Assembly (NCBI GenBank): GCA_964486065.1
Contig: CAZAKN010000001.1
Span: 157,640-221,639, forward strand
Reading direction: 5' to 3'
DNA length: 64,000 bases
Source: an uncultured Gammaproteobacteria bacterium
GTDB taxonomy: Bacteria; Patescibacteriota; Patescibacteriia; UBA11705; JABHMO01
The notes beneath the pieces were generated by a model. That model made no database searches and was not told where the DNA came from. It was given only the letters and a program-made list of their open reading frames with translations. Within the stretch, counting starts at the first letter, position 1, and the number at the start of each line of letters is the position of its first letter. Positions 1 through 64,000 of the stretch are shown piece by piece. The position numbers and the translations under genes were made by a program.

Positions 1-35
1 CGCTACGCGCGGCCGGTGCTTAGGATTTGTAATAA

Positions 36-78
36 TAAAAAAATGACCCGCTTCATCGCTACGGGTCATTTTTTTATT
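36..78. terminator. Bidirectional rho-independent terminator hairpin (atgacccg...cgggtcat) flanked by A-run and T-run, downstream of rplU
   Basis: 8-bp perfect stem at 43-50 and 62-69, A7 on the left, T7 on the right. Confidence 0.6.
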
Positions 79-393
79 TTAGATTTTGTTGATTTTAACT
101 TTGGTATAATGTTGTCTGTGTCCCAAATTTCTGCGATATCTGGTCTTGGATTTAAACTTGATAACTTGCATCTTGCGACTTCTGCCTTGTTCCATTATTT
201 CGGCTTCCACTTTTTTGTCAGCCAGATAGGGTTGTCCCAATTCCAGATTATCACCTTTTTCATCACTGATAAGCAGAACTTTGTCAAAAGCGAATTTTTC
301 GCCGGGTTCTCCGGAAATTTTTTCAATCTTTAATATTTCGCCTTCTTTAACTTTATATTGTTTTCCACCGGTTTTGATTACAGCTAATTTCAT
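79..393 (-). CDS. rplU: 50S ribosomal protein L21 (start probably MKLAVIKTGGKQYKV; ORF track extends to 423)
   Basis: Translation has the L21 signature AVIKTGGKQYKV and a 104-aa size. Confidence 0.85.
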   Translation of the reverse strand: MKLAVIKTGGKQYKVKEGEILKIEKISGEPGEKFAFDKVLLISDEKGDNLELGQPYLADKKVEAEIMEQGRSRKMQVIKFKSKTRYRRNLGHRQHYTKVKINKI

Positions 394-468
394 ATGTCTT
401 TTTAACGCCAAAATCCGCGTCATGAGTTATTTGTAATGTCAATATAATAAAGCATTGCGCGAGATCTG

Positions 469-1575
469 TCAAGCCGTTTCCTTCTCTTTGACTCTCTTAT
501 ATATATACGCCAAAAGTAACATGAAAATCAATCCTGCCACCATGGCCAAGATAACAAAACTGATGCCGAAATCCTGAATATAATAAGCGACCAAACCGAA
601 AATCATTATGATGGAATACAGGAAAAGAACGGCTTGCTTCACACTCATGCCGGAATCCAGAAGCCGATGATGCAAATGCTTGCGATCCGCGCTTTTGAAC
701 GGCGAATGACCTTCCATCAGCCGACGAATAATCGTCCAGATGAAATCCAAAACCGGAATACTCAGAAGCATCAAAGTAACGCCGACTTTGCTACCGCTGA
801 TAATGGATAAACTGCCAAGCAAAAAGCCGGCCAAAGTACTACCTCCTTCACCAAGAAAAATTCTGGCGGGATTGAAATTAAAAACCAAAAAAGCAATAAA
901 CGCGCCAACAATAATCAAAGCCAAAAGCGCGACATCGTATTGAATAATGTCCGCTTTATTCAAAGCGGTGATAAAGATAAAAAAAGACGCAATAATGGTT
1001 ACTCCGGAAACCAAACCATCCAATCCGTCCAAAAGTTTAGTCGTATACATCATCCCCATCAACCACACGAAGGTGAACAAATCCGCCAAAAGCGTCAATT
1101 GATAAGGAAAACCATGATACCAAAAAGCGGTTATTTTAAAACCGTTCAAATACCAAATCCCTTCACCGAACGGATTGGTAATCCAATCAATTCCCACACC
1201 ACAAACAATTACAGAGATCACCGCCAGAATCGGCCAGATAATTTGCCGACTCGGTTTTAAATCATATTTATCATCCAGAAAACCACCGATAACCAGAAAC
1301 AACCCGCCGATTAAAATCCCAATAATGTTCCGAGCGATTATAGTTCCACCTGTTAAATAATCGCTATAAATCAAGTAATACCCGGTAACCGCGCCAAAAC
1401 TCAAAAAAACACCCAACCCGCCCAAAAGCGGAATCGGTCTTTTGTGAATTTTCCTTTTACCTTTGGGAATATCCAGAATTTCCCATTTCTTGGCAAGCCG
1501 AATAATCGGCGGAGTAAAAATCAAACCGAGTACAAATGTCGCCACCATGGCTATGATAAATATGTCGGCATTCAT
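469..1575 (-). CDS. Glycosyltransferase family 4 polyprenyl-phosphate sugar-1-phosphate transferase (MraY/WecA family)
   Basis: Polytopic membrane protein, LDGLDGL motif, about 10 TM helices, 368 aa. Confidence 0.7.
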   Translation of the reverse strand: MNADIFIIAMVATFVLGLIFTPPIIRLAKKWEILDIPKGKRKIHKRPIPLLGGLGVFLSFGAVTGYYLIYSDYLTGGTIIARNIIGILIGGLFLVIGGFLDDKYDLKPSRQIIWPILAVISVIVCGVGIDWITNPFGEGIWYLNGFKITAFWYHGFPYQLTLLADLFTFVWLMGMMYTTKLLDGLDGLVSGVTIIASFFIFITALNKADIIQYDVALLALIIVGAFIAFLVFNFNPARIFLGEGGSTLAGFLLGSLSIISGSKVGVTLMLLSIPVLDFIWTIIRRLMEGHSPFKSADRKHLHHRLLDSGMSVKQAVLFLYSIIMIFGLVAYYIQDFGISFVILAMVAGLIFMLLLAYIYKRVKEKETA

Positions 1576-1611
1576 ATGAAAATATTTTACTGCAATTTTT
1601 CGCGATTAGCA

Positions 1612-1643
1612 AAAACTCCCCTGTCCATGCGGGGAGTTTTTAA
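1612..1643. terminator. Bidirectional terminator hairpin (ctcccc-tgtccatgc-ggggag) between the MraY-like gene start region and the ClpC-like gene stop
   Basis: 6-bp GC stem with A-run before and T-run after. Confidence 0.55.
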
Positions 1644-1652
1644 ATACTGAAA

Positions 1653-4409
1653 TTATATTTCCGGCGCTTTTTCAATTCTTAATTCCCCGCCCACATCATA
1701 GAAAACTTTATCTCGGCGACTGATATCACCTTTAAGCAAACGATTGGCCAACGCGTCCTCCACTTTTTCTTGGATAACGCGTCTGAGCGGTCTGGCTCCG
1801 AATTTCGGATCAAATCCGACTTCCGCCAACTCGGCCAAAGCCGCGTCGGTTACCGCGAACTCAATCCCTTTTTCGTCCAACCTTTTAACTACTCGACCGA
1901 CCATGAGACGAGCGATTTTTATCACATCCGTTAATGACAAAGGTTTAAACACGATCACGCCGTCAAAACGATTCAAAAATTCCGGCCGATAACTTTCTCT
2001 TAATTCATTTTCCAGAAGATGCGTTTTCACGCTTTCAATGTCCACTCCGGCCTTTATCTGATCTTGGATATAATGCGCGCCGGCATTGGATGTCATGATA
2101 ACGATGGTATTGGTAAAATCAACCGTGCGACCTTGCGCGTCCGTCAGACGACCATCATCCATCAATTGCAAAAAAACATTCAATATATCAGGATGCGCTT
2201 TTTCCACTTCATCAAATAAAAGTAAAGAAAAAGGATTTTTGCGCACTTGTTCGGTTAAAATACCGGGATTATCACCTCTACCGAGCATACGATCCAGAGA
2301 TGATTTTTCTTGATATTCACTCATGTCAATTCTGATCATGGCGTCTTCGCGACCGTAATAAACTTCCGCCACGGTTTTCGCCAATTCAGTCTTACCCACT
2401 CCGGTCGGACCGAGAAAGAGCATGCTGGCGATCGGTCTTTTCCCTTCTCGCAATTCAGCACGTGCGCGCCTGATGGATTTAGCCACCATGTCCACGGCCG
2501 GATCTTGACCGATCATTCTTTCATGAATTTTTTGTTCCAAATGCAAAAGTTTTTCCGTTTCACTTTCAGATACTTCGGTCAAAGGTATATTGGTCATATT
2601 GGAAACCACTTGTGCCACATCATCGGCGCGAACAACTTTATTCTCACCTTTTTCTTTGCGAACCTTGATGGCCGTCGCTTCCAAGATTTCAATGGCCTTG
2701 TCAGGCAAACGGCGATCATGAATATAGCGATCACTGAGTCGCGCCGCTTTCTCAATCGCCCCATAAGAAAAATAAACTTTATTCTGATATTCAATAACCC
2801 CGCTTTTCGCTTCCAAAACCCAAATCGCGTCATTAATTTCCATTTCTTTGATTTGAATCAATTGAAAAGCCGAATCCAAATTGGTATTTTCAATCGCTTT
2901 GCCGTAATCAGTCGGATTGGTGGTGGCGATAATGTGGAATAATCCTTTACGCGCGATATCGGCGAACACTTCCGCCAAATCCAAACTACTATCACCGCCC
3001 GCGGTGATGCCGGTCAAATTATGCAAATCTTCCACCGCCAAAACAATGTTACCCGAACGAATTATTTCATCCGTAACCTGTAAAATCCTTTGTTCGGCCG
3101 TAGCCGCGTCTGCGCCCGCCAGCAAACGAGATACGCTCAAACTAACCAATCTTTTATCTTGTAAAATTTCCGGTACATCTTCTATGGCCATGCGTTGCGC
3201 CAAACCGTGAATGATAGCTGTCTTACCCACGCCCAAAGATCCGTTCAGCAAAACTCCTTCTCGCGAACCTTCCATGATTTGAAAGATTCTTTCCATTTCC
3301 GCGTCGCGTCCGATACAAGGAAACAAACTTCCGTATTTGGCTTTCAAAGTTAAATCTTCACTGATTTTATTAAGTAAAGGCGTGGCTTGCGCTGTCATGG
3401 CTCTATCCAAACCGCTTTTCGGCTTATAGCGAGCTCTACCGCGAAAATGTTGTAAATTACGACGCAATTGTTCTTGTATCCTGATCCATGCCACCACATT
3501 TATAAGCTTTTGATAATCAAAACCCATTTCAATCAAAAGCTCTTCCACATCATCCGTTTCAACTTGCAAATCAATGTCTTGCGGTGAAGCCAAAGCCTGA
3601 ACCGCTTCCACCACGCTCACTTTAGTCAAACTATCTTCATAAGCATTATAATACGCCAGAAGCAAAAGTTTACGCATATTGGCGGAAAGAACCGGCTTAC
3701 CGGAACGACTTAAAATATTTTTCATGAGATAATTGCTGACCTTGGTTTTAAATGCACTAAAATCAATACCAAGCCGACCCAAAATAATCGCCGACTTATC
3801 AAACTCCGGCAACACGCCGAAAAAATGCGCGCGCTTCATTTCATGATGTCCGAAATGTTTGGCTAAACGCCATCCGGTTTCAACCGAACGAAGTGCGTCT
3901 TCAGTAAAAGAATCCGAAATATCCACGGTTTTATTCGCATAATCTTGCCAAACCTCGTTAAAAGTCAATTGTTCATGCCAAACATCCGTATCATCGTATT
4001 TCCGCTTCATCACGAAATTACCCATGGAAATTTCTTTTTCCAAACGATAATACAAATACAAAGCGATTAATAAGGTTATCCAAAAATATAATTTTTCCAC
4101 GCTCGGCGTAAACCAATATTGCAAAGAAAAAAATGTTTCAAAACCGCGATCATAACCGAAATATGCTAACCAAGCAATCCCTGAAACCGCGAAAATCGCC
4201 AAGAGCATATTGTAGACCATTTTAAAACGACGGCTGATTTTCGCAAATCCCAAATTGGCTTCATCATATTGTTTGCCCCAATACAAAATCCTATCGCGCA
4301 ATATCAAGCCAACTCCCGCGCCACGACAATTATCACACACTTCCCCGCCACTCGCGCCCGCGCCATCACAATGTGAGCAAGTTATAAAATTTAAATTTTT
4401 TTTATCCAT
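1653..4409 (-). CDS. clpC: ClpC/ClpB-like AAA+ chaperone ATPase with N-terminal CxxC zinc-finger and two predicted TM helices (membrane-anchored)
   Basis: Two Walker A motifs (GSLGVGKTAI and GPTGVGKTELAK). N-terminus CSHCDGAGASGGEVCDNCRGAG followed by hydrophobic segments. Confidence 0.8.
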   Translation of the reverse strand: MDKKNLNFITCSHCDGAGASGGEVCDNCRGAGVGLILRDRILYWGKQYDEANLGFAKISRRFKMVYNMLLAIFAVSGIAWLAYFGYDRGFETFFSLQYWFTPSVEKLYFWITLLIALYLYYRLEKEISMGNFVMKRKYDDTDVWHEQLTFNEVWQDYANKTVDISDSFTEDALRSVETGWRLAKHFGHHEMKRAHFFGVLPEFDKSAIILGRLGIDFSAFKTKVSNYLMKNILSRSGKPVLSANMRKLLLLAYYNAYEDSLTKVSVVEAVQALASPQDIDLQVETDDVEELLIEMGFDYQKLINVVAWIRIQEQLRRNLQHFRGRARYKPKSGLDRAMTAQATPLLNKISEDLTLKAKYGSLFPCIGRDAEMERIFQIMEGSREGVLLNGSLGVGKTAIIHGLAQRMAIEDVPEILQDKRLVSLSVSRLLAGADAATAEQRILQVTDEIIRSGNIVLAVEDLHNLTGITAGGDSSLDLAEVFADIARKGLFHIIATTNPTDYGKAIENTNLDSAFQLIQIKEMEINDAIWVLEAKSGVIEYQNKVYFSYGAIEKAARLSDRYIHDRRLPDKAIEILEATAIKVRKEKGENKVVRADDVAQVVSNMTNIPLTEVSESETEKLLHLEQKIHERMIGQDPAVDMVAKSIRRARAELREGKRPIASMLFLGPTGVGKTELAKTVAEVYYGREDAMIRIDMSEYQEKSSLDRMLGRGDNPGILTEQVRKNPFSLLLFDEVEKAHPDILNVFLQLMDDGRLTDAQGRTVDFTNTIVIMTSNAGAHYIQDQIKAGVDIESVKTHLLENELRESYRPEFLNRFDGVIVFKPLSLTDVIKIARLMVGRVVKRLDEKGIEFAVTDAALAELAEVGFDPKFGARPLRRVIQEKVEDALANRLLKGDISRRDKVFYDVGGELRIEKAPEI

Positions 4410-4791
4410 AAATAGTTTGTAAAAATCCCGCGTTGATGATTATTTGAAAAATCAAAAAAACTGGCAAAGCCATCCAAAACAAAAAAGCCACTATCGCGAA
4501 TATTACCCAAAACAAAAAAATAAAAAAGCGGAAAAAAATTTGCGCCAATCTAATGAAAAAACTGATCAATCTCCCCTGCCAATCATGTTGACCAAACATG
4601 GGTTTAAACAAATTTTTTACCCAAACCGATAAACCGATCTCTCGGTTTCCCGTGCGGATAGTGTTAATCATATTGGCAAAGGCTTTTTTCACTCCGCCCG
4701 TATACCACCAAATCGGCCAGCGTAGCAAATCAAAAATCACTTCATCTAAAATGAATTTTATTGACCTCAAAGCCAGATTATCATTAACCAT
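4402..4791 (-). CDS. Hypothetical small membrane protein
   Basis: 129-aa ORF with C-terminal hydrophobic helices. 4-nt overlap with the clpC start. Confidence 0.35.
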   Translation of the reverse strand: MVNDNLALRSIKFILDEVIFDLLRWPIWWYTGGVKKAFANMINTIRTGNREIGLSVWVKNLFKPMFGQHDWQGRLISFFIRLAQIFFRFFIFLFWVIFAIVAFLFWMALPVFLIFQIIINAGFLQTIYG

Positions 4792-4907
4792 AAATTTTTT
4801 TCTTAAATATGCTGTTTGGTTTTTTCAATTATACCATTTTTTACACATATAAAAAAGAATTTAATCAACAAATCCACATTTAAAAAAAAATAAAACACCG
4901 GGACACA

Positions 4908-4930
4908 TGATGTGTCCCGGCTGAAAACGT
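4908..4930 (-). terminator. Rho-independent terminator downstream of uvrD (ccgggacacat/atgtgtcccgg hairpin + T-run on minus strand)
   Basis: 11-nt inverted repeat preceded on plus strand by A-run. Confidence 0.55.
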
Positions 4931-4939
4931 GGGCAGCTG

Positions 4940-5095
4940 CACTTTTGGAATTCAAAGGGGAAATGAATTCCGTGTTTTTCCAGATGACAAGTATTAGCTC
5001 TTTCAACAGGCGGGAAATTTGTTAAGGTGGGGATGATAGGAATCTTGCTCGTTTTTGCTCATCGCTTTTCTTTCCGGTAGGACAGCTGCCTTGGC
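4940..5095. ncRNA. Candidate structured RNA element in the intergenic region (end-pairing ggcagctgc/gcagctgcc, internal 8-bp hairpin ggaattca..tgaattcc followed by T-run)
   Basis: Complementary ends about 140 nt apart, internal perfect hairpin at 4961-4985, no ORF. Confidence 0.2.
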
Positions 5096-5124
5096 ATTAT
5101 ACTGAATTAAAAATTTTTTGCAAG

Positions 5125-7101
5125 CTAATCATAGTAAATAACTTTTTCTTCATCATCGTAAAAATCTTGTTGATCATTATCAAAATATGAATTACTGCGT
5201 TCCACGGTAAATTTACTTTGATCAATTTCCCGCAAAAACATGGACGGCTCGGAACGCATTTCTCCGTATTTATAACTGAAACTTTTTACCGGATAATACA
5301 TATTCAATTCGTCTTTGGCTCGCGTAACCGCCACATAAAACAAACGCCTTTCCTCTTCCAAGTCTTTGGTATTTTCCATACAGCGTTGATGCGGGAAATG
5401 CCCATCGCGCAAACCGATGATAAAAACATACGGCCATTCCAATCCTTTGGCTTGATGGATGGTGGACAAAACCACGGCATTTTGACTACCACTTTCCGCG
5501 CGATCAAAATTTTCACTCAGCGCCACATCCGCCAAAAGCTCATCCAAGCTTTGATATTTGGACGCGAAATCAGCGAACTGTCGCAGATCATCTAAACGAT
5601 CTTTGTAATTTTCATACGAATTTCTCAAATATTCACTATATCCCGCTTCAATAATCAAATCCACGGCTTCCGCCAAATTACCCGTTTTCATTGACGCTAA
5701 ATTTTTCAAAACGAATTTCAATTTATCCATGGACAGCCCGGCTTTGCCTGATAAGCCGTAATCAAACTTGGCCGCTTCGTGCAAATCTTTCAACTCGGCA
5801 ATCATTTTCCAAATCTTCATGGCACCTTTCAAACCGATCCCCTCTTGCTTTAATAAAACTCTTTGCCAAGCCAATTCATCTCGCAAATTGGCCATGATTT
5901 TCAAATACGCGGTCAAATCTTTGATATGCGCTTGTTCAAAATATCTCATGCCACCGCGGATTATATAAGGAATATTATTTTTACTAAGCTCCAATTGCAA
6001 TGAAGCTGATTGGAAATTGGCGCGATACAGAACCGCCATGTCTCCATAATTCGCGCCTGAACGATATAATTCCATGACGCGTTTTAAAACTTTTACGGTT
6101 TGTCCGTTTTCATCTCTGGCCGGGATTAAACCGGGCAAAAGACTACTCGGCCTTTCCGCTGATAAATCTTTTTGATATTGATTAAGATTTTTTTTAATTA
6201 TTTCATTGGCCAAATCCAGAATCTGAGGCGTGCTGCGATAATTTTTTTCTATTTTGAAAATTTTGGCTTGAGGAAAAAGATTTGGGAAGTTTAAAATATT
6301 TCTTACATCAGCAGCGCGAAAAGAATAAATACTTTGCGAATCATCCCCCACCACCAAAACATTTTTATGATGATCGGCCAAAAGCTTGATAATTTCCGCC
6401 TGAATATAATTGGTGTCTTGATATTCGTCCACCAAAACATATTGAAATTTTTTCGCGTAATAATTTTTCACTTCCGGAAAATCTTGCAACAGTTTCAACC
6501 AATTGGTCAGCAAATCATCAAAATCCATACCATTCACTTCCTTTTTCTTGATTTCATATCGCGAAGCGATTTGTTCGGCTTGATTGGCCACGGGCATGGG
6601 ATAACCGTAATGTTCGGTAGCGGTTTCTTGAATTCCCGCATTGGTATTACGCGCGTAGCTAAGCAAACTCAGCACAACACTCGGCTTGGGGAAATTTTTC
6701 CCTTTGGTATCCAGACTCAGCTCGGACATTATGTTTTTAATCATGGAAACACTATCTTCTTGATCCATGATAGTGAAATTATTTTTATAACCGAGTTTTG
6801 GCGCGTGTTGGCGCAAAATCAAATTGGCAATATGATGAAAAGTTCCACCATGCATCCCTCGTGGTTTTTCTCCCAATAAAGATTCCACGCGATCCAGCAT
6901 TTCCTTAGCCGCTTTATTGGTAAAAGTAACCAAAATAATGTTTTGTGGCTCAATTCCTTGTTCAATCAAATAAGCTACACGAAAAACCAAGGTTCTAGTC
7001 TTCCCACTTCCCGCTCCGGCTAAAACCAAGGCCGGACCATCACCTTGAGTAACGACTTTATATTGCTCTAAATTTAGATGTTTTTTATAATCAATCAGCA
7101 T
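5125..7101 (-). CDS. uvrD: ATP-dependent DNA helicase UvrD/PcrA (SF1)
   Basis: Walker A GAGSGKTRTL, UvrD motifs, 658 aa. Confidence 0.9.
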   Translation of the reverse strand: MLIDYKKHLNLEQYKVVTQGDGPALVLAGAGSGKTRTLVFRVAYLIEQGIEPQNIILVTFTNKAAKEMLDRVESLLGEKPRGMHGGTFHHIANLILRQHAPKLGYKNNFTIMDQEDSVSMIKNIMSELSLDTKGKNFPKPSVVLSLLSYARNTNAGIQETATEHYGYPMPVANQAEQIASRYEIKKKEVNGMDFDDLLTNWLKLLQDFPEVKNYYAKKFQYVLVDEYQDTNYIQAEIIKLLADHHKNVLVVGDDSQSIYSFRAADVRNILNFPNLFPQAKIFKIEKNYRSTPQILDLANEIIKKNLNQYQKDLSAERPSSLLPGLIPARDENGQTVKVLKRVMELYRSGANYGDMAVLYRANFQSASLQLELSKNNIPYIIRGGMRYFEQAHIKDLTAYLKIMANLRDELAWQRVLLKQEGIGLKGAMKIWKMIAELKDLHEAAKFDYGLSGKAGLSMDKLKFVLKNLASMKTGNLAEAVDLIIEAGYSEYLRNSYENYKDRLDDLRQFADFASKYQSLDELLADVALSENFDRAESGSQNAVVLSTIHQAKGLEWPYVFIIGLRDGHFPHQRCMENTKDLEEERRLFYVAVTRAKDELNMYYPVKSFSYKYGEMRSEPSMFLREIDQSKFTVERSNSYFDNDQQDFYDDEEKVIYYD

Positions 7102-7214
7102 AAATTTCCTTTATTTTAGCATAAATACATGATTAACAAAACATGTCCAGCCTTGACTTTTTTTAAAAAATATGATACACTTACATATTGTTGTTTGACA
7201 GTCTAACCTTCCGT

Positions 7215-7235
7215 GACGCCGAATTCTTCGGCGCC
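7215..7235 (+). promoter_or_regulatory. Perfect palindrome (a/g)GCGCCGAATTCTTCGGCGCC in the leader of a small ORF, copy 1 of a duplicated ~52-bp leader
   Basis: Leader identical over 7217-7269 and 7681-7733, including RBS aaggag and ATG. Confidence 0.6.
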
Positions 7236-7263
7236 ACTCAACCTTTTGCAAAGGAGCAAAAAG

Positions 7264-7671
7264 ATGAATATGATTTCCAGCGCCAAGACCATCGCGGAAA
7301 CCCTACGGGAGATCCGCGAAAACAAGCACCATGAACTCTCGTTCATGGTGAAAGAAGCGCGAGAGGAGTGGCAAAAGCGTAGTAAATGCTTTGAGCAAAA
7401 GCTCCTCCAAGTCATCGCCGGCAAAAACTCCGATGAGGAGCTTTCCGACGATGATTTGCAGGTAGTATTCTGCGCGCACCTATTTTTAATTGCTATCTCC
7501 CTCCAAAAAGGATGGGCGGAGGAGCTAGAATTTGCATCCCCCAATTTGGAGGATGCCGTGGTGATCTGGCAGATGCTCGAAGCCAAACGAGCCATGGAGG
7601 CTATTGAGCGAGGGGAGATGGAAACCATCACCCTCGAAGAAGCACAAACAAGATGGGGCCTCACCGACTAA
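7264..7671 (+). CDS. Hypothetical acidic helical protein (136 aa), first gene of a GC-rich two-gene islet
   Basis: RBS aaggagcaaaaagATG. Local GC is clearly higher than the flanks. Confidence 0.5.
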   Translation: MNMISSAKTIAETLREIRENKHHELSFMVKEAREEWQKRSKCFEQKLLQVIAGKNSDEELSDDDLQVVFCAHLFLIAISLQKGWAEELEFASPNLEDAVVIWQMLEAKRAMEAIERGEMETITLEEAQTRWGLTD

Positions 7672-7679
7672 CCACCCGT

Positions 7680-7700
7680 GGCGCCGAATTCTTCGGCGCC
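7680..7700 (+). promoter_or_regulatory. Second copy of the palindromic leader GGCGCCGAATTCTTCGGCGCC
   Basis: Exact repeat of the 7215-7269 leader immediately after the stop of the preceding ORF. Confidence 0.6.
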
Positions 7701-7728
7701 ACTCAACCTTTTGCAAAGGAGCAAAAAG

Positions 7729-7905
7729 ATGAATAATAAGGAAAAGGAAAAACAGTACTGCGAGAGGATGGAAACCATCCTCGGTCTGATCGCCGCCGAA
7801 CGCGGATTGCGTAGAGGCGTTTTCACGGAGTTCAACGAACAGGAAGTTCAAAGATTGCGCGCCGAACGGAAAGAAAGGCGCGCCGAACAAACGACCATTC
7901 AATAA
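7729..7905 (+). CDS. Hypothetical small charged protein (59 aa), second gene of the islet
   Basis: Same RBS and leader as upstream gene, followed by terminator. Confidence 0.45.
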   Translation: MNNKEKEKQYCERMETILGLIAAERGLRRGVFTEFNEQEVQRLRAERKERRAEQTTIQ

Positions 7906-7911
7906 AAACAT

Positions 7912-7945
7912 AACCGCCAATCCCACAGGATTGGCGGTTTTCTAT
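7912..7945 (+). terminator. Rho-independent terminator (ccgccaatcc-cac-aggattggcgg + TTTTCTATTT)
   Basis: 10-bp stem, T-rich tail. Confidence 0.7.
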
Positions 7946-7959
7946 TTGATTTAAATATA

Positions 7960-8496
7960 TTATTCCTTCGGCATACTAAACTCACATCCGCAATAATTCT
8001 GTCTATGAAAGCCTTGTTCAGCGCTCAATTCACAAGCTTTCTTATAACCATCATTTTTTCGCCAGATCATATCAATGAATCGCAAGTTATATTTAGTCGC
8101 GATTTGGTGACCGATTTCATTTATTTGTTCAGCGTTTTTCAGTGGACTGATAGTCAGAGTGGTGGCCAAAGCCTCAACTTTCAACTCCTCGGCTTTTAAA
8201 GCGGTTTTATTTAGTCTGTGGGAAAAACAAATCGCGCAACGATCACCACGCTCCGGCACTTGTTCCAACCCCTTAATCTCACTCAGCCACTCTTGCCGAT
8301 CATAATTTTCTTGAAAAAACTTCACTCCCCTAGCTTCGCAGAATTGCTTCATTTCATCTTTGCGCCAATCATGTTCTTTCCGCGGATAAATATTAGGATT
8401 AAAAAAATAAACCGCCACATCATGACCGTCCTCCAATAATTTTTCTAAAACATAAGCGCCACATGGCGCGCAACAATCATGAAGCAATATTTTCAT
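7960..8496 (-). CDS. queH: Epoxyqueuosine reductase QueH (DUF208)
   Basis: N-terminal HDCCAPC motif, CxxC motifs, 178 aa. Confidence 0.8.
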   Translation of the reverse strand: MKILLHDCCAPCGAYVLEKLLEDGHDVAVYFFNPNIYPRKEHDWRKDEMKQFCEARGVKFFQENYDRQEWLSEIKGLEQVPERGDRCAICFSHRLNKTALKAEELKVEALATTLTISPLKNAEQINEIGHQIATKYNLRFIDMIWRKNDGYKKACELSAEQGFHRQNYCGCEFSMPKE

Positions 8497-8600
8497 ATCT
8501 GATTATTATTATGAAAAATTGGTGCTTTTGAAATCGTAATTAAATATTTACTGATATAATATTTTTTAAAACTCAAAAATAAAACATTTAATCCGCTCTT

Positions 8601-9044
8601 CTACTTTCTACGCTTCAACTTTTCAATCAACTCCCGGCCGAGCCAATAATAAATTATCAATAAAATCACCAAGCCGTAAACCAACCATAAAAACCAATTA
8701 TTACTCAAAGACCAAAAGGAAATTTTCATAACCACGCGATCCTTTTCCACATTACCGAATTCATCACGCACCCGCACTTCAACGACATGCTCGCCTTTGT
8801 CAAAATAATACTCCAACTCGGGTTCTTGATATTTTTCCCGTCCATCAATCGTCCATTCATATTCCAATTCCTGATGATCCCGCAAATTATGGACCACCCG
8901 AAATTCATAAGACTGCCAACCGATTTTTTCAAATCGGATATGCGCCTCGGTCAGAGGCGTGGCGAATTCTCTTTCTTCGGCTCGCGATTGACAGCCACTC
9001 GCGACAAGCAAGCAAAGCAATATTATTTTGATGGCTTTATTCAT
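8601..9044 (-). CDS. Hypothetical lipoprotein/surface protein with PKD-like beta domain and C-terminal TM anchor plus basic tail
   Basis: Signal peptide with LVASGC lipobox, EWTIDG..VEVRVRDEFGNV, C-terminal hydrophobic helix + KLKRRK. Confidence 0.45.
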   Translation of the reverse strand: MNKAIKIILLCLLVASGCQSRAEEREFATPLTEAHIRFEKIGWQSYEFRVVHNLRDHQELEYEWTIDGREKYQEPELEYYFDKGEHVVEVRVRDEFGNVEKDRVVMKISFWSLSNNWFLWLVYGLVILLIIYYWLGRELIEKLKRRK

Positions 9045-10323
9045 CTCTTTTTTTCATTTTACGCAATTTTCTTTTGGCGGGTTCTTCATTTTTTTCCGCC
9101 GGGAATTCTCTTTCAATTGAACCGCTGGGCGCGGAGCCTTTTCTCCCGGATGGAACAAAAATCGCGGCCAGCAACAAAATCAGAGCCAATATAAACAACC
9201 AAATCCAATAATTGTAAACCGACCAAAATTCAACGGTTACGGTTTCACTATCCAGCAAATAATTGCCCCAAGGTCCGCTGACTTTCAATTTAACATAATG
9301 ATCACCGGTGCCACTGAATTTGTGCGGTCCGTTTATCTCACTTTTATTGCCATCGCCGAAATCCCATTCAAAATTAAGTTTATCCGCTTGTATTTCTTGC
9401 ACATTGGTGCGAAAAGTAAAATCATAGGTATTCCAATTGAGTGGCTTGACTTCAATTATGACTTGTTTCAATTGTTCCACTTCCGGTGATTTATAATAAT
9501 CTCCCAATTCTTCATTTTCATTTAATTCTCCACCAACACCTTCCTCATCATTTCCGAGTTCAAATTCATCGCTTTCTCGTGAATCGGAAATATAATCATT
9601 ATCTTCATTTGGCGACTGATCATCATCGGCCGACTGTTCGCCCGAATCATCATCTTCTTCATCTTGACCTTGACCCGCCGGTGGCCAATCCCCTTCATCA
9701 TCCGAACCGCTGTCAGCCGAGTCATCAGCCGGCGGTTCCGGAGTAGGTTCTTCTTGGCAACTCGGATCCAAAGGACAATAATCTTCTTTATCTCCCACTC
9801 CGTCATCATCCGTGTCCGGATCCAAAGGATCGGTGCCGATATCATCTTCTTCATCATCCGTCAATCCGTCATTATCATCGTCAGTATCATTATCATCCCC
9901 GATACCGTCACCGTCCGTATCATCTTGCGGATGGAACAAAAAGCTAAGCGCTTCATTATTGGCAAGATTCTGGTCTTCCGGATCAACATTAAGTACTTTT
10001 ATGAAAACATTAAAATCACTTTCCGGCACTGTAAACTTAATAAAACTGTCATCAGCCACTCCACCGGCCTTAACCGAAGCTCCGTCTTCTCCCAACAAAG
10101 TCGCTCCCATAAAAAATCCCACATCAGCGTAAGCGTCCTGCTCACCGTAATTTCTCACAGCCGCGTAAATTTTAACCTCTTCGCCTTTGAGCAAATTATT
10201 TTTGTCTTTTGACAAAGAAATGGCTCCGGGCGTAATCCCCAAATCAACTTCATATTGAGTAGCGGAAACAGGCGCGGACAGACTTAAAAGTCCGCAAAAT
10301 AAAATGATAATTAACTTTTTCAT
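9037..10323 (-). CDS. Surface protein: CARDB-like N-domain, thrombospondin-type-3-like poly-Asp repeats (DTDGDGIGDDNDTDDDNDG), PKD-like domain, C-terminal TM anchor
   Basis: Signal peptide, D-rich repeats, NFEWDFGDG motif, C-terminal helix + basic tail. Confidence 0.5.
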   Translation of the reverse strand: MKKLIIILFCGLLSLSAPVSATQYEVDLGITPGAISLSKDKNNLLKGEEVKIYAAVRNYGEQDAYADVGFFMGATLLGEDGASVKAGGVADDSFIKFTVPESDFNVFIKVLNVDPEDQNLANNEALSFLFHPQDDTDGDGIGDDNDTDDDNDGLTDDEEDDIGTDPLDPDTDDDGVGDKEDYCPLDPSCQEEPTPEPPADDSADSGSDDEGDWPPAGQGQDEEDDDSGEQSADDDQSPNEDNDYISDSRESDEFELGNDEEGVGGELNENEELGDYYKSPEVEQLKQVIIEVKPLNWNTYDFTFRTNVQEIQADKLNFEWDFGDGNKSEINGPHKFSGTGDHYVKLKVSGPWGNYLLDSETVTVEFWSVYNYWIWLFILALILLLAAIFVPSGRKGSAPSGSIEREFPAEKNEEPAKRKLRKMKKRDE

Positions 10324-10340
10324 AAAAATGCTTTATTAGC

Positions 10341-10784
10341 TTAAAAGACTTTTAATTCTTTAAAAGCCTTTCTGAACAAACCAAGCACTTTGCGAGCTTC
10401 ACCATGTTTTATTACATAATGGACATCATGAACAATATGATTGCGAACTTTATGCGCCCAGAAAACCCTTCTCACGCCAGAATATTTAAAAGAAGCGCTT
10501 TTCAATCTTTCAGCCATGGTTTTGCCGGGAAAATACATTTTTTTCAAAACACTGTCCAATAATTTATCCGCTTCAATAATCGCCAATTTCAGATTCATTT
10601 CTTTGCCATAGCTCGCCAATTCCTCAATTTTATTCCATTCCTCTTTGTAAAATTGTTTATCAATTCCTTCCACCGCGGAAAATTTCGCCAACAATTTTTT
10701 AAACAATATGAATAAAACCACCGCCACCACCGCGACCAAAATCAGAATAAAATCTCCTTGTGTGAATTCCCAATAAAAATCCAT
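10341..10784 (-). CDS. Hypothetical N-terminally membrane-anchored protein
   Basis: 147-aa ORF, one N-terminal TM. Confidence 0.35.
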   Translation of the reverse strand: MDFYWEFTQGDFILILVAVVAVVLFILFKKLLAKFSAVEGIDKQFYKEEWNKIEELASYGKEMNLKLAIIEADKLLDSVLKKMYFPGKTMAERLKSASFKYSGVRRVFWAHKVRNHIVHDVHYVIKHGEARKVLGLFRKAFKELKVF

Positions 10785-10786
10785 AT

Positions 10787-12217
10787 CTAAAAATTTATTT
10801 CTTGTTCCAAATTGGCGGCCACATCCAACATGGTGGCTTCGTCGTAATAACTGCCCATCAGCTGAAGCCCGACCGGCAGGTCATCCACCAACCCGCAAGG
10901 AATGGAAATCGCCGGCAGACCGGCTACATTCGCGGAAACCGTAAAAATATCCGCCAAATACATGGTCAAAGGATCATCAAATTTCTCGCCCAAATCAAAA
11001 GCCGTACTCGGCGCCGTGGGCGTAACCAAACAATCAACATCTTTAAACACAGTTTCAAAATCTTGCTTAATCAGACGACGCGCTTTTTGCGCTTGCTTGT
11101 AATATTCATCTTGATAACCGGAAGATAGAACATAAGTGCCCAGAAAAATTCTTCTCTTCACCTCTTCGGCAAAACCTTGCTTTCTGGTTTTTAAATACAT
11201 CTCGGCCAAATTCCCCGCCTCTGCTCGGAATCCGTAACGCACACCGTCATAACGAGCCAAATTGGAAGATACTTCCGCGGTTTGCAAAATATAGTAAACG
11301 GATAAAGCGTACTCGGTTAAAGGCAAATTCACGGGTTTAACTTCCGCTCCCAAATCGGTAAGTTTGCTGATGGCTTTTTTTACGGTTTTTTCCACATCCA
11401 CATCCATGCCTTTAACGAAGTATTCTTGCGGAATACCGATTTTCAATCCATTCAAACCTTTGCCGAGTTTATCAACCACGACCGAATTTTTATCAACCGA
11501 AGTTGCATCAAATTCATCTCTGCCGGCGATATGTTCAAAAACATAAGCGGCGTCACGCACGGTTTTGGCCAAAATCCCGATCTGATCAAAGCTTGAAGCC
11601 ATGGACATAAGACCATGACGCGAAACTCGACCGTAAGTGGGTTTCAGACCAACCGTGCCGGTAAACGAAGCCGGCAAACGAACCGAACCTCCCGTGTCCG
11701 AACCCAAAGCGTAAAAAACTTCATGAGATGCCACGGCCGAGGCCGAACCGCTGGAAGATCCGCCCGGCACTTTTTTCAAATTGCACGGATTCTTAGTCGG
11801 ACCGAAATACGATGTTTCTCCCGAAGATCCCATGGCGAATTCGTCCATATTCGTTTTGCCTACGAAAATCGCGCCCGCTTTTTCCAATTTATTAATCACT
11901 CCAGCATTATATGGCGCGACATAATGCGAGAGCATTTTGGAACCGGCGGTGGCTTTCATTCCTTCAATTAAAATATTATCTTTAATGCCGACCGGAATAC
12001 CTTCCAAAACTCCGATTTCTCGGCCATCTTTGATTTTTTTATCAATCTGCTCGGCACGCCAATACGCGTCATCTTCCGTCAAGGTAATGAAACAATTCAG
12101 CTCTTCATCTTTCGCTCGGATGGCGTCAAAACAACTTTTGGTCAATTCCAAAGAGGAAAAATCTTTTTTCAAAAGTCCGCGATGCGCTTCTTCAATTGTT
12201 AATTTATTCAATTCCAT
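10787..12217 (-). CDS. gatA: Glutamyl-tRNA(Gln) amidotransferase subunit A
   Basis: Amidase signature GGSSSGSASAVAS, 476 aa. Confidence 0.9.
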   Translation of the reverse strand: MELNKLTIEEAHRGLLKKDFSSLELTKSCFDAIRAKDEELNCFITLTEDDAYWRAEQIDKKIKDGREIGVLEGIPVGIKDNILIEGMKATAGSKMLSHYVAPYNAGVINKLEKAGAIFVGKTNMDEFAMGSSGETSYFGPTKNPCNLKKVPGGSSSGSASAVASHEVFYALGSDTGGSVRLPASFTGTVGLKPTYGRVSRHGLMSMASSFDQIGILAKTVRDAAYVFEHIAGRDEFDATSVDKNSVVVDKLGKGLNGLKIGIPQEYFVKGMDVDVEKTVKKAISKLTDLGAEVKPVNLPLTEYALSVYYILQTAEVSSNLARYDGVRYGFRAEAGNLAEMYLKTRKQGFAEEVKRRIFLGTYVLSSGYQDEYYKQAQKARRLIKQDFETVFKDVDCLVTPTAPSTAFDLGEKFDDPLTMYLADIFTVSANVAGLPAISIPCGLVDDLPVGLQLMGSYYDEATMLDVAANLEQEINF

Positions 12218-12219
12218 AA

Positions 12220-12504
12220 TTACAATGTTTTATGAACTTTAAACATTTTGCGCTCAATTTCCGGCGCTTCGGCCAAAACCTTGCCCTCTTCCCAAATTTG
12301 TTTCGGCTTGTCTTCTCGCATTACATTGGTCAAGTCGGTTACATGATCCAGCGGTTCCACGCTTTGTAAATCCAATTCTTTCAATTTTTCAAAATACTCC
12401 ACCACGGAAGCCAATTGTTCGCTGAATTTACTTTTTTCTTCACTTGAAATATCAAGACGCGCCAATTTGACCAAATGTTCAATGTGTTGTTCGGAAATCT
12501 TCAT
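12220..12504 (-). CDS. gatC: Glutamyl-tRNA(Gln) amidotransferase subunit C
   Basis: 94 aa, immediately upstream of gatA, GatC-like sequence. Confidence 0.8.
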   Translation of the reverse strand: MKISEQHIEHLVKLARLDISSEEKSKFSEQLASVVEYFEKLKELDLQSVEPLDHVTDLTNVMREDKPKQIWEEGKVLAEAPEIERKMFKVHKTL

Positions 12505-12566
12505 ATTTTTGAAATAATTATTTACAATTAAAGTTTATCATCAATTGCCTAAATTTACAATTTAAT

Positions 12567-15456
<2,890 letters not shown>

Positions 15457-15546
15457 AAGAATAATTCTGATTCAAAAATATATATTAATCAAGACTAATC
15501 AAAGAATAAAATTCAATGATCCTTAAGCGGATATCGGCGTTTGGGA

Positions 15547-16008
15547 TTATTTTAATAGCTTTAAAATTTCTTCACCCCAAAACATCATGATAATGGCCGC
15601 GACTGATAGAAAAGGAATCAGAGCGATCTTGGATTTCAGTTTGCGACCGCGGAACAAGATCAAACCGATACTCCAAATAAAGCCCAGAATGTATGCCAAA
15701 AATATGGCGTAAACGATCTGTGGCCAACCCAACAAAATACCCAAAAAAAGCCCGAAATAAATATCACCTTGTCCCACCCATTTGCCTTTTGACAATAAAG
15801 ATTGAATTAAAAAAAAGCCACTACCGAACAGAACCGCCCATAAAACATTTCTCAGCTCAGCCGGCTGCAAGCCAAAAAACCAAATTCTATAAAATACGGC
15901 GACCAATGCGGATAACAAAATAAATTCACGATAAACCGCGCCTCGCCGATAATCGTTAAACGCCAGTCCGAGCAAGCAAATTAAAAAAATTATTTTAAAA
16001 TAAATCAT
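15547..16008 (-). CDS. Short prepilin peptidase-like (A24 family, TadV/CpaA-type) membrane protein
   Basis: GQGDIYFGLFLG motif resembling GGGDVKL. Start 1 nt after the gap stop (track ORF extends to 16065). Confidence 0.45.
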   Translation of the reverse strand: MIYFKIIFLICLLGLAFNDYRRGAVYREFILLSALVAVFYRIWFFGLQPAELRNVLWAVLFGSGFFLIQSLLSKGKWVGQGDIYFGLFLGILLGWPQIVYAIFLAYILGFIWSIGLILFRGRKLKSKIALIPFLSVAAIIMMFWGEEILKLLK

Positions 16009-16009
16009 C

Positions 16010-17005
16010 TTACACAAGGTTAACCATTTCCACCAAACGATTGGCGTAACCCCACTCATTATCATACCAAGCGATAATTTTGGCTAGATTGCCCCCCACC
16101 ACTCTGGTCATGGCAAGATCAACGATGGCTGATTCCGATCGTCCGATAATGTCGCTGGAAACCAAAGGTTCATCGGTCGTTGCCAGCAGGCCTTTGTAAA
16201 GCGGGCTTTTGGAAGCTTGAGTGAAAGCGCGATTGATTTTTTCCGAAGTTGTATCTTTTGACAAAAGCACGGTTAGATCGGCCAAAGAACCGCAAACCAA
16301 AGGAACTCGCACCGCCAAACCGTCAAATTTATCTTGCAATTCCGGCATGGTCAAAATGGTGGCCTTGGCAGCGCCCGTGGAAGTCGGGATCATGTTATTC
16401 AGAGCGGAACGACCGCGACGATAATCTTTGGCGTATGGCAAATCAACCGTTCTTTGCGAAGCGGTAACCGCGTGAATAGTGTTAAGCAAAGCTTTTTCCA
16501 CGCCGAAATTTCCTTGCAAAACGGCCATAACCGGCGCCACGCAATTGGTGGTACAGGAAGCATTGGCCATTATCTCGGAAGGTTCAACGCTTTTGTTATT
16601 AACGCCTTTAACCACGGTGGCGACTTTACCGTCTTTGCTTGGCGCGGAAATGAACACCCGTTTAGCGCCCGCGTGCAAATGTTTACGAGAGTCATTCTGA
16701 CGCGTGAACACGCCGGTACATTCCAAAACCGTATCAATCTTCATTTTTTTCCATGGCAATTTCCGCGGTTCGGCAATCCGTGAAAACGCGATTTTCTTCC
16801 CATTTATCATTAAATAATCTTTACCCGCTTTCGCGGTTTTAATACTTGAATTTTGATAAACGGAATCATGTTTCAATAAATAAACCAAATTTTCCGGATC
16901 CGCCAAATCATTGATGGCCACGACTTGAATATTTTTTTTACTCAAAGCTATTTTCAGAGCCGCGCGTCCGATACGACCGAAGCCGTTGATGGCGATTTTT
17001 TTCAT
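16010..17005 (-). CDS. gap: Glyceraldehyde-3-phosphate dehydrogenase
   Basis: INGFGRIGR NAD motif, ASCTTNCVAP active site. Confidence 0.9.
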   Translation of the reverse strand: MKKIAINGFGRIGRAALKIALSKKNIQVVAINDLADPENLVYLLKHDSVYQNSSIKTAKAGKDYLMINGKKIAFSRIAEPRKLPWKKMKIDTVLECTGVFTRQNDSRKHLHAGAKRVFISAPSKDGKVATVVKGVNNKSVEPSEIMANASCTTNCVAPVMAVLQGNFGVEKALLNTIHAVTASQRTVDLPYAKDYRRGRSALNNMIPTSTGAAKATILTMPELQDKFDGLAVRVPLVCGSLADLTVLLSKDTTSEKINRAFTQASKSPLYKGLLATTDEPLVSSDIIGRSESAIVDLAMTRVVGGNLAKIIAWYDNEWGYANRLVEMVNLV

Positions 17006-17016
17006 AATTAAAAATA

Positions 17017-17814
17017 TTATTTCTCAATTTTCAATTTATCCAAAATATTGAAAACCGTTTGTTCGTCAATCATTTGTTCGCCTTCAGTGTCTTGATAGCG
17101 GAAAAATAATTCCACATAACCGCCTTCGGTTTTTTCAATCACCATAGCCGCCGTGCCATTGTCCATGACATACCAATCAGCGTCCAAACCCGCCACTTTC
17201 ATTTCTTGACTTTCTTGTTCATCCGCGTATCTATCCACCGTTTCGTTAACATAAACCTCCATATCCGCCGAGAACTCATTTTGTTCCGGGACTTCTCCGC
17301 CCGAATAAAAATTTATCACCTCCCCTTCTTCACGATAAGGATTATCCACGTAAGCCCATTTGGGAGGAAAATAAACCGTTAAACCGTATTTGGAAAAACT
17401 TAACCATTGATTTTCCTTGATAATTTCAGATAAATTTTCAATGGCCTTACTTTCCACGCGATCGTTTTGATTCTTTTCATATTCAGGTTCTCCCGAAACA
17501 TCAACCGGTACTTCCAACCCGTTTTGCGCCAAAATCTCTTTGTAAATTTCTCCGTAATAAAGTCGCGTCATTTTGGTTTCCACATACATGGCACTGAACA
17601 AAGCGGCGAAAGCTAAAAACACGCAAACTATCATAACTGTCAAAACTACCGATAAACCTTTAAAATAATGCAATTCTTGTTTGATCAAGCGAATTCTCTC
17701 CTTGGTGGAATTGATATCCAACTTGATCTTTTCTTTGGATTTTGATTTTTTGTTTTTTGTTGGCATAGATTTTATTTTATAAAAAGTAATAAAGCTACAG
17801 AGAGTGCAAATCAT
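17017..17814 (-). CDS. Hypothetical membrane-anchored protein (true start possibly MPTKNKK at 17766)
   Basis: ORF with one TM and acidic C-terminal region. Confidence 0.35.
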   Translation of the reverse strand: MICTLCSFITFYKIKSMPTKNKKSKSKEKIKLDINSTKERIRLIKQELHYFKGLSVVLTVMIVCVFLAFAALFSAMYVETKMTRLYYGEIYKEILAQNGLEVPVDVSGEPEYEKNQNDRVESKAIENLSEIIKENQWLSFSKYGLTVYFPPKWAYVDNPYREEGEVINFYSGGEVPEQNEFSADMEVYVNETVDRYADEQESQEMKVAGLDADWYVMDNGTAAMVIEKTEGGYVELFFRYQDTEGEQMIDEQTVFNILDKLKIEK

Positions 17815-17881
17815 GAATAATTTCCTTGTTCCGTGAAATATGTTTAAAGTTTAAGTTTTTCACCCATTTTTCTCGTTAAAA

Positions 17882-19012
17882 TCACTTGAACAGGTTAATA
17901 ATATCTTTCCCCGTGACGATCAAAACCAAAAGCATTAGCAAAGCAAAACCGATCGTATGCACCACTTGTTCAACTTTTTGACTAACGGGTTTGCGACGGA
18001 TTTTTTCAATCAAGATAAACAAAACACGTCCGCCATCCAAAGCCGGTAAAGGTAAAAAATTAATAATCGCCAAATTTATTGACAATAGCGCCGTGAATTG
18101 CAAAGCGTAATTTATGCCCATGCGCGCCACTTTGCCGGTCATAACGGCGATTCCTACCGGTCCGGCCACTTCCACACCAACGGGTTGTCCGACAATCGCA
18201 TTTTTAATTATCGTGACGAAAGCAACTATTATTTGAATGAATAAATTATAAGTGGCTTTCAATCCCAACCAAATTGATTTATACCATGGATAAGACACGA
18301 TTCCGGTTTTTTCAATTCCCACTCCAAGCACCGCCCGCTCACCTGTTTCATTTTCCGGCAAAACCTGTGGCGTGGCTGATAAAAGAACCGGCTCACCGTA
18401 TCTGGAAATTTCAATTTCCATGCTTTGACCGTTTTTTGAAGCAACATAATCTTGCACTTCGGTAATTTCGCTGAATGAAAAACCGTCCAAAGCGACAATG
18501 GCGTCACCAAGTTCAATCCCCGCTTCCGTAGCCGGAGAGTTTGCCACCAAGGACATGACTTGCATTTTCTCGTCTGAAACTTTGGCACCTTCTTCAACAT
18601 TGCTTAAAACTTGCGGACTGCCCAATGTAAAAACCAACATGAGACAAATCGCCGCCAAAATTATATTCATAGTTACGCCCGCGGATAAAATAATGCTTCG
18701 CTTCCAAGGTTTTTTGGCGGCAAAACTGTCCGGATCTTTACTTTCACCATCTTCACCTTTAATTTTAACGAAACCTCCGAGCGGAATCCAATTGAGCGAC
18801 CAGATGGTATCTTCCGATTCATGTTCTCCGCTTCCCCAAAAAAATTTTCTTTTACCGTTAACTTTTTTCCAGCCGAAAACGCGAGGCGGGAACCCAAACC
18901 CGAATTCTTCGGCTTTTACGCCGAACATTCTGGCGGTGGCGTAATGTCCCAGCTCATGCACGAACACCAACACCGACAACACCAAAACAAATACGATTAT
19001 GGTAAATGCCAT
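17882..19012 (-). CDS. rseP: Site-2 protease RseP (M50 zinc metalloprotease with PDZ domain)
   Basis: HELGHY and LDGG motifs, PDZ segment. Confidence 0.85.
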   Translation of the reverse strand: MAFTIIVFVLVLSVLVFVHELGHYATARMFGVKAEEFGFGFPPRVFGWKKVNGKRKFFWGSGEHESEDTIWSLNWIPLGGFVKIKGEDGESKDPDSFAAKKPWKRSIILSAGVTMNIILAAICLMLVFTLGSPQVLSNVEEGAKVSDEKMQVMSLVANSPATEAGIELGDAIVALDGFSFSEITEVQDYVASKNGQSMEIEISRYGEPVLLSATPQVLPENETGERAVLGVGIEKTGIVSYPWYKSIWLGLKATYNLFIQIIVAFVTIIKNAIVGQPVGVEVAGPVGIAVMTGKVARMGINYALQFTALLSINLAIINFLPLPALDGGRVLFILIEKIRRKPVSQKVEQVVHTIGFALLMLLVLIVTGKDIINLFK

Positions 19013-19015
19013 ATT

Positions 19016-19825
19016 TTACGAATATTTAATTATTTTTTTTACGGTTATTTTTTCTCCGAGAAATTTTTCCGCTATTTTCGCGAAATTCTCATTTAAATCA
19101 CTGACTTGATAAATGCGCTCGCCGCGCGGGCTTATTCGCTCGGCCATCTCGGGATGCCGATTCAAATATTCAACCAAAGAACCAGCCACAATTTCACCGG
19201 GATCAGGTACTTCACATTCTCCCCCCATAATGTCGCGAACTTGCTTTAAAAGCAACGGATAATGCGTACATCCCAAAATCAGACTGTCAACTTTTTCTCG
19301 CTTCAAAGGCTTTAAATAATATTCCAATATACTTACCGTTTCCAGACGCTTCAACCAATTCTCTTCAATTAACGGTACCAAAAGTGGCGCGGCCACTTGT
19401 TCTACTCGCAATTTCGGCTGTAACTTCTTTAATTCTACCATATACGCGCCCGACTGAACAGTCCCGCGCGTGCCGATAATCCCCACTTTTTGCTTGGCAT
19501 TTTGCGCCATGAATTCCACGATCGGTCTGATCACCCCGAGAACTCGCAAATTATCATCGCGCAAAGCGGGTAAATATTCTTGTTGTATTCTGCGCAAAGC
19601 TTTAGCCGAGGCGGTATTACAAGCGATAATGATAAGTTTGCAACCTTGTTTAAATAAATAATCGCAAGCTTGGCGCGTCAATTCAAAAACCGCCTCTTCG
19701 GAACGATTGCCATAAGGCACATGCAAAGTATCGCCGAAATACAAATAATCATATTGCGGTAACTTTTTTTTAATTTGTTTCAAGACGGTTAACCCGCCCA
19801 ATCCTGAATCAAATACACCGATCAT
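19016..19825 (-). CDS. murI: Glutamate racemase
   Basis: GVFDSGLGGLTV N-terminus, 269 aa. Confidence 0.85.
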   Translation of the reverse strand: MIGVFDSGLGGLTVLKQIKKKLPQYDYLYFGDTLHVPYGNRSEEAVFELTRQACDYLFKQGCKLIIIACNTASAKALRRIQQEYLPALRDDNLRVLGVIRPIVEFMAQNAKQKVGIIGTRGTVQSGAYMVELKKLQPKLRVEQVAAPLLVPLIEENWLKRLETVSILEYYLKPLKREKVDSLILGCTHYPLLLKQVRDIMGGECEVPDPGEIVAGSLVEYLNRHPEMAERISPRGERIYQVSDLNENFAKIAEKFLGEKITVKKIIKYS

Positions 19826-19917
19826 ATTATGGATATTTTAGCATATTTTTCTTCATGCCCCAATTTTTCAATTAAAAAAGCGGGACAGCTCACTGTCCCG
19901 CGTAATTGTGATAAAGA

Positions 19918-21195
19918 TCATTTCTTACCGGATTGGATCATCACGCCGAAATTGGCTTTGCTACGCTTGATTTGTTCGCGTTTGCGATGTTCTTCTTCAA
20001 TCGTCAACTGTTCGTTGACAGCTTGCAAAAGATCTTCCGGCGACATATCCACGCACTTGGCATAATCTTTGGCTTGAGGATCCAGATCTTCCTCGGACTG
20101 CAATTCGCCAACTTTGTTTTCTTTCATGACGAAGATTTGCCGATTGATGGCTTTATCCGTCAAAGCTTGCTTCGGAGTTTTCTCCGGACAACTTTTTTGG
20201 TAACCTTTTTCAAAAAGCTTTTTGGTAATTTTCTGCCTACTCACCTCATCACCAAAAACTTTTTTCAGCAAAAGATCGGCTTCGGCTTTCCACTCTTCCT
20301 GCTTTGCCTTTTCCTGTTGACGCTTTTCCAGATCAACCTTTGACAAAGCGGGTTCTATTTTCCTCTTTTCGTTACCGATTTTCGAATCGGTATTCCTTGG
20401 TAGCCATGGCCAACCGGAGGACTCGTTTATTTTGTGAACGAGTTCAAAATGTGCCGGAGAAGCATGATTATCGGGATTGGGAAAATCTGCTTTGACAAAC
20501 CCGAAAGCTCGATACAGTACCGTGTTGATAATGGTCAGCAAATCGCTGATTCTGACATTCCAACCTTCATTGGAAGCTTTATCAATAAAACTGCCATAAT
20601 CATCATAACCGAAAAACCTGTATTCTTCTTCTTCTACCCTTTTCTTCACGCCGATCATCGTACCGCGCAAAGCCATCCAAACATACCTATCCGCCGATTT
20701 CCAATACGCTTCCGGCAAGCTGTTGTTCGGATATTCCGCTCTGATTTCCCGCAACTTGAATTTGACTCTATCTTCATCTGATTCTTCCGTGGGAAAATCA
20801 GGTTGCTCAAATCGCAGTTCGGGATTTCTGACAATCATCACCTCCGGCTTTTCCGGAGTCAAGTCTTTTCTCTTTTGAACTTCGGGTTCTTTCTCCTTTT
20901 CTTTGAGAAAGACTTCTGGTTCGGCCTCGCCGGAATTTTCGCTTTCGGCAACACCCAGTTCTTCCAGAAGTTTCAATTTGGCCGACTTAAGAAAAAGATT
21001 CTCCGCTTGTGTTTTTAAAGCCTTTTCTCTAAGCAACCGACGAATCTCCTCATCTTGCCACAGCAGATCTGCTTGATCCGGTTGTCCTAATTTTTCCGCC
21101 AATTTAGTGGCTTCCGACATCATGACTTCTTTGAGATCCTTGTCAGTTACTTGATCATTATTGTGAACGGACATCATATTTTCCTCCTTCGGCAA
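19918..21195 (-). CDS. Hypothetical charged soluble protein (425 aa), no recognised domain
   Basis: Long ORF with Lys/Glu-rich termini. Confidence 0.4.
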   Translation of the reverse strand: MPKEENMMSVHNNDQVTDKDLKEVMMSEATKLAEKLGQPDQADLLWQDEEIRRLLREKALKTQAENLFLKSAKLKLLEELGVAESENSGEAEPEVFLKEKEKEPEVQKRKDLTPEKPEVMIVRNPELRFEQPDFPTEESDEDRVKFKLREIRAEYPNNSLPEAYWKSADRYVWMALRGTMIGVKKRVEEEEYRFFGYDDYGSFIDKASNEGWNVRISDLLTIINTVLYRAFGFVKADFPNPDNHASPAHFELVHKINESSGWPWLPRNTDSKIGNEKRKIEPALSKVDLEKRQQEKAKQEEWKAEADLLLKKVFGDEVSRQKITKKLFEKGYQKSCPEKTPKQALTDKAINRQIFVMKENKVGELQSEEDLDPQAKDYAKCVDMSPEDLLQAVNEQLTIEEEHRKREQIKRSKANFGVMIQSGKK

Positions 21196-21328
21196 AGCCG
21201 AAAAATCAATCTCCCACTTAAGGAAATCCTAAGATTTACGGAGACAAATTATTTGAAAATTTAACACATTAATATTATCCGGTCAAGTAAATATGGTTAT
21301 TTTTGTCTAAATTTAAACAATATTTCAA

Positions 21329-21366
21329 ATTGACATAGACTGATAATTTTGCTAAATTATTATATT
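21329..21366 (+). promoter_or_regulatory. Candidate sigma70 promoter (TTGACA-17-TAAATT) for the plus-strand tandem gene pair
   Basis: ttgacatagactgataattttgctaaatt about 40 nt upstream of ATG 21404. Confidence 0.4.
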
Positions 21367-21403
21367 GACAGAACTTTGACAATCACTTGAGAAAGAGCAC
21401 ATC

Positions 21404-21958
21404 ATGAATCTTAAAAACTTGGAAAAATGGATGGAATTCATTGAAAACATGGTTATTCTTCCTTGCTTCATAATTTTAATCTTAACAGGGATCGCCATTT
21501 CCCTGTGGATGGATTTAACCAGAAGATATGAAAACATCCCGGTGGATGAAACCGCAAAGTTTTTCGTTGTCCGAGAAAACACCTTCGGACTGAAAAATGG
21601 TCAAGTTTTCATTCGTTCCAAAGTGCCAATCTTCTATTCGGAAAACATTGTTAAGCCGATTTTTCAGTATAAATCGTATGAAGGTCCGCGTTATTTGATT
21701 CCTTATCCGAAACTGGATTTGGTGATCTTGGAACTGGAAAAAATCAACGCGGATTCAAACATTATCTCGGTCATGTTTCCAAACATGGAAACTAAAAGTT
21801 TCATCATTAACTCTCCACCGAAAAACGAGCGTCGCTGGCCGGACATGATTGAAAGAGACATGAAAAAACAAGGGCTCCCGATTCCCGAATACACCTTGTA
21901 TCGCTGGCAACCGGGAACTCCACCTAATCAAGGTGAAATCATCATCAGCACTTTATAA
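21404..21958 (+). CDS. Hypothetical N-terminally anchored protein, paralog A (GQVFIRS..P..F..E)
   Basis: About 35% identity to the next ORF across about 150 aa. Confidence 0.5.
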   Translation: MNLKNLEKWMEFIENMVILPCFIILILTGIAISLWMDLTRRYENIPVDETAKFFVVRENTFGLKNGQVFIRSKVPIFYSENIVKPIFQYKSYEGPRYLIPYPKLDLVILELEKINADSNIISVMFPNMETKSFIINSPPKNERRWPDMIERDMKKQGLPIPEYTLYRWQPGTPPNQGEIIISTL

Positions 21959-21968
21959 GGAGATTATT

Positions 21969-22523
21969 ATGACCAGACTTGAAATTTTCCTTTTTTCCAG
22001 CTATTGGCTGATCTTCCTGATGGCAATGATAGGTAATGCGTTCTATCATGACATGTATAAATATTCAGTGGTTCTGAACACGCAAACCGAAAACTACATT
22101 ATCGTGGAAGCCGAATATATTACTTCACCAAACAGAAAAGAGCGCATGCCTAAACCGGGGCAGGTTTTCATTCGTTCCGAAGTACCGGTGGTTTTTTCGG
22201 ACGAAGTGGGCGCGACGACTTTTCAGTACAGTCCTTGGCAAGGAGCTCGTTTACTGAAACCTTTTCCCCAAGAGACGAAAGAATTGATGGTTCTGAACTG
22301 TGAAAAAATTAATTCTCTGTCCGCTGTCGTAACGGTTATGTTCCCCGATGGATGCGCTCGTTCTTTTGTGACTCAATCACCAAGCAAAAATATTCATCGC
22401 CCTCCCGACTTGGTTGAACGAAACATGTTGCGACAAGGTCTGCCTGTCCCTCAATACCTTGTGTATCATTGGGAAACGAATACTCCGCGTGATCAAGGCA
22501 AGCTGTTCTTTTCCGTCATTTAG
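21969..22523 (+). CDS. Hypothetical N-terminally anchored protein, paralog B (start at aaggagattattATG)
   Basis: Paralog of 21404-21958. Strong RBS. Confidence 0.5.
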   Translation: MTRLEIFLFSSYWLIFLMAMIGNAFYHDMYKYSVVLNTQTENYIIVEAEYITSPNRKERMPKPGQVFIRSEVPVVFSDEVGATTFQYSPWQGARLLKPFPQETKELMVLNCEKINSLSAVVTVMFPDGCARSFVTQSPSKNIHRPPDLVERNMLRQGLPVPQYLVYHWETNTPRDQGKLFFSVI

Positions 22524-22537
22524 ATTCGTAAATCAAA

Positions 22538-22568
22538 ATCCTCCGCGAACCACGGAGGATTTTTTATT
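22538..22568. terminator. Bidirectional terminator (atcctccg-cgaaccac-cggaggat + TTTTTATT)
   Basis: 8-bp perfect stem, T-run. Confidence 0.7.
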
Positions 22569-22583
22569 GTATCAATATTTGAT

Positions 22584-23480
22584 TTACCAGCTTCCACTGC
22601 TTCCTCCGCCTCCGGACATTCCTCCACCAAACCCGCCGAAACCTCCCGAACCACCGGATCTTCCACCTCCACCGAAAAATATTCCGCCACCGCGTCCGCC
22701 TTTACCTTTACTCCAACCTTTAAACCAATTGCGACGCGAAGCTCCCCAATCAAACAATAAGCCCAAACCGCTAAACAATCCGCCGAGGATTATCGCCCAG
22801 AGAGTTCCGGCGATCAAAGCTCCCGCCAAAGCGCCCAAACCGAGCCCCCACAAACCACCGGGCCAATATCTTTTTGATTTACCCAAAAATTCAAAAAATC
22901 CACCCATCATAATCATGGAGAAAACCACCAAATAAAATATAAAATTACCGCTTAAAGAACCCTTTTCTTTTTCTTCAGGCAAATCCAAGACTTCTCCTCT
23001 GGCAGCCGCCTGCAAGGCTCTCGCACTCTCAATAATACCGGTATCATAATCACCCGCCTTAAAATTAGGCACAGCGATGGTTCTGATAATAGCGCCGGCT
23101 TCCGAATCCGTCAGAGCGCCTTCCAAACCGTAACCGACTTCAATACGCAATTCGCGTTCCTCCTCCGCCACCAATAAAAGGATACCGTTATCCGCTCCTT
23201 GTTTTCCAATTCCCCAATCAGCAAATAACTCCACCGCGAAATTTTCAATATAATCCTCACCCAAATTCGGAACCGTTACCACTGAAATTTCATGTCCGGT
23301 TTCGCGTTCAAAAACTATCAACTCCCGCTCCAAAGTCTGGCGCGCGTTATCGCTCATCATATTCGCGTAATCATTGACAAACCCACTCGGTTCGCCCGGA
23401 TTGTAATACGCCTGCGCCGAGCTTAACAAAGAAACCGAAAACAGAACGAAAATAAAAATTGTACTTAATATTTTTTTCAT
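22584..23480 (-). CDS. TPM-domain (TLP18.3/Psb32/MOLO-1) phosphatase-like protein with Gly-rich C-terminal tail
   Basis: Signal peptide. TPM domain core YYNPG..VNDYANMMS..GHEISVVTVP..GILLLVA..LRIEVGYGLEG. C-terminal GGGRSGGSGGFGG. Confidence 0.75.
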   Translation of the reverse strand: MKKILSTIFIFVLFSVSLLSSAQAYYNPGEPSGFVNDYANMMSDNARQTLERELIVFERETGHEISVVTVPNLGEDYIENFAVELFADWGIGKQGADNGILLLVAEEERELRIEVGYGLEGALTDSEAGAIIRTIAVPNFKAGDYDTGIIESARALQAAARGEVLDLPEEKEKGSLSGNFIFYLVVFSMIMMGGFFEFLGKSKRYWPGGLWGLGLGALAGALIAGTLWAIILGGLFSGLGLLFDWGASRRNWFKGWSKGKGGRGGGIFFGGGGRSGGSGGFGGFGGGMSGGGGSSGSW

Positions 23481-23491
23481 TTAGAAAAAAA

Positions 23492-24070
23492 TTATTCTTC
23501 GGAAGTGGTCAAATCAACCGTGGGAGCGACTTCCGCACCTTCGGCCGCTTCAAAAAATTCTTTTGCTTCAAATCCGAAAATTCCCGCCAAAACATTGTTC
23601 GGCAAAGTTTTGATTTTCACATTGTAGTCTTTGACGATTTCATTATAGCGTTTTCTTTCCACTGAGATACGATTTTCCGTGCCCGCCAATTCATTCATTA
23701 AATTTTGCACGGTTTCCGTGGAACGCAATTGCGGATAATTCTCCATTATCACGAGAAGTCTGGCCAAAGCTGATTCCACTTCCGTGGCGGCCGCCGCTTT
23801 TTCATTTACCGTGGAAGCGCCCGCGTAACGAGTTCGGGCTTCGGCGATATTACCGAAAACTTCTTGTTCTTGTTCCATGGCACCTTTAACCGAATTTACC
23901 AAATTCGGGATCAAATCAAAACGGCGTTGAAATTGGTTTTCCACTTGCGCCCAAGCGTTATCAACTCCTTCATTTAAACCGATAACCGAATTGTAAAATC
24001 CGACCACCCATAAAGCTAGCAAAAAGATGACCAGCCCGATGGGGACCAAATACTTTAAAGCATTGCTCAT
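23492..24070 (-). CDS. lemA: LemA family protein
   Basis: N-terminal TM + LemA core (WAQVENQFQRRFDLIPNLV), adjacent to the TPM gene as is typical. Confidence 0.75.
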   Translation of the reverse strand: MSNALKYLVPIGLVIFLLALWVVGFYNSVIGLNEGVDNAWAQVENQFQRRFDLIPNLVNSVKGAMEQEQEVFGNIAEARTRYAGASTVNEKAAAATEVESALARLLVIMENYPQLRSTETVQNLMNELAGTENRISVERKRYNEIVKDYNVKIKTLPNNVLAGIFGFEAKEFFEAAEGAEVAPTVDLTTSEE

Positions 24071-24159
24071 AATTTTTTAATTAAGTTTTTTTAAGTATTG
24101 TAATTATATAATTAAAATTCCTTCAAAAATTTCCGATGACTCAAAATACCATCCGGATT

Positions 24160-25539
24160 TTACTTTATTTTCTTTTTCAAATATTCTTCCAATTTATCAA
24201 GATTAACCCGATCTTGTTCCATGGTATCACGATCACGAACAGTTACCGATTCATCTTCAAGCGAATCAAAATCAAAAGTCACGCAAAACGGCGTTCCGAT
24301 TTCATCTTGTCTGCGATACCTTTTTCCAATGCTTTGAGTTTCATCATATTCGCAAACGAATTCATCTTTTAATCGGTTGAACAATTCTTTGGCCGGTCCA
24401 GACAGTTCTTTCTTTTTTGACAAAGGTAAAACAGCCACTTTTACCGGCGCCAAATCGTAAGGAAATTTCATAACCACGCGTTTTTCTCCGTTTACTTCTT
24501 CTTCATTATAATTGGCCAATAGCGCGGTTAAAACGCAACGATCCAAACCGAAAGTCGGCTCCAAAACATGCGGGATAAATTTTTTATTTTTGGCTTGATC
24601 GTAATATTCCAATTTTTCTCCACTGGCTTCGGCCTGATTGGACAGATCAAAATCTCCGCGATGCGCCAAACCGAACAATTCTTTAAATCCGCCAAAAGGA
24701 AAATCATACTCAATATCCACGGTTTTTTGAGAATAATGAGATAACTTTTCTTTGGGATGTTCATAACGGCGGATCTTTTCTTTTTTCATCCCCAGCTCCA
24801 TGGCGAATTCTTCTTGCAGATTTAACCAATTTTCAAACATGGGTTGCCAATCAGCGTCCGGATCAATAAAATATTCAATCTCCATTTGTTCAAATTCCCG
24901 CAAACGAAAAATGAAATTTCCGGCCACGATTTCATTACGAAACGCTTTACCGATCTGAGCGATACCGAAAGGCAATTTCGGATGTAAGGAATCCAAAACC
25001 GCTTTGTAATCCACGAAAATCGCTCCCGCGGTTTCCGGTCTCAAATACACGATATTTTCATCTTCATCACTGACATTGTTCATTTCCGTTTTAAACATCA
25101 TGTTAAAACGACGCACTTCCGTCCAATCTTGCTCTCCGCAATTCGGACATTTTATTTTTTCCTTTTGCAAAGCTTCGGTCATGCCTACCAAATCGCCTTC
25201 CAAATCTTTACCAGTCACTTCTTCCACCAAATGATCAGCTCGAAATCTTTTTTTGCAATTCTTGCAATCAACCATGGCATCATCAAAATTAGTCGTGTGC
25301 CCCGAAGCTTCCCACAACTTGGGATGCAATAAAATCGGTCCGTCCAAACCATGCATATCTTCACGAGCATGCACGAATTTGCGCCACCACAAACTTTTTA
25401 TATTATTTTTCAATTCCACTCCATAAGGTCCGTAACTGTATGAATTGGCAAAACCGCCATAAATTTCACAAGCCGGAAAAATAAAACCTCTTCTTTTGGT
25501 TAAAGAAACAATTTTTTCCATCAGGTTTTCTTCTGGCAT
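24160..25539 (-). CDS. glyQS: Glycine--tRNA ligase, dimeric (alpha2) type
   Basis: Class II aaRS motifs, 459 aa, GlyRS N-terminus RGFIFPACEIYGG. Confidence 0.85.
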   Translation of the reverse strand: MPEENLMEKIVSLTKRRGFIFPACEIYGGFANSYSYGPYGVELKNNIKSLWWRKFVHAREDMHGLDGPILLHPKLWEASGHTTNFDDAMVDCKNCKKRFRADHLVEEVTGKDLEGDLVGMTEALQKEKIKCPNCGEQDWTEVRRFNMMFKTEMNNVSDEDENIVYLRPETAGAIFVDYKAVLDSLHPKLPFGIAQIGKAFRNEIVAGNFIFRLREFEQMEIEYFIDPDADWQPMFENWLNLQEEFAMELGMKKEKIRRYEHPKEKLSHYSQKTVDIEYDFPFGGFKELFGLAHRGDFDLSNQAEASGEKLEYYDQAKNKKFIPHVLEPTFGLDRCVLTALLANYNEEEVNGEKRVVMKFPYDLAPVKVAVLPLSKKKELSGPAKELFNRLKDEFVCEYDETQSIGKRYRRQDEIGTPFCVTFDFDSLEDESVTVRDRDTMEQDRVNLDKLEEYLKKKIK

Positions 25540-25560
25540 AATTAAATCTTTTTTTATGGT

Positions 25561-26145
25561 TTAAACTTTCATGAGTTCCTCCTCTTTTTTAACGGCCATT
25601 TCTTGCATTTCTTTCGTCATTTCGGAATTTTTCTTATCCAACTCTTCAATGAAAGCGTATTTATCATCTTCGGTTATCTCCTTGTTTTTTTCGGCTTCCA
25701 CGATTTCTTCTTTGATTTTTTCTCGGACGCCTTTCAAAGACACCTTGCCTGCTTCTAATTTTTCATTCAATTGCTTAACCGATTTCATACGACTTTCCTC
25801 CGTCAATTGAGGCACGGTAATTCTCACCAAAGTGCTTTCCGCTGTCACTCCCAAACCCAGATCCGCTTGAACAATCGCCTTTTCCACTTCTTTGAGCAAA
25901 TTTTTATCCCACGGCTCCACGGTCATAACTTTCGGTTCGGGGACACTGATGCTTCCGACTTGATTGATCGGAGTTTTTACGCCGTAAGCGTCCACCAACA
26001 CATTTTCCAACATGGAAGGCGTGGCCCTCCCCACTCGCATGGAATTCAATTCTTTAAGAAAATGTTCTTTGGATTTTTGGAAATCCTCCTCGTGTTTTTC
26101 AATAAATTGATTTGGCATATTTTTTATATGTTTATTATTAATCAA
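25561..26145 (-). CDS. frr: Ribosome recycling factor with extended Lys/Glu-rich C-terminus
   Basis: RRF motifs (RVGRATPSMLE...) over the N-terminal ~100 aa. Confidence 0.8.
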   Translation of the reverse strand: MINNKHIKNMPNQFIEKHEEDFQKSKEHFLKELNSMRVGRATPSMLENVLVDAYGVKTPINQVGSISVPEPKVMTVEPWDKNLLKEVEKAIVQADLGLGVTAESTLVRITVPQLTEESRMKSVKQLNEKLEAGKVSLKGVREKIKEEIVEAEKNKEITEDDKYAFIEELDKKNSEMTKEMQEMAVKKEEELMKV

Positions 26146-27202
26146 GTAATTTTTTCACGCCCATGTAAATAACATTCGCGTCTTTCGGGTGAACCAATAA
26201 ACTGGAAGCGAAACGCGTGGTGGGCATGGTTTTAACCGTCCAATTTTCACCGGCATCAGATGTTTTATATAATGCTCGGTCGGTGGAATAGAATATATTG
26301 CTGGCATTCTGCGGATCAATGGCCAAATCGTAAATTCGTTCATCTCCTTCTCTGGTCAAAATCGGCACTTCACTCCAAGTGGTTCCTCCGTCCAGACTGC
26401 GCAATATTCCGAATTGACTAGCGTAAACAATCAAATTCTTTGTGCTGGCTGAAACATCAAAAGCGTGATAGATATAAGCTTTTTTAAATCCTTTCATTTG
26501 CGGATTCAGATCCTGCCAATCACCGCCACGGTTGACGGTTTTGAACAAACCTCTGCCACTCACACCGACATAAACGATTTGTGGATCATTGGGATCAACA
26601 ATGATTTTATAAATTCTCTTTTTAAAATTGTTTATTACTTTCCAACTGCCACCGAAATCATCGCTACGCAAAACCGTGCCTTCGGAAACTCCGGCGTAAA
26701 TAATGCGCGGATCACGTGGATCAATAGCCAAGGCCGTAACCTTTTTCTCCACATTATCGGCGAACCAAACTTCTTTCCACTCCCGACCGCAAGTTACGGA
26801 TTTGTAAATTTTGCTTTCCAAAGCCACATAAACGGTACAAGGATAATTCTTATCTATCACCGCGTCACGCACATATCCTTGTGGCAAACCTTCGGTCTTG
26901 TTCCATCCCGCTCCGGCATTATTGGTGTAAAATAAACCTGAATATCTGGTTCCCGCCCAAATCGTTTTGGTATCCGTGGGATCCATGCGGAGAAAATAAA
27001 TATCCGTATCGGCAATGGTTCCATCTTGCGCTCCAGGTGTCATCAATTTGGAAATTGATTGCCATGATTCCATTTTATCGGTAGTTAAGAACACTCCACC
27101 CAATTCACTGGTCTTGGTTGTTTTACTACCGAACTTGATACAACCAGACAGAGAAATCGCCATCACCGCGATCAGAACGCTTAATAAAAATTTTTTAATC
27201 AT
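26138..27202 (-). CDS. BNR/Asp-box repeat (sortilin/Ycf48-like beta-propeller) lipoprotein
   Basis: Lipobox LSGC, repeated S.D.G.TW motifs. Confidence 0.55.
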   Translation of the reverse strand: MIKKFLLSVLIAVMAISLSGCIKFGSKTTKTSELGGVFLTTDKMESWQSISKLMTPGAQDGTIADTDIYFLRMDPTDTKTIWAGTRYSGLFYTNNAGAGWNKTEGLPQGYVRDAVIDKNYPCTVYVALESKIYKSVTCGREWKEVWFADNVEKKVTALAIDPRDPRIIYAGVSEGTVLRSDDFGGSWKVINNFKKRIYKIIVDPNDPQIVYVGVSGRGLFKTVNRGGDWQDLNPQMKGFKKAYIYHAFDVSASTKNLIVYASQFGILRSLDGGTTWSEVPILTREGDERIYDLAIDPQNASNIFYSTDRALYKTSDAGENWTVKTMPTTRFASSLLVHPKDANVIYMGVKKLLD

Positions 27203-27250
27203 AAAGCTATATTTATTTGCAAAATTTTATTTTTGTTTTCTTTTTATATT

Positions 27251-28258
27251 TTATATGAAAATAAATAAATTTTCCAAAGCCAATCTGGGATTCACATTGC
27301 GAATAACATAATTTTTGGTTATTTCGGCCGCACGCAAGGCAGAAACCAACCTCGCCAAAGTTAAATTGGAAGCCACGCTTCGCAAATCATTTTTTAAATA
27401 TCCATTCACCGTTAATTCCAAAGCGTTTGATTTAATCAATAAAATATCGCGAAGCAACTTCATGAATATCCGTAATGATTCCAAAATTTGATCATTACTT
27501 TTTTTGTCGGTTAATTTTTGCGCCAAACTGAATTTATCATTCATATTTCCGGAAAAAACTCTTAACATTTCATGAACTTTTTCCTTATATTCACCCACTT
27601 GTTCTTGATTCTCCCACAAAGTCAAAGCTTGTTCCGGCTTGCCTTCTGATAATTCAGCTATTTCACGAGCCATATCACGATCCGCTCCTTTTTTTACCAG
27701 TAAATCATAAATTCTTGCTTTAGTTACCGGTAAAAATTTAAATTTTTGCACACGCGATAAAATAGTCGGCAAAATCGTTTCCAAGTTATCCGACAACATA
27801 ATAATAATGGTGCGAGCCGTCGGTTCTTCCAAAGTTTTAAGCAAAGAATTTCCCGCGCCTTGACTGAGGGTTTCCGCTTCCGGAATTATTACGATTTTAT
27901 ATGAATTTAAAAATGCTCTGGTAGAAATTTTCTCTTGCAAATTTCTGACTTGCGCCACTTGAATATTGGCTTTTCGCAAACCGCTTTTTTCATTGATTTC
28001 GCGATTCAAGTAATGTAGATCCGCGTAAACTCCCGCAACAAATTGTTTACAATTTTGACACTCACCGCAAGGCTTGGAAAGATTTTCGCTTTGACACAAT
28101 ATGGTTTGCGCGAATATTTTGGCCAAAGCCAACTTGCCCACGCCTTTTGCTCCGTAAAATAAATAAGCATGAGATAAAGATTGATTCTCAATGCTTGTCT
28201 GGAAAAAATTTTTTAACTTGGAATGACCTAAAATCGGCCAATTGTATTGCTTATTCAT
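27251..28258 (-). CDS. holB: DNA polymerase III delta-prime subunit
   Basis: AAA+ clamp-loader motifs HAYLFYGAKGVGK, Zn module CGECQNC. Confidence 0.8.
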   Translation of the reverse strand: MNKQYNWPILGHSKLKNFFQTSIENQSLSHAYLFYGAKGVGKLALAKIFAQTILCQSENLSKPCGECQNCKQFVAGVYADLHYLNREINEKSGLRKANIQVAQVRNLQEKISTRAFLNSYKIVIIPEAETLSQGAGNSLLKTLEEPTARTIIIMLSDNLETILPTILSRVQKFKFLPVTKARIYDLLVKKGADRDMAREIAELSEGKPEQALTLWENQEQVGEYKEKVHEMLRVFSGNMNDKFSLAQKLTDKKSNDQILESLRIFMKLLRDILLIKSNALELTVNGYLKNDLRSVASNLTLARLVSALRAAEITKNYVIRNVNPRLALENLFIFI

Positions 28259-28430
28259 GAATTAATTTTAGCAAAATTAGCTCTATAAGACAATTAAATA
28301 ATTAACATGCATTATTCAATAATTATATTTATGCAACTCTCACGCTGAACAATTATTTTATTCACTAAACACAAAATTATCTTATTTTCGCTAAAATAAG
28401 ACAAACTAAATACTATAACAAAATTTACTA

Positions 28431-28459
28431 TTGACAATATTGTAAGTATATGCTATAAT
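28431..28459 (+). promoter_or_regulatory. Consensus sigma70 promoter TTGACA-17-TATAAT driving a small RNA
   Basis: ttgaca atattgtaagtatatgc tataat, exact consensus hexamers and 17-nt spacer. Confidence 0.7.
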
Positions 28460-28479
28460 GATAATACATTAATAAATAC

Positions 28480-28561
28480 GGCAATCGGACACAAAAAGGG
28501 AGCATGGTAGCTCCGCCTGAAAAAGGTGTTGTCCGTAGAGGTTCAAATCCTCGGATTGCCA
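28480..28561 (+). ncRNA. tRNA-like small RNA, likely an atypical tRNA. It has a 7-bp acceptor stem GGCAATC/GATTGCC, a T-arm with GTTCAAATCC loop and a D-arm-like GAGC-ATGGTA-GCTC. A standard cloverleaf could not be resolved because of about 10 extra nt after the acceptor strand
   Basis: Own promoter upstream and intrinsic terminator downstream. T-loop TTCAAAT consensus. No ORF. Confidence 0.45.
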
Positions 28562-28600
28562 TCAAAAACAACGCTTGATTACTCAAGCGAAAAAATATAT

Positions 28601-28637
28601 CGGAGCTCAATCTCATTGAGCTCCGTCTTTTTTATTT
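28601..28637 (+). terminator. Rho-independent terminator (cggagctcaat-ctc-attgagctccg + TCTTTTTTATTTT), overlaps the stop of the minus-strand glycosyltransferase
   Basis: 11-bp perfect stem and U-tract. Confidence 0.75.
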
Positions 28638-29746
28638 TCAAGCAAAATTTTGTGTGTTTGTATCGCGCATTTTTCCCAGGAAAACAATTTTGTTCTGGCC
28701 AAACCTTTTTCTCTGAGATCGCTTGCTGTCCGCGGATTTAATAATACTCGCGCCATGACCGCGGACATCTGTTCAATATCCGTCGGATCAAACATGATCG
28801 TGGCATCGCCGGCCACTTCGGGCAAACTTGTAGTATTGGAGCAAACCACCGGCTCACCGCAGGCCATGGCTTCCAATATGGGAATACCAAAACCTTCAAA
28901 AAGCGAAGGAAAAACAAATAGATCAGAAGCACTATGTAGATAAGGTAAATCATGATCATCCAGCCAACCGGGAAAAATTATTTCTTTTTGTAAACCATAT
29001 TCCCCTATTTTTTTCTGAGCTTGTTCAAAACCGAATCCGCACGAACCAACTAAAACCAACTTATGATCATCTTGCGGATTTTGTTTTTTAAACAAATTGA
29101 AAGCGTCTATCAAGCGAGAAATATTTTTCTTTTCTTCCAAACGGCCGACAAACAAGATATACGGAGCATTAATTTCAAATTTATTTCTAATGTAAGTCTT
29201 GGCGTCCGGCATTTCCCGATAACGCTCCTGATCATATCCATTGTAAACAACTTTAATTTTAGCTGGATCAATTTTGTAGGTTTCTATCAAATCTCGTTTG
29301 GAATATTCGGAAACCGTGATAATTTGATCGGCTGACTTTTTAATAAAATGGATAATGAGTTTATGATAAAATTTATCAGCCGTTTGATAACATTCCGGGA
29401 AATGTTCAAAGCCGATATCGTGGACGGTTACCACGGAACGCTCGGGATTGAATAATGGAATGGTATGCGCCGGCACGAACAGTGTATCGCATTTTTTCCG
29501 ACCGACCAGCATTTCCCAACTCAAACGCAATACCGTCCAAGTCCGCGGAATCGGCCATTTCAAAACAGCTTCTTGGAAATTATCCGGCATCTCAGCCAAA
29601 GCCCCGCGTAGCGGTTCATTAGCATATAAAAAATACTGATTTTGATGATCAATCTTTTTAAATTGTTCAATCAAGTGATACGAATACCACTCCACTCCGG
29701 TTTTATGTTTTTTGTTGGCGCGTGAAGCGTCTATACCTATTTTCAT
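28613..29746 (-). CDS. Glycosyltransferase family 1 (GT4-type)
   Basis: C-terminal EGFGIPILEAMACGEPVV motif. Confidence 0.75.
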   Translation of the reverse strand: MKIGIDASRANKKHKTGVEWYSYHLIEQFKKIDHQNQYFLYANEPLRGALAEMPDNFQEAVLKWPIPRTWTVLRLSWEMLVGRKKCDTLFVPAHTIPLFNPERSVVTVHDIGFEHFPECYQTADKFYHKLIIHFIKKSADQIITVSEYSKRDLIETYKIDPAKIKVVYNGYDQERYREMPDAKTYIRNKFEINAPYILFVGRLEEKKNISRLIDAFNLFKKQNPQDDHKLVLVGSCGFGFEQAQKKIGEYGLQKEIIFPGWLDDHDLPYLHSASDLFVFPSLFEGFGIPILEAMACGEPVVCSNTTSLPEVAGDATIMFDPTDIEQMSAVMARVLLNPRTASDLREKGLARTKLFSWEKCAIQTHKILLENKKDGAQ

Positions 29747-29847
29747 ATTTTTTTTAATTGACGCGGATCGCGAAACACAAATCGCGTATCATAATTCATC
29801 TCAATATTACGCGTTTCGTGACTCATGAATTTTTTCCATCCTTCTCT

Positions 29848-30855
29848 CTACTTTGTCGCCAAAATTGATCGTTTGTACAATTCCAAATTATCCAAAGCGA
29901 TTCCCGTGCCTTTGGCCACGCAAAGCAAAGCGTCGGAAGCCACGAAAACCGGCACTCCGATTGCTCTGGAAATAAGCTGATCAATATTGCCCAGCAAACT
30001 GCTCCCTCCGCTCATAATAATGCCTTTGTCAATCACATCGGCGGATAGTTCTGGCGGAGTCTTCTGTAAGACTTCACGAGTAGCGTCTATGATCCCTTGT
30101 AAATCTTGTTGCAAAGCTTCAGTTATATCATTGGAATTAATGATCACGGTTTTCGGCATACCACTTACCATGTCACGACCGCGAATTTCCATTTGTGAAG
30201 GTTTTTCCGAATACAAGGCGGAACCAATTTCAATTTTTATTTCTTCAGCCGTGCGATCACCGATGGCCAAATTATATTTACGCCGAATATATTCGGCTAT
30301 GGAAGCGTCAAAACGGTTTCCGCCGATACGCACGGAAGAAGCCGCCACAATTCCACCCAAAGAAATCACCGCGATTTCCGAAGTTCCCCCACCAATATCT
30401 ATAATCATATGACCTGAAGCGCTACCAATCGGGATATTGGCGCCGATAGCCGCGGCAATCGGTTCTTTAATAATGTAAGCAGCCTTGGCTCCCGCGGCAA
30501 TGGTCGCATCAATCACCGCTCGCCTTTCCGTGGAAGTAATCCCAGCGGGCACGGCTACCATGACTTCCGGACGAAACAATTTCACGCCACCCAAGGCTTT
30601 ATTGATGAAATATCTAAGCATGGCTTCCGTAGTTTTATAATCCGCTATCACGCCGTCTTTCAAGGGACGACTGGCAATAATGGAATCAGGCGTGCGTCCC
30701 AACATCTGCTTGGCTTCATCTCCCACCGCCAAAATATTTTTATCGGTCATGGAAATGGCCACCACTGACGGCTCGTTAATTACAATACCTTTCTTCGGCA
30801 AATGAACCAAAGTATAAGTCGTCCCCAAATCAATTCCAACTTTGCGTAAAAACAT
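29848..30855 (-). CDS. mreB: Rod shape-determining actin homolog MreB
   Basis: VGIDLGTTYTLV phosphate-1 motif, 335 aa. Confidence 0.9.
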   Translation of the reverse strand: MFLRKVGIDLGTTYTLVHLPKKGIVINEPSVVAISMTDKNILAVGDEAKQMLGRTPDSIIASRPLKDGVIADYKTTEAMLRYFINKALGGVKLFRPEVMVAVPAGITSTERRAVIDATIAAGAKAAYIIKEPIAAAIGANIPIGSASGHMIIDIGGGTSEIAVISLGGIVAASSVRIGGNRFDASIAEYIRRKYNLAIGDRTAEEIKIEIGSALYSEKPSQMEIRGRDMVSGMPKTVIINSNDITEALQQDLQGIIDATREVLQKTPPELSADVIDKGIIMSGGSSLLGNIDQLISRAIGVPVFVASDALLCVAKGTGIALDNLELYKRSILATK

Positions 30856-30916
30856 AATTTATTTAAAAATAAAATCCCAATTCCCTCCTGTTCCGGGTTT
30901 TAGGATTTTTCATTAA

Positions 30917-31414
30917 TTACACTTGCTCTTTTTTTGACTTGAGCAATTCATCGGCTTTAATCTTGGAATCCTGCTCCAAAAAAAACTTGTTCACTCCCGG
31001 AATCATAGATAGCCATTTTTTTATCAATTTTACAATTTTACTTTCTTTGGGCTTCTTGGCTTGTAACAATTTTTCAATTTCTCTAGCAGTTTCTTCTCCT
31101 TTTTTCTTAAATTCCGCTTGACGATGTTCCGGCAATTGACTGAATAAATCCGCCAATCCGTCCGACAATATTTCCTCTATTCTGATCAAGTCATCACTTT
31201 TACTTTCAGGCACTTTTTCTTTTTTCATGACTTGCTTCTTTTCCCCCGCCTTGTCCGGACTTCTTTGCAGTTGTTTTTTAATTTTTTGTTCAGACTGCGC
31301 CGGTGCTTCCACTTGGGATCCTTTTTCTCTTGTTTCCGGTTCTATTGGTTTTTCCACTTCTTGTTCCGGCATTTCAGGATTTAAAGGTTGCTCAATGTTT
31401 TTGTTTTCATCCAT
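30917..31414 (-). CDS. Hypothetical Lys/Glu-rich protein
   Basis: 165-aa low-complexity charged ORF. Confidence 0.35.
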   Translation of the reverse strand: MDENKNIEQPLNPEMPEQEVEKPIEPETREKGSQVEAPAQSEQKIKKQLQRSPDKAGEKKQVMKKEKVPESKSDDLIRIEEILSDGLADLFSQLPEHRQAEFKKKGEETAREIEKLLQAKKPKESKIVKLIKKWLSMIPGVNKFFLEQDSKIKADELLKSKKEQV

Positions 31415-31550
31415 ATATTTTATTATTGATTGAATGTAAGTAAATTATACCTTATTTAATTACTATGTTAAAGCATAAAATATCCTGATATTGACAAAAG
31501 GTTGATAGTATTATATAATATTATACTCAACTTTTCCAAACGGAGGAAAC

Positions 31551-31829
31551 ATGGAATCCTTGACAAAATGCTTAATTTCTTTGTTTATGCTGGCGCTTTG
31601 TATAGAAGTGCCATTGCGTATTATGGGACTGAAAAAAGGCTTCATTATTACTATTACTAGAAAAATGGTCAAAGCAATAACCAAGTGGCTAAGAAAGACT
31701 CTAAGTGCTTTTCTCTGCCGACTGAACACTTTATTTGATCAGTTGTTGTGCTTTTTGCCATTTTCTGTTCAATTAGCCCTACTGGCGACTTTAATTATCA
31801 CTATTGTTCTTTACCTATCTTCCAAATAA
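31551..31829 (+). CDS. Hypothetical small membrane protein (92 aa)
   Basis: RBS ggaggaaacATG, two TM helices, terminator follows. Confidence 0.4.
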   Translation: MESLTKCLISLFMLALCIEVPLRIMGLKKGFIITITRKMVKAITKWLRKTLSAFLCRLNTLFDQLLCFLPFSVQLALLATLIITIVLYLSSK

Positions 31830-31854
31830 TCCGCTAAAAAGCGGATTTTTTATT
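31829..31854. terminator. Bidirectional terminator (atccgct-aaaa-agcggat + TTTTTTATTT) shared by the plus small ORF and the minus dus gene
   Basis: 7-bp stem, A-run and T-run on both sides. Confidence 0.65.
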
Positions 31855-32828
31855 TAAATTTGCCACTTATTATTACTTAATACTGCTTTAACATCATCTA
31901 AAGTTTCCACTCTGACCAAATGTTTACGTATTTCAGCCGCCTTGGGGAAACCACGAAAATACCAACATAAATGCTTGCGTAATTCCACTATGCCATGTTT
32001 ATTTTTGGCTTTAAAATTTAGTTTAGCATGACGCAAAGCGATTTTTTTAATTAGTTCAAAATCCGCTTGTTCATATTTTGATTCAAACAAATATTGCTTA
32101 ATTTGGTTAAAAATCCAAGGTTTACCATACACTCCGCGAGCAATCCCTGCCCCTTGAACACCTGTTTTGTTCATCATAATTTCAACATCTTCCGGAGTAT
32201 TTAAACCACCGTTGCCCAAAACAATACCCTTAAATCGTTTTTTAACTTGTTTAATTACCTCATAATCAACCTCTCCGCTGAAGCCTTGCTCATAACTTCT
32301 ACCATGAAGCATTAACGCGCTGACCGGCAAATCCTTAATTTTATCAATAAATTCAAAAACCGTAACCTTGGTTCGACCTTTATTTATTGAAATCCGAGTT
32401 TTCACTGAAACCGGAATCCTTGATGCTTCACATACCGCATGGACTAATTCGTGACAAAGATTTAAATCTTTTAATAAAGATACTCCCCCACCGTGAGCGA
32501 TCACTTTCTTAGCCGGACAACCGAAATTTAAATCCACACCAGAAAATCCCGCTTCCTGAACCATTTGAACCGCTTTGGTCGCGTGCTCCGGCCTTTTGCC
32601 GAAAAGCTGTATAACCACGGGCTTTTCTTTGGCTGAGAATTTCAACATTTCCATGGTTTTCTTTGATCCATAAGCCAAAGCGTCTATGGAAGTCATCTCA
32701 GTGTAAACAACATCCGCTCCGTTTTCACGACATAATTGCCGAAAAGCCGAATCAGTTACCCCCGCCATCGGCGCCAAAGCCAATATTGGTTTTGATTTTT
32801 TTTGCAATTCCTGCCAAAAATTTTTCAT
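31854..32828 (-). CDS. dusB: tRNA-dihydrouridine synthase (Dus family)
   Basis: LAPMAGVTDSAFRQLC N-terminus, catalytic Cys region. Confidence 0.8.
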   Translation of the reverse strand: MKNFWQELQKKSKPILALAPMAGVTDSAFRQLCRENGADVVYTEMTSIDALAYGSKKTMEMLKFSAKEKPVVIQLFGKRPEHATKAVQMVQEAGFSGVDLNFGCPAKKVIAHGGGVSLLKDLNLCHELVHAVCEASRIPVSVKTRISINKGRTKVTVFEFIDKIKDLPVSALMLHGRSYEQGFSGEVDYEVIKQVKKRFKGIVLGNGGLNTPEDVEIMMNKTGVQGAGIARGVYGKPWIFNQIKQYLFESKYEQADFELIKKIALRHAKLNFKAKNKHGIVELRKHLCWYFRGFPKAAEIRKHLVRVETLDDVKAVLSNNKWQI

Positions 32829-32883
32829 AAAATAAAGGCTCTCCTGCGGAGGGCTTTATTCTTGCTTCAAAAGTTTGAAGTTA

Positions 32884-34272
32884 TTAATTGATTTTTTTAA
32901 TTTCAGTTCCGCCGACAGCGTCTAAAATTTCATAACCCATTTCTTGAACCAATTTTCTAATTTTATCAGCGCGATCATATTTTCCTTTGGCTCGCAATTC
33001 CTCCCTTTCTTGAACCAGTTTTTTCACTTCTTCCGGAATACTGTTTTTTTCATTTCCGTCAAAAGTCATTTCCGCCAATCCCATACCAGCGATTTTATCC
33101 ATTTCCAGCAATGTGGCTCGTTTGTCGGCATCAGTTAAATCGGATTTCAAAACATCATATCCCACAGACATGGCTCTAGGCATATTTAAATCATCTTTTA
33201 CAAATCCCAAATATTTATCAAGAAATTCTTGATTAACTTTTCCCGTTTGCTTACCTAAATTATAAAACTTGGCAATGAATTTTTCGCAAACATTGATAAT
33301 ATTGTCATAGGCTTCCCAACTGAAATTTAGTTTACTGCGATAGTGCGCCATCAAACAATAATAACGGAAAATTATCGGTTCAGAATGTCTTTTTTGCAAA
33401 TCCGTCAAAGTGATTATATTCCCTTTTGATTTGGACATTTTGCCATCGTTCAAAAGTAAAAATTCGCTGTGCATCCAGAAATTCACAAATTTTTTTCCAG
33501 TAACCGCTTCGCTTTGCGCTATTTCATTGGTGTGATGCACAGGGATGTGATCAATTCCTCCCGTATGAATATCCAGCGTTTCTCCCAAGTATTTCATGCT
33601 CATGGCCGAACATTCCAAATGCCAACCGGGAAAACCTTTACCCCAAGGCGATTCCCATTCTTGTTGCCTTTGAACTTTTTCAGAAGAAAACTTCCAAACC
33701 GCGAAATCCGTTGGATTTCTTTTTTCTTGATTAATATGTACTCTGGCTCCTTCTTCTTGCCCGGACAAATTCAATTTGGCCATCCTGCCATAATCCGAAA
33801 ATTTAGCGGTATCAAAATACATGCCATCCGAAGTGCGATAGAGATATCCTTTTTCATCAAGTTTTTTCGCCAAATCAATCTGCTCTTTAATATGATCCGA
33901 AGCTTTGGCCCAAATTTCCGGTTCAATAATATTGAGCTTGGCGATATCGTTTTTAAAAGCATTGGTATAAAAATCAGCGATTTCCTCAGCGCTTTTGGAC
34001 TCCAATCTGGCGCTTTTTTCAATCTTATCTTCACCTCCGTCACCATCATCGGTTAAATGTCCCACATCGGTAATGTTTATCACTTGCTTAACTTCGTAAT
34101 TAAAATATAAAAGTGTTCGTTTCAATAAATCAGAAAACAAATAAGAGCGCAAATTACCGATATGCGCGTAATGATAAACCGTTGGTCCGCAAGTATACAT
34201 GGTCACCAAATTATCATGCAAAGGTTTGAATTCTTCCACTTGGCGAGATAAGGTATTGTAAAATTTAAGCAT
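32884..34272 (-). CDS. cysS: Cysteine--tRNA ligase
   Basis: HIGN and KMSKS motifs, Zn-binding Cys, 462 aa. Confidence 0.9.
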
Positions 34273-34338
34273 ATTGTATTTTATGATAAATATTATCTGT
34301 TCATATTTTAGCGAATTTCCGGTAAAAATTCAATAAAC

Positions 34339-34361
34339 GAACGCTCCGCCGAAGGCGGAGC
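34339..34361. terminator. Terminator hairpin (cgctccgcc-gaa-ggcggagcg) downstream of dnaJ
   Basis: 9-bp GC-rich stem + T-run. Confidence 0.6.
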
Positions 34362-34365
34362 GTTT

Positions 34366-35460
34366 TTATTCATCCCATTGTTCCAATATTTTCTTTTGGT
34401 GTCTGGTTAATTTTTTTGGAACTTCAACTTTGATTATGACATAAAAATCTCCGGCTCCGCCGGCATTTAACCGAGGAACACCTTTGCCTCTTAAACGAAA
34501 CCTTGTACTGGATTGCGTTCCCGCCGGTATTTTCAAATCCACCGTGCCATCCAAAGTGGTAATTTCAATTTTATCACCTAAAGCGGCTTGCTTAAAACTG
34601 ATTTTATGTTCGGTATAAATATCATTACCATGTCTTTCAAAATCAGGATCGGATTTAACTCTCAAGCGAACATACAAATCACCGTTCTGTCCGCCGGCCG
34701 CCGCTTCCCCTCCGCCGGGAACACGCAAAGTTGAACCGTCGGCAATCCCCGCCGGAATAGTTATTTCAATTCTTTCTTTATTTTTAACTACGCCTTGCCC
34801 ACTACACTTGGAACAAAGTTTTTCCGGTATTTTCCCATCACCTTGACATTGCTGACATACTCTTTCCGTACGCATAGCACCCAGAAAAGTTCGTCTGATT
34901 TCTTGCACGCGCCCTTTCCCTTCGCAAACTTCGCAAGTTTTGAATCCACTTCCCGGTTCGGCTTTATTACCATGACAATTCGGACATTTAACGGTTTTGT
35001 ATAATTCAATGGTTTTCTTCACACCAAAAACCGCTTCTTTGAAATCCAAAGCCAAATCAACTTCAATATCATCACCACGCGGAACACCGGCCGATCTTCT
35101 ACCTCCACCGCCAAAACCGAAGATATCGCCGAAAATATCGCCCAAATCTCCCATGTCAAAATTCATGCCTTGAAAACCGCCTCCGCCACCTTGCTTGGCG
35201 TAACGCATGAAATCATCCCAATTCATTCCTCCGCCAAATCCTCCTTGTTGGTCAAAAGTGGAACCGAATTGATCATATTGTTTACGTTTTTGTTCATTAC
35301 CAAGAACTTGATAAGCTTCGTTCACTTCTTTAAACTTGGCTTCATCACCATCTTTTTTATCGGGATGATATTTATGCGCCAATTTACGAAAAGCTTTTTT
35401 TATCTCGTCTTGTCCGGCATTTTTATCAACTTCCAATATTTTATAATAATCTTTTCCCAT
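34366..35460 (-). CDS. dnaJ: Chaperone DnaJ
   Basis: J-domain HPD, G/F region, four CxxCxGxG repeats. Confidence 0.9.
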
Positions 35461-35486
35461 GTGTTAATTGAAGTATTATGTTTAAT

Positions 35487-35813
35487 CTAAGCCACTTCCC
35501 AATTATCAATATCCGGCTTGTCCCCGATTTTACGCGGTGACTTTGTTTGATAATCATTCTTTTCAGGCATCGGTATTTCTCCGAATTTTTTTTCATATTT
35601 TTCCAAATTTTCGTTTAACGCCTTGATCATGCTTTTAAAATGTTTTGGCGTAGCCACCAATTTGGATACCGTTTTTCCGGTCGGCGGTAATATATTGGCG
35701 AAAATCAAATGAAATTCTTCTTGATTATGATTAACTTGCAACATATTGGCATAATCTGCTCCAGGCACTTTATCGGCTATTTTAATCTCTGTTTTTTTGT
35801 TTGATTGCTCCAT
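35487..35813 (-). CDS. DUF3467-like hypothetical protein
   Basis: 108 aa, within heat-shock operon. Confidence 0.4.
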   Translation of the reverse strand: MEQSNKKTEIKIADKVPGADYANMLQVNHNQEEFHLIFANILPPTGKTVSKLVATPKHFKSMIKALNENLEKYEKKFGEIPMPEKNDYQTKSPRKIGDKPDIDNWEVA

Positions 35814-35833
35814 AAAATATTTGTTTAATTTTA

Positions 35834-36256
35834 TTATTTATCACGCCAGCCAAACTCTTTCATTTGCTCGGCCATTTCTTGATCAGATAATTCAAGATTC
35901 GGATCTTCTTCCGGCCCCGCTTCTTCTTCTTTCGGTACGGTGAAATTGAAATCTTCGGATTTAATCATTCGCAAATTTTTCTCTCTTGCTTTGCGACGAA
36001 TTTCTCTATCTGATGAAATTAAAATATCACCGGGACGATTATTTTCCATAATAAAATCAATCAATCCCTTATCCGCGTCGCCGGTAAAATTCACTTCCAC
36101 GCGACTCACGGAAAGATCATTATTTGAATATCCATCAAAAAATATTACCGCTTTTTTGTTATAAGCTTGGCAATACTTTGCCAAAGCCGCTATCAATTCT
36201 TGATTGGTTTCAAAATCGGTCTGATACAATAGATTGTAACCGTCTATCAAAAGCAT
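35834..36256 (-). CDS. NYN-domain (YacP/Rae1-like PIN-fold) predicted RNase
   Basis: LLIDGYN..VIFFDGY..ILISSD motif pattern of NYN nucleases. Confidence 0.6.
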   Translation of the reverse strand: MLLIDGYNLLYQTDFETNQELIAALAKYCQAYNKKAVIFFDGYSNNDLSVSRVEVNFTGDADKGLIDFIMENNRPGDILISSDREIRRKAREKNLRMIKSEDFNFTVPKEEEAGPEEDPNLELSDQEMAEQMKEFGWRDK

Positions 36257-36374
36257 AAAACATTAATCATATAATACCGAGAAACCGCTTTTATCTCAAA
36301 CCTTTGGCAAAACAAGAACACTTACTTAGCGAAATATTTTAAACAATTTCCGGTTTCCGATTGCTTTTATCTTT

Positions 36375-38378
<2,004 letters not shown>

Positions 38379-38424
38379 TTACTTTATCAAGGCGGAGACA
38401 GATCTCCACCTCATAAAACAAATA

Positions 38425-38850
38425 TTATTTTTTCTTATTGTTGACTTTGACGGCAATTTTTTTACTCTTCTTTTCCGGCGCTTTTGGCACTGAAACTTTT
38501 AAAACACCGTCTTGATAAGCGGCGGACGCTTTATCTCCCAAAACATGTTTGGGAAGCGCCACTTGACGAAAAAAACTGCCGGAACGAATTTCACGGCGAT
38601 AATAATTCTTGTCTTCCACTTCTGATTTTTTTTGCATTTTTCCTTGCAAAGTGAGCACATCGTCTTCAATACTGATATCCACTTTTTCAGGATCAATTCC
38701 GGCCAAAGGAATTTCCACGATCAAATCTCTTCCTTTTTCATAGATGTCCACCGCCGGAGCAAAACCGACCGGAGCTTTTACGCCGGAATTCTCAAAAAAT
38801 TTGTCAAAATCATCAAATGATTCCATAAAAGGTTTCCAAGGTATAAGCAT
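38425..38850 (-). CDS. Small heat shock protein (Hsp20/alpha-crystallin)
   Basis: ACD domain, GVLKVSVPK motif. Confidence 0.8.
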   Translation of the reverse strand: MLIPWKPFMESFDDFDKFFENSGVKAPVGFAPAVDIYEKGRDLIVEIPLAGIDPEKVDISIEDDVLTLQGKMQKKSEVEDKNYYRREIRSGSFFRQVALPKHVLGDKASAAYQDGVLKVSVPKAPEKKSKKIAVKVNNKKK

Positions 38851-38981
38851 ATTTTTGTGAGTTTAACGGCCGAGCCGATTGACGAGACAAGCATCGCCTT
38901 GTCAACCGCGGTCGCAACCCAAGTTATTTATCACATAACACTGAACGCGAAATAAATCAAAGCAATATCTTATCTTATGTT

Positions 38982-39482
38982 TTATGCTTTATTTTCCAAG
39001 TTGTTTACAACAACTTTGGCCGCTTGCAAAACTTTATCTCCAAGTAAATAACCGGAGCGTTTGCATTCTATTATTTCCCCATCTTTTTTATCGGACAAGC
39101 TGGCACTTTCCACGGCTTCATGAAATTCCGGATTAAACATTTCTCCGTGCGGATTAATTTCCTTTACTCCCAAATCCGTGAAAAAATCTTGTAATTGTTT
39201 TTTTATGTATTCAAATCCTTTTACCCAAGGATTATCTTTATCCTTCTCAGCTTGCGTCAAGGCGACATTGAAATTATCCAAAATCGGCAATAAACTTGTG
39301 ATCAAATTACCATTGGCGTATTTAATCAATTCCGCTTTTTCTTCCGCTGTTTGTTTTTGTAAATTTTGATAATCAGCTTGCGCCCTTTTCCATCCGGCTA
39401 AATACTCTTCACATTTTTGTTTCAATTCAGACAATTCGTCTTTTTTCTGTTTGGTTTTTGGAATTTTTTTATCTTTTGGCAT
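38982..39482 (-). CDS. grpE: Nucleotide exchange factor GrpE
   Basis: GrpE coiled-coil + C-terminal domain motifs. Confidence 0.85.
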   Translation of the reverse strand: MPKDKKIPKTKQKKDELSELKQKCEEYLAGWKRAQADYQNLQKQTAEEKAELIKYANGNLITSLLPILDNFNVALTQAEKDKDNPWVKGFEYIKKQLQDFFTDLGVKEINPHGEMFNPEFHEAVESASLSDKKDGEIIECKRSGYLLGDKVLQAAKVVVNNLENKA

Positions 39483-39582
39483 ATAAGGAATATAAATAAA
39501 TATTTTTTAAACTACCAGGGAGAGCTTGGAAATTTTCTTCATTTTCGACAGAAGCTCCGCGATCCGTACTTTTTTACCGATT

Positions 39583-40293
39583 CTACTTTACTCCGCCAAG
39601 CAATTTCACACTGTCTCTGATCAAAGCGTAATTTTTTTCGTACTTCATCCGCATGGGACCAAGTAGCGCGATCACCCCTTTATATTTCCCCAACCGGTAA
39701 CCGGAAACAATTAAACTGCAATCACAACCGAACGGATTATCCGAGCCGATCAAGATTTCGGGTTCTTTAATTTCATTTTTTAAAAAATCGCAAATTTTAC
39801 TGTCCATGTGTTCAATAACCGAAGACAAGTTTATCACCAATTCGGGACTGTTGAACTCCGGCTGAGAAAAAATGTTGGATAATCCCGTATAATAATTATC
39901 ACATTCGGAAAAAGCCACCATCACTCCTTGCCCCGACAATAGTGCCACGGCTTTGGCGAAATTTTTCAATTTCAATCTATCTTCTTGATCAATACTTTGC
40001 AATTCGCGCAAAATCTTGCTTTCTTTGGCTGATAAATCTCTGTCTTTATCCAAATATCTGGACACATAATGTCTATACGCTTTTTCCGTGGGAATTCTAC
40101 CTGCCGAAGTATGTGGCTGAAATATAAATCCATCCCGTTCCAAACCAGCCATATCATTGCGCACGGTAGCCGGACTGACCTGCTCTTTTAAAGACGCCGC
40201 CAAAAGACCCGAAGCGATAGGTTGCGCCTCGGCAATAAACGAATCAATTATTTTTTTGAGAACTTGCTCTTTTCTTTGTTCGCTCATATTCAA
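39583..40293 (-). CDS. hrcA: Heat-inducible transcription repressor HrcA (short form)
   Basis: N-terminal wHTH, position just downstream of CIRCE. Confidence 0.7.
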   Translation of the reverse strand: MNMSEQRKEQVLKKIIDSFIAEAQPIASGLLAASLKEQVSPATVRNDMAGLERDGFIFQPHTSAGRIPTEKAYRHYVSRYLDKDRDLSAKESKILRELQSIDQEDRLKLKNFAKAVALLSGQGVMVAFSECDNYYTGLSNIFSQPEFNSPELVINLSSVIEHMDSKICDFLKNEIKEPEILIGSDNPFGCDCSLIVSGYRLGKYKGVIALLGPMRMKYEKNYALIRDSVKLLGGVK

Positions 40294-40321
40294 TTGTTTA
40301 CGCTTATATTATAAAAATAAA

Positions 40322-40348
40322 ATTAGCACTCGTCAAGTTAGAGTGCTA
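40322..40348 (-). promoter_or_regulatory. CIRCE operator (TTAGCACTC-N9-GAGTGCTAA), HrcA binding site upstream of hrcA-grpE-hsp20-dnaK
   Basis: Perfect match to CIRCE consensus 9-N9-9 inverted repeat. Confidence 0.9.
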
Positions 40349-40369
40349 ATCGCTGTAAACTCGGTCAAT

Positions 40370-41596
40370 CTAGCCCATCCCGCTTTCTCCCGTCAGTCGT
40401 GAAAATATTCTCATGAGTTTTTTATAATAAGTTTCAAAATCATTATCTTTTTCAATTTGCGCTCGGGCCGCGCGGCCCATTCTCTCAAGTTCACCTGACG
40501 GCAAATCATACATTTCTTTTATGCGTTTCGCCAAGTCCTGTTCATTGCCGGCTTGAAAAAATCTTCCGGTTTTATCCGGTGCCACAAGTTCTTTGGCTCC
40601 TCCCAATTTACTGGATAAAACCGGCTTACCCATGGCATAGGATTCCAAAATCACCATGGGATAGTTTTCATATGACTCGGAAGGAAAAACCGTAAAACGA
40701 GCTTTACTGATAATTTTTTGTAAATCTTTACCGTATTTGGCGCCGAGAAATTCTGTATTTTGCAATTTATATTTTCGCGCCAAGCGTTTAGCCTCCGTGG
40801 CCAGCGGACCTTTACCCACAATTTTAAGTGGTAGCTCGGGATTGGCTCGCATAGCTTTCAATAAAGTGAGAATGCCTTTATGACCGATCAAGCGACCGAT
40901 AAAAACAATGTCTTTACCTGCTTCATATCGGGGCACGAAATTTCGCAAATCAAGCGCGTTAGTAATCACTTCCACCGGCTGTTTAACTCCCCAATCTTGA
41001 ATTTTTCGCGCCAAAAATTTACTCGGTGAAATAAATAAATCAATTTTGCGACGATAATAACCGAAAAACCATTGCAAGTAAAGCTCTTTGGCGGCAAGAA
41101 TACTCGCCAAATACGAATCCTGTACGCATTTATTTAATATGCAATTGTAATATTTACGCTTTTTGCAACGCTCGCAAACCGCATTCTCGGTATAAAGCGA
41201 ATAATTCGGACAAATTATTTGATAATCATGCAAAGTTTGGATTACAGGAATTTTTCGCTTATTTAACGGCTTTAAGATTGAAGGAGACAGATAATGATGA
41301 ATATTGTGTAAATGCGCCACATCCGGCGAAAATTCTCGTAAAAGCGATTCCAATCTGCGCGCCGCTTCAGGATAATAAATATAGCGAAAACTTTTTCCCA
41401 ACCACCCGCTATGTTCTGAAAAATCCGTATTGGGAACAAAAAAAATATCTTGCTCGCAAGGCTCGTTCCTTAGATCTTCCATGGAAAAACATTGCACTTC
41501 ATGTCCCTTGCTTTCCAATAATTCCTTTTCTTGCAAATATACTCGCTCCGCACCTCCGCGCAAATAGTGAAATTTGTTGATCAGTAAAATTTTCAT
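40370..41596 (-). CDS. Glycosyltransferase family 1 (GT4)
   Basis: GT-B fold motifs, E.....E C-terminal motif. Confidence 0.7.
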   Translation of the reverse strand: MKILLINKFHYLRGGAERVYLQEKELLESKGHEVQCFSMEDLRNEPCEQDIFFVPNTDFSEHSGWLGKSFRYIYYPEAARRLESLLREFSPDVAHLHNIHHYLSPSILKPLNKRKIPVIQTLHDYQIICPNYSLYTENAVCERCKKRKYYNCILNKCVQDSYLASILAAKELYLQWFFGYYRRKIDLFISPSKFLARKIQDWGVKQPVEVITNALDLRNFVPRYEAGKDIVFIGRLIGHKGILTLLKAMRANPELPLKIVGKGPLATEAKRLARKYKLQNTEFLGAKYGKDLQKIISKARFTVFPSESYENYPMVILESYAMGKPVLSSKLGGAKELVAPDKTGRFFQAGNEQDLAKRIKEMYDLPSGELERMGRAARAQIEKDNDFETYYKKLMRIFSRLTGESGMG

Positions 41597-42667
41597 TTAT
41601 AAACTGTTATATAAATCTTGGTATTGTTTGACCGTTAAGTTAATATCAAATTTTTCTTTAACATCATTTTGCATTTGCGCGGCCAATTTCTTTGCTTCGC
41701 GCGGATTTTCAAAAACCCATTGCAAATGCGAAAAAAGCTGTTCTATATTCTTCGCCTTGAAAAGCAATCCGTTTTTTTTATCTTGAATTATTTCCGGAAC
41801 TCCTCCCACATTCGTGCCGATAACCAGACACCCGGCGGCGGAAGCTTCCAAAACGGCCAAACTGAGTCCTTCACTTTCCGAGGGTAAAACAAACACATCC
41901 CAAGTCGCCAAATATTTCTTCACATCATGAGTAGTCCCAATGAATTTCACATTTTCCTTCATGCCCAGACCAGACACTATACTTTCCAACTCTCCACGCA
42001 AAGGACCATCCCCCACCAATTGCAAACGCCAATCTTCTTTCGGCAAAAAACGGCAAGCTCGGATCAAATGTTTATGTCCTTTTTCTTTGCTCATTCTTCC
42101 CACATTGCCGATAATAAAAGGTTTATTTTTTAATATTTTCTTATCAGGATTGGCGAATTTTCGCGTATCAATGCCATTGTAAATCACTTCCACTTTTTCA
42201 AAATCCAAACCTTCATTATTTATCAAATGTTCGCGGATAACATTGGAAATGGCAATCACTTTATCCATTTTTTTACGCGAACGATTGCCGAGAAATGTCT
42301 TGGCGCGACCTTCGTTTAAAATGTCATGCCTCGTGCTGATAATTTTTTTCACCTCCGCGCGACGAGCCGCCCAAGCTCCCCAAAAATCAGCTGCGAACAA
42401 ATTGGTGTGAACAATATCCGGTTTTTCTTGTTTTAAATACAAAGTTAAACGATTCACCAACTCCACATCGGTTTTACCCGATTTATTGAAAGTTTTTACT
42501 TCAATACCGTATTCTTCAAAATCAGGCAATAAAAAATTATCATCATCTCGCATCACGCAAACACTGATTTTAAATTTTTGCTTGTCTATGCGCTTACAAA
42601 TATCCAGAAGCAATCTTTCCGCCCCCCCATAACCCAAGCCTCCTATCATGTAACAAATTTTTTTCAT
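41597..42667 (-). CDS. Glycosyltransferase family 1 (GT4)
   Basis: GGAERLL N-terminal motif, 356 aa. Confidence 0.7.
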   Translation of the reverse strand: MKKICYMIGGLGYGGAERLLLDICKRIDKQKFKISVCVMRDDDNFLLPDFEEYGIEVKTFNKSGKTDVELVNRLTLYLKQEKPDIVHTNLFAADFWGAWAARRAEVKKIISTRHDILNEGRAKTFLGNRSRKKMDKVIAISNVIREHLINNEGLDFEKVEVIYNGIDTRKFANPDKKILKNKPFIIGNVGRMSKEKGHKHLIRACRFLPKEDWRLQLVGDGPLRGELESIVSGLGMKENVKFIGTTHDVKKYLATWDVFVLPSESEGLSLAVLEASAAGCLVIGTNVGGVPEIIQDKKNGLLFKAKNIEQLFSHLQWVFENPREAKKLAAQMQNDVKEKFDINLTVKQYQDLYNSL

Positions 42668-42713
42668 ATATTTATTATCTTCACTTCCAACTTAATGAAA
42701 ATCGGTAATTAAA

Positions 42714-44150
42714 TCAAGATTTGGCATATCTTGGATCTTTTTTAACAAGTTCCGAGCCCACCAACATTAATCCGCAAGGTAGCCACATTTTGGCTATAAA
42801 ATATGAAGTGGAAAAAAGTTGCGCGAAAAACATTCCGCCGGCCATGAGAAACAATGCCAAAATCAACATTTGACCTTCGTGATTAACACTGAAAAACATT
42901 TTGCCCGTGCGATAAAACAACCATATAAAAAATATGACAAATGAAATAAATCCGAATAAGCCGGTTTCGGTTAAAAGTTTTTGGATAAAACCATGGGCAT
43001 CCAAGGGATCACCGTATTGAACCCAAAAAGCGAATGTTTCACCGATGATTTCTTGAAAAGTTCCCAATCCATGCCCGACAAATGGATGTTCTCCCCAAGC
43101 GGACAAAGTGATCATGGTCATCATCAAACGATTGGAAGTGGAAGTTTGCACTTCCTTTTCTTGCACCCAAACGGTAGAATAAAAAACTCCCATCGCCAAA
43201 ACAAGTAAAACCAAAACCGCGATTATTTCAAATTTTTTGAATTTGAATTTTATCAAATGATCTTTGTATAAAAATAAAGCCAAAGCTAAAACCTGTAAAC
43301 CCAAAACCAGCCAGCCCGTTCGCGAAAATGTCAACATAAGCACGATGCTCATAAACAAGATGGCCAATAAATACCAACCCTGATGCTTGATTTTCCTCGC
43401 CGTGAAAAATAAAAACAAAGCCGCCGGCACGGCAATTATCAAACTTTCCGCCACAGCGTTATGATTCCCCTCCAGCCAATTCAATCCGAAAATCGGCCAC
43501 GGCGTGGCTCTACGCATAAACCAACCTCCTTCACTGAAAAGAACGGTCAAAAATCCCAGCGTAGCTGACAATAGTCCACCCGCCAAAATCATCCAAAGAA
43601 TTTTTTTTAATTCCACTTTACTTTTTATGATATTGAACGGCAAAACCATAAACATGATGTAAGCGAAAACCAAAGGACGAAGAAAAAACTCAGCAGACAA
43701 CTGCCAGTGCGGAGTATTGATAAAAGATAAAGCCGATGCCACGAAAAAAATCAAGGCATAAGTCCAACCGGGCATGCGAGTTATGCTGGGCTCCTCCGGA
43801 GAGGGACGACAGACTGCGCCTTTAAGAAATTGACCGGTTAGCATGCGCATTAAAATTCCTGCAAGTAAAAGCAAAGCGAATAAATCAACATACGGGACAC
43901 TGAATCCGAAAGTTTCGGCTCTCAACCCCCAAAACGGCATAAAAAATGCCATTAAATAAAGTCCCAAAATCGGATAGACCGCAAACAATAAGGATATCAA
44001 CATGGCCACTTCAAAAAACAAAACATAAAGCCATGGAAAAAAATAACTGCCTATAAAACCGGCTATCACAAAAACAATTAAGAAAAAGCCACTCATTTTT
44101 TTCAAATCCTCAGCACTCAATTTAAATGTTTTATTATTCATATTGTACAA
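42714..44150 (-). CDS. O-antigen ligase/polymerase-like (Wzy_C family) polytopic membrane protein
   Basis: About 12 TM helices with large periplasmic loop, 478 aa. Confidence 0.55.
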   Translation of the reverse strand: MYNMNNKTFKLSAEDLKKMSGFFLIVFVIAGFIGSYFFPWLYVLFFEVAMLISLLFAVYPILGLYLMAFFMPFWGLRAETFGFSVPYVDLFALLLLAGILMRMLTGQFLKGAVCRPSPEEPSITRMPGWTYALIFFVASALSFINTPHWQLSAEFFLRPLVFAYIMFMVLPFNIIKSKVELKKILWMILAGGLLSATLGFLTVLFSEGGWFMRRATPWPIFGLNWLEGNHNAVAESLIIAVPAALFLFFTARKIKHQGWYLLAILFMSIVLMLTFSRTGWLVLGLQVLALALFLYKDHLIKFKFKKFEIIAVLVLLVLAMGVFYSTVWVQEKEVQTSTSNRLMMTMITLSAWGEHPFVGHGLGTFQEIIGETFAFWVQYGDPLDAHGFIQKLLTETGLFGFISFVIFFIWLFYRTGKMFFSVNHEGQMLILALFLMAGGMFFAQLFSTSYFIAKMWLPCGLMLVGSELVKKDPRYAKS

Positions 44151-44260
44151 ATTATAGCATATTTTTGATTATAATCACACAAAAAAAGTCTGTTCACAAA
44201 ACACGGAATTCCAAACATGGAAAATTCTTAACGATCTATGATCCGTGTTTTGTGGCAAAT

Positions 44261-44292
44261 AAAAAAGGCGGAAGCTGTTGCTTCCGCCTGAA
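44261..44292 (-). terminator. Terminator of the giant gene (ggcggaagc-tgtt-gcttccgcc, T-run on minus strand)
   Basis: 9-bp stem, A6 before on plus strand. Confidence 0.7.
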
Positions 44293-44310
44293 AGTTATAA
44301 AGAACGAAGT

Positions 44311-47300
44311 TTACAAATCAAGATCATTGCAGTCAAACCCGTCAATGGTAACCGCGGCCTTGGTTTGGAAACCTTCCTGAATGGAATAGGGCGTTCCTCC
44401 ACCCAGTTCCACATTGGTCACATTGGTGACCATGCCGTTGTTTTCCGGCCAGGCCAGCCAATCCGTCTCATTGTGGCAATTGTATTCCAGCCACGGGGTT
44501 TCGGTATCTTCATGGTTGCCCCAGACACAGACATCCCGCAAGGAGACAGTCTTAGTGCCGGAGACTTCCGGATCCGAATCCCAGATGTTATCGCCCGTAC
44601 CGAGCTTACCCCATACCAAGTACAAAGTATTGTCGACTGGACAAGTAAAGTGGACGGTCAAGCATCCTTCATCGGTGCGACCGTCGCAGTCATTATCTTC
44701 TCCATCGCAGACTTCCACACCGGGATTAACCGGCGAACAAGCATACTCGCAACCGTTGCGGGGATTTTCGTCAACATCGTAATATCCGCTATTGCAGACA
44801 TCGGGCTGACAACTCCCCTCCTGACACGAGTAGTTCGCGACATTGAGGTACTGCAGATAGGAACAGCTGTTGCCACAGGCGCCACAATGGTTACGGTCAG
44901 TTTGAAGATCAAAGCCTTCATCAACCTCACCGTTACAATCATTGTCCACACCGTCGCAAGCTTCGGTTCCGCCGTTGGTCATGCCACAGGGACCGTATTC
45001 ACAGCCATCCTCGTCATTTCCATTGGCGTCGTAGTAACCGCTGACGCAACTGTTCACCCGACACACACCGCTAACACAACCGGTGGCGGAAGTGTTTTGT
45101 AGCAAAGTGTTGCAGTCATTACCGCAACCGCCACAATTGGCTTCATCCGTGGACTTATTAAAGGTCTCGTCCACCTGACCGTCGCAGTCATCGTCCAAAT
45201 CATTGCAGACTTCCGAGGTCAACGGCATAACCGCGTCCTCACAATCTCCCCAAGTAAAGCCATCCAGACAAACTTGAGTACCAAACTCGCAAATGCCTTG
45301 CTCATTGGCGGGTCCGCAATCACGAACCGCTCCGGCCTGACAAATACAGCCTTCATCCGTCGTCCCGTCGCAATCGTTGTCCACGCCGTCGCAACTTTCC
45401 ACGACCGACATGTCTTCCGATCTTCCGGGCATGGTGGAGCAGGCGTAATCATTCAGACCATCGCACTCAATCACACCAGGTCCGGCGCAAGCACCAAGAC
45501 CGTAACAAAGCGCGCCAACGAAATAATCTTCGTCGGTTTGTCCGTCAAGGTCGTTGTCCTTACCATCGCATAGTTCGGATGCGCCCGGATAAACCGAACT
45601 GTCATTGTCGACCGTATCTCCTTCGCAAATCCGAACTCCATCTTCATCGGAGTCGTTTTCGTTCACGGGAACGGAACCGTCGCAGTCGTCATCCAAACCG
45701 TTGCACAGCTCAGTGGCTTCCGGCATGATCGCATCGAGGCAATCACCCCAGGACATACCGTCCGGCGAACAAGTCTGCGTTCCAAAAACGCAAATCCCTT
45801 GTTCATTGGCGGATCCACAATCGCGAGTTTCGCCGGCTACGCAGGTACAACCTTCGTTCACCGAGCCATCGCAATCATCGTCCAAACTGTTACCACAGCT
45901 TTCCACGCCGGACATATCTTCCGATCCGCCGGGCATGGTGGAACAACGATAGGTGTTGAAAGTAGCGCACTCAATAGTGCCAGCTCCGCAAACACCGATA
46001 CCGTTACAGCTGGCACCGATAAAGAAGTCTTCATCCACCATCCCGTCGCAATCGTTGTCTTGGCCATCGCAGAGTTCCGCGTTACCGGGGAAATTATCCG
46101 GATCCAAGTCATCGCAATCATTATCGCAAACCTTGATTCCGTCTTCATCCTCATCCGCTTCCTCCGCGGGGATAACACCGTCGCAGTCATCATCCAAACC
46201 GTTGCAAGATTCCGCTTCGGCCGGTTCAACCGCTCCGACGCATTCCAACCACGATTTGCCGTCTTCGGCGCAGGTTTCCAAGCCATACTCGCAAGCTCCG
46301 ACATCGGTCGTACCGCATTGGCGAGTGACGCCTGCCACACAAACACACTCGGCATCGTTGATATCAACTAAGCCGTCGCAGTCATCGTCCAATCTGTTAC
46401 CACAAACTTCTTCGGAAGAAGCATCCGCGGAGCCACCGGGCATGGTATCGCACATTACGGTCGTCGTGGTGGCGCATTCCAATACGCCGACACCGCAAGC
46501 ACCCACGCCTTGGCAGGCATTACCGACACCGAACGACTCGTCCACCTGCTCATCGCAGTTGTTATCCAGTCCATCGCAGATTTCAAGCGACAAGGGATTG
46601 ATGGTGGCTTCAGCGTCATTGCAGTCTCCCGCGCAAACGCGAACACCATCTTCATCCTCATCCGCTTCTTCCGCGGGAACGGAACCGTCGCAGTCGTCGT
46701 CCAAACCGTTACAAAGCTCGGATTCTTCCGGCATGACCGCTCCGACACATTCACCCCAACCGTCTCCGGCCGGATTACAGGTTTGCACTCCGAACTCGCA
46801 AATGCCTTGATCCGTTTCCGGACCGCATGCGCGAGTGGAAGCCGGACGACAATTGCAATCATCATCGTTCAAATCAACGAGTCCATCGCAGTCATCATCC
46901 ATACCGTTATCGCAAACTTCCGTGGCGGAAGCATCAGCCGAACCGCCGGGCATGGTATTGCATTGCACGGAATTATCCGTAGCGCATTCCAAAGTCCCCG
47001 GCGTATCACCGCAAGCTCCGATTCCCACGCAAGCCGAGCCGACGAAATATCCTTCGTCCACCTGCTCATCGCAGTTGTTATCAATCCCATCGCAGAGTTC
47101 AAGCGACAAGGGGTTGATGGTGGCTTCAGCGTCATTGCAGTCTCCCGCGCAAACGCGAACACCGTCTTCATCCTCATCCGCTTCCTCCACGGGAATAACA
47201 CCGTCGCAGTCATCATCCAAGCCATTGCAAGATTCCGCTTCGGCCGGTTCAACCGCTCCGACACATTCCAGCCACGATTTGCCGTCTTCGGCGCAGGTTT

Positions 47301-49146
47301 CCACGCCATATTGACACTCACCGACATTGGTCGTGCCACATTGGCGGGTCTGCCCGGGGAAGCAAATGCAACCGTTGTTGACTACACCGTCGCAATCGTC
47401 GTCCAATTCATTGCCACAATCTTCGGCAATGGATTCATCAGCCGAACCTCCCGGTTCAGTGGAGCAACGCGTTTCGGTTTCACCGGCGCATTCCACCACC
47501 CCGACGCCACAAGCGCCGAGACCTTCGCAAGGCTCGCCAATCCCGAATCCCTCGTCAATCTGATCGTCGCAGTTATTATCCACGCCGTCACAGATTTCCA
47601 AGACATCGGGGTTGATGGTCGCCAAAGCGTCATCGCAATCACCTTCACAGATGCGGAAACCGTCTTCGTCCTCATCCGCTTCGTTGGCCGGGATTTGATC
47701 ATCACAATTGTTATCCAGCCCGTCGCAGATTTCCTCCGCTTCCGGATGGATCAACTTGTTCAGATCATTGCATTCCTCGCAAGCCAGAAATCCGTCTTGA
47801 TCAAGGTCAACTTCCGTTTCCAGCTTTTCGCCGTCACAGTTATTGTCCTTGCCGTCGCAAATTTCTTCGGCTTCCGGGAAAACAGCCGGATCCTGATCAT
47901 CGCAGTCTCCCGCGCAATTCAGGATGCCGTCCTCGTCTTGATCAACTTCATCCTCCGGCACTTGGCCGTCGCAGTCGTCGTCAAGACCATTGCATTCCTC
48001 GGCTTCCAAAGCCTGGCTTTCGGAGCCACCGGGCATGGTGGAGCAAATGACTTGCTCGGCATTGTCGGGATCGCATTCGTAAACGCCTTCACCGCAAATA
48101 CCTTGACCGGTGCAAACCTCTCCGACTTCATAGTCTTCGTCGGTTTCACCGTCGCAATCATTGTCCTTACCGTCGCACAGTTCAGCTTCGGCGGGCATAA
48201 CCGCGCCTTCACACTCACCCCATTCCCAAGTTTGATCCTCGGTTTGGAGGCAAGTCTGAATACCGAATTCGCATTCCCCTTCTGCAGTCTCGGGACCGCA
48301 ACGCCGAATATCATTCGGCTGACAAGTGCACTCTTCCTCGTCGGTTTCACCGTCGCAATCATTGTCGCGATCGTCCTCGCAAATCTCCGTCGGATTATCA
48401 GGATCGTCCACATAGCAGACATCCTCACCTTCCGGATATTCGCATCCGTCTTCCGGATCCAGATTGGCATCATGCTTACCACTTTCACAAGCGGTAATCT
48501 CGCACAAGCCTTCTTCGCAAACAAATTCTGCGACTTGCAGACCATCAAACTCAGCCTGACAGCTGTAGCCACATTCTCCGCAGTTTTCCGGATCCTCGGC
48601 CAGATTAAACTCTTCGTCAATCTCGCCATCGCAATCATTGTCCACGCCGTCACAGGTTTCCGTCTCCGGATCCACATTGCCTATGCAATTGGTCCATTGA
48701 CCCTGTTCATCGCAAACACGAAACCCCATTTTGCAAGGGGAAGTGTTTTCCGCGTCGGCGGAACCGCATTCCTCTCGCTCTCCGGGCGAACACTGTCCAT
48801 CCGGAATCACTTCGTCTTCATCACCATCCACCAAGTCGGCATAATCAAGCCAACCATCGTAGAGACAGTAACTGCCTCTACAACTGAAACCGGGTTCGGA
48901 ATAAACATCCAATCCCGCTCTCAGGCAATCTTGATCGGTTTCGCAACCGGTCACGATACAAGTTCCTGACAAGCAAGACGCCTGACTGATGGTACAGTCC
49001 GACGGCGTATCGCACTTCTCCGGGAAATTGACGAGTCCGGATTGATCTCCGTCCTCATCCGCTTTTTTCCCGCCGTTGCCGTCATCACATCCGGCGCCAT
49101 ACAGCGCGAAAAGCGTGATGAAAAAAATGGCCATCAATTGCTTCAT
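44311..49146 (-). CDS. Giant secreted Cys-rich repeat lipoprotein (about 1611 aa). It has about 20 MopE-like putative metal-binding repeats C.G.DNDCDG..DE interleaved with Cys-knot-like modules, and a distinct C-terminal domain. True start is ATG at 49146 (track ORF starts at an upstream TTG)
   Basis: Lipobox LYGAGC. Recurring CDG[VLK]DNDCDG..DE and C.G.G.C.G..EC motifs. RBS aaggagagaatcATG. Confidence 0.75.
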   Translation of the reverse strand: MKQLMAIFFITLFALYGAGCDDGNGGKKADEDGDQSGLVNFPEKCDTPSDCTISQASCLSGTCIVTGCETDQDCLRAGLDVYSEPGFSCRGSYCLYDGWLDYADLVDGDEDEVIPDGQCSPGEREECGSADAENTSPCKMGFRVCDEQGQWTNCIGNVDPETETCDGVDNDCDGEIDEEFNLAEDPENCGECGYSCQAEFDGLQVAEFVCEEGLCEITACESGKHDANLDPEDGCEYPEGEDVCYVDDPDNPTEICEDDRDNDCDGETDEEECTCQPNDIRRCGPETAEGECEFGIQTCLQTEDQTWEWGECEGAVMPAEAELCDGKDNDCDGETDEDYEVGEVCTGQGICGEGVYECDPDNAEQVICSTMPGGSESQALEAEECNGLDDDCDGQVPEDEVDQDEDGILNCAGDCDDQDPAVFPEAEEICDGKDNNCDGEKLETEVDLDQDGFLACEECNDLNKLIHPEAEEICDGLDNNCDDQIPANEADEDEDGFRICEGDCDDALATINPDVLEICDGVDNNCDDQIDEGFGIGEPCEGLGACGVGVVECAGETETRCSTEPGGSADESIAEDCGNELDDDCDGVVNNGCICFPGQTRQCGTTNVGECQYGVETCAEDGKSWLECVGAVEPAEAESCNGLDDDCDGVIPVEEADEDEDGVRVCAGDCNDAEATINPLSLELCDGIDNNCDEQVDEGYFVGSACVGIGACGDTPGTLECATDNSVQCNTMPGGSADASATEVCDNGMDDDCDGLVDLNDDDCNCRPASTRACGPETDQGICEFGVQTCNPAGDGWGECVGAVMPEESELCNGLDDDCDGSVPAEEADEDEDGVRVCAGDCNDAEATINPLSLEICDGLDNNCDEQVDESFGVGNACQGVGACGVGVLECATTTTVMCDTMPGGSADASSEEVCGNRLDDDCDGLVDINDAECVCVAGVTRQCGTTDVGACEYGLETCAEDGKSWLECVGAVEPAEAESCNGLDDDCDGVIPAEEADEDEDGIKVCDNDCDDLDPDNFPGNAELCDGQDNDCDGMVDEDFFIGASCNGIGVCGAGTIECATFNTYRCSTMPGGSEDMSGVESCGNSLDDDCDGSVNEGCTCVAGETRDCGSANEQGICVFGTQTCSPDGMSWGDCLDAIMPEATELCNGLDDDCDGSVPVNENDSDEDGVRICEGDTVDNDSSVYPGASELCDGKDNDLDGQTDEDYFVGALCYGLGACAGPGVIECDGLNDYACSTMPGRSEDMSVVESCDGVDNDCDGTTDEGCICQAGAVRDCGPANEQGICEFGTQVCLDGFTWGDCEDAVMPLTSEVCNDLDDDCDGQVDETFNKSTDEANCGGCGNDCNTLLQNTSATGCVSGVCRVNSCVSGYYDANGNDEDGCEYGPCGMTNGGTEACDGVDNDCNGEVDEGFDLQTDRNHCGACGNSCSYLQYLNVANYSCQEGSCQPDVCNSGYYDVDENPRNGCEYACSPVNPGVEVCDGEDNDCDGRTDEGCLTVHFTCPVDNTLYLVWGKLGTGDNIWDSDPEVSGTKTVSLRDVCVWGNHEDTETPWLEYNCHNETDWLAWPENNGMVTNVTNVELGGGTPYSIQEGFQTKAAVTIDGFDCNDLDL
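45420..48050. repeat. About 510-bp near-identical tandem DNA repeats (about 5-6 copies) inside the giant gene. Each unit encodes ...MPGGS(A/E)D.S...DDDCDG...C.YG.ETC...
   Basis: Long identical nt stretches, for example 46601-46700 vs 47121-47220. The MPGGS-encoding segment recurs at about 45430, 45935, 46440, 46950, 47455 and 48040. Confidence 0.75.
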
Positions 49147-49164
49147 GATTCTCTCCTTTGTTGT

Positions 49165-49181
49165 CCCCAAAAATTTTGGGG
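49165..49181 (-). promoter_or_regulatory. 5'-UTR palindrome CCCCAAAAATTTTGGGG immediately upstream of the RBS of the giant gene
   Basis: Near-perfect inverted repeat. A homologous CCCCCTAAATTTTGGGGGG sits in the same position in gene 53823-54857. Confidence 0.55.
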
Positions 49182-49342
49182 AGATTTAGGAAAACAGTAA
49201 AAGTAAACAAATTGTCAAACTTCACAAACTCTCATTCAAGGGGTTTTACAAATGAACAAATACTTTATTCATTCATAAAAATCCTTGAAGATCATACCTG
49301 CAACTTACCACGATTACTAATAAAAATAAATATTAAGACACA

Positions 49343-49388
49343 ATTTGCAGACATTTAATTTTAGCAAAAATAAGAACTTTTGTCAAGT
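49343..49388 (-). promoter_or_regulatory. Candidate promoter of the giant gene (minus strand TTGACA-17-TAAAAT), giving an about 195-nt 5'-UTR
   Basis: Plus strand tgtcaa at 49383-49388 and atttta at 49360-49365. Confidence 0.45.
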
Positions 49389-49417
49389 GTTGTTATTTAC
49401 ACATTTTTAGCTAATTT

Positions 49418-49450
49418 TAAATAAAAATTCCCCGAGACTGATAGTCTCGG
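49418..49450 (-). terminator. Terminator of gene 49463-51400 (ttccccgagact-gat-agtctcggggaa)
   Basis: 12-bp stem, A-run before on plus strand. Confidence 0.7.
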
Positions 49451-49462
49451 GGAATGATGAGT

Positions 49463-51400
49463 TTAAGGGGTTGGTAATTTTACCCAAATCCCTCTGTCAA
49501 CGCGGGGGTCATCAACGATTTCCTCCGCATTGACCCGGTCTCCATTGTCTTTTCGGTAAAATACCTCCTGAACATGGAAACCCGTCCTCTGGAAGTTGAA
49601 ATGGCTGGAGAAGTGTACTTCAACATACACCACTCCCCCCGAAACATCCTCCAAGTTGAGAGGAATCTGGAAGCTTTTCCCATCTTCCATAATAGGAATA
49701 CCGTCATACATAACAGCATCCCCATCTTGGTTAAAATGGGAAATCACGCCCCTGAGCATTCCTTCCGGAAGACCATCAGGAATATCTCTCATGACAACTC
49801 CGATATTTCCCGAAAGAGGGAAATTATCGGCGACGGGTTGCTCCTCCTCTGAGGCACCATCGTCACCATCGGAATCATCACCATCCTCGTCGTCTTCCTG
49901 CTCGTCGCCATCTGAGATATCGCCATCTTCTTGATCAACCACTTGCTGACAAGTGGTTTCCTCAAAAGTGGCAACAAATCCCAATCCGTGAACATGGTTG
50001 ATGTTTTCCACATCCACGGAAAGAGGACATTCTTCATGAACGAACATTACCTCTTGCAACTGAACGGCTTGAGGATCTGACCAGTTCTCTTGGTCATACA
50101 GCGCGTCAAACCAAATTCTTTTTTGGATAACGCGGCTAAGATCCAGCGACAAAGAGACACATCCGTCTCCATCCAATGCCAACCGGACTTCCTGTTCTCC
50201 ATTGTCAGAAATATATCTGACGGAGACATTATTACAGGAGTGCGGTCCACAGTGGCTCCAAACGGCGCAAATCGTGAGCTCTCCAGCTCCACTTTCATAA
50301 ACATCCTGTTCATCGCCGTCGGTATCGCCATCTTCATCATCGCCGTCCGTGTCGTCGTCTTCATCATCGCCGTCGGTGTCACCATCGGTATCGCCATCCA
50401 TGTCACCGTCTTCATCATCGCCGTCGGTATCACCATCGGTATCGCCATCCATGTCGCCATCTTCATCATCGCCGTCTTCTTGAGGCCGTTCACCTTCCAA
50501 GCAAACGCCTTGGTCACACCAGTAACCATTCCGGCAATCAAAGTCATCCTGACAAGTGGCGAGACATTCACCTTCCTCGCAGACTTCGTTGTCCGCGCAT
50601 AGGGATTTGAACTCGCAGAGATTTCCTTCTCCGCACCTTGCCTCATAGCAAGTACCGAGTTCCATCCCTTCCGGGGGAGTCAAGCACTCGTGATCGTATG
50701 TGCAGGACTGCTTTCCGGCACAACGACCGGTGTGCAGATCGCAATACTGGCTGTTCAGACAAGACTCGGGGATTTCCTCCCCCGTCTCATCCGTACATGG
50801 CGCGTACTGCAAACATGCACCCTCATCTCCACAGTAGAAACCGTGGAGGCAGTCCTCATAACTTCCACATGCATTTGCCTCTTCGCAAATGTTTTCCCTA
50901 CGGTCACACTGCTCCGTCAAGAAACAGTCAGTGTGCTCGCCACAACGACCTTCTTGCCATTGCGTCACGCATTCTTCATGAATGCATACATATTCCTGAC
51001 CTTCCTGCTCAGGCTCACCACAGTCGGAGGCTTCCTCGCACTCCGGCTCATACACGACACAAGTACCCATATAGCAGTACTTGCCCTCGGCGCAATCACG
51101 ATTACTGCGACAAGTTTCGTCGCCATCCGTGATGTCGTCGCCATCCGTGTCGCCGTCGGTCGGCTCATCCCCATCGGAGATGTCGCCGTCCGTGTCGCCG
51201 TCGGTCGTGGAAATCTGCTCAGCGCAGAATCCCGCACTCGTGCAGTACTGCCACCGCGCGCAATCGGCGTCGGTTTCGCACTGCGTTTCTTTGGCGTCCG
51301 AGGATTCTTCTTCCTCGGCTTTTTTCTTGTCGCCACAACCGGCAACAAAACCCGCGAAAGCCACCATCAGCATAAGCGCAAAAATCAGGTTCTTCTTCAT
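49463..51400 (-). CDS. Secreted Cys-rich, acidic DGD-repeat lipoprotein (645 aa), paralog of 51596-53677. Conserved C-terminal YVEVH...DDPRVDRG domain
   Basis: Lipobox FVAGCGD, (DGDTDGDDEDGDM)x2, Cys-rich module, RBS aaggagacagagtaATG. Confidence 0.7.
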   Translation of the reverse strand: MKKNLIFALMLMVAFAGFVAGCGDKKKAEEEESSDAKETQCETDADCARWQYCTSAGFCAEQISTTDGDTDGDISDGDEPTDGDTDGDDITDGDETCRSNRDCAEGKYCYMGTCVVYEPECEEASDCGEPEQEGQEYVCIHEECVTQWQEGRCGEHTDCFLTEQCDRRENICEEANACGSYEDCLHGFYCGDEGACLQYAPCTDETGEEIPESCLNSQYCDLHTGRCAGKQSCTYDHECLTPPEGMELGTCYEARCGEGNLCEFKSLCADNEVCEEGECLATCQDDFDCRNGYWCDQGVCLEGERPQEDGDDEDGDMDGDTDGDTDGDDEDGDMDGDTDGDTDGDDEDDDTDGDDEDGDTDGDEQDVYESGAGELTICAVWSHCGPHSCNNVSVRYISDNGEQEVRLALDGDGCVSLSLDLSRVIQKRIWFDALYDQENWSDPQAVQLQEVMFVHEECPLSVDVENINHVHGLGFVATFEETTCQQVVDQEDGDISDGDEQEDDEDGDDSDGDDGASEEEQPVADNFPLSGNIGVVMRDIPDGLPEGMLRGVISHFNQDGDAVMYDGIPIMEDGKSFQIPLNLEDVSGGVVYVEVHFSSHFNFQRTGFHVQEVFYRKDNGDRVNAEEIVDDPRVDRGIWVKLPTP

Positions 51401-51480
51401 TACTCTGTCTCCTTGCGGGCAACCATGCCCGCTGCTGTTAAGGTTTTTCCGAAATGAAATTTCTGAAAGAACGATATATT

Positions 51481-51509
51481 ATTCTATCAAATTTTGGCAT
51501 TTTTGTCAA
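51481..51509 (-). promoter_or_regulatory. Consensus-like promoter (minus strand TTGACA-17-TAGAAT) for gene 49463-51400
   Basis: Plus strand attcta...17 nt...tgtcaa. Confidence 0.55.
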
Positions 51510-51555
51510 TAGTACTTAGCAAAATTAGTGCATTTGGAAATTTTTGCCTAAATTT

Positions 51556-51580
51556 AAACAAAAACCCGTGCGTTTTACGC
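51556..51580 (-). terminator. Terminator of gene 51596-53677 (cccgtgcg-tttta-cgcacggg)
   Basis: 8-bp stem with flanking A/T runs. Confidence 0.7.
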
Positions 51581-51595
51581 ACGGGTTTGAATTAT

Positions 51596-53677
51596 CTAAT
51601 CAAACTCGCAATAGTCCCCTCTATCAACACGATCATCCAAGATCACTTCAGCTTGAATAGTTTCTCCATTCTGCAAGCCATAAATGACCTTAATCGGAGC
51701 TATGCCCGAAGGATTGAAGTTCCAATTTGGAGTGGAGTGTATTTGCACATACACCACACTGCTTAACGCTTGCTCCAAATCCAAATCATGTGAAAAACAC
51801 TTACCGTTGATCGGGATATTGTCATGAATGACAGAATGACCATCCATGTCAAAGTAAGAAAAATATCCCTTCCATCCTTCTTCGTTAATCGGATAACACG
51901 CGATAAGCGTATTCGGAGGAGCGCTCATGGGAAGGTGCTGATCTTCATCGCCGTCTTCAGCGATATCTTCGTCGCCATCCGGCTCCACAGGCTCATGGCA
52001 AGTGAAATCTTCAAACTCCAGAACATAGCCCCATTCGTCCCAAGAATACCGGACATCTTCCGGCGGAACGACAATAACGCAGTCTTCCATACGATATTCA
52101 GCCGACACGATGGTCGGTTTGGGCCAAATCCAGTTGTTCCCCGTATGCGCGTCAAATCTGAAACGCGCATTCCACACATCATCCAAATCCACTTGATGAG
52201 CAAAACAATTTCCTTGTGTCGGAATATCCAACTCCTGTAGCCCCCCCTCATACAAAGTATAAATCAAGGAAACTTGTTCATATTGCGAAAACCTTTCAGA
52301 GGCACAAACACGCAAAACACCATCTTCCCAATCATCGTCTTCAACGAGATCTTCGTCACCATCAACGGTGATATCCTCATCTCCATCTTCAGCGATATCT
52401 TCGTCGCCATCCGGTTCCGGCTCAGGCAAACACTCGCCTTCCTCGCAACCGTAATAGCATGGTTGACTCTCAACCCAACATACACCTTCGACACAATTAG
52501 GCATGTGATGAACCAACATAGCCTCTTGTGAACCGTCGGAGGATGGGACACAGATCCAACTCTCAATGCAGTCCTGATCCGACATGCATTCTGGTTGCGA
52601 ATTGCAAGCTCCGTTGGAGCAACCGAACTCACAAATTTCTATTAGAATGTTGCAGTAATGATCCTCTTGAACACAGACACCGGACGGGTATACCCGAACA
52701 TTTCCTGTCAAACACTCGGCAGGCAAATTTGTTTCCGAGCAATCGTTGTCGGTTTCACAATAATGCCAATCCGCACGATCAGCCCTTACACACCGACCGT
52801 CCTGACAGACATCACCGGTTGACGGATCACCGTCCACACAATCCACATCTATCTCGCACTCGTTGCCGGGAACGCATTCACCATTCTCGCAAATCTCACC
52901 GTCATCACAGTGGTTACGATATTCACAAACAAGATCAGCACAACGATAATCATAACAAGTACCGTAATCCAATCCTTCCGGCAACTCGCTACAATCATTA
53001 TCACTTTCACAAGCGGAAAGTTTTTCGCAACGACCGGTTTCCTGATTACAATATTGCCCGTTAAAGCAGGCTTCCGCGATTTCCACTCCGTCTTCATTAA
53101 CACAAACATTGTATTGTTTGCATTGATTGACTTCCTGGTCGCAAAAATAACCCTCTCTGCAATCAAGATTTTCCTCGCACTCTCGGGCCGATTCGCAAAA
53201 TCCTTGGCGGTTGCATTCTTCGTACGGGAGGCAATCCACATTATTGTGGCATTCACCCGAACCTTCCATGCATTGGCAATCAACGCAATTCAAGTCTTCT
53301 CTGCAATCCTCCGCGGAGCGGCACTCACATTCAGTGCAACGACTCGCGATACAAAGCTCTCCTGTTTTGCATTGGAAATCATAGCGACAATACCCTTGAC
53401 GATTGCTCGGTTCGGGGTCATCACCGTCTTCCACTTGTTCGTCACCATCAGGGCTGATTTCCGCGTCCAGATCACCGTCCACTTGTTCACTCTCCGTCTC
53501 CGGTACGCAGAAACCATCCGCGCAAAAGAATCCATCATCACATTGCTCATCGGACGAGCAGAGACTGATGGTGAACTCTTCGTCACCATCCAAGATTTCA
53601 CTTTTTTTTCCATCCTCACCGCAACCGGCGAAATAGATGGCAAAAAGCAACAGGACAACAAACTTAAACTGTTTCAT
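51596..53677 (-). CDS. Secreted Cys-rich, acidic repeat lipoprotein (693 aa), paralog of 49463-51400. It carries a duplicated EPDGDEDIAEDGDED segment and the same C-terminal domain
   Basis: Lipobox FAGCGEDG, collinear Cys pattern with the previous gene, C-terminal YVQIH..DDRVDRG. Confidence 0.7.
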   Translation of the reverse strand: MKQFKFVVLLLFAIYFAGCGEDGKKSEILDGDEEFTISLCSSDEQCDDGFFCADGFCVPETESEQVDGDLDAEISPDGDEQVEDGDDPEPSNRQGYCRYDFQCKTGELCIASRCTECECRSAEDCREDLNCVDCQCMEGSGECHNNVDCLPYEECNRQGFCESARECEENLDCREGYFCDQEVNQCKQYNVCVNEDGVEIAEACFNGQYCNQETGRCEKLSACESDNDCSELPEGLDYGTCYDYRCADLVCEYRNHCDDGEICENGECVPGNECEIDVDCVDGDPSTGDVCQDGRCVRADRADWHYCETDNDCSETNLPAECLTGNVRVYPSGVCVQEDHYCNILIEICEFGCSNGACNSQPECMSDQDCIESWICVPSSDGSQEAMLVHHMPNCVEGVCWVESQPCYYGCEEGECLPEPEPDGDEDIAEDGDEDITVDGDEDLVEDDDWEDGVLRVCASERFSQYEQVSLIYTLYEGGLQELDIPTQGNCFAHQVDLDDVWNARFRFDAHTGNNWIWPKPTIVSAEYRMEDCVIVVPPEDVRYSWDEWGYVLEFEDFTCHEPVEPDGDEDIAEDGDEDQHLPMSAPPNTLIACYPINEEGWKGYFSYFDMDGHSVIHDNIPINGKCFSHDLDLEQALSSVVYVQIHSTPNWNFNPSGIAPIKVIYGLQNGETIQAEVILDDRVDRGDYCEFD

Positions 53678-53794
53678 GATATTCTCCTTTTTTTTGATTG
53701 TTTAAAGGAACAAACTAACATTATACTGTAACAAATTTTTAATCTTTTGGCAAGTGCCAAAGGTGATTAATTAAAACACAATAATTAAAAAACC

Positions 53795-53821
53795 ATGCGG
53801 TCAGACCGCATGGTTTGTTTT
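53795..53821. terminator. Bidirectional terminator (ccatgcggtc-aga-ccgcatgg)
   Basis: 9-bp stem flanked by A5 and T7. Confidence 0.7.
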
Positions 53822-53822
53822 T

Positions 53823-54857
53823 TTAAAAGATGCAATAAACCCCTCTATCAACGCGAGGGTCATCCGTGAGCTCCCCAACCTTAACGGAATTTCCGTCATT
53901 GGTCTGAACCTTCATGACGGGAATTCCGGTTCTACGATAGTTGTACTTGGCTCCTTGGTGGAGCTCCACATAAACAGCTCCGTCCAAGGCTTCTTCCAAA
54001 AAGAATGGAAACGAAAATTTGTTTCCATCCAATGGGATACCATCATACTGAACCGAATCCCCATTCATGTCAAAGTACGAAAAGTACCCTGCATAGGCAC
54101 CCGGTGGAGTATCACAAGGCAAATCCACCCAAACCTCTATCTCGTAGAGGTCTGTCCAGTTGCCCGGTTCAGGCCAACAGGCCAACGATTCTCCCGAATC
54201 CCCCGGATCTTCTTCCTCGTCAGTCGCCGGTTCTTCACCGGGATCATCCATTTCTTCGCCCGGGTCCTCTTCGGGATCCTCACCGGGCTCTTCCTCGTCT
54301 TCCGGATCATCCAGATTCTCACCGGCGGTATCCTGGTCTTCCCAGTCTTCCACCGGTTCCTCGCCTTCCGGCTCGGAACTGTCACCGGGCATATCACCGT
54401 CTTCGGGTTCATCACCATCGGGAATATCGCCGTCTTCAACGGCGTTGCCCCAGCCACGAGGCAATTCGCTTTCATCCACGCAGGTACCGAGGATTTGCTC
54501 CTCTCCCAGCCCGGATTTTCCCTTCAAGGACATCTGGAACTTTTCTTCCAGATTGTCCACGCAGACCATGCCGGCGGGGCATTCGGTGATGACGACAGGC
54601 GGATCCTGGAAATGGATCACGCCGTTCATGTCTCTGCCATATTCCATACGGCAGATTTCGGGAACGCAACGCCGCCCCTCGTATCCATCGTAAAAACCTT
54701 CCAGACATATCCAGCCCGGAAGCTCACATTCCGCGTCGGTGAAACACGTCTGCGGACCATCATCCGTGGAGATCGTCCCCATGTCCACCTCGGTGGCACA
54801 ACCGGTAGCAAACATGAGCATTGTAATTATACACACAATAACTTTAACTTTCTTCAT
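53823..54857 (-). CDS. Secreted Cys-rich acidic-repeat lipoprotein (345 aa). N-terminal module shared with 55052 and 56203 genes, C-terminal module shared with 49463 and 51596 genes. Start at ATG 54857
   Basis: Lipobox FATGC, PRGWGNAVEDGDIPDGDEPEDGD segment, C-terminal YVELH..DDPRVDRG, RBS aaggagagaataATG. Confidence 0.7.
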   Translation of the reverse strand: MKKVKVIVCIITMLMFATGCATEVDMGTISTDDGPQTCFTDAECELPGWICLEGFYDGYEGRRCVPEICRMEYGRDMNGVIHFQDPPVVITECPAGMVCVDNLEEKFQMSLKGKSGLGEEQILGTCVDESELPRGWGNAVEDGDIPDGDEPEDGDMPGDSSEPEGEEPVEDWEDQDTAGENLDDPEDEEEPGEDPEEDPGEEMDDPGEEPATDEEEDPGDSGESLACWPEPGNWTDLYEIEVWVDLPCDTPPGAYAGYFSYFDMNGDSVQYDGIPLDGNKFSFPFFLEEALDGAVYVELHQGAKYNYRRTGIPVMKVQTNDGNSVKVGELTDDPRVDRGVYCIF

Positions 54858-54876
54858 TATTCTCTCCTTTGTTTGT

Positions 54877-54895
54877 CCCCCCAAAATTTAGGGGG
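54877..54895 (-). promoter_or_regulatory. 5'-UTR palindrome CCCCCTAAATTTTGGGGGG upstream of the RBS of gene 53823-54857
   Basis: Homolog of the 49165-49181 element. Confidence 0.5.
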
Positions 54896-55018
54896 AAGTT
54901 GAAGTTCTTTGCTTTTTTCAAAGAGCAATTTGATGTTTAAAATTAACAAATTTTTTAATCTTTGTCAATAGCCATTGATTATTCCTTGAAATATCACCTA
55001 AATTTAAATAAAAAAGCT

Positions 55019-55043
55019 CCGTTGGATTTCCAACGGAGCGTTG
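55019..55043. terminator. Terminator (ctccgttgga-tt-tccaacggag)
   Basis: 10-bp stem, T-runs on both strands. Confidence 0.7.
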
Positions 55044-55051
55044 TTTTTTTG

Positions 55052-56035
55052 TTAAAGCTCTCCCAAAGGATAGCCATCACCTTCTTTGTAAGCGCCGATG
55101 TTCATCGGTTCTCCGTTGAAGAATGCGACCACCGGAGGATTATGCCTTCCTTCCCAGCGACTACCGTTTGTCAGATCGGTAGCATAGTTTCCAAGCGAAC
55201 AGTCCGCTTCCGTCAATTCCCAGGAAACGCACTCCCACTCGGCATGATCAATCCCCCAATCATCTTCCATGCATTCACTGAAAGAACACATTCTGTATGA
55301 TGGGTGATCGTTCATGATTTGCCCCCAGCCTCCTTCTTTACAGGAGTCAAAGACCAAACTCCCGTAATAGGACTCCACGATATACTGCCAACAAATGATG
55401 AACCGTCCCGTTTGGAAATGCTCGTCACCATCGGGAATATCTCCGTCTTCGGGCTCGTCGCCGTCTTCCGGTTCATCACCGTCTTCCGGTTCATCACCGT
55501 CTTCAGGTTCGTCACCGTCTACCGGTTCTTCCCGGTCTTCCACCGGTTCTTCGCCTTCCGGCTCGGAACCGTCATCGTCGGGCATATCGCCATCCCCCTC
55601 GGCGTTTCCCCAGCCGTTTTTAATGTCTCCTTCGTACACGCAACGGCCCAGCTTTTCCTCGCGTCGTAGGCCCATGGATTCGGCCAATGCCTCGGCTTCC
55701 TCCTCGGTGAAGCTTCCGTACTCACCTTCCACTTCGTCCAGCGATTCCAGCTGGACACACTCCCAAGCTTCCGGGCAGGCGCTAGTCTTCGGCGATTCAT
55801 ACTGAACCTGTCCGTTTTGACTAATCGAAAATGTCAACCTGCAAAAATCATACAGGCATCTTTTTTCTTCCGGGTTTTCTTTGCTAAGACCGCAAATATA
55901 CCCTTCTTCGCATTCCTTATCTTGAATGCAGATCTCCGGACTTTCGTCAGTTTTCACCGTTCCGAGATCGACGACCGTCTGGCAACCCATTACCCCGACG
56001 ACGATCAAAAACATCAACAATATACTGTAACGCAT
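55052..56035 (-). CDS. Secreted Cys-rich acidic-repeat lipoprotein (328 aa) with (EPEDGD)x5 repeat and a YYGSLVFDSC C-terminal module shared with 56203 gene
   Basis: Lipobox VMGCQT, RBS aaggaggacgccATG. Confidence 0.65.
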   Translation of the reverse strand: MRYSILLMFLIVVGVMGCQTVVDLGTVKTDESPEICIQDKECEEGYICGLSKENPEEKRCLYDFCRLTFSISQNGQVQYESPKTSACPEAWECVQLESLDEVEGEYGSFTEEEAEALAESMGLRREEKLGRCVYEGDIKNGWGNAEGDGDMPDDDGSEPEGEEPVEDREEPVDGDEPEDGDEPEDGDEPEDGDEPEDGDIPDGDEHFQTGRFIICWQYIVESYYGSLVFDSCKEGGWGQIMNDHPSYRMCSFSECMEDDWGIDHAEWECVSWELTEADCSLGNYATDLTNGSRWEGRHNPPVVAFFNGEPMNIGAYKEGDGYPLGEL

Positions 56036-56160
56036 GGCGTCCTCCTTTTTTTTGGGATAAAAATTTTTTGAAAAGAACAATTTATATTATCAAATAATCT
56101 TATTTTTGTCAAGTATTATGCCATTTTTAGTGTTTTTGTAAAATATTTTTTAATATTAAA

Positions 56161-56190
56161 AAATCCGCTCCATTTGGAGCGGATTATGGT
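56161..56190 (-). terminator. Terminator (atccgctcca-tt-tggagcggat)
   Basis: 10-bp stem, A5 before on plus strand. Confidence 0.7.
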
Positions 56191-56202
56191 TGTTTAAAGA
56201 AC

Positions 56203-57072
56203 TTACTCGTCGCCGGGCGCGACGGGCTGTAGATACCAACCCAGATCGTATTCGCCGACGGTCCCCAAGACCTCGTTGAAGGCCACCGACAGCGGCTTTT
56301 TGCTTTCGCCAAGCCAATTGGACCCGTTGGTCAGCGCTACCTTAAAGTTGCCGGATGCACAGGCCTCCGCATCAACGAACCACGCCACACAGTTGCCCAT
56401 ATGGCTGTAAGCCCCGTCTGCGTCTTGCCACTGAGTGTAGCCCGCCGACTCGCAGGAGTCGAAGACCAAGCTACCGTAGTAGCCGGCTGGGATAGCATCC
56501 CAGCACACTTCAATGGCATACTCCTCCGGTAACTCAATCGGCGTTCCGGGATCTTGAGTATCCGGAACATCCCCGTCTTCAGGCTCGTCACCATCGGGGA
56601 TATCACCGTCTTCCGGTTCATCACCGTCTTCGGGTTCGTCGCCATCGGGGATATCGCCGTCTTCAACGGCGTTTCCCCACCCACGAGGCAGGTGCGAGAT
56701 TTTCTCACACTGACCGAGCAACTCGGACTCACTCAGTCCGAGCGTTTCCGAATGATCTTCCTGATCCTCCATGTCCAACACCACGCAAGTGTATTCTTCC
56801 GGACAAGCAGACACTTCCGCCAGATCATCCTGGACTACGCCATGAATGTCTTGCGTGTACTCCAACACGCAAAACGGCGTGCACCGTTTGCCTTCCAGAT
56901 CGCTATAATAACCTTCGGCGCAAATCTGCGCCACTCCACATGTTTCATCCGTCACGCACCGTTCCGGACTTTCGTCCGTTTTGATGGTGCCTAACTCTGC
57001 TTCCGTGTGACAGCCCGCCGTAAGTCCGGCGAAAACCATCACCAACACGATCAAAAAGATCATTCGGTTCAT
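56203..57072 (-). CDS. Secreted Cys-rich acidic-repeat lipoprotein (290 aa), paralog of 55052-56035. Start at ATG 57072
   Basis: Lipobox LTAGC, RBS aaggaggaacccATG, shared PRGWGNAVEDGDIPDGDEPEDGD. Confidence 0.65.
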   Translation of the reverse strand: MNRMIFLIVLVMVFAGLTAGCHTEAELGTIKTDESPERCVTDETCGVAQICAEGYYSDLEGKRCTPFCVLEYTQDIHGVVQDDLAEVSACPEEYTCVVLDMEDQEDHSETLGLSESELLGQCEKISHLPRGWGNAVEDGDIPDGDEPEDGDEPEDGDIPDGDEPEDGDVPDTQDPGTPIELPEEYAIEVCWDAIPAGYYGSLVFDSCESAGYTQWQDADGAYSHMGNCVAWFVDAEACASGNFKVALTNGSNWLGESKKPLSVAFNEVLGTVGEYDLGWYLQPVAPGDE

Positions 57073-57176
57073 GGGTTCCTCCTTGCAACTCCGAAAATCG
57101 GGCTGCGCTAGAATTTTCAAAAAGACCACCTCTGGATTATTCCAGCTTAAAAGCTTAACTCATTAAGCCCTTAAGT

Positions 57177-57213
57177 TGAAGGGAAATTGCATCTTGCAAT
57201 TTCCCGTTTGAGG
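57177..57213 (-). terminator. Terminator (gggaaattgca-tct-tgcaatttccc)
   Basis: 11-bp perfect stem. Confidence 0.65.
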
Positions 57214-57216
57214 TTA

Positions 57217-57666
57217 TTAATTAACCTCTACGGTGTTCTTCAGAACACCCGTCGCGGCCAAAATGCCGAGAACGATTCCCGTCACCCCGCCAATCACCAA
57301 GACGGAGATTGTGGCAGCACCCGGACCGGTGTGCGCCCAATTTTTCACCTTTTGTTGTTCGGCGAGCACCACGCCGGTGCTGTCGTTCACTTGAATGGCG
57401 TTGGCGTCAAACTTCGTTTCATTCACGAGAACCGTGGCGCCGTCGGCGTCCAGCCTTTTGTTCTGTTTGGCTGTGGCGGGGGCTTTTTCCTCCGCTTTCG
57501 CCGGTGGTTTGGGAATGGGTCCCTTGACCGCCACGGTTTTGGTCGCCGGGGCCTTGGGACCTTCTTCTGGCGTCGCTTGAATCTTGTTCTCCCCGGCCAT
57601 GGCCGGGACGACGATCATCATGTTGGCGAAAGCCAACATCAGCAAAATAACGAAAAACTGTTTCAT
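57217..57666 (-). CDS. Small secreted protein with Pro/Ala/Lys-rich linker and C-terminal HTGPG + glycine-zipper TM segment (possible C-terminal anchoring or sorting signal)
   Basis: Signal peptide, PKPPAKAEEKAPATAK linker, C-terminal ATISVLVIGGVTGIVLGILAATGV. Confidence 0.5.
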   Translation of the reverse strand: MKQFFVILLMLAFANMMIVVPAMAGENKIQATPEEGPKAPATKTVAVKGPIPKPPAKAEEKAPATAKQNKRLDADGATVLVNETKFDANAIQVNDSTGVVLAEQQKVKNWAHTGPGAATISVLVIGGVTGIVLGILAATGVLKNTVEVN

Positions 57667-57807
57667 GTCCATGTCTCCTTGCAGGCAAAACGCCCGCTGT
57701 AAGGGGTGGGTAAACTTTCAATGATCTTCGATATCTGAACTTAATAAAATCAGTTGATTTTGTCAAGTTTCCTCTTCTGAAAAAACGATTAATCATTTTT
57801 TCGGAAA

Positions 57808-57838
57808 AAGGCGCGAGGCGAAGCTTCGCCTCGCGCGT
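57808..57838 (-). terminator. Terminator (ggcgcgaggcgaagc-ttcgcctcgcgcg)
   Basis: Long GC-rich palindrome, A-run before on plus strand. Confidence 0.7.
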
Positions 57839-57845
57839 ATTCTTT

Positions 57846-58514
57846 TTAATGAGCTTCCAGCTGGATGGTTCCTGCCGGAACATGCGTGACGAACTTTCTC
57901 GTCTTCGCCGGATCCAGCTTGATCAACGGAAGTCCCTCTTCCTGGAACCTTGCGTCTATCTCGGAATGGATCGTAGCGATGTCCTCATCCGTCAAGACCA
58001 CTTCTTCCGCCGGAAGACGGATCTTTTCAACTCCACCGACTGATGCCGTTGCCAGCACCGTCGGAAATCCTCCGTTTCCTTCCTTTGTGCCGGCATTGCG
58101 GTGGTGAGAACGATTTTTCACCAAACCTCTGCCACGCCAACGCTTACGCGCCGGCTCGCATACCTTCTCGGCATCCACGAACTGGCACCAGGTATTGCAC
58201 TGGTTTGAACTACGGTAGCCCCTGAAACAAGACTCCGCGCCTCCGAGGCACTCGCAACATTCCTTGGGCTTACACTCTTCACTGCCGAAGCAGTAGAGGT
58301 AGCCCTCCAAGACTTCTTTTTCCAGGCCGGCCGTGGCCAAGTTCGTTTCCAGTTCGGCGATCTCCATGTTCGCGACTTTCAACTGTCGCGAAACTTGATC
58401 TGATCTCCGCTCGGCGTCCGTGGTCTGTCCGATCTGGTGGAAGTAAGCCACCAGCACCAAAACCATGATTGCCAAAACGAAGTACAATCCTGTTTTCGAA
58501 GTTTTCTCGCTCAT
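57846..58514 (-). CDS. N-terminally anchored coiled-coil protein with Cys-rich C-terminal domain (start MSEKTSK at 58514, RBS ggagga)
   Basis: TM helix, CFGSEECKPKECCECLGG..C..C Cys cluster. Confidence 0.5.
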   Translation of the reverse strand: MSEKTSKTGLYFVLAIMVLVLVAYFHQIGQTTDAERRSDQVSRQLKVANMEIAELETNLATAGLEKEVLEGYLYCFGSEECKPKECCECLGGAESCFRGYRSSNQCNTWCQFVDAEKVCEPARKRWRGRGLVKNRSHHRNAGTKEGNGGFPTVLATASVGGVEKIRLPAEEVVLTDEDIATIHSEIDARFQEEGLPLIKLDPAKTRKFVTHVPAGTIQLEAH

Positions 58515-58837
58515 GTTTTCCTCCAGGAAAATGTTATTAAAATTTTTCAAAAAACTGTTTATTGGTTTTTACCCAATGCCAAAACTTAGCATAATCAAAA
58601 AAAAGTGTCAAGTACACTTTTGTCATTGATTTCAAGGCTCTGTTCGGTCAATTATTGAGAAAAATCCGAATAACTCTCCAAGCTTATCACTATGTTTTTT
58701 TATGTCAAATTAAACCAATATTTATTCAGATATAAAACACATCTCTAATCAGTCACATAATGAATATTTATACTAATTTTAGATAAAAAAATGGCTACGC
58801 AAATATTTACATAGCCATAAAATCGTTTTTTTGACAA

Positions 58838-60550
58838 TCAGATCAACTTGCTGATCAAAAAGCCAAAAGCATTGACAATAGCGCTCGCCACATTCGTGGC
58901 CAAGTATTTCGCCACTTCCATTCTTTCATCCCATTCCTGTGGCAAATCAACCACACCATTAGAATACAGCACCAAGAAAATTGCTACCGCCAGCATGGCC
59001 ACAGCCAACCAGGTCGGAAAAAGTACCACCACTTGGGCGGACTTATCTTCTTCCTGTTCCGTTTCTTCTTCTTGCGCCATGGGATTGATCAAGCCCGTTG
59101 TTTTTTCAGAGGGAGGATCATTTATCTGTTCAACCATTTCCCGATTGGAAGCTTCAACCTGTGCAATTATTTCTCCCGGATCAGCTTGCATATCCAAGGA
59201 ACGCAAAACCGAAATTATGAATTCCAGCTGTTCCCTCTCCTTTGCCAGAGCTTCTTCTTGCGTATTAATCCGCAACTCTTGATTTCCTTTCAATGCCAGC
59301 AGAATTCTTTCCAGCCCCTCATCCGAATAGGTCGCCACTCGGCGATCTTGACGAAGAGAGCTTTTCATCCGTTCAGCCCAAGCAATTTCATCTTGATAAC
59401 CAGCCTCTTCTTCCAGTTCTTCGCGAAAATCTTCAGCTTCTTCAGGCTCAGCCACGACTTGTTCGGATTCTTGATCCTCAACCTTTTCTTTACACGATGA
59501 TTGTGGCTTCAGATTAACTCTCGTGCTTATGCTCGGAGTTTCATATTTCTCGTCCGTCATGTCAGCTTCATCATCCGTTTCTTGCCCGATTTCCGCAAGC
59601 GTGGCGTCCGCTTCTTCCATAGCGTCTTCATCATCATCCGGCGCTTGATAAGTAATCGGCACATCCACAATCTCGCTCCCACATTTCGGGCATTTACCCA
59701 TGATAAAATCCTCAGTGGAAGCAAAGACTTCAGAGCAAGACTTACATCTGTAAACTTTGTCGGGTGCGGGATCAGGTTTAGACACGGTTTGTTCGGAGGT
59801 GGATTCCGCTTCGCGGGGAATTTGCTCCGGCTCTGCCGGCAATTCTTCCAACACGATAACGGGCGATTCAGGAATTTCTTCGGCCAAAGATTGATCCGTA
59901 AATGATTCGTCTTTTTCATCCGGTAATACAAGTGCGGACAAATCTTTACTTTTCATCTCGTCCGGTGGCGCGACTTGCTCCGAAGATTTTTCACCTTCCT
60001 CTTTAGGTTTAGCGATCTTTGCCGCTTTTTCAGCTTCAGCAAAGAAATCTTCTTCCAATCTTTTCTGTTTTTGATCTTCCGAAAATGGTGCCTCTTTCTT
60101 CTTTTCGCGTTCAGCGCTTTGTTTCAATTTGTTCCCCGCATCATTGTCCATGTATTTACCACACCTGGGACAACGAGCTTGCGTATACTCCGTGCTACTA
60201 TAATCACACTCCGGATGACCGGAACAAACATAGAAACTCTTTTCCTTTTTCTGCGCTTGCTTTCTCTCTTCCCATAAGTGATACAATTCGGCGCTTTTAT
60301 CAACCTCATAGTCCTTAGTTTCCAAATCAGTTTTCCTTTGAAAACTTTCATAAACGACCACCCAAGTTTTATCCTTACTCAAAAGACAAGAGCAGTTACC
60401 ACAATAACCTTCAATATGATCAATGTCATGACGAGAACCGCAATTACCACAAACCAATTTATACACAGTCCCCATGCTTTCCCAATCTTCATGGGCTTGG
60501 GCTTCTTGAGCGTTTTTGGGAAGCTCTTGTTTTTTACTGAAAAATCCCAT
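58838..60550 (-). CDS. Acidic zinc-ribbon-containing protein with C-terminal TM anchor (about 570 aa). Start MGFFSKK at 60550
   Basis: Several CxxC...CxxC pairs (CGNCGS..CGNCSC, CPRCGK, CKSCSE..CPKCGS), RBS aaaggagatgatcATG, C-terminal hydrophobic helix. Confidence 0.5.
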   Translation of the reverse strand: MGFFSKKQELPKNAQEAQAHEDWESMGTVYKLVCGNCGSRHDIDHIEGYCGNCSCLLSKDKTWVVVYESFQRKTDLETKDYEVDKSAELYHLWEERKQAQKKEKSFYVCSGHPECDYSSTEYTQARCPRCGKYMDNDAGNKLKQSAEREKKKEAPFSEDQKQKRLEEDFFAEAEKAAKIAKPKEEGEKSSEQVAPPDEMKSKDLSALVLPDEKDESFTDQSLAEEIPESPVIVLEELPAEPEQIPREAESTSEQTVSKPDPAPDKVYRCKSCSEVFASTEDFIMGKCPKCGSEIVDVPITYQAPDDDEDAMEEADATLAEIGQETDDEADMTDEKYETPSISTRVNLKPQSSCKEKVEDQESEQVVAEPEEAEDFREELEEEAGYQDEIAWAERMKSSLRQDRRVATYSDEGLERILLALKGNQELRINTQEEALAKEREQLEFIISVLRSLDMQADPGEIIAQVEASNREMVEQINDPPSEKTTGLINPMAQEEETEQEEDKSAQVVVLFPTWLAVAMLAVAIFLVLYSNGVVDLPQEWDERMEVAKYLATNVASAIVNAFGFLISKLI

Positions 60551-60639
60551 GATCATCTCCTTTGTAAGGTACCTGCGATTTGTTTTCACACTTAAAGCAT
60601 TGTAGCAATTTAACAATATACGACAAGATTGTCAATCCA

Positions 60640-60675
60640 CAAAAAAGCCCTTCACCAAAGGCGAAGGGCTTTTTT
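60640..60675. terminator. Bidirectional terminator (aagcccttcacc-aaa-ggcgaagggctt)
   Basis: GC stem flanked by A6 and T6. Confidence 0.65.
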
Positions 60676-60694
60676 CTATCTATATAATTGAATA

Positions 60695-61339
60695 TTATTT
60701 ATGCTGAAACAGTTTATCTCGCTTCGGATTATAAGTAATCACCACAAAAGACGCGCCCACGATAAATCCTCCCACCAAACCCAAAAACAAATTAAGTAAA
60801 ATGTTGGGCTTGGCCGGATATTGTGAAGCCAAAGGCTCATCCAAAATCTTCAAATCAATATCGGAAATCGCCAAATAATCATCTTTTTCAGTTGTTAAGG
60901 TGTAAGCCACGGCTTGCGCAATTTGTACGGCTTGGTTCGGATCAGGATGATAAATCTCCACCACCAAAGTGCTCAAACCACCCGGCACATAAGCATTGAT
61001 CGTGTCCACCCACAACTCGCGTCTCTCTCTTTCTTCTTGAGGAAAATATTCCCGTTCAATGGGATAGCCGGACGCCAAAACTTTATCTAAAAATGATCCG
61101 TAATAAACAACTTGCGCTAATTTATTGGCGGTGCGCTCTTCCGACTTGGCCGCGCTATAAGCATCAATACTGAAACTGGATTTCTGTAAAACCAAAATAC
61201 TGGCATCGGCACGATATTTAAAAGGTTGAATCAAAGTGATTAAAAGCGCGATCAAGACAAAAATCAAAGTTATAATGAAAACCTTTTTCCAATCTCTTTT
61301 CACTATTTCATAATAATTGATTTTCCTGATATTTTCCAT
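60695..61339 (-). CDS. Wzz/Cap5A-like polysaccharide chain-length determinant (short PCP) protein
   Basis: N- and C-terminal TM helices flanking a periplasmic domain, 214 aa. Confidence 0.5.
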   Translation of the reverse strand: MENIRKINYYEIVKRDWKKVFIITLIFVLIALLITLIQPFKYRADASILVLQKSSFSIDAYSAAKSEERTANKLAQVVYYGSFLDKVLASGYPIEREYFPQEERERRELWVDTINAYVPGGLSTLVVEIYHPDPNQAVQIAQAVAYTLTTEKDDYLAISDIDLKILDEPLASQYPAKPNILLNLFLGLVGGFIVGASFVVITYNPKRDKLFQHK

Positions 61340-61401
61340 ATAATGAAGTTAAAATAAAACCTCTTTATTATATAATATATTTTTCATTTTGTCAACCCTG
61401 A

Positions 61402-62526
61402 TTAATATTCCCCCAATTCAATATCAAATGATTTTTCTTCACCATTACGAATAACAAAGAATTTTATTTTATCATGAGGTTGATATTCTGAAAGCAAAGT
61501 ACTCAAATTGCGAACCGAAGATAATTCTTCTTGTTCAATTTTTATTATAATATCACCGCTTTTCAATATTTCCTTCGCCGGACTGTCATACGCAATGGCT
61601 GAAGCGGATGGAATATATGCTCCTGAATTAACCGTTAATTCAGGATAAGCTATTTCGTTCAAATCATAAAATTTTATTCCCAAATATGGCCAGACTTTTT
61701 CTTCTTCAATCCCCACATGACGCATTACGGGCATGATTTGATTTAAAGGTAAAACTTCACCTCTAACATTAAGTATTATTCCGATCACTCTACCATCAAA
61801 ACCTATTACCGGCGCGCCGACATAATCGGCATTGATTTCCGAATCAAGTTTATACTTCTTGTAAAATTCTTCGGAAGAATGAAGATAATTAACCGGCTTA
61901 TCGCTACGCAAAGCGTCAGAAAAACTACTAAATTCCGATAATGCCAAATTGGCTAAACGAGCTCCGAATAAACTGTCCGATCCATCCAAAGAAAAAACCG
62001 ACTGCCCTTGAATCAAGTCATTTTTCAAAGCGAATTCCGCCACGGATAAATTCTGCGCTTCAATTTTCAAAAAAACCACGCCCGTGCGAAGATCGGTTTT
62101 TCTCTTTTCAGCAACATGTAATTCATTATCCGATGTTTTTATGTAAAACTTCTCTTGTCCGCTCGGCAAAAATTCATCCAATAGCATAATCAAACCATCA
62201 CCGGTGACAATCATTCCCTTACTTAAATAATCAGCCGGCTTTACACTTTTTCCCGAAACTTCATATTTGTAAACATTAACCAAAGCCGGTTTGACTTTGG
62301 CCACGCTCTCATTAAGTTGACGATCAAATTCTATAATCTTTTTCTCTTGTTGTTTGTTTTCCACCAATTCATCCAACCGCTTAGTCAAATCATCAAAATT
62401 TTTAAAGTCCAAATACGGATCGGGTAACAAAAAACTGTTCACCCACAATTCTCCGACCACACCGGCAAAAAACCCGATCGCTACAAAGATCAATAAACTT
62501 ATAATAAATGATTTTGATTGACGCAT
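61402..62526 (-). CDS. HtrA-like S1C protease-fold + PDZ protein. The canonical GNSGGPL serine motif is not evident, so it may be catalytically inactive
   Basis: N-terminal TM, trypsin-like region, C-terminal PDZ (SGDIIIKIEQEEL...). Confidence 0.45.
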   Translation of the reverse strand: MRQSKSFIISLLIFVAIGFFAGVVGELWVNSFLLPDPYLDFKNFDDLTKRLDELVENKQQEKKIIEFDRQLNESVAKVKPALVNVYKYEVSGKSVKPADYLSKGMIVTGDGLIMLLDEFLPSGQEKFYIKTSDNELHVAEKRKTDLRTGVVFLKIEAQNLSVAEFALKNDLIQGQSVFSLDGSDSLFGARLANLALSEFSSFSDALRSDKPVNYLHSSEEFYKKYKLDSEINADYVGAPVIGFDGRVIGIILNVRGEVLPLNQIMPVMRHVGIEEEKVWPYLGIKFYDLNEIAYPELTVNSGAYIPSASAIAYDSPAKEILKSGDIIIKIEQEELSSVRNLSTLLSEYQPHDKIKFFVIRNGEEKSFDIELGEY

Positions 62527-62539
62527 AAAAAAATAATTA

Positions 62540-63301
62540 TTAATACCATCTGGCGGTAGCCAGCACAATTATCAAGCAAATACTTGAAATAGTCAAATAT
62601 GAAATCAAACGCCCGCGATCCAAAGAATCGCGAAGAAAATGTTTGCCCAAACTTAGCATGAGAAAATACCCCAAACTGAGAGTGAAACTATTCACAAAAT
62701 ATCCGGTCGGCAAATAAGCCAAAGCGACAAATAACTCGGCGCAAACAATCATTACAGCCAAAATAATCAACCAAGTTTTGGAAAAAGAAATTTTGTTTAT
62801 CCAATAAAATTGGTATGCAAGAGCGAACACCAATGTTAATAAAATTAAAAGTAACAACCAAATATTAAATTTCAAAAGCAAATGAGCGCTGAACAAAGCC
62901 GTGGACGCGAAAAAAATCGCAAATACATTCAAATAAAAAGATAAACTTTCCAGAGAATACGGTTGATATTTGAAAGGAAAATAAAAATACAAATAATATT
63001 GCCTGAAATAAACATAAAAAGCCAAACCTGAAAAAAACACCATGACATGGATCAATGCTTCCCTTTCCAGAAAAGCGATAAAAAAACAAACAGACAAATA
63101 GAATAATAATGGCAAAATAAAAAAGTTAAGAAAATTTCTTCTCAACTTTATTTTCCCTAAAACAAACAAAGTCAAAGCGATCAATACACCGAAAGATCCC
63201 ACGAAATAATGCCAATATTCACTATGTGACAAAGAGTACTCCAAACCGAAAATCCAAAACAAAGGGATAATCAGAAGCAAAAGTCCTCGTAATATAAACA
63301 T
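62540..63301 (-). CDS. Hypothetical polytopic membrane protein
   Basis: 253 aa, about 8 TM helices. Confidence 0.35.
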   Translation of the reverse strand: MFILRGLLLLIIPLFWIFGLEYSLSHSEYWHYFVGSFGVLIALTLFVLGKIKLRRNFLNFFILPLLFYLSVCFFIAFLEREALIHVMVFFSGLAFYVYFRQYYLYFYFPFKYQPYSLESLSFYLNVFAIFFASTALFSAHLLLKFNIWLLLLILLTLVFALAYQFYWINKISFSKTWLIILAVMIVCAELFVALAYLPTGYFVNSFTLSLGYFLMLSLGKHFLRDSLDRGRLISYLTISSICLIIVLATARWY

Positions 63302-63307
63302 AATTTA

Positions 63308-64000
63308 TTAAATTTTATGTTCTTCCTTGGTGGTCCAAAATTCTTTCAAAATAACACTGATGGCGGTAGCCACGGGAATAGCCAAAATAATTCCGATCAT
63401 GCCACCTATTTTCGCTCCGACCAATAAAGCCACAATGCTGATAATCGGATTCAAACCAACCGCTCGTTGCATGATTTTCGGCACCAACAAATGATTCTCA
63501 ATCTGCTGAATAACGATATACAAAGCCAAAACAAACAAAGCCTTAACCGGTGATTGAGTGAAAGCGATAAATACCGCGGGAATAGCGGAAATAATCGGCC
63601 CGATATACGGCACGAATTCACCAAAAGCCGCCACCAAAGCCAAGATCAAAGCATAATTGACTCCCAAAACAAGTAAACCGATATAACTTAAAACTCCCAA
63701 AATCAAACTTAAGATCATTTGCCCTTTTAGCCAATCACCTATTTTGCGTTGAACCTTATTGATAAGTTGTAAAGTAAACGGTTGATACTTGTCCGGTAGA
63801 ACATAAGTCAATGTTCTTTTCATGGCGCTTTCTTCCACGGTCATGTAAAAAGTTATAACCAAAATCAAGAAAAAAGATACTATGCCACCGAAAATTCCGT
63901 AAACCGTGCTAAATACTCCTTGAAAATATTCCGGCAAACTGTTCTGCATACCGGCAATCCCTTGATTTAACTTTTCCAACACGCCATGATCCTCGAAAAA
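63308..64000 (-). CDS. AI-2E family transporter (PerM/YhhT-like), 5'-truncated by window end
   Basis: VPYIGPIISAIP motif. The ORF remains open to the window edge. Confidence 0.7.
   Translation of the reverse strand, partial: FFEDHGVLEKLNQGIAGMQNSLPEYFQGVFSTVYGIFGGIVSFFLILVITFYMTVEESAMKRTLTYVLPDKYQPFTLQLINKVQRKIGDWLKGQMILSLILGVLSYIGLLVLGVNYALILALVAAFGEFVPYIGPIISAIPAVFIAFTQSPVKALFVLALYIVIQQIENHLLVPKIMQRAVGLNPIISIVALLVGAKIGGMIGIILAIPVATAISVILKEFWTTKEEHKI

Follow-up and report, generated by a model that had tools for sequence, protein, structure and literature searches.

A giant gene in the DNA analysed here (a stretch of 64 kb, hereafter the window) is built around four full tandem units of about 510 nt. 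We consider it likely that these units form an old, diverged tandem array in which short patches have undergone intragenic conversion, with a unit number that is stable among strains. The ~510-bp periodicity is best read as domain architecture rather than as a young repeat, and would be the trace left in the DNA by a conserved super-repeat of ~170 aa in the protein that is itself old. The gene looks like an ordinary modular gene for a predicted surface protein, with length or phase variability unsupported in three genomes; for annotation purposes it can be trusted as assembled, and no contingency or length-variable flag is warranted. The locus offers a clean, small case of probable short-patch gene conversion in an old tandem domain array at fixed copy number. 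For the large, predicted MopE-motif lipoproteins of Falkowbacteria-like Patescibacteria, it further provides a record of a super-repeat of ~170 aa and of a Wzy_C/GT4 neighbourhood, both conserved.

The giant gene and its predicted product

The reading frame of the giant gene is unbroken across 1611 codons in the window, and the encoded protein has an identical database entry, P0001. Features of the gene and its flanks outside the repeat units are as follows.

49358-49386, minus strand: promoter-like site, TTGACA, a 17-nt spacer and TAAAAT, with an extended -10 TG (11/12 consensus matches; consensus only)
44311-49146, minus strand: coding sequence of the giant gene, a listed ORF of 1611 aa with its ATG at 49146 and its stop codon at 44311-44313
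49087-49146, minus strand: putative N-terminal signal peptide with a lipobox-like end (MKQLMAIFFITLFALYGAG followed by C), read by eye from the translation
44314-44667, minus strand: C-terminal non-repeat domain of 118 aa (aa 1494-1611), weakly conserved in Falkowbacteria orthologues
44266-44289, minus strand: terminator-like hairpin, a 10-bp stem and then a T-run, ~20 nt past the stop codon (consensus match only)

The sequence AAAGGAGAG lies just 5' of the ATG, with 5 nt between them. The protein contains 14.5% Asp, 10.9% Glu, 10% Cys and 0.4% His and has a pI of 4.05. It matched PF11617 ("MopE") with 382.4 bits (Pfam gathering threshold, 27; E=4e-117) in 17 stretches, and the core C-x-D-G-x-D-N-D-C-D-G (with -x-x-D-E) gave 18 regex matches along its length, as in the MopE-related or 'putative metal-binding motif' PF11617 repeat proteins of Myxococcota and Patescibacteria. 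The columns of the C-x-D-G-x-D-N-D-C-D-G-x-x-D-E core were invariant or nearly so in a 24-unit alignment (A1). The best database relatives have PF11617 as their only Pfam domain and carry the source names MopE-related, putative metal-binding motif-containing and Notch-like ('Notch 1'). A likeness confined to the motif, namely Cys-bracketed Asp-rich loops, extends to extracellular repeats of eukaryotes that bind calcium and are rich in disulfides (thrombospondin type 3, LDL-receptor class A and EGF/Notch-like). A literature search on PF11617/MopE-related proteins in Patescibacteria returned nothing relevant beyond MopE/CorA structure papers and a teneurin motif paper, in which the teneurin Cys-rich motif was aligned to PF11617 (PMC3278476).

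The hydrophobic N-terminus ends, as judged by eye, in AG followed by Cys, and the protein lacks a C-terminal anchor. The two upstream genes encode N-termini of this kind too, ...FVAGCGD and ...YFAGCGE. The giant-gene protein has Tyr at position -4 of its lipobox-like end, presumably a deviation from the lipobox consensus. The product is probably a lipoprotein; it would be a secreted, very acidic and lipid-anchored protein of a Patescibacteria (Falkowbacteria-like) bacterium, predicted to lie at the cell surface, where it may have a stalk-like role stabilised by disulfides and Ca2+. The C-terminal domain was 19-27% identical to Falkowbacteria C-termini, and 15-27% identical over all non-strain rows of alignment A2; an AlphaFold2 model of this domain was beta-rich, with a pLDDT of 50, and unusable.

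The GC3 of the giant gene is 0.55, compared with 0.32-0.43 in neighbouring genes. Recent horizontal acquisition was considered as the source of the high GC and was rejected, because Falkowbacteria orthologues share the GC3 excess over their own neighbouring genes.

Four full units with near-saturated silent sites

A repeat search of the DNA identified repeat families spaced 498-516 nt start-to-start across 45178-48006. When unit boundaries were set by protein anchors, the centre of the gene (45349-47370) resolved into four full units in tandem, 513, 510, 498 and 501 nt long and flanked by degenerate units on both sides.

47371-48330, minus strand: U0, an expanded and rearranged relative of the unit (320 aa) with partial matches to the unit HMM
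46858-47370, minus strand: U1, full unit of 513 nt (171 aa), a mosaic holding both near-identical tracts
46348-46857, minus strand: U2, full unit of 510 nt (170 aa)
45850-46347, minus strand: U3, full unit of 498 nt (166 aa)
45349-45849, minus strand: U4, full unit of 501 nt (167 aa)
44839-45348, minus strand: U5, partial, unit-like in the first ~82 HMM positions only and then another type of Cys-rich module

Each ~170-aa unit holds 16-18 Cys, three MopE-type C-x-D-G-x-D-N-D-C-D-G motifs and two small Cys-rich hairpin modules. Comparison of whole units revealed 57-71% nucleotide and 52-72% amino acid identity, and the proportion of synonymous differences between units (pS) was 0.58-0.78, near saturation. 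A preliminary description of this DNA had reported near-identical tandem repeats of ~510 bp; the periodicity was borne out by these values, and the near-identity of whole units was not. The four full units would have arisen by ancient tandem duplication and then diverged to silent-site saturation. Tandem Repeats Finder, run on 42000-52000, returned no ~510-nt array, a result that is uninformative given its longest period of 500 and the ~70% identity it needs, and reported nothing inside 44311-49146. Fold searches with the unit model gave no significant match.

The copper site of MopE* consists of two His and a tryptophan-derived kynurenine (PMC3423442); compared with the MopE/CorA copper proteins proper, the copper-site His are absent from the units here, with no His in U1-U4 and six in the 1611 aa. 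The sole sequence match to a solved structure covered MopE* residues 3-44 (E=0.005). As judged from the sequence, the Pfam name MopE does not imply copper binding by the giant-gene protein, because the units lack His and only this short segment of MopE* matches.

Two near-identical tracts in U1

Near-identity at the nucleotide level was confined to two tracts, both in U1.

47162-47310, minus strand: tract A in U1, 142/149 identical (95.3%) to its partner in U3, at an offset of 1023 nt (341 codons)
46139-46287, minus strand: partner of tract A, in U3
47054-47195, minus strand: tract B in U1, 134/142 identical (94.4%) to its partner in U2, at an offset of 516 nt (172 codons)
46538-46679, minus strand: partner of tract B, in U2

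The longest exact runs in tracts A and B are 50 and 38 nt, and no tract longer than 37 nt was present in any unit pair other than U1/U3 and U1/U2. The tract edges are sharp, with identity dropping to 45-65% in the 60-nt windows alongside. Maximal-segment scores were 114 and 102 for the two tracts, compared with maxima of 73 and 70 in a null of 10,000 codon-column shuffles (0/10,000 reached the observed scores). At conserved residues, identical codons were used at 42/48 and 39/44 positions inside the tracts (~88%) and at 35/65 and 41/77 outside them (~53%). The nucleotide-level similarity proposed in the preliminary description is thus present beyond protein constraint, limited to two ~145-nt patches of U1. 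The two examples of more than 100 nt offered there were 22% and 34% identical as originally placed, and proved real once shifted, by -4 nt (91/100) and +3 nt (125/131). Recent duplication or ongoing concerted evolution had been suggested as the cause; some concerted evolution is seen, in the two U1 patches, and recent unit duplication is contradicted by synonymous saturation outside them.

Sharp-edged tracts with silent-site identity within otherwise diverged units are the pattern by which intragenic gene conversion is recognized, and this is the pattern found in U1. As to mechanism, we infer that the near-identical stretches are two patches (~110-150 nt) of non-reciprocal homologous recombination between misaligned units, one of which would have homogenised U1 with U3 over the 5' third of U1 and the other U1 with U2 over the middle of U1. 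An origin of U1 as a U3/U2 hybrid from unequal crossover was rejected, because identity drops beyond the outer edge of each patch and does not extend to the unit ends.

The likeness of the tracts could instead be due to constraint: the peptide might be under strong purifying selection combined with biased codon use, or the nucleotide sequence itself might have a function, for example in an RNA structure or in encoding an antisense product. Conserved MopE motifs do fall within the tracts, the codon composition of the gene is unusual in its GC3, and a long antisense ORF (46510-48969, plus strand) overlaps the repeat array. However, the CNGLDDDCDG core is kept in all four units whereas DNA near-identity is pair-specific, so protein constraint cannot account for it; U4 and the non-partner unit retain the same motifs in the protein without near-identity in the DNA, and the rise in identical-codon use occurs in specific unit pairs only. 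An Rfam scan of the window gave no family matches, and a gene rich in Asp, Cys and Gly such as this one, with few TTA, CTA and TCA codons, would be expected to contain antisense ORFs. Constraint is, in our assessment, a highly improbable source of the tracts.

Strain comparison

Look-ups of the exact window protein and of P0001 matched no contig. Strain loci were obtained via the protein cluster members P0121 and P0122, which gave a set of three metagenome assemblies (n=3) comprising the window, L001 (99.28% identical) and L002 (95.7%). The array was collinear in all three, with four full units each and without indel. Compared with the window, L001 carries 35 substitutions and L002 carries 207; orthologous units were 93-96% identical between strains, with a between-strain dN/dS of 0.09-0.23, indicating purifying selection. 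The ORF is intact in L001 too; close to its 5' end, the L002 copy is interrupted by an N-gap and by in-frame stop codons. Whole-protein scans of genome and metagenome contigs revealed no further strains; the matches were only distant MopE-repeat proteins, mostly from Myxococcota, with 25-45% identity over long matches and up to 68% over very short segments.

These comparisons bear on the reading that the units are recently duplicated and near-identical, and expand and contract by unequal recombination to give a length- or phase-variable surface protein. Perfect identity of 38-50 nt, at offsets of 516 and 1023 nt that preserve the frame, makes RecA-type loss or gain of units mechanistically possible, unit number differs between distant orthologues, and one relative, P0044, has an exact internal duplication of 202 aa. 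Against it stand the 57-71% identity of whole units with saturated silent sites, the same unit number without array indel in three assemblies up to 4.3% apart, a dN/dS of ~0.1, and the absence of any Tandem Repeats Finder report inside the gene. We judge this reading very unlikely, and at the strain level it is largely refuted, although a sample of three metagenomes could hide rare copy-number variants within populations. Two predictions of the preliminary description, strain-to-strain variation in repeat number and a phase- or length-variable surface protein, are not supported by this evidence. The assembly-collapse hazard raised there is low, with exact identity of at most 50 nt and agreement among the three assemblies.

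An assembly artefact, in which short-read assemblers mixed reads of different units into a chimeric U1, was also weighed. The DNA evidently comes from a metagenome-assembled genome, assembly is known to go wrong at repeats, and in L002 the gene shows local assembly faults at its 5' end; but the tracts are 5% diverged rather than identical, the frame is intact across 1611 codons, and the same tract boundaries recur in three assemblies, which come from different samples and carry substitutions of their own. Such a chimera is extremely improbable.

The tracts differ in their history among the strains. Tract A identity was 142-143/149 in the window and L001 and 133/149 in L002, and tract B identity was 134/142 in the window and L001 and 132/142 in L002. 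Over 115 nt of tract A, window U1 differed from U3 of any strain at 3-5 positions and from its orthologue L002.U1 at 13, the pattern expected of conversion on the time-scale of strain divergence; this paralogue-closer pattern was only moderately significant (binomial p 0.02-0.14, 16-17 informative sites). In tract B, orthologues were closer (2 differences) than paralogues (5-7), and over whole units paralogues were not closer than orthologues. Among between-strain differences, 52% had both alleles in paralogous units compared with 26±4% in a shifted-column control, a contrast confounded by shared codon constraint. The U1-U2 conversion would be older than the split of the three sampled strains, and the U1-U3 patch was probably refreshed, or changed in L002, at about the time of the split or later.

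For the strain-specific part of tract A only, the high divergence of L002.U1 might come from a divergent allele imported through homologous recombination between strains and not from a further intragenic conversion in the lineage of the window and L001. Its 13 differences in 115 nt compare with a gene average of 4.3%, and 7/13 of the L002-specific alleles match no other unit; on the other hand, 6/13 are found at the homologous column of U2 and/or U4, and in U2 of L002 eight differences in a row all agree with U4, which points to templating by a paralogue. Allele import appears unlikely.

Comparison with known systems

In the length-variable surface proteins of Gram-positive cocci (alpha C/Rib, Aap/SasG, Esp), repeats are nearly identical from one end of the unit to the other, and isolates vary in how many units they carry. 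The giant gene resembles these in specifying a large, predicted secreted protein with tandem modules from repeats of a few hundred nt, and in probable recombination between units. It differs in the divergence of its units and in a unit number that is fixed in three genomes. Segmental gene-conversion systems (pilE/pilS, vlsE, tprK) generate mosaic coding sequence through short non-reciprocal patches and have silent donor cassettes. The mosaic coding sequence is alike here, but no silent donor cassettes were found within the 64-kb window, where blastn and tblastn searches for units outside the giant gene gave no match; the donors would be neighbouring expressed units, and the gene is under purifying selection. 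Unlike phase-variable (contingency) genes, the giant gene has an intact ORF in which Tandem Repeats Finder reported no simple-sequence tract.

Short-patch conversion combined with acidic-repeat indels in neighbouring lipoproteins might represent deliberate diversification of an exposed, possibly glycosylated cluster of surface proteins, giving mosaic variation without silent cassettes; a small-genome episymbiont of the Patescibacteria might use such proteins to attach to hosts or to escape recognition by phage or host. This proposal is speculative, and we think it quite unlikely to be correct.

Relatives and gene neighbourhood

The unit super-repeat is present in 3-7 near-full copies in six Falkowbacteria-type relatives (P0003-P0006, P0012 and P0044), at 39-44% identity, and the other homologues examined hold at most one near-full copy. 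The name Candidatus Falkowbacteria is the source label of P0003 and its cluster mates. Compared with other MopE-type homologues, the ~170-aa super-repeat, the lipoprotein-type N-terminus and the family-specific C-terminal domain are shared chiefly with these relatives. The orthologues P0003 and P0004 have 89% protein identity and differ by one 392-aa block (~two units); the change in repeat number anticipated in the preliminary description, not seen among the three strains, was observed only at this greater distance. Unit number would be steady among strains, with entire units gained or lost only where the relatives compared are more distant. Younger units, 84-87% identical over 500-766 nt, are present in L078.

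The Falkowbacteria-like placement of this genome follows from named homologues and from synteny with Candidatus Falkowbacteria contigs. The giant gene, a gene for a Wzy_C-family enzyme and two GT4 glycosyltransferase genes stand in a conserved order in this genome and around the Falkowbacteria orthologues. Upstream, in the regions 49463-51400 and 51596-53677, the closest strains show apparent length differences in short acidic (DGD-type) repeats of the two Cys-rich, predicted lipoprotein genes, and these length differences are the more useful lead.

Four old tandem units in the giant gene

The repeat region lies within a long minus-strand ORF (44311-49170 when counted from the first TTG). The true start of this giant gene is the ATG at 49146, because AAAGGAGAG is located just 5' of this codon with 5 nt between. 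The product of 1611 aa is identical to database protein P0001. Unit boundaries were set by protein anchors, and the limits of the near-identical tracts within units by maximal-segment analysis.

Features of the giant gene, all on the minus strand
49386-49358, near-consensus promoter (consensus match only)
44289-44266, terminator-like hairpin (consensus match only)
flanking the gene, terminator-like hairpin of the upstream gene (consensus match only)
46858-47370, U1, full unit, 513 nt
46348-46857, U2, full unit, 510 nt
45850-46347, U3, full unit, 498 nt
45349-45849, U4, full unit, 501 nt
47162-47310 in U1 and 46139-46287 in U3, tract A, 142/149 identical
47054-47195 in U1 and 46538-46679 in U2, tract B, 134/142 identical

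A preliminary description of this gene had reported near-identical tandem units of about 510 bp. The period was confirmed, with direct-repeat families spaced 498-516 nt apart, and identity to the reference copies was only 60-86%. Tandem Repeats Finder detected nothing in the giant gene, a result that says little because its maximum period is 500 and approximately 70% identity is needed. The four full units, flanked by an expanded relative (U0) and a partial unit (U5), shared 57-71% nucleotide and 52-72% amino-acid identity in codon-aligned pairwise comparisons, and synonymous differences among them were 0.58-0.78 per site, at or near saturation. The units are therefore not near-identical, and the recent duplication proposed for them does not agree with this level of synonymous divergence; U1-U4 are old tandem units. 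Plus-strand ORFs of up to 819 aa run antisense to the array (e.g. 46510-48969); a scarcity of TTA, CTA and TCA codons on the coding strand is their most likely explanation.

Near-identical tracts in U1

Self-comparison of the gene at all offsets revealed 96/100 identity at two offsets only, 1023 and 516 nt, with 81/100 at the next best. Sliding-window analysis identified two islands of 92-98% identity with U1 a partner in both (tracts A and B); in the remaining unit pairs such similarity extended over no more than 37 nt. The two stretches of more than 100 nt originally singled out as almost identical were real (91/100 and 125/131), but their coordinates were slightly off: as first placed they were out of register (22% and 34% identity), and a shift of -4/+3 nt was needed. 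The observed scores of 114 (A) and 102 (B) were never reached in 10,000 codon-column shuffles (maxima 73 and 70), and identical codons were used at 42/48 and 39/44 conserved residues inside the tracts versus 35/65 and 41/77 outside. The excess similarity is therefore DNA-level and pair-specific, extending beyond the protein in these two tracts but not elsewhere in the units. All four units kept the CNGLDDDCDG motif, but its conservation was not matched by similar identity in DNA. Both patches are sharp-edged and silent-site-identical, and both are in U1.

We infer that the tracts originated by RecA-type pairing of misaligned units, which could involve a single chromosome or two sister chromosomes and would be resolved as non-crossover gene conversion in patches of approximately 110-150 nt. 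A crossover at the tract sites corresponds to an in-frame deletion or duplication of exactly 172 or 341 codons, and no such allele was seen in three assemblies. Formation of U1 as a hybrid unit by unequal crossover is unlikely because identity drops away beyond the outer edge of each patch. An assembly artefact is also unlikely, since three different assemblies carry these 5%-diverged tracts. No further unit copies able to serve as donor cassettes were found in the 64-kb window. The product of the giant gene is thus a repeat protein of the MopE-motif type, and its intragenic conversion is ordinary.

Stability of unit number among strains

The window was compared with two further members of the protein's 90% cluster, whose DNA is represented by loci L001 and L002. 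Over the giant gene, L001 was 99.28% identical to the window (35 substitutions, 0 indels) and L002 95.7% identical (207 substitutions), with gaps in L002 only at an N run in the signal-peptide region. This 5' gene end (L002 ~480-560, GCA_964434655.1) contains the N run and two in-frame stops, which explain why the gene was called at only 1533 aa; either assembly or scaffolding went wrong locally, or the L002 copy is a pseudogene. Four full units were present in each of the three assemblies, and orthologous units were 93-96% identical compared with 57-71% for paralogous units. There is therefore no copy-number change and no whole-unit concerted evolution; what stands of the concerted evolution suggested earlier is the two conversion tracts in U1. 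The anticipated strain-to-strain variation in repeat number, and with it phase or length variation of the giant gene, was absent among the three assemblies, and the array poses little risk of assembly collapse. The dN/dS ratio was 0.23 for window versus L001, 0.09 for window versus L002 and 0.11 for U1-U4 (window versus L002). The gene is under purifying selection, and its unit number is stable at strain level.

Tracts A and B were both present in all three strains. Tract B differed at 2 sites between orthologues versus 5-7 between paralogues, and the event is therefore older than the strain split. For tract A, U1 of the window and L001 showed 3-6 differences from U3 of any strain versus 13-14 from U1 of L002, with a 13:3 or 12:4 division of the informative sites (P = 0.02-0.08). 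Six of 13 L002-specific alleles in this tract matched U2 or U4, and in L002 U2 eight consecutive differences all matched U4. Across all units, both alleles at window-L002 differing sites occurred among paralogues in 52% of cases, versus 26±4% in a shifted-column control, a comparison confounded by shared codon constraint. Short conversions may go on over the time-scale of strain divergence, as these patterns suggest but do not prove.

Predicted properties of the giant protein

Pfam analysis identified PF11617 alone (Cu-binding_MopE, "putative metal-binding motif"; 17 stretches, E = 4e-117), and an NCBIfam search gave no match. The whole protein contains 14.5% Asp, 10.9% Glu, 10% Cys and 0.4% His (pI 4.05), and His is absent from the units, which carry 16-18 Cys and 41-43 acidic residues apiece. 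The copper site of MopE* consists of two histidines plus a kynurenine (PMC3423442); MopE* residues 3-44 gave the sole sequence match to a solved structure (E = 0.005). Copper binding by the giant protein is not implied by the Pfam name. Structural Ca2+ is also present in MopE* and CorA (PMC3912023), and putative calcium- and disulfide-stabilised modules can reasonably be proposed for the giant protein. By eye, the N-terminus (MKQLMAIFFITLFALYGAG followed by C) resembles a lipoprotein signal, as do those of the two upstream gene products.

Homologues, gene order and base composition

The closest homologues were large proteins with 39-44% identity, one cluster being source-named Candidatus Falkowbacteria bacterium. 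An HMM of U1-U4 identified the same super-repeat of ~165-170 aa in them, in 3-7 near-full copies. The order giant gene, Wzy_C-family protein (O-antigen ligase/oligosaccharyltransferase family), GT4, GT4 (40370-49146, minus strand) was common to the window, L001, L002 and the Candidatus Falkowbacteria loci L078 and L079; the giant genes of these loci are therefore positional orthologues, and the window most likely comes from a Falkowbacteria-like bacterium of the Patescibacteria. The Falkowbacteria orthologues were 41-44% identical to the giant protein, and in their loci genes for a radical-SAM protein and a methyltransferase are inserted into the conserved order. This order hints at a functional link, e.g. 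protein glycosylation or a shared envelope pathway. An hrcA-grpE-dnaK-dnaJ heat-shock cluster lies directly downstream of the glycosyltransferases.

Among Falkowbacteria-type relatives, orthologues P0003 and P0004 were 89% identical and differed by one 392-aa block (~two units), units in L078 were 84-87% identical across 500-766 nt, and in P0044 (945 aa) a stretch of 202 aa recurred exactly 207 aa further on; if this is not an assembly artefact, a unit was duplicated very recently in that related lineage. The family therefore gains and loses units, beyond strain-level distances.

The giant gene and upstream Cys-rich lipoprotein genes (44000-58000) greatly exceeded the remainder of the window in G+C content, with a GC of 0.47-0.54 and a GC3 of 0.45-0.55, compared with a GC3 of 0.32-0.43 for dnaJ, grpE, GT4 and Wzy_C. 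An equivalent excess was seen in the Falkowbacteria orthologues (GC3 0.40 versus 0.28-0.31), which rules out recent transfer as its source and makes it a lasting gene-family property; codon preference and GC-biased conversion are candidate causes. The minus strand of the window carries nearly all of its sizeable ORFs, and negative GC skew extends over its full length. An Rfam scan of the 64 kb identified no family at threshold.

Length differences in upstream lipoprotein genes

The neighbouring lipoprotein genes were a more informative by-product of this analysis than the giant-gene array. The 10 kb upstream was only 96.6-97.6% identical between the window and L001, with many indels, and two Cys/Asp-rich lipoprotein genes differed in length through short acidic repeats.

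Upstream lipoprotein genes, both on the minus strand
51596-53677, Cys/Asp-rich lipoprotein, repeat at ~52338-52411, 693 aa; L001 5673-7946, 757 aa
49463-51400, adjacent lipoprotein, acidic repeats at 50310-50476, 645 aa; L001 8141-9688, 515 aa

In the first gene, L001 exceeded the window by four copies of an acidic repeat of 16 aa (48 nt), DGDEDIAEDGDEDITV. Provided that short-read assembly did not create it, this difference is real strain-level repeat-number variation. In the adjacent gene, L001 had one additional 7-aa repeat and was without a block of ~136 aa (window ~49936-50304) flanked by two DGD-type acidic repeat tracts; this loss looks like a deletion between acidic repeats. Further genes of the G+C-rich cluster also contain tandem repeats of 18, 51 and 54 nt, of the same acidic type when read on the minus strand (55439-55541 and 56561-56664); these repeats are candidates for additional length variation.

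Follow-up and report, generated by a model that had tools for sequence, protein, structure and literature searches.

Genes A and B, two lipoprotein genes of one gene island, share a GC-clamped hairpin in their 5' leaders, directly before the ribosome binding site (RBS), and this pair of hairpins is real and non-random. The element is probably functional at the RNA level. In kind it is most likely ordinary, namely a leader hairpin beside an RBS, found in one uncultivated species. Its role is proposed tentatively: the leader hairpin may stabilise the mRNA and/or insulate the RBS, and may have spread between paralogues by duplication and gene conversion, a proposal to which we give not quite an even chance.

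The shared hairpin of genes A and B

The window, meaning the whole 64-kb stretch of DNA that was analysed, contains a lipoprotein gene island at 44.3-60.6 kb (44300-60650), with a G+C content of 0.46-0.55 vs 0.38-0.42. The island genes have the same orientation throughout, and nearly all of them have their own TTGACA-17-TAnAAT promoter and their own terminator. An AGGAG Shine-Dalgarno (SD) sequence is present in all island genes; most of the approximately 39 other genes in the window have no recognisable SD. Gene A (44311-49146, minus strand) encodes a predicted lipoprotein of 1611 aa with a lipoprotein-type signal peptide, and almost all of this protein consists of Cys-rich repeats (PF11617, E = 3.5e-117) of the MopE-type "putative metal-binding" kind. 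Gene B (53823-54857, minus strand) encodes an acidic, Cys-containing predicted lipoprotein of 344 aa, which belongs to no Pfam family and is a paralogue of four neighbours. By BLASTP, the five island genes 49463-51400, 51596-53677, B, 55052-56035 and 56203-57072 are paralogues of one another. Neither a candidate regulator gene nor a recombinase was recognised in the island.

The remainder of the window is bacterial housekeeping in content, with ClpB/C-like, PcrA, LigA, GlyRS, MreB and hrcA-grpE-dnaK-dnaJ genes. A perfect CIRCE element, TTAGCACTC-N9-GAGTGCTAA (40323-40349), overlaps the promoter that precedes an hrcA-like gene (39583-40293, minus strand), and grpE-, dnaK- and dnaJ-like genes follow downstream. 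Upstream of gene 19918-21177, also outside the island, the hairpin UUUUUCGGCuuuGCCGAAGGA (around 21185-21205, minus strand; -8.9 kcal/mol) contains the AAGGAGG SD of that gene and is a candidate SD-sequestering structure.

A preliminary description of this DNA had placed a GC-clamped A/T palindrome in the 5'-UTRs of genes A and B just before the RBS, and both copies were confirmed there. The strand needs correction: both genes are on the minus strand, and in the mRNA the element reads CCCCAAAAUUUUUGGGG (A) and CCCCCUAAAUUUUGGGGGG (B). When folded as RNA, as that description had suggested, the palindromes of both genes form stable stem-loops. The gene A hairpin, UCCCCAAAAUUUUUGGGGA (= CCCCAAAAUUUUUGGGG; 49164-49182, minus strand), has 8 bp and a 3-nt loop, ends at -18 from the AUG and folds with -9.8 to -10.5 kcal/mol. 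The gene B hairpin, UCCCCCUAAAUUUUGGGGGGA (= CCCCCUAAAUUUUGGGGGG; 54876-54896, minus strand), has 9 bp including one U·G pair and a 3-nt loop, ends at -19 and folds with -13.2 to -13.9 kcal/mol. As DNA, the palindrome of A is perfect and that of B is imperfect: the deviating position forms a U·G wobble when read as mRNA, but an A·C mismatch when read as antisense.

The hairpins of A and B are followed by a near-identical CA-rich spacer, by AAGGAGAGAAU and then by AUGAAG. Written as mRNA, the leader of A ends with ...AAAUC-UCCCCAAAAUUUUUGGGGA-CAACA-AAGGAGAGAAUC-AUGAAG and that of B with ...CAACU-UCCCCCUAAAUUUUGGGGGGA-CAAACA-AAGGAGAGAAUA-AUGAAG. In gene A, the segment 49147-49163 (minus strand) holds the single-stranded, CA-rich spacer CAACA, the SD AAGGAG (49153-49158) and GAGAAUC up to the start codon; in gene B, the segment 54858-54875 (minus strand) holds the spacer CAAACA, the SD AAGGAG (54864-54869) and GAGAAUA up to the start codon. 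The core AAGGAG thus begins 5-6 nt past the stem in both genes, with the 3' end of the stem at -18/-19 from the AUG, and a strong RBS, AAGGAGAG, lies close downstream of the hairpin, 6 nt ahead of the AUG. The palindrome had been described as lying about 2 nt upstream of GACAA; this needs correction, since the stem takes in the G and A of GACAA as its final bases, with a U-A closing pair, and no 2-nt gap exists.

The pattern CCCC-W9-GGGG with at most one mismatch is confined to two places in the 64 kb, the leaders of A and B. It gives 3 overlapping matches compared with 0.25 expected, and 3 matches were reached in 0 of 100 shuffles. The block common to A and B runs from UC(U/C)CCCC through AUGAAG, approximately 46-49 nt, with no similarity beyond either edge. 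The rarity of the pattern within the window and the sharp ends of the shared block indicate that the element is real and not due to chance. When the isolated A and B elements were compared with their shuffles, z was approximately -2.3. A dispersed palindrome of the REP or MITE type was considered and rejected, as just two copies are present in the 64 kb and both stand at the same distance from the start codon.

Each of the two hairpins lies between the terminator of the upstream gene together with a sigma-70-type promoter on one side and the start codon on the other. For gene A, the terminator of the upstream gene is at 49427-49455, and the predicted promoter, TTGACA-17-TAAAAT with TG (49358-49386, minus strand; 11/12 consensus positions), is approximately 170 nt upstream of the hairpin. 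For gene B, a terminator is found upstream of the leader at 55016-55039, and the predicted promoter, TTGACA-17-TAATTT with TG (54940-54968, minus strand), is approximately 37 nt upstream of the hairpin; this promoter was spotted by eye and lies under the threshold of the promoter scan. The promoters of gene 51596-53677 and of B are similar. Both A and B promoters are consensus matches only, from which transcription is presumed. The location of the hairpins downstream of these predicted sigma-70-type promoters places them within the 5'-UTRs. The distance from hairpin to promoter differs about 4-fold between A and B, and the distance from hairpin to start codon is fixed. A nearer promoter for gene A, which would make the hairpin 5'-terminal, was rejected: the TTGACA at about 49217 lacks a usable -10, and an indel in a second strain alters its distance from the hairpin. 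ECF-type and sigma-54-type promoter readings were checked by eye and also rejected.

Other leader hairpins and the second strain

The preliminary description had also noted a different hairpin, GCGGGC..GCC(C/U)GC, fused to AAGGAGACA at genes 49463-51400 and 57217-57666, and this was correct. At gene 49463-51400, the hairpin GCGGGCAUGGUUGCCCGC (GCGGGC-AUGGUU-GCCCGC; 51415-51432, minus strand) abuts AAGGAGACA and ends at -15. At gene 57217-57666, the hairpin GCGGGCGUUUUGCCUGC (GCGGGC-GUUUU-GCCUGC, with one G·U; 57681-57697, minus strand) abuts AAGGAGAC and ends at -15 as well. At gene 56203-57072, the hairpin GCAGCCCGAUUUUCGGAGUUGC (GCAGCCCGA-UUU-UCGGAGUUGC; 57085-57106, minus strand) abuts AAGGAGG and ends at -13. 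The different GC hairpins of these three island genes, ending at -13 to -15, therefore adjoin AAGGAG directly. Unrelated stem sequences (CCCC/GGGG and GCGGGC/GCCCGC) thus occupy the same place before the start codon. Two island lipoprotein genes, 51596-53677 and 55052-56035, have no leader hairpin.

The frequency of such structures was compared between the island and the rest of the window. A compact leader hairpin, defined by a folding energy of -9.8 kcal/mol or better and a 3' end between -19 and -11 relative to the start codon, was found in 5/9 island genes and in approximately 2/39 other window genes (Fisher p = 0.0013), where the five hairpins count as only 2-3 independent cases because the genes that carry them are paralogues. 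A descriptor that uses no annotation (a stem of 6 bp or more, 4 or more of them G-C pairs, then 0-10 nt, AGGAG, 4-10 nt, and a start codon) was applied to both strands (128 kb of strand). It found 4 sites, all four of them island leaders, with a shuffle mean of 0.5.

One other strain was available for comparison (ENA ERZ1757541 contig_11916, here locus L003), which is 98-99% identical; an exact-protein look-up showed only these two strains in the data. The gene order of L003 is identical to that of the window. The hairpins of A and B are unchanged in L003; there, one C of the A spacer is replaced by A, and an indel of 5 nt is found in the leader immediately upstream. In the hairpin of gene 49463-51400 (51415-51432 of the window, compared with approximately 13600 in L003), the stem is kept and the loop changes from AUGGUU to GUUU. 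In the leader of gene 57217-57666 (57681-57745 of the window, compared with 7150-7256 in L003), approximately 45 nt are replaced by a module identical to the module of gene 49463-51400 in the window, by which the loop changes from GUUUU to AUGGUU and the G·U pair becomes G-C. This replacement indicates gene conversion between paralogous leader modules. The persistence of the stems in L003 is compatible with selection on the stem, although such persistence does not prove selection. The two large paralogous lipoproteins (49463-53677 of the window, compared with 11167-15182 in L003) have 693 vs 757 aa and 645 vs 515 aa. The length differences between the strains are indels in repetitive acidic segments, and these lipoproteins appear to be rapidly varying surface proteins.

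Conserved 5' non-coding and signal-peptide modules are a feature of the Mycoplasma vlp, vsp and vsa families. The island resembles these families as a cluster of paralogous, repeat-containing lipoprotein genes with a conserved leader block, and in its strain differences in repeat length and leader modules. However, the island lacks a poly(A) phase-variation tract and a recognisable recombinase, none of its genes is inverted, and its similarity extends over only about 50 nt and does not cover the signal peptide. A site-specific recombination site like Mycoplasma vis/vrs, by which promoters or 5' ends would be shuffled, would fit a conserved element located between promoter and coding region in a variable cluster of paralogous lipoprotein genes, as well as the differences between strains in leader modules and gene lengths. 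This explanation is nevertheless extremely unlikely. The genes are all oriented alike, and each has a promoter and a terminator of its own; the island has no recognisable recombinase; and the strain differences resemble short conversion tracts, not rearrangements, with the gene order identical. Core sites of tyrosine or serine recombinases have a spacer, which is absent from the 8-1-8 palindrome.

Relatives of the element and of the proteins were searched for in several collections. In Rfam, the whole window gave no match at the gathering threshold, and the A leader gave chance-level matches only, at E up to 10. A word-based search of 5.8 G clustered proteins with protein B returned only the protein itself (99%) and one paralogue from the same species, and an exhaustive HMMER search of 1.84 G representatives with a profile of the shared N-domain returned the same two proteins and four marginal matches only. 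No related locus was found in the GTDB species genomes. A scan of the genome collection for CCCC-W8(N)-GGGG-N4-9-AAAGGAGA gave 35 matches in unrelated taxa, none of them in the context ACAA..GGAGAGAAU; this number is close to our chance estimate, and the majority of the matches are another repeated palindrome in which T comes first. A scan of metagenomes, a collection in which the source organism is not represented, for the stemless SD context (ACAA-N1-2-AAAGGAGAGAATNATGAA) gave 60 matches, none with the hairpin. Judged by public data, the module is confined to this species. In alignment, MAFFT set the three module sequences out of structural register, and the three near-identical sequences contain no covariation.

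The T-first repeat, ..AAUCCCCCCUnnnC-CCCCTTTATAAAAGGGGG.. (CCCCTTT..AAAGGGG), is intergenic, often in several adjacent copies, and is unrelated to the A/B element. It was found at loci L019, L028, L030, L031, L032, L034, L036 and L037, in MAGs of many unrelated phyla (Deltaproteobacteria, cyanobacteria, Zixibacteria, TA06, Dehalococcoidia).

RNA sense of the element and competing identities

The imperfect positions of the island stems are, without exception, G·U pairs in the mRNA sense and A·C mismatches in the antisense. The sense fold is better than the antisense fold by 2.5 kcal/mol in B, 4.0 kcal/mol in gene 57217-57666 and 4.3 kcal/mol in gene 56203-57072, and the two folds are equal in A, where the palindrome is perfect. 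We consider an RNA-level element of the mRNA more likely than a site in double-stranded DNA, because the G·U pairs occur only in the mRNA sense and the position is tied to the start codon and not to the promoter. The same conclusion is drawn from the spacing between the C-block and the G-block, which differs by 1 nt (A, 9 nt; B, 8 nt), and from the stems in L003, which persist while the loops change.

The preliminary description had offered a protein-binding DNA palindrome as another option. An operator for a dimeric transcription factor, acting as a roadblock downstream of the promoter, would account for a GC-clamped A/T palindrome of 17-19 bp that is perfect in A and common to two genes of one cluster. 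Such an operator is very unlikely here, since the sites are distant from the promoters, approximately 170 nt (A) and 37 nt (B) past the predicted starts with no fixed relation to the promoter, and since the half-site spacing is not constant. The imperfection in B, which is tolerated as an RNA wobble, is a mismatch in the symmetry of a DNA site. Other paralogues have different, unrelated hairpins at the same place, and no regulator gene was recognised nearby.

The accessibility of the SD was predicted from the folds. The probability that the SD is unpaired is 0.80 in B, 0.77 in gene 56203-57072 and 0.04 in A. In gene A only, UUUUCCU (49188-49194) is predicted to pair with the SD, AGGAGAG (49152-49158), in a separate, weak 7-bp pairing, and the CCCC hairpin would then form the tip of a larger stem. 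The 5' arm was also considered as a conserved anti-SD: in A its UCUCC might pair with GGAGA, but nothing comparable exists in B, and the idea was dropped as a feature of both leaders. A long imperfect hairpin of approximately 24 bp in two segments lies midway along the gene A leader, at 49232-49293 (minus strand). It folds with -23.8 kcal/mol in the mRNA sense vs -15.6 kcal/mol in the antisense; owing to the more stable fold in the mRNA sense it is probably an RNA structure, and it could be a processing site. An Rfam microRNA match at this hairpin was of chance level only.

An RNA thermometer had also been suggested for the palindrome. Thermometers such as ROSE, fourU and the prfA leader are likewise 5'-UTR hairpins near the start codon. 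They hide the SD and/or the AUG within a weak stem that contains mismatches, whereas here the SD lies outside a strong, GC-clamped stem, and for this reason the element is not regarded as a thermometer. The stem likewise leaves out the AUG, the SD of B is predicted to be unpaired, and no Rfam thermometer model matched. Intrinsic terminators and attenuators also have a short, GC-clamped stem-loop in the leader. This identity was rejected because no U-tract follows the stem: the stems are followed by ACAAC in A and ACAAAC in B (sequences ACAACAAAGG and ACAAACAAAGG, respectively). No antiterminator is evident, and the terminator scan reports neither site.

A translational operator or an RNase site, both also offered in the preliminary description, is conceivable. 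The two hairpin types could be operators for a trans-acting post-transcriptional regulator, an RNA-binding protein or sRNA, with the two sequence types corresponding to two co-regulated sets of lipoprotein genes. The members of each pair have in common not just the fold but also the sequence, including the flanks UC.CCCC..GGGGACAA and (C)CUUA(A)CAGC..GCAAGGAGACA; translational operators act at just such sites beside the SD; and the alternative pairing can close the SD of gene A. Regulation of this kind is nonetheless judged improbable. Gene conversion explains the sequence identity equally well and has direct evidence from the comparison of strains. The island contains no recognisable candidate regulator gene, the loops, which are the usual recognition surface, vary between alleles of the GC type, and closure of the SD is absent in B. 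In an extended version, the hairpin types would be address labels by which separate regulators (protein or sRNA) switch subsets of lipoproteins, and conversion of the leader module of some 50 nt, such as that observed at gene 57217-57666, would move genes between classes. This version is highly doubtful; if true, it would mean a recombination-based rewiring of surface-protein expression in an uncultivated, possibly host-associated bacterium.

It may also be that the hairpins have no selected function, the shared block being a remnant of duplication and gene conversion among paralogous gene units and the hairpins its passengers. The island is a paralogous family in which the promoters of gene 51596-53677 and B are also alike. 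The leader module of gene 57217-57666 was exchanged in L003 for one of the 49463-51400 type, the element is absent from all other organisms searched, and the lipoprotein genes 51596-53677 and 55052-56035 do without a hairpin. We consider this explanation rather unlikely, as two or three unrelated hairpin sequences are found at an equal distance from the start codon, the imperfect positions are in every case G·U when read as mRNA, loops and flanks change while stems are kept, and hairpins are commoner in the island than in the rest of the window.

A possible role in message stability

When placed at the 5' end or close to it, a hairpin and/or a strong RBS with its bound ribosome stabilises an mRNA and shields long stretches of it downstream; this holds for E. 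coli and, more markedly, for B. subtilis. The accepted function of such leader stabilisers is protection from 5'-end-dependent decay (PMC3997798, PMC7509114, PMC5737220). RNase Y cuts AU-rich single strands beside secondary structure, preferably 5' of it (PMC3997798). In the hbs mRNA, a structured leader is cleaved by RNase Y, and RNase J1 is blocked by ribosomes at a strong SD (PMC5737220). In the B. subtilis delta-ermC mRNA, a stem-loop too near the SD leads to lower stability, according to the account of Sharp and Bechhofer 2005 cited in PMC7509114.

According to the proposal that the hairpin stabilises the message and/or insulates the RBS, the palindromes would be RNA stem-loops in the 5' leaders of two individually transcribed surface-lipoprotein genes. 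The GC-clamped hairpin, an unstructured CA-rich spacer, a strong SD and AUG AAG would together form a module whose role is to raise and stabilise expression. The long AU-rich leader would be cleaved, or attacked from its 5' end, until decay halts at the hairpin. The result would be a hairpin-capped, ribosome-loaded mRNA in which the hairpin is the 5' boundary of the stable, processed message. The hairpin would also prevent pairing of the SD with the variable upstream leader. The near-identity of the modules of A and B would come from duplication and gene conversion of the paralogous leaders. We infer this effect of the hairpin on decay or translation, and propose a processed, ribosome-loaded mRNA, because the island leaders combine an AU-rich leader, a GC-clamped hairpin and a strong SD as in the established cases.

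The leaders of E. coli ompA and of B. subtilis aprE and hbs likewise combine a stable leader hairpin with a strong SD, in genes of abundant exported proteins. Those stabilisers act at the 5' end or a few nt from it, whereas the hairpins described here are internal to the predicted leader and beside the SD; they have no sequence similarity to the ompA, aprE and hbs stabilisers. Because the classical stabilisers are 5'-terminal and the hairpins are approximately 37 and 170 nt from the predicted starts, a processing step must be assumed. A simple role in keeping the SD open fits poorly, because the SD of gene A is predicted to be paired. Two further points weigh against a stabilising role: the hairpins of the GC type abut the SD directly, and the evidence comes from one species and two strains, with no independent covariation.

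If the proposal that these hairpins stabilise mRNA and/or insulate the RBS is true, no new class of mechanism would be involved. The finding would help to annotate such islands, and the module, if validated, would be a portable expression module. It would provide a further example of modular leaders, composed of hairpin, spacer and strong SD, which serve a species-specific family of surface lipoproteins, and these leader modules would be exchanged among paralogues in a genome that is otherwise mostly without a recognisable SD.

Follow-up and report, generated by a model that had tools for sequence, protein, structure and literature searches.

Probable linker-mediated module exchange in a lineage-restricted family of tandem lipoproteins from a Patescibacteria bacterium

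Introduction

How five neighbouring lipoprotein genes came to carry shared modules in different combinations is the question raised by the locus described here. The genes (A to E) are located in a 64-kb stretch of DNA, referred to as the window, from a Patescibacteria (CPR) bacterium whose close relatives are Kuenenbacteria and Falkowbacteria. CPR bacteria are thought to be attached to other microbes. To our knowledge, hardly any of the surface proteins that mediate this attachment have been described, and the majority are orphans that lack annotation. The original prediction was that modules have been shuffled among the five genes and that purifying selection, and not recent gene conversion, accounts for a 24-aa segment shared by C and E.

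In this study, the window was compared with a second strain, L001 (ENA ERZ1757541 contig_11916). Two near-complete alleles of the locus and one fragment were compared, all from metagenome assemblies, and the strain variants described are assembly-level variants. Gene C was recovered from assemblies of all three sources (ENA, Logan, and NCBI) and gene A from two of them (NCBI and Logan); the Logan assembly of SRR7048224, which is independent, contains the exact protein of A. All five genes, and every feature for which coordinates are given below, are on the minus strand.

Organization of the locus

Gene A (49463-51400) encodes a 645-aa lipoprotein in which the signal peptide and Cys-rich region (50486-51334) are followed by acidic linker 1 with DGD(T/M/E)D repeats (50285-50485), module M1 (aa 373-488, 49937-50284), acidic linker 2 (49838-49936), and module M2 (49466-49837). 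Gene B (51596-53677) encodes a 693-aa lipoprotein with a signal peptide and Cys-rich region that is longer than that of A (52433-53620) and has its last Cys-rich units at aa 342-422 (52412-52654), a linker 1 with a 24-nt DGDEDIAE repeat (52322-52432), M1 (aa 453-564, 51986-52321), linker 2 (51938-51985), and M2 (51599-51937). Gene C (53823-54857) encodes a 344-aa chimeric lipoprotein with a D/E-type N module (54465-54800), an acidic linker (54189-54464), and an A/B-type M2 (53826-54188). The 327-aa lipoprotein encoded by gene D (55052-56035) contains an N module (55616-55984), a linker of GWGNA and (DGDEPE)n (55409-55615), and module M3 (55055-55408), and the 289-aa lipoprotein encoded by gene E (56203-57072) likewise contains an N module (56692-57012), a linker (56527-56691), and M3 (56206-56526). 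A CxxDxxC start and acidic linkers are common to all five proteins.

By inspection of the translations, the lipobox signal peptides end in …FVAGC (A), …YFAGC (B), …FATGC (C), …GVMGC (D), …LTAGC (E), and …YGAGC (the neighbouring gene G), and were compared with the SPase II lipobox pattern [LVI][ASTVI][GAS]-C, to which they correspond. A to E are predicted to be lipid-anchored at the cell surface. The cluster is flanked by Wzz and Wzy_C/GT4 surface-glycan genes. Gene G (44311-49146) encodes a 1611-aa lipoprotein with 22 repeats of the Pfam PF11617 Cu-binding_MopE "putative metal-binding motif" (3.5e-117) and a C-terminal all-Cys/Trp module. On the other side of the cluster, gene F (57217-57672) encodes a 151-aa protein with a signal peptide, a Pro/Lys-rich stretch, and a C-terminal membrane anchor. 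Together with gene H, genes G, A to E, and F form a GC3-rich island of ~14 kb.

A separate promoter and RBS precede each gene, and a separate terminator is present for all but F, a point that was overlooked in the original prediction; most of the family is apparently transcribed gene by gene. The promoter of G, TTGACA-17-TAAAAT (49358-49386), is one copy of a conserved cassette, the other copies being those of A (51481-51509), B (53725-53753), C (~54933-54973), D (56084-56112), and F (~57731-57771). An intrinsic terminator follows A (49427-49455), with equivalents for G (44266-44289), B (51562-51588), C (53790-53816), D (55016-55039), and E (56162-56185). F and E are probably co-transcribed, since no terminator separates them.

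Modules shared by the lipoproteins

The five proteins were compared using BLASTP with SEG masking and composition-based statistics. The N-terminal Cys module is common to C, D, and E, with identities of 42% for C-E (2e-28), 36% for D-E (6e-22), and 33% for C-D (6e-18). The C-terminal "DDPRVDRG" module, M2, is common to A, B, and C (A-C 43%, 5e-23; B-C 45%, 2e-19), and the YYGSLVFDSC module, M3, is common to D and E (33%, 2e-14). The Cys-rich regions of A and B are collinear (34% over the N-terminal ~300 aa, 7e-32), and the C-terminal 250 aa of these two proteins also match (3e-21). The matches fall in the non-acidic globular parts of the proteins, so they are not compositional. The shared modules that had been predicted are borne out by these alignments, as is the position of gene C as the bridge between the two subfamilies, with the N module of D/E and the M2 of A/B. 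The wording of the motifs that had been quoted for these modules did not hold in full: A has GVISHFNQDG in place of GYFSYFD, B has DDRVDRG without the P, and E has ETC in place of EC.

An additional module, M1, is present in A and B and was overlooked in the original prediction. M1 is similar to M2 (hhalign E 6e-5; tblastn 4e-4) and is probably an old duplicate of it; the hhalign E-value for M2 and M3 is 0.22. M1, M2, and M3 are each ~110 aa long, beta-rich, and alignable in one register with a C(W/Y) strand first. AlphaFold2 models the M2 of gene C as an 8-strand all-beta domain with a pLDDT of about 80-85, and the predicted fold of M2 is a beta-sandwich of a generic kind. The structure models of the N module and M3 have low confidence.

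Searches of Pfam-A and NCBIfam with modules N, M1, M2, and M3 and the Cys-rich arrays returned nothing above noise, and a PDB sequence search for the modules gave no match. The DGDxDGD linkers had no match at E<=1 to Pfam TSP_3 (thrombospondin type-3-like Ca-binding repeats). It had been proposed that the DDPRVDRG module be sought in other genomes, and a profile of N + M2 searched against 1.84 billion (1.84e9) representative proteins returned only this locus.

A high-GC contig bears a distant syntenic trio of D/E-like (N + Pro/acidic linker + M3), B-like, and G-like lipoproteins. The N+M3 homologue on this contig, the only one, has pairwise E-values of 3e-6 and 4e-4; the N modules of C, D, and E are 38-42% identical to each other and 19-26% identical to that of the homologue. 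This one distant homologue suggests that N+M3 may be ancestral and the N+M2 of gene C derived. Additionally, the final 61 aa of the last Cys-rich units of B are 79% identical at the protein level to lipoprotein P0005 of a high-GC organism, with saturated synonymous sites, so the terminal Cys-rich unit of B is old and strongly constrained.

Exchange between paralogs

In the window strain, the nucleotide similarity that blastn detected among the paralogs was confined to the acidic linkers and the GWGNA junction. All modules have saturated synonymous sites, with a pS of 0.71-0.90 in those that flank the 24-aa segment. Linker 2 of A and the linker of E are 74% identical over 80 nt (4e-8), and a fusion of N to M2 would require homology of this kind. 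The linkers are strongly low-complexity, and their similarity is in part compositional.

The 24-aa segment LPRGWGNAVEDGDIPDGDEPEDGD is encoded in C at aa 132-155 (54393-54464) and in E at aa 128-151 (56620-56691). Its GWGNA core is kept in D too. The protein sequence is the same in C and E, as had been stated, and exactly 6 synonymous differences are present in the 72 nt, corresponding to changes at 0/56 nonsynonymous and 6/16 synonymous sites and a dS of about 0.5. Under independent codon draws 13.4-14.7 differences are expected (P = 0.0004-0.002), so the observed number is less than half of the expectation. Identical codons make up 74% of the segment vs 45% of the conserved codons in the adjacent modules (binomial P 0.0055). 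Only 4/6 of the differences are fixed in both strains. Four sites, two in C and two in E, are polymorphic between the strains, and each shows the state of the paralog in one strain; in L001, gene C has two synonymous variants (GGC>GGG and GGC>GGA) that match E. It follows that the flanks are older than the segment. These sequence comparisons indicate that it is a segment exchanged by conversion or recombination and held by selection since then. Of the earlier interpretation, purifying selection stands, given the absence of nonsynonymous changes, and the exclusion of gene conversion does not.

A second high-identity linker block, SEPEGEEPVED, which had also been overlooked, is shared by C and D with 32/33 nt identical. 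The linker block in C (…SEPEGEEPVEDWED; 54332-54387) is 89% identical at the nucleotide level to D (55522-55577), and codon-draw tests of the C-D block gave P 0.0006-0.003. The C linker is thus a mosaic in which a D-like block comes after an E-like one.

L001 is ~98-99% identical to the window over the aligned blocks and ~99.5% identical outside hot spots. Gene A of L001 encodes only 515 aa, as an in-frame 408-nt deletion (49901-50308 of the window) removes all of M1 and one linker copy. The deletion junction is located in a 17-nt imperfect DGDEQ-coding repeat (GACGGCGATGAACAGGA / GATGGCGACGAGCAGGA). Homology at the junction is perfect over just 5 nt and imperfect over 17 nt, which is too short for the deletion to be a k-mer assembly collapse. 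Linker indels were also found in B (+192 nt in L001, or 8 more 24-nt units), A (+21 nt), and D (-18 nt, one unit); the repeat-number difference in B could be an assembly collapse. Every coding indel between the two strains is a multiple of 3.

A gene-conversion tract between D (55949-55970) and E (56977-56998) was also determined. In E, ten differences between the window and L001 occur within 19 nt, and the E of L001 is identical to the D of L001 at 9/10 of them. When the paralogs of L001 were compared with each other by blastn, one 54-nt D-E tract was added, and it is the conversion tract. These results demonstrate that conversion operates in this locus. The strain-level dN/dS of the family is 0.13-0.29, and E is the most strain-divergent of the five genes (dS 0.205, dN/dS 0.13).

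Evolution of the family

The genes probably belong to a lineage-restricted family of tandem modular surface lipoproteins that evolves by linker-mediated module exchange and conversion under purifying selection. Each protein is composed of a lipobox signal peptide, a disulfide-rich N-terminal part that is either an N module (C, D, and E) or a longer Cys-rich array (A and B), and one or two C-terminal modules, the parts being joined by acidic D/G/E/P tandem-repeat linkers that may hold out putative beta-sandwich binding modules. In this reading, the repeat-coding linker DNA is the recombination substrate. Four processes are evident: unequal or microhomology recombination between linkers adds, removes, and re-pairs modules (C as N + M2, A with or without M1), the linker repeat numbers grow and shrink, short ectopic gene conversion homogenises linker-proximal and N-terminal stretches between paralogs, and purifying selection acts on the protein products. 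The loss of M1 between linkers and the confinement of nucleotide similarity to the linkers supply the predicted module shuffling with a mechanism.

Plain duplication and divergence along the tree ((A,B),(C,(D,E))) is an unlikely alternative account, in which M3 is an M2 that diverged fast on the D/E branch and C is ancestral at both ends. The common register and size of the beta-rich M1, M2, and M3 and the CxxDxxC start and acidic linkers of all five proteins would agree with it, but M3 is recognisable in a very distant homologue and hence did not arise recently from M2; it is a module of its own and of considerable age. Furthermore, the M2 of C is 43-45% identical to that of A and B, yet its N module has no detectable similarity to either, and module loss and linker recombination are seen directly between the strains. 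For the 24-aa segment, it could be argued that the segment is old and that very strong purifying selection is sufficient without gene conversion, as all 6 differences are synonymous and the GWGNA core is kept in D. The shortage of synonymous differences, the higher share of identical codons, the polymorphic sites in the state of the paralog, and the D-E tract, which shows that conversion acts here, make this quite improbable.

It is very improbable that the modules are acidic low-complexity matches or that the mosaics are metagenome mis-assemblies. The linkers are indeed low-complexity with partly compositional similarity, and all of the sequences are metagenome-assembled, but the matches survive SEG masking and composition correction in non-acidic parts, C and A are reproduced across assemblies, the junction homology is too short to collapse, and the coding indels are in frame.

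The preferred reading, module exchange through the linkers with conversion and selection, describes what would be a diversifying repertoire of putative adhesin- or receptor-like proteins in a surface-glycan locus. A further proposal, which is unlikely, is that the GC3-rich island is a combinatorial attachment toolkit of an episymbiotic CPR lineage, in which selection would favour linkers as sites where recombination puts binding modules into new pairs within the time span of a population. An ancient transfer would explain why a high-GC bacterium, possibly a host, has the same D/E-like, B-like, and G-like trio, and the raised GC3 would be a footprint of the transfer or of GC-biased gene conversion in a family that is constantly converting. 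As orphan lipoproteins in a surface-glycan locus, the genes are a concrete candidate for CPR attachment proteins, and their evolution is visible between strains in converted tracts, linkers of altered length, and the loss of a whole module. The locus is also a natural bacterial example of low-complexity linker DNA as a joint for protein domain shuffling.

Comparison with known systems

Variable surface lipoprotein families of the Mollicutes include Vlp (Mycoplasma hyorhinis), Vsa (M. pulmonis), and Vsp (M. bovis). By description, the present family resembles them in having tandem lipoprotein genes, mostly with their own promoters, in a small-genome, host-dependent bacterium, in-frame repeat copy numbers that vary between strains (here in the linkers of B, A, and D, with the B difference possibly an assembly collapse), and chimeric genes from recombination between family members. 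Unlike those families, A to E have no sequence relationship to them (no Pfam or NCBIfam match), and the repeats, which make up the bulk of the Mollicutes proteins, serve here to link globular modules, either Cys-rich or predicted beta-sandwich. The promoter spacers here are conserved mixed sequence with no homopolymer tract, the intergenic strain indels fall outside them, and no recombinase, invertible element, or inverted-repeat switch was seen in the cluster.

The short-tract non-reciprocal transfer between paralogs that alters a surface protein in Neisseria pilE/pilS and Borrelia vlsE is, by description, also alike, and short-tract ectopic conversion is found here in the D-E tract (9/10) and the C-E variants. 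Exchange differs in that it occurs between promoter-bearing paralogs, as tblastn of all modules against the whole window found copies only inside the five genes and no silent promoterless donor cassettes. The MSCRAMM SD-repeat, M-like, and alpha-C/Rib adhesins of Gram-positive bacteria share, by description, the order of anchor, low-complexity stalk, and binding module (Ig-like there, putative here), as well as repeat-number polymorphism and intragenic and intergenic recombination at repeats. Their anchor is a C-terminal LPXTG, in contrast to the N-terminal lipid anchor (lipobox) here, and the sole similarity to them, between the ClfB SD-repeat and the PEPD linker of the L085 homologue, is compositional.

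The PF11617 MopE repeat proteins are represented next to the family by G, which resembles A to E in promoter type and lipobox, has acidic stretches as they do, and lies in their codon-usage island, and the association recurs on the high-GC contig; A to E themselves have no match to PF11617 at E<=1, and their Cys-rich units follow another pattern. A to E are a new lineage-restricted case of a known kind, the recombining variable surface-lipoprotein family. The phenomenon is familiar from pathogens, and the case is of value for its organism and its new modules, not for any new principle.

Modular architecture of the lipoproteins

The five neighbouring genes A (49463-51400, 645 aa), B (51596-53677, 693 aa), C (53823-54857, 344 aa), D (55052-56035, 327 aa) and E (56203-57072, 289 aa) lie on the minus strand, with coordinates given for their real starts, and encode lipoproteins in which a lipobox cysteine ends the signal peptide. 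In A and B the signal peptide is followed by a Cys-rich array, acidic linker 1, a module termed M1, acidic linker 2 and the C-terminal module M2. The C protein is composed of a signal peptide, an N-terminal Cys module (N), a linker and M2, and the D and E proteins of a signal peptide, N, a linker and a third C-terminal module, M3.

The original prediction held that modules had been shuffled among these genes. BLASTP comparisons of the paralogs using SEG masking and composition-based statistics bear out every module relationship that it listed. The N-terminal modules are 42% identical between C and E (E 2e-28), 33% between C and D (E 6e-18) and 36% between D and E (E 6e-22), and the C-terminal modules are 43% identical between A and C (E 5e-23), 45% between B and C (E 2e-19) and 33% between D and E (E 2e-14). 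A and B match each other over the N-terminal ~300 aa (34% identity, E 7e-32) and the C-terminal ~250 aa (29% identity, E 3e-21). A compositional artefact, in which acidic stretches would simply resemble one another, was rejected because the masked and corrected matches remain highly significant and fall in the non-acidic globular parts of the proteins. M1, which had been overlooked in A and B, probably arose from M2 by an old internal duplication, judging from the alignments between them (hhalign E 6e-5, probability 64%; tblastn of the B M2 against the B M1, E 4e-4). M3 has the same register as M2 and M1 with no significant similarity to either (hhalign E 0.22 and 0.084, respectively), and no significant similarity was detected between N and the Cys-rich arrays of A and B (E 0.14).

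Exchange within the linkers

C (54393-54464) and E (56620-56691) have an identical 24-aa segment, LPRGWGNAVEDGDIPDGDEPEDGD, whose 72 nt carry exactly six synonymous differences. This identity had been attributed to purifying selection rather than gene conversion. The selection is real, as there are 0 changes at 56 nonsynonymous sites, but the exclusion of conversion is not supported. Synonymous sites are saturated in all module pairs (pS 0.71-0.90), even at codons with a conserved amino acid, and the pS of the segment is 0.375 (dS about 0.5). If codons are drawn independently according to the usage of the genes themselves, 14.5-14.7 differences are predicted versus the six observed (P = 0.0004-0.0006), and linker-only codon usage predicts 13.4 (P = 0.002). 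Identical codons are found at 17/23 positions in the segment versus 157/345 conserved positions elsewhere (binomial P 0.0055). The common ancestry of the segment is thus more recent than that of the sequence on either side, so the two genes must have exchanged DNA. The block SEPEGEEPVED shared by C and D has one difference where 6.4-7.2 are expected (P 0.0006-0.003). When the window strain is compared with a second strain, L001 (ENA ERZ1757541 contig_11916), two polymorphisms of C in the 24-aa segment (GGC>GGG and GGC>GGA) and two of E each equal the state of the other gene, leaving only four C-E differences fixed in both strains.

When the paralogous coding sequences of the window strain are compared by blastn, the acidic linkers and the GWGNA junction are the only parts to show similarity, and no hit falls in a globular module. 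The linkers consist of tandem repeats with units of 18, 24 and 27-51 nt. Those of C and E are 93% similar over 71 nt, those of C and D 74-79% over 127-152 nt (with a core of 32/33 identical nt), and those of D and E 83% over 90 nt. The C linker is a mosaic in which an E-like block is followed by a D-like block. Linker 2 of A is 74% similar to the E linker over 80 nt (4e-8), and recombination at this homology could join an N-type gene to M2. The shuffling of modules is supported by these comparisons and can be extended with a mechanism that would operate through the linkers.

Variation between strains

All of the sequences compared are metagenome assemblies, and they provide two or three alleles of the locus. 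L001 carries the same locus with a background divergence of 0.3-0.7% from the window strain. Its gene A is without a 408-nt in-frame segment that holds all of M1, resulting in a 515-aa protein. The junction lies at a 17-nt imperfect repeat coding for DGDEQ in both linkers, where perfect identity extends over only 5 nt, a length that a k-mer assembler would not collapse. The M1-containing allele of A is also present in an independent Logan assembly, and since B has M1 at the same position, its absence from the L001 gene would represent a loss. Linker lengths in the L001 assembly differ by +192 nt in B (eight 24-nt units), +21 nt in A and -18 nt in D, and all coding indels between the two strains are multiples of three.

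The E alleles of the two strains have ten differences within 19 nt near the mature N-terminus. The L001 E gene has the state of the L001 D gene at 9/10 of these, D has changed reciprocally, and the two genes are identical at 37/38 nt in this tract, which is the sole extra match in blastn between the L001 paralogs. From its sequence, the tract appears to have arisen by recent ectopic conversion. The two strains diverge unevenly, by 5-9% at 55.8-58.2 kb (55800-58200) and 2-4% at 50.4-51.3 kb (50400-51300). The dN/dS in these hot spots is 0.13-0.29, and the pattern would fit alleles imported at a surface-protein locus under purifying rather than positive selection.

In a third genome, GCA_964434655.1 (94.7% identical), the order of the A C-terminus, the gene G and Wzy_C is preserved. 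Its G orthologue is annotated as 1533 aa rather than 1611 and has, near the start (~630-640 of L087, CAYSVU010000001.1), a stretch of N and what looks like an in-frame stop; these probably reflect a scaffolding gap rather than biology.

Transcription units and the surrounding island

G (44311-49146, minus strand) is located downstream of A-E and encodes a lipoprotein of 1611 aa that contains 22 repeats of the Pfam MopE 'putative metal-binding motif'. These are borne on internal repeats with a period of ~500 nt, and several strain variants of G equal other repeat units of the gene, which suggests intragenic conversion. Upstream of A-E are F (57217-57672), encoding a small secreted protein that is C-terminally anchored, and H (57846-58550), encoding a small envelope protein. 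F and H, neither of which was assigned to a family, share the high GC3 of the island and the strain-divergence hot spot, and F has several in-frame indels between strains.

A promoter cassette, CTTGACAAAA…TTTGnTAnnAT, is common to G (49351-49391), A (51474-51514), B (53718-53758), C (54933-54973), D (56077-56117) and F (57731-57771), all on the minus strand. It comprises TTGACA, a 17-nt spacer and a TG-extended -10, and the AAGGAG RBS is identical in all copies. Duplication appears to have taken in whole transcription units, beyond the coding sequences alone. A strong intrinsic terminator follows every gene but F, so that F and E are probably on one transcript. Small 5'-UTR hairpins on the minus strand lie just upstream of the RBS; those of G (~49150-49200) and C (~54860-54900) share CCCC-AAATTTT-GGGG, and those of A (~51405-51435) and F (~57675-57700) share GCGGGC…GCC(C/T)GC. 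The A and F hairpins have strain variants that match each other, which suggests conversion in the leaders too.

The region from G through H (44311-58550) is a codon-usage island with a GC3 of 0.53-0.70 (0.45 in B) versus 0.32-0.49 in the flanking genes, dnaK (0.35) among them, and its usage of GAC and GAG is roughly doubled. A foreign (horizontal) origin or GC-biased gene conversion could account for this GC3. A border marked by a tRNA or integrase was rejected, as no tRNA gene is present in the 64-kb window; no recombinase was found. A highly acidic protein of 592 aa (58838-60616) is encoded between the island and Wzz; it has a membrane segment at its C-terminus and several weak matches to zinc ribbons, and no family assignment was obtained for it. 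The remainder of the window is chromosomal housekeeping on the minus strand, including ClpB-like, UvrD, GatA, LigA and RseP genes, hrcA-grpE-dnaK-dnaJ, glycosyltransferases, Wzy_C and Wzz. Across positions 1-64000 the minus strand carries every sizeable ORF with a family match, and the GC skew is negative throughout. The best database matches are essentially all Patescibacteria, and DnaK shares 79% identity with that of a Candidatus Kuenenbacteria MAG and 74-75% with those of Falkowbacteria MAGs, which identifies the host as a CPR bacterium.

Relatives outside the locus

A-E have no match in Pfam, NCBIfam or PDB sequences. An exhaustive HMMER search of 1.84 billion representative proteins with an N+M2 profile returned only proteins of this locus, and no match was obtained in a GTDB genome scan with C as the query or in two JGI metagenome scans. 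Literature searches on cysteine-rich lipoproteins of CPR bacteria and on PF11617 yielded nothing relevant. Word-seeded searches with C, B and a profile of D, E and their relative on the Logan contig L085 returned only the locus and P0005, a lipoprotein whose Cys-rich units are of the B type and whose C-terminal module is a different one. P0005 occurs on two 4.6-kb Logan contigs with a GC of 0.50-0.67 (L085, SRR28370465; L086, SRR28370467). On L085, its gene (1700-3367) is preceded by one for a 256-aa lipoprotein (462-1232) collinear with D and E (N, Pro/acidic linker, M3) and followed by one for a G-like MopE-repeat lipoprotein with a DxD-repeat stalk (3580-4629). The 256-aa protein matches the signal peptide and N of E (pairwise E 3e-6) and the M3 of D (pairwise E 4e-4), and the similarity between the C-terminal module of G and the C-terminus of P0005 is not significant (E 0.18). 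With these two neighbours, the order D/E-like, B-like, G-like is found again in a genome of a very different kind.

The best-conserved unit of B is 79% identical to P0005 in protein and only 71% in DNA, with 19/44 conserved codons identical, which indicates that the relationship is old and constrained. Recent horizontal transfer of this unit was rejected, since synonymous sites are saturated. The N modules of C, D and E are mutually 38-42% identical and 19-26% identical to the L085 outgroup. N is combined with M3 in the outgroup as well as in D and E, so that this arrangement is ancestral by parsimony; with this one outgroup, C would be derived, a chimera that has gained an M2 of the A/B type.

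Function and comparison with known systems

The A-E proteins may be exposed on the surface of an episymbiotic bacterium, with a binding or adhesin-like role. This reading follows from the predicted lipid anchor and from disulfide-rich and predicted beta-sandwich modules on long acidic stalks, from the position of the locus between Wzz and Wzy_C/GT4 genes, and from the repeat-length polymorphism and recombination-driven variation. In kind, A-E are a variable surface-lipoprotein multigene family. Such families are known in Mollicutes, Neisseria, Borrelia and Gram-positive cocci. Here the modules are without known relatives, the genome is that of a CPR bacterium, and the conversion partners are expressed paralogs. 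Cassette systems use silent cassettes as conversion partners, whereas no silent donor cassettes were found in the 64-kb window and expressed paralogs are used instead.
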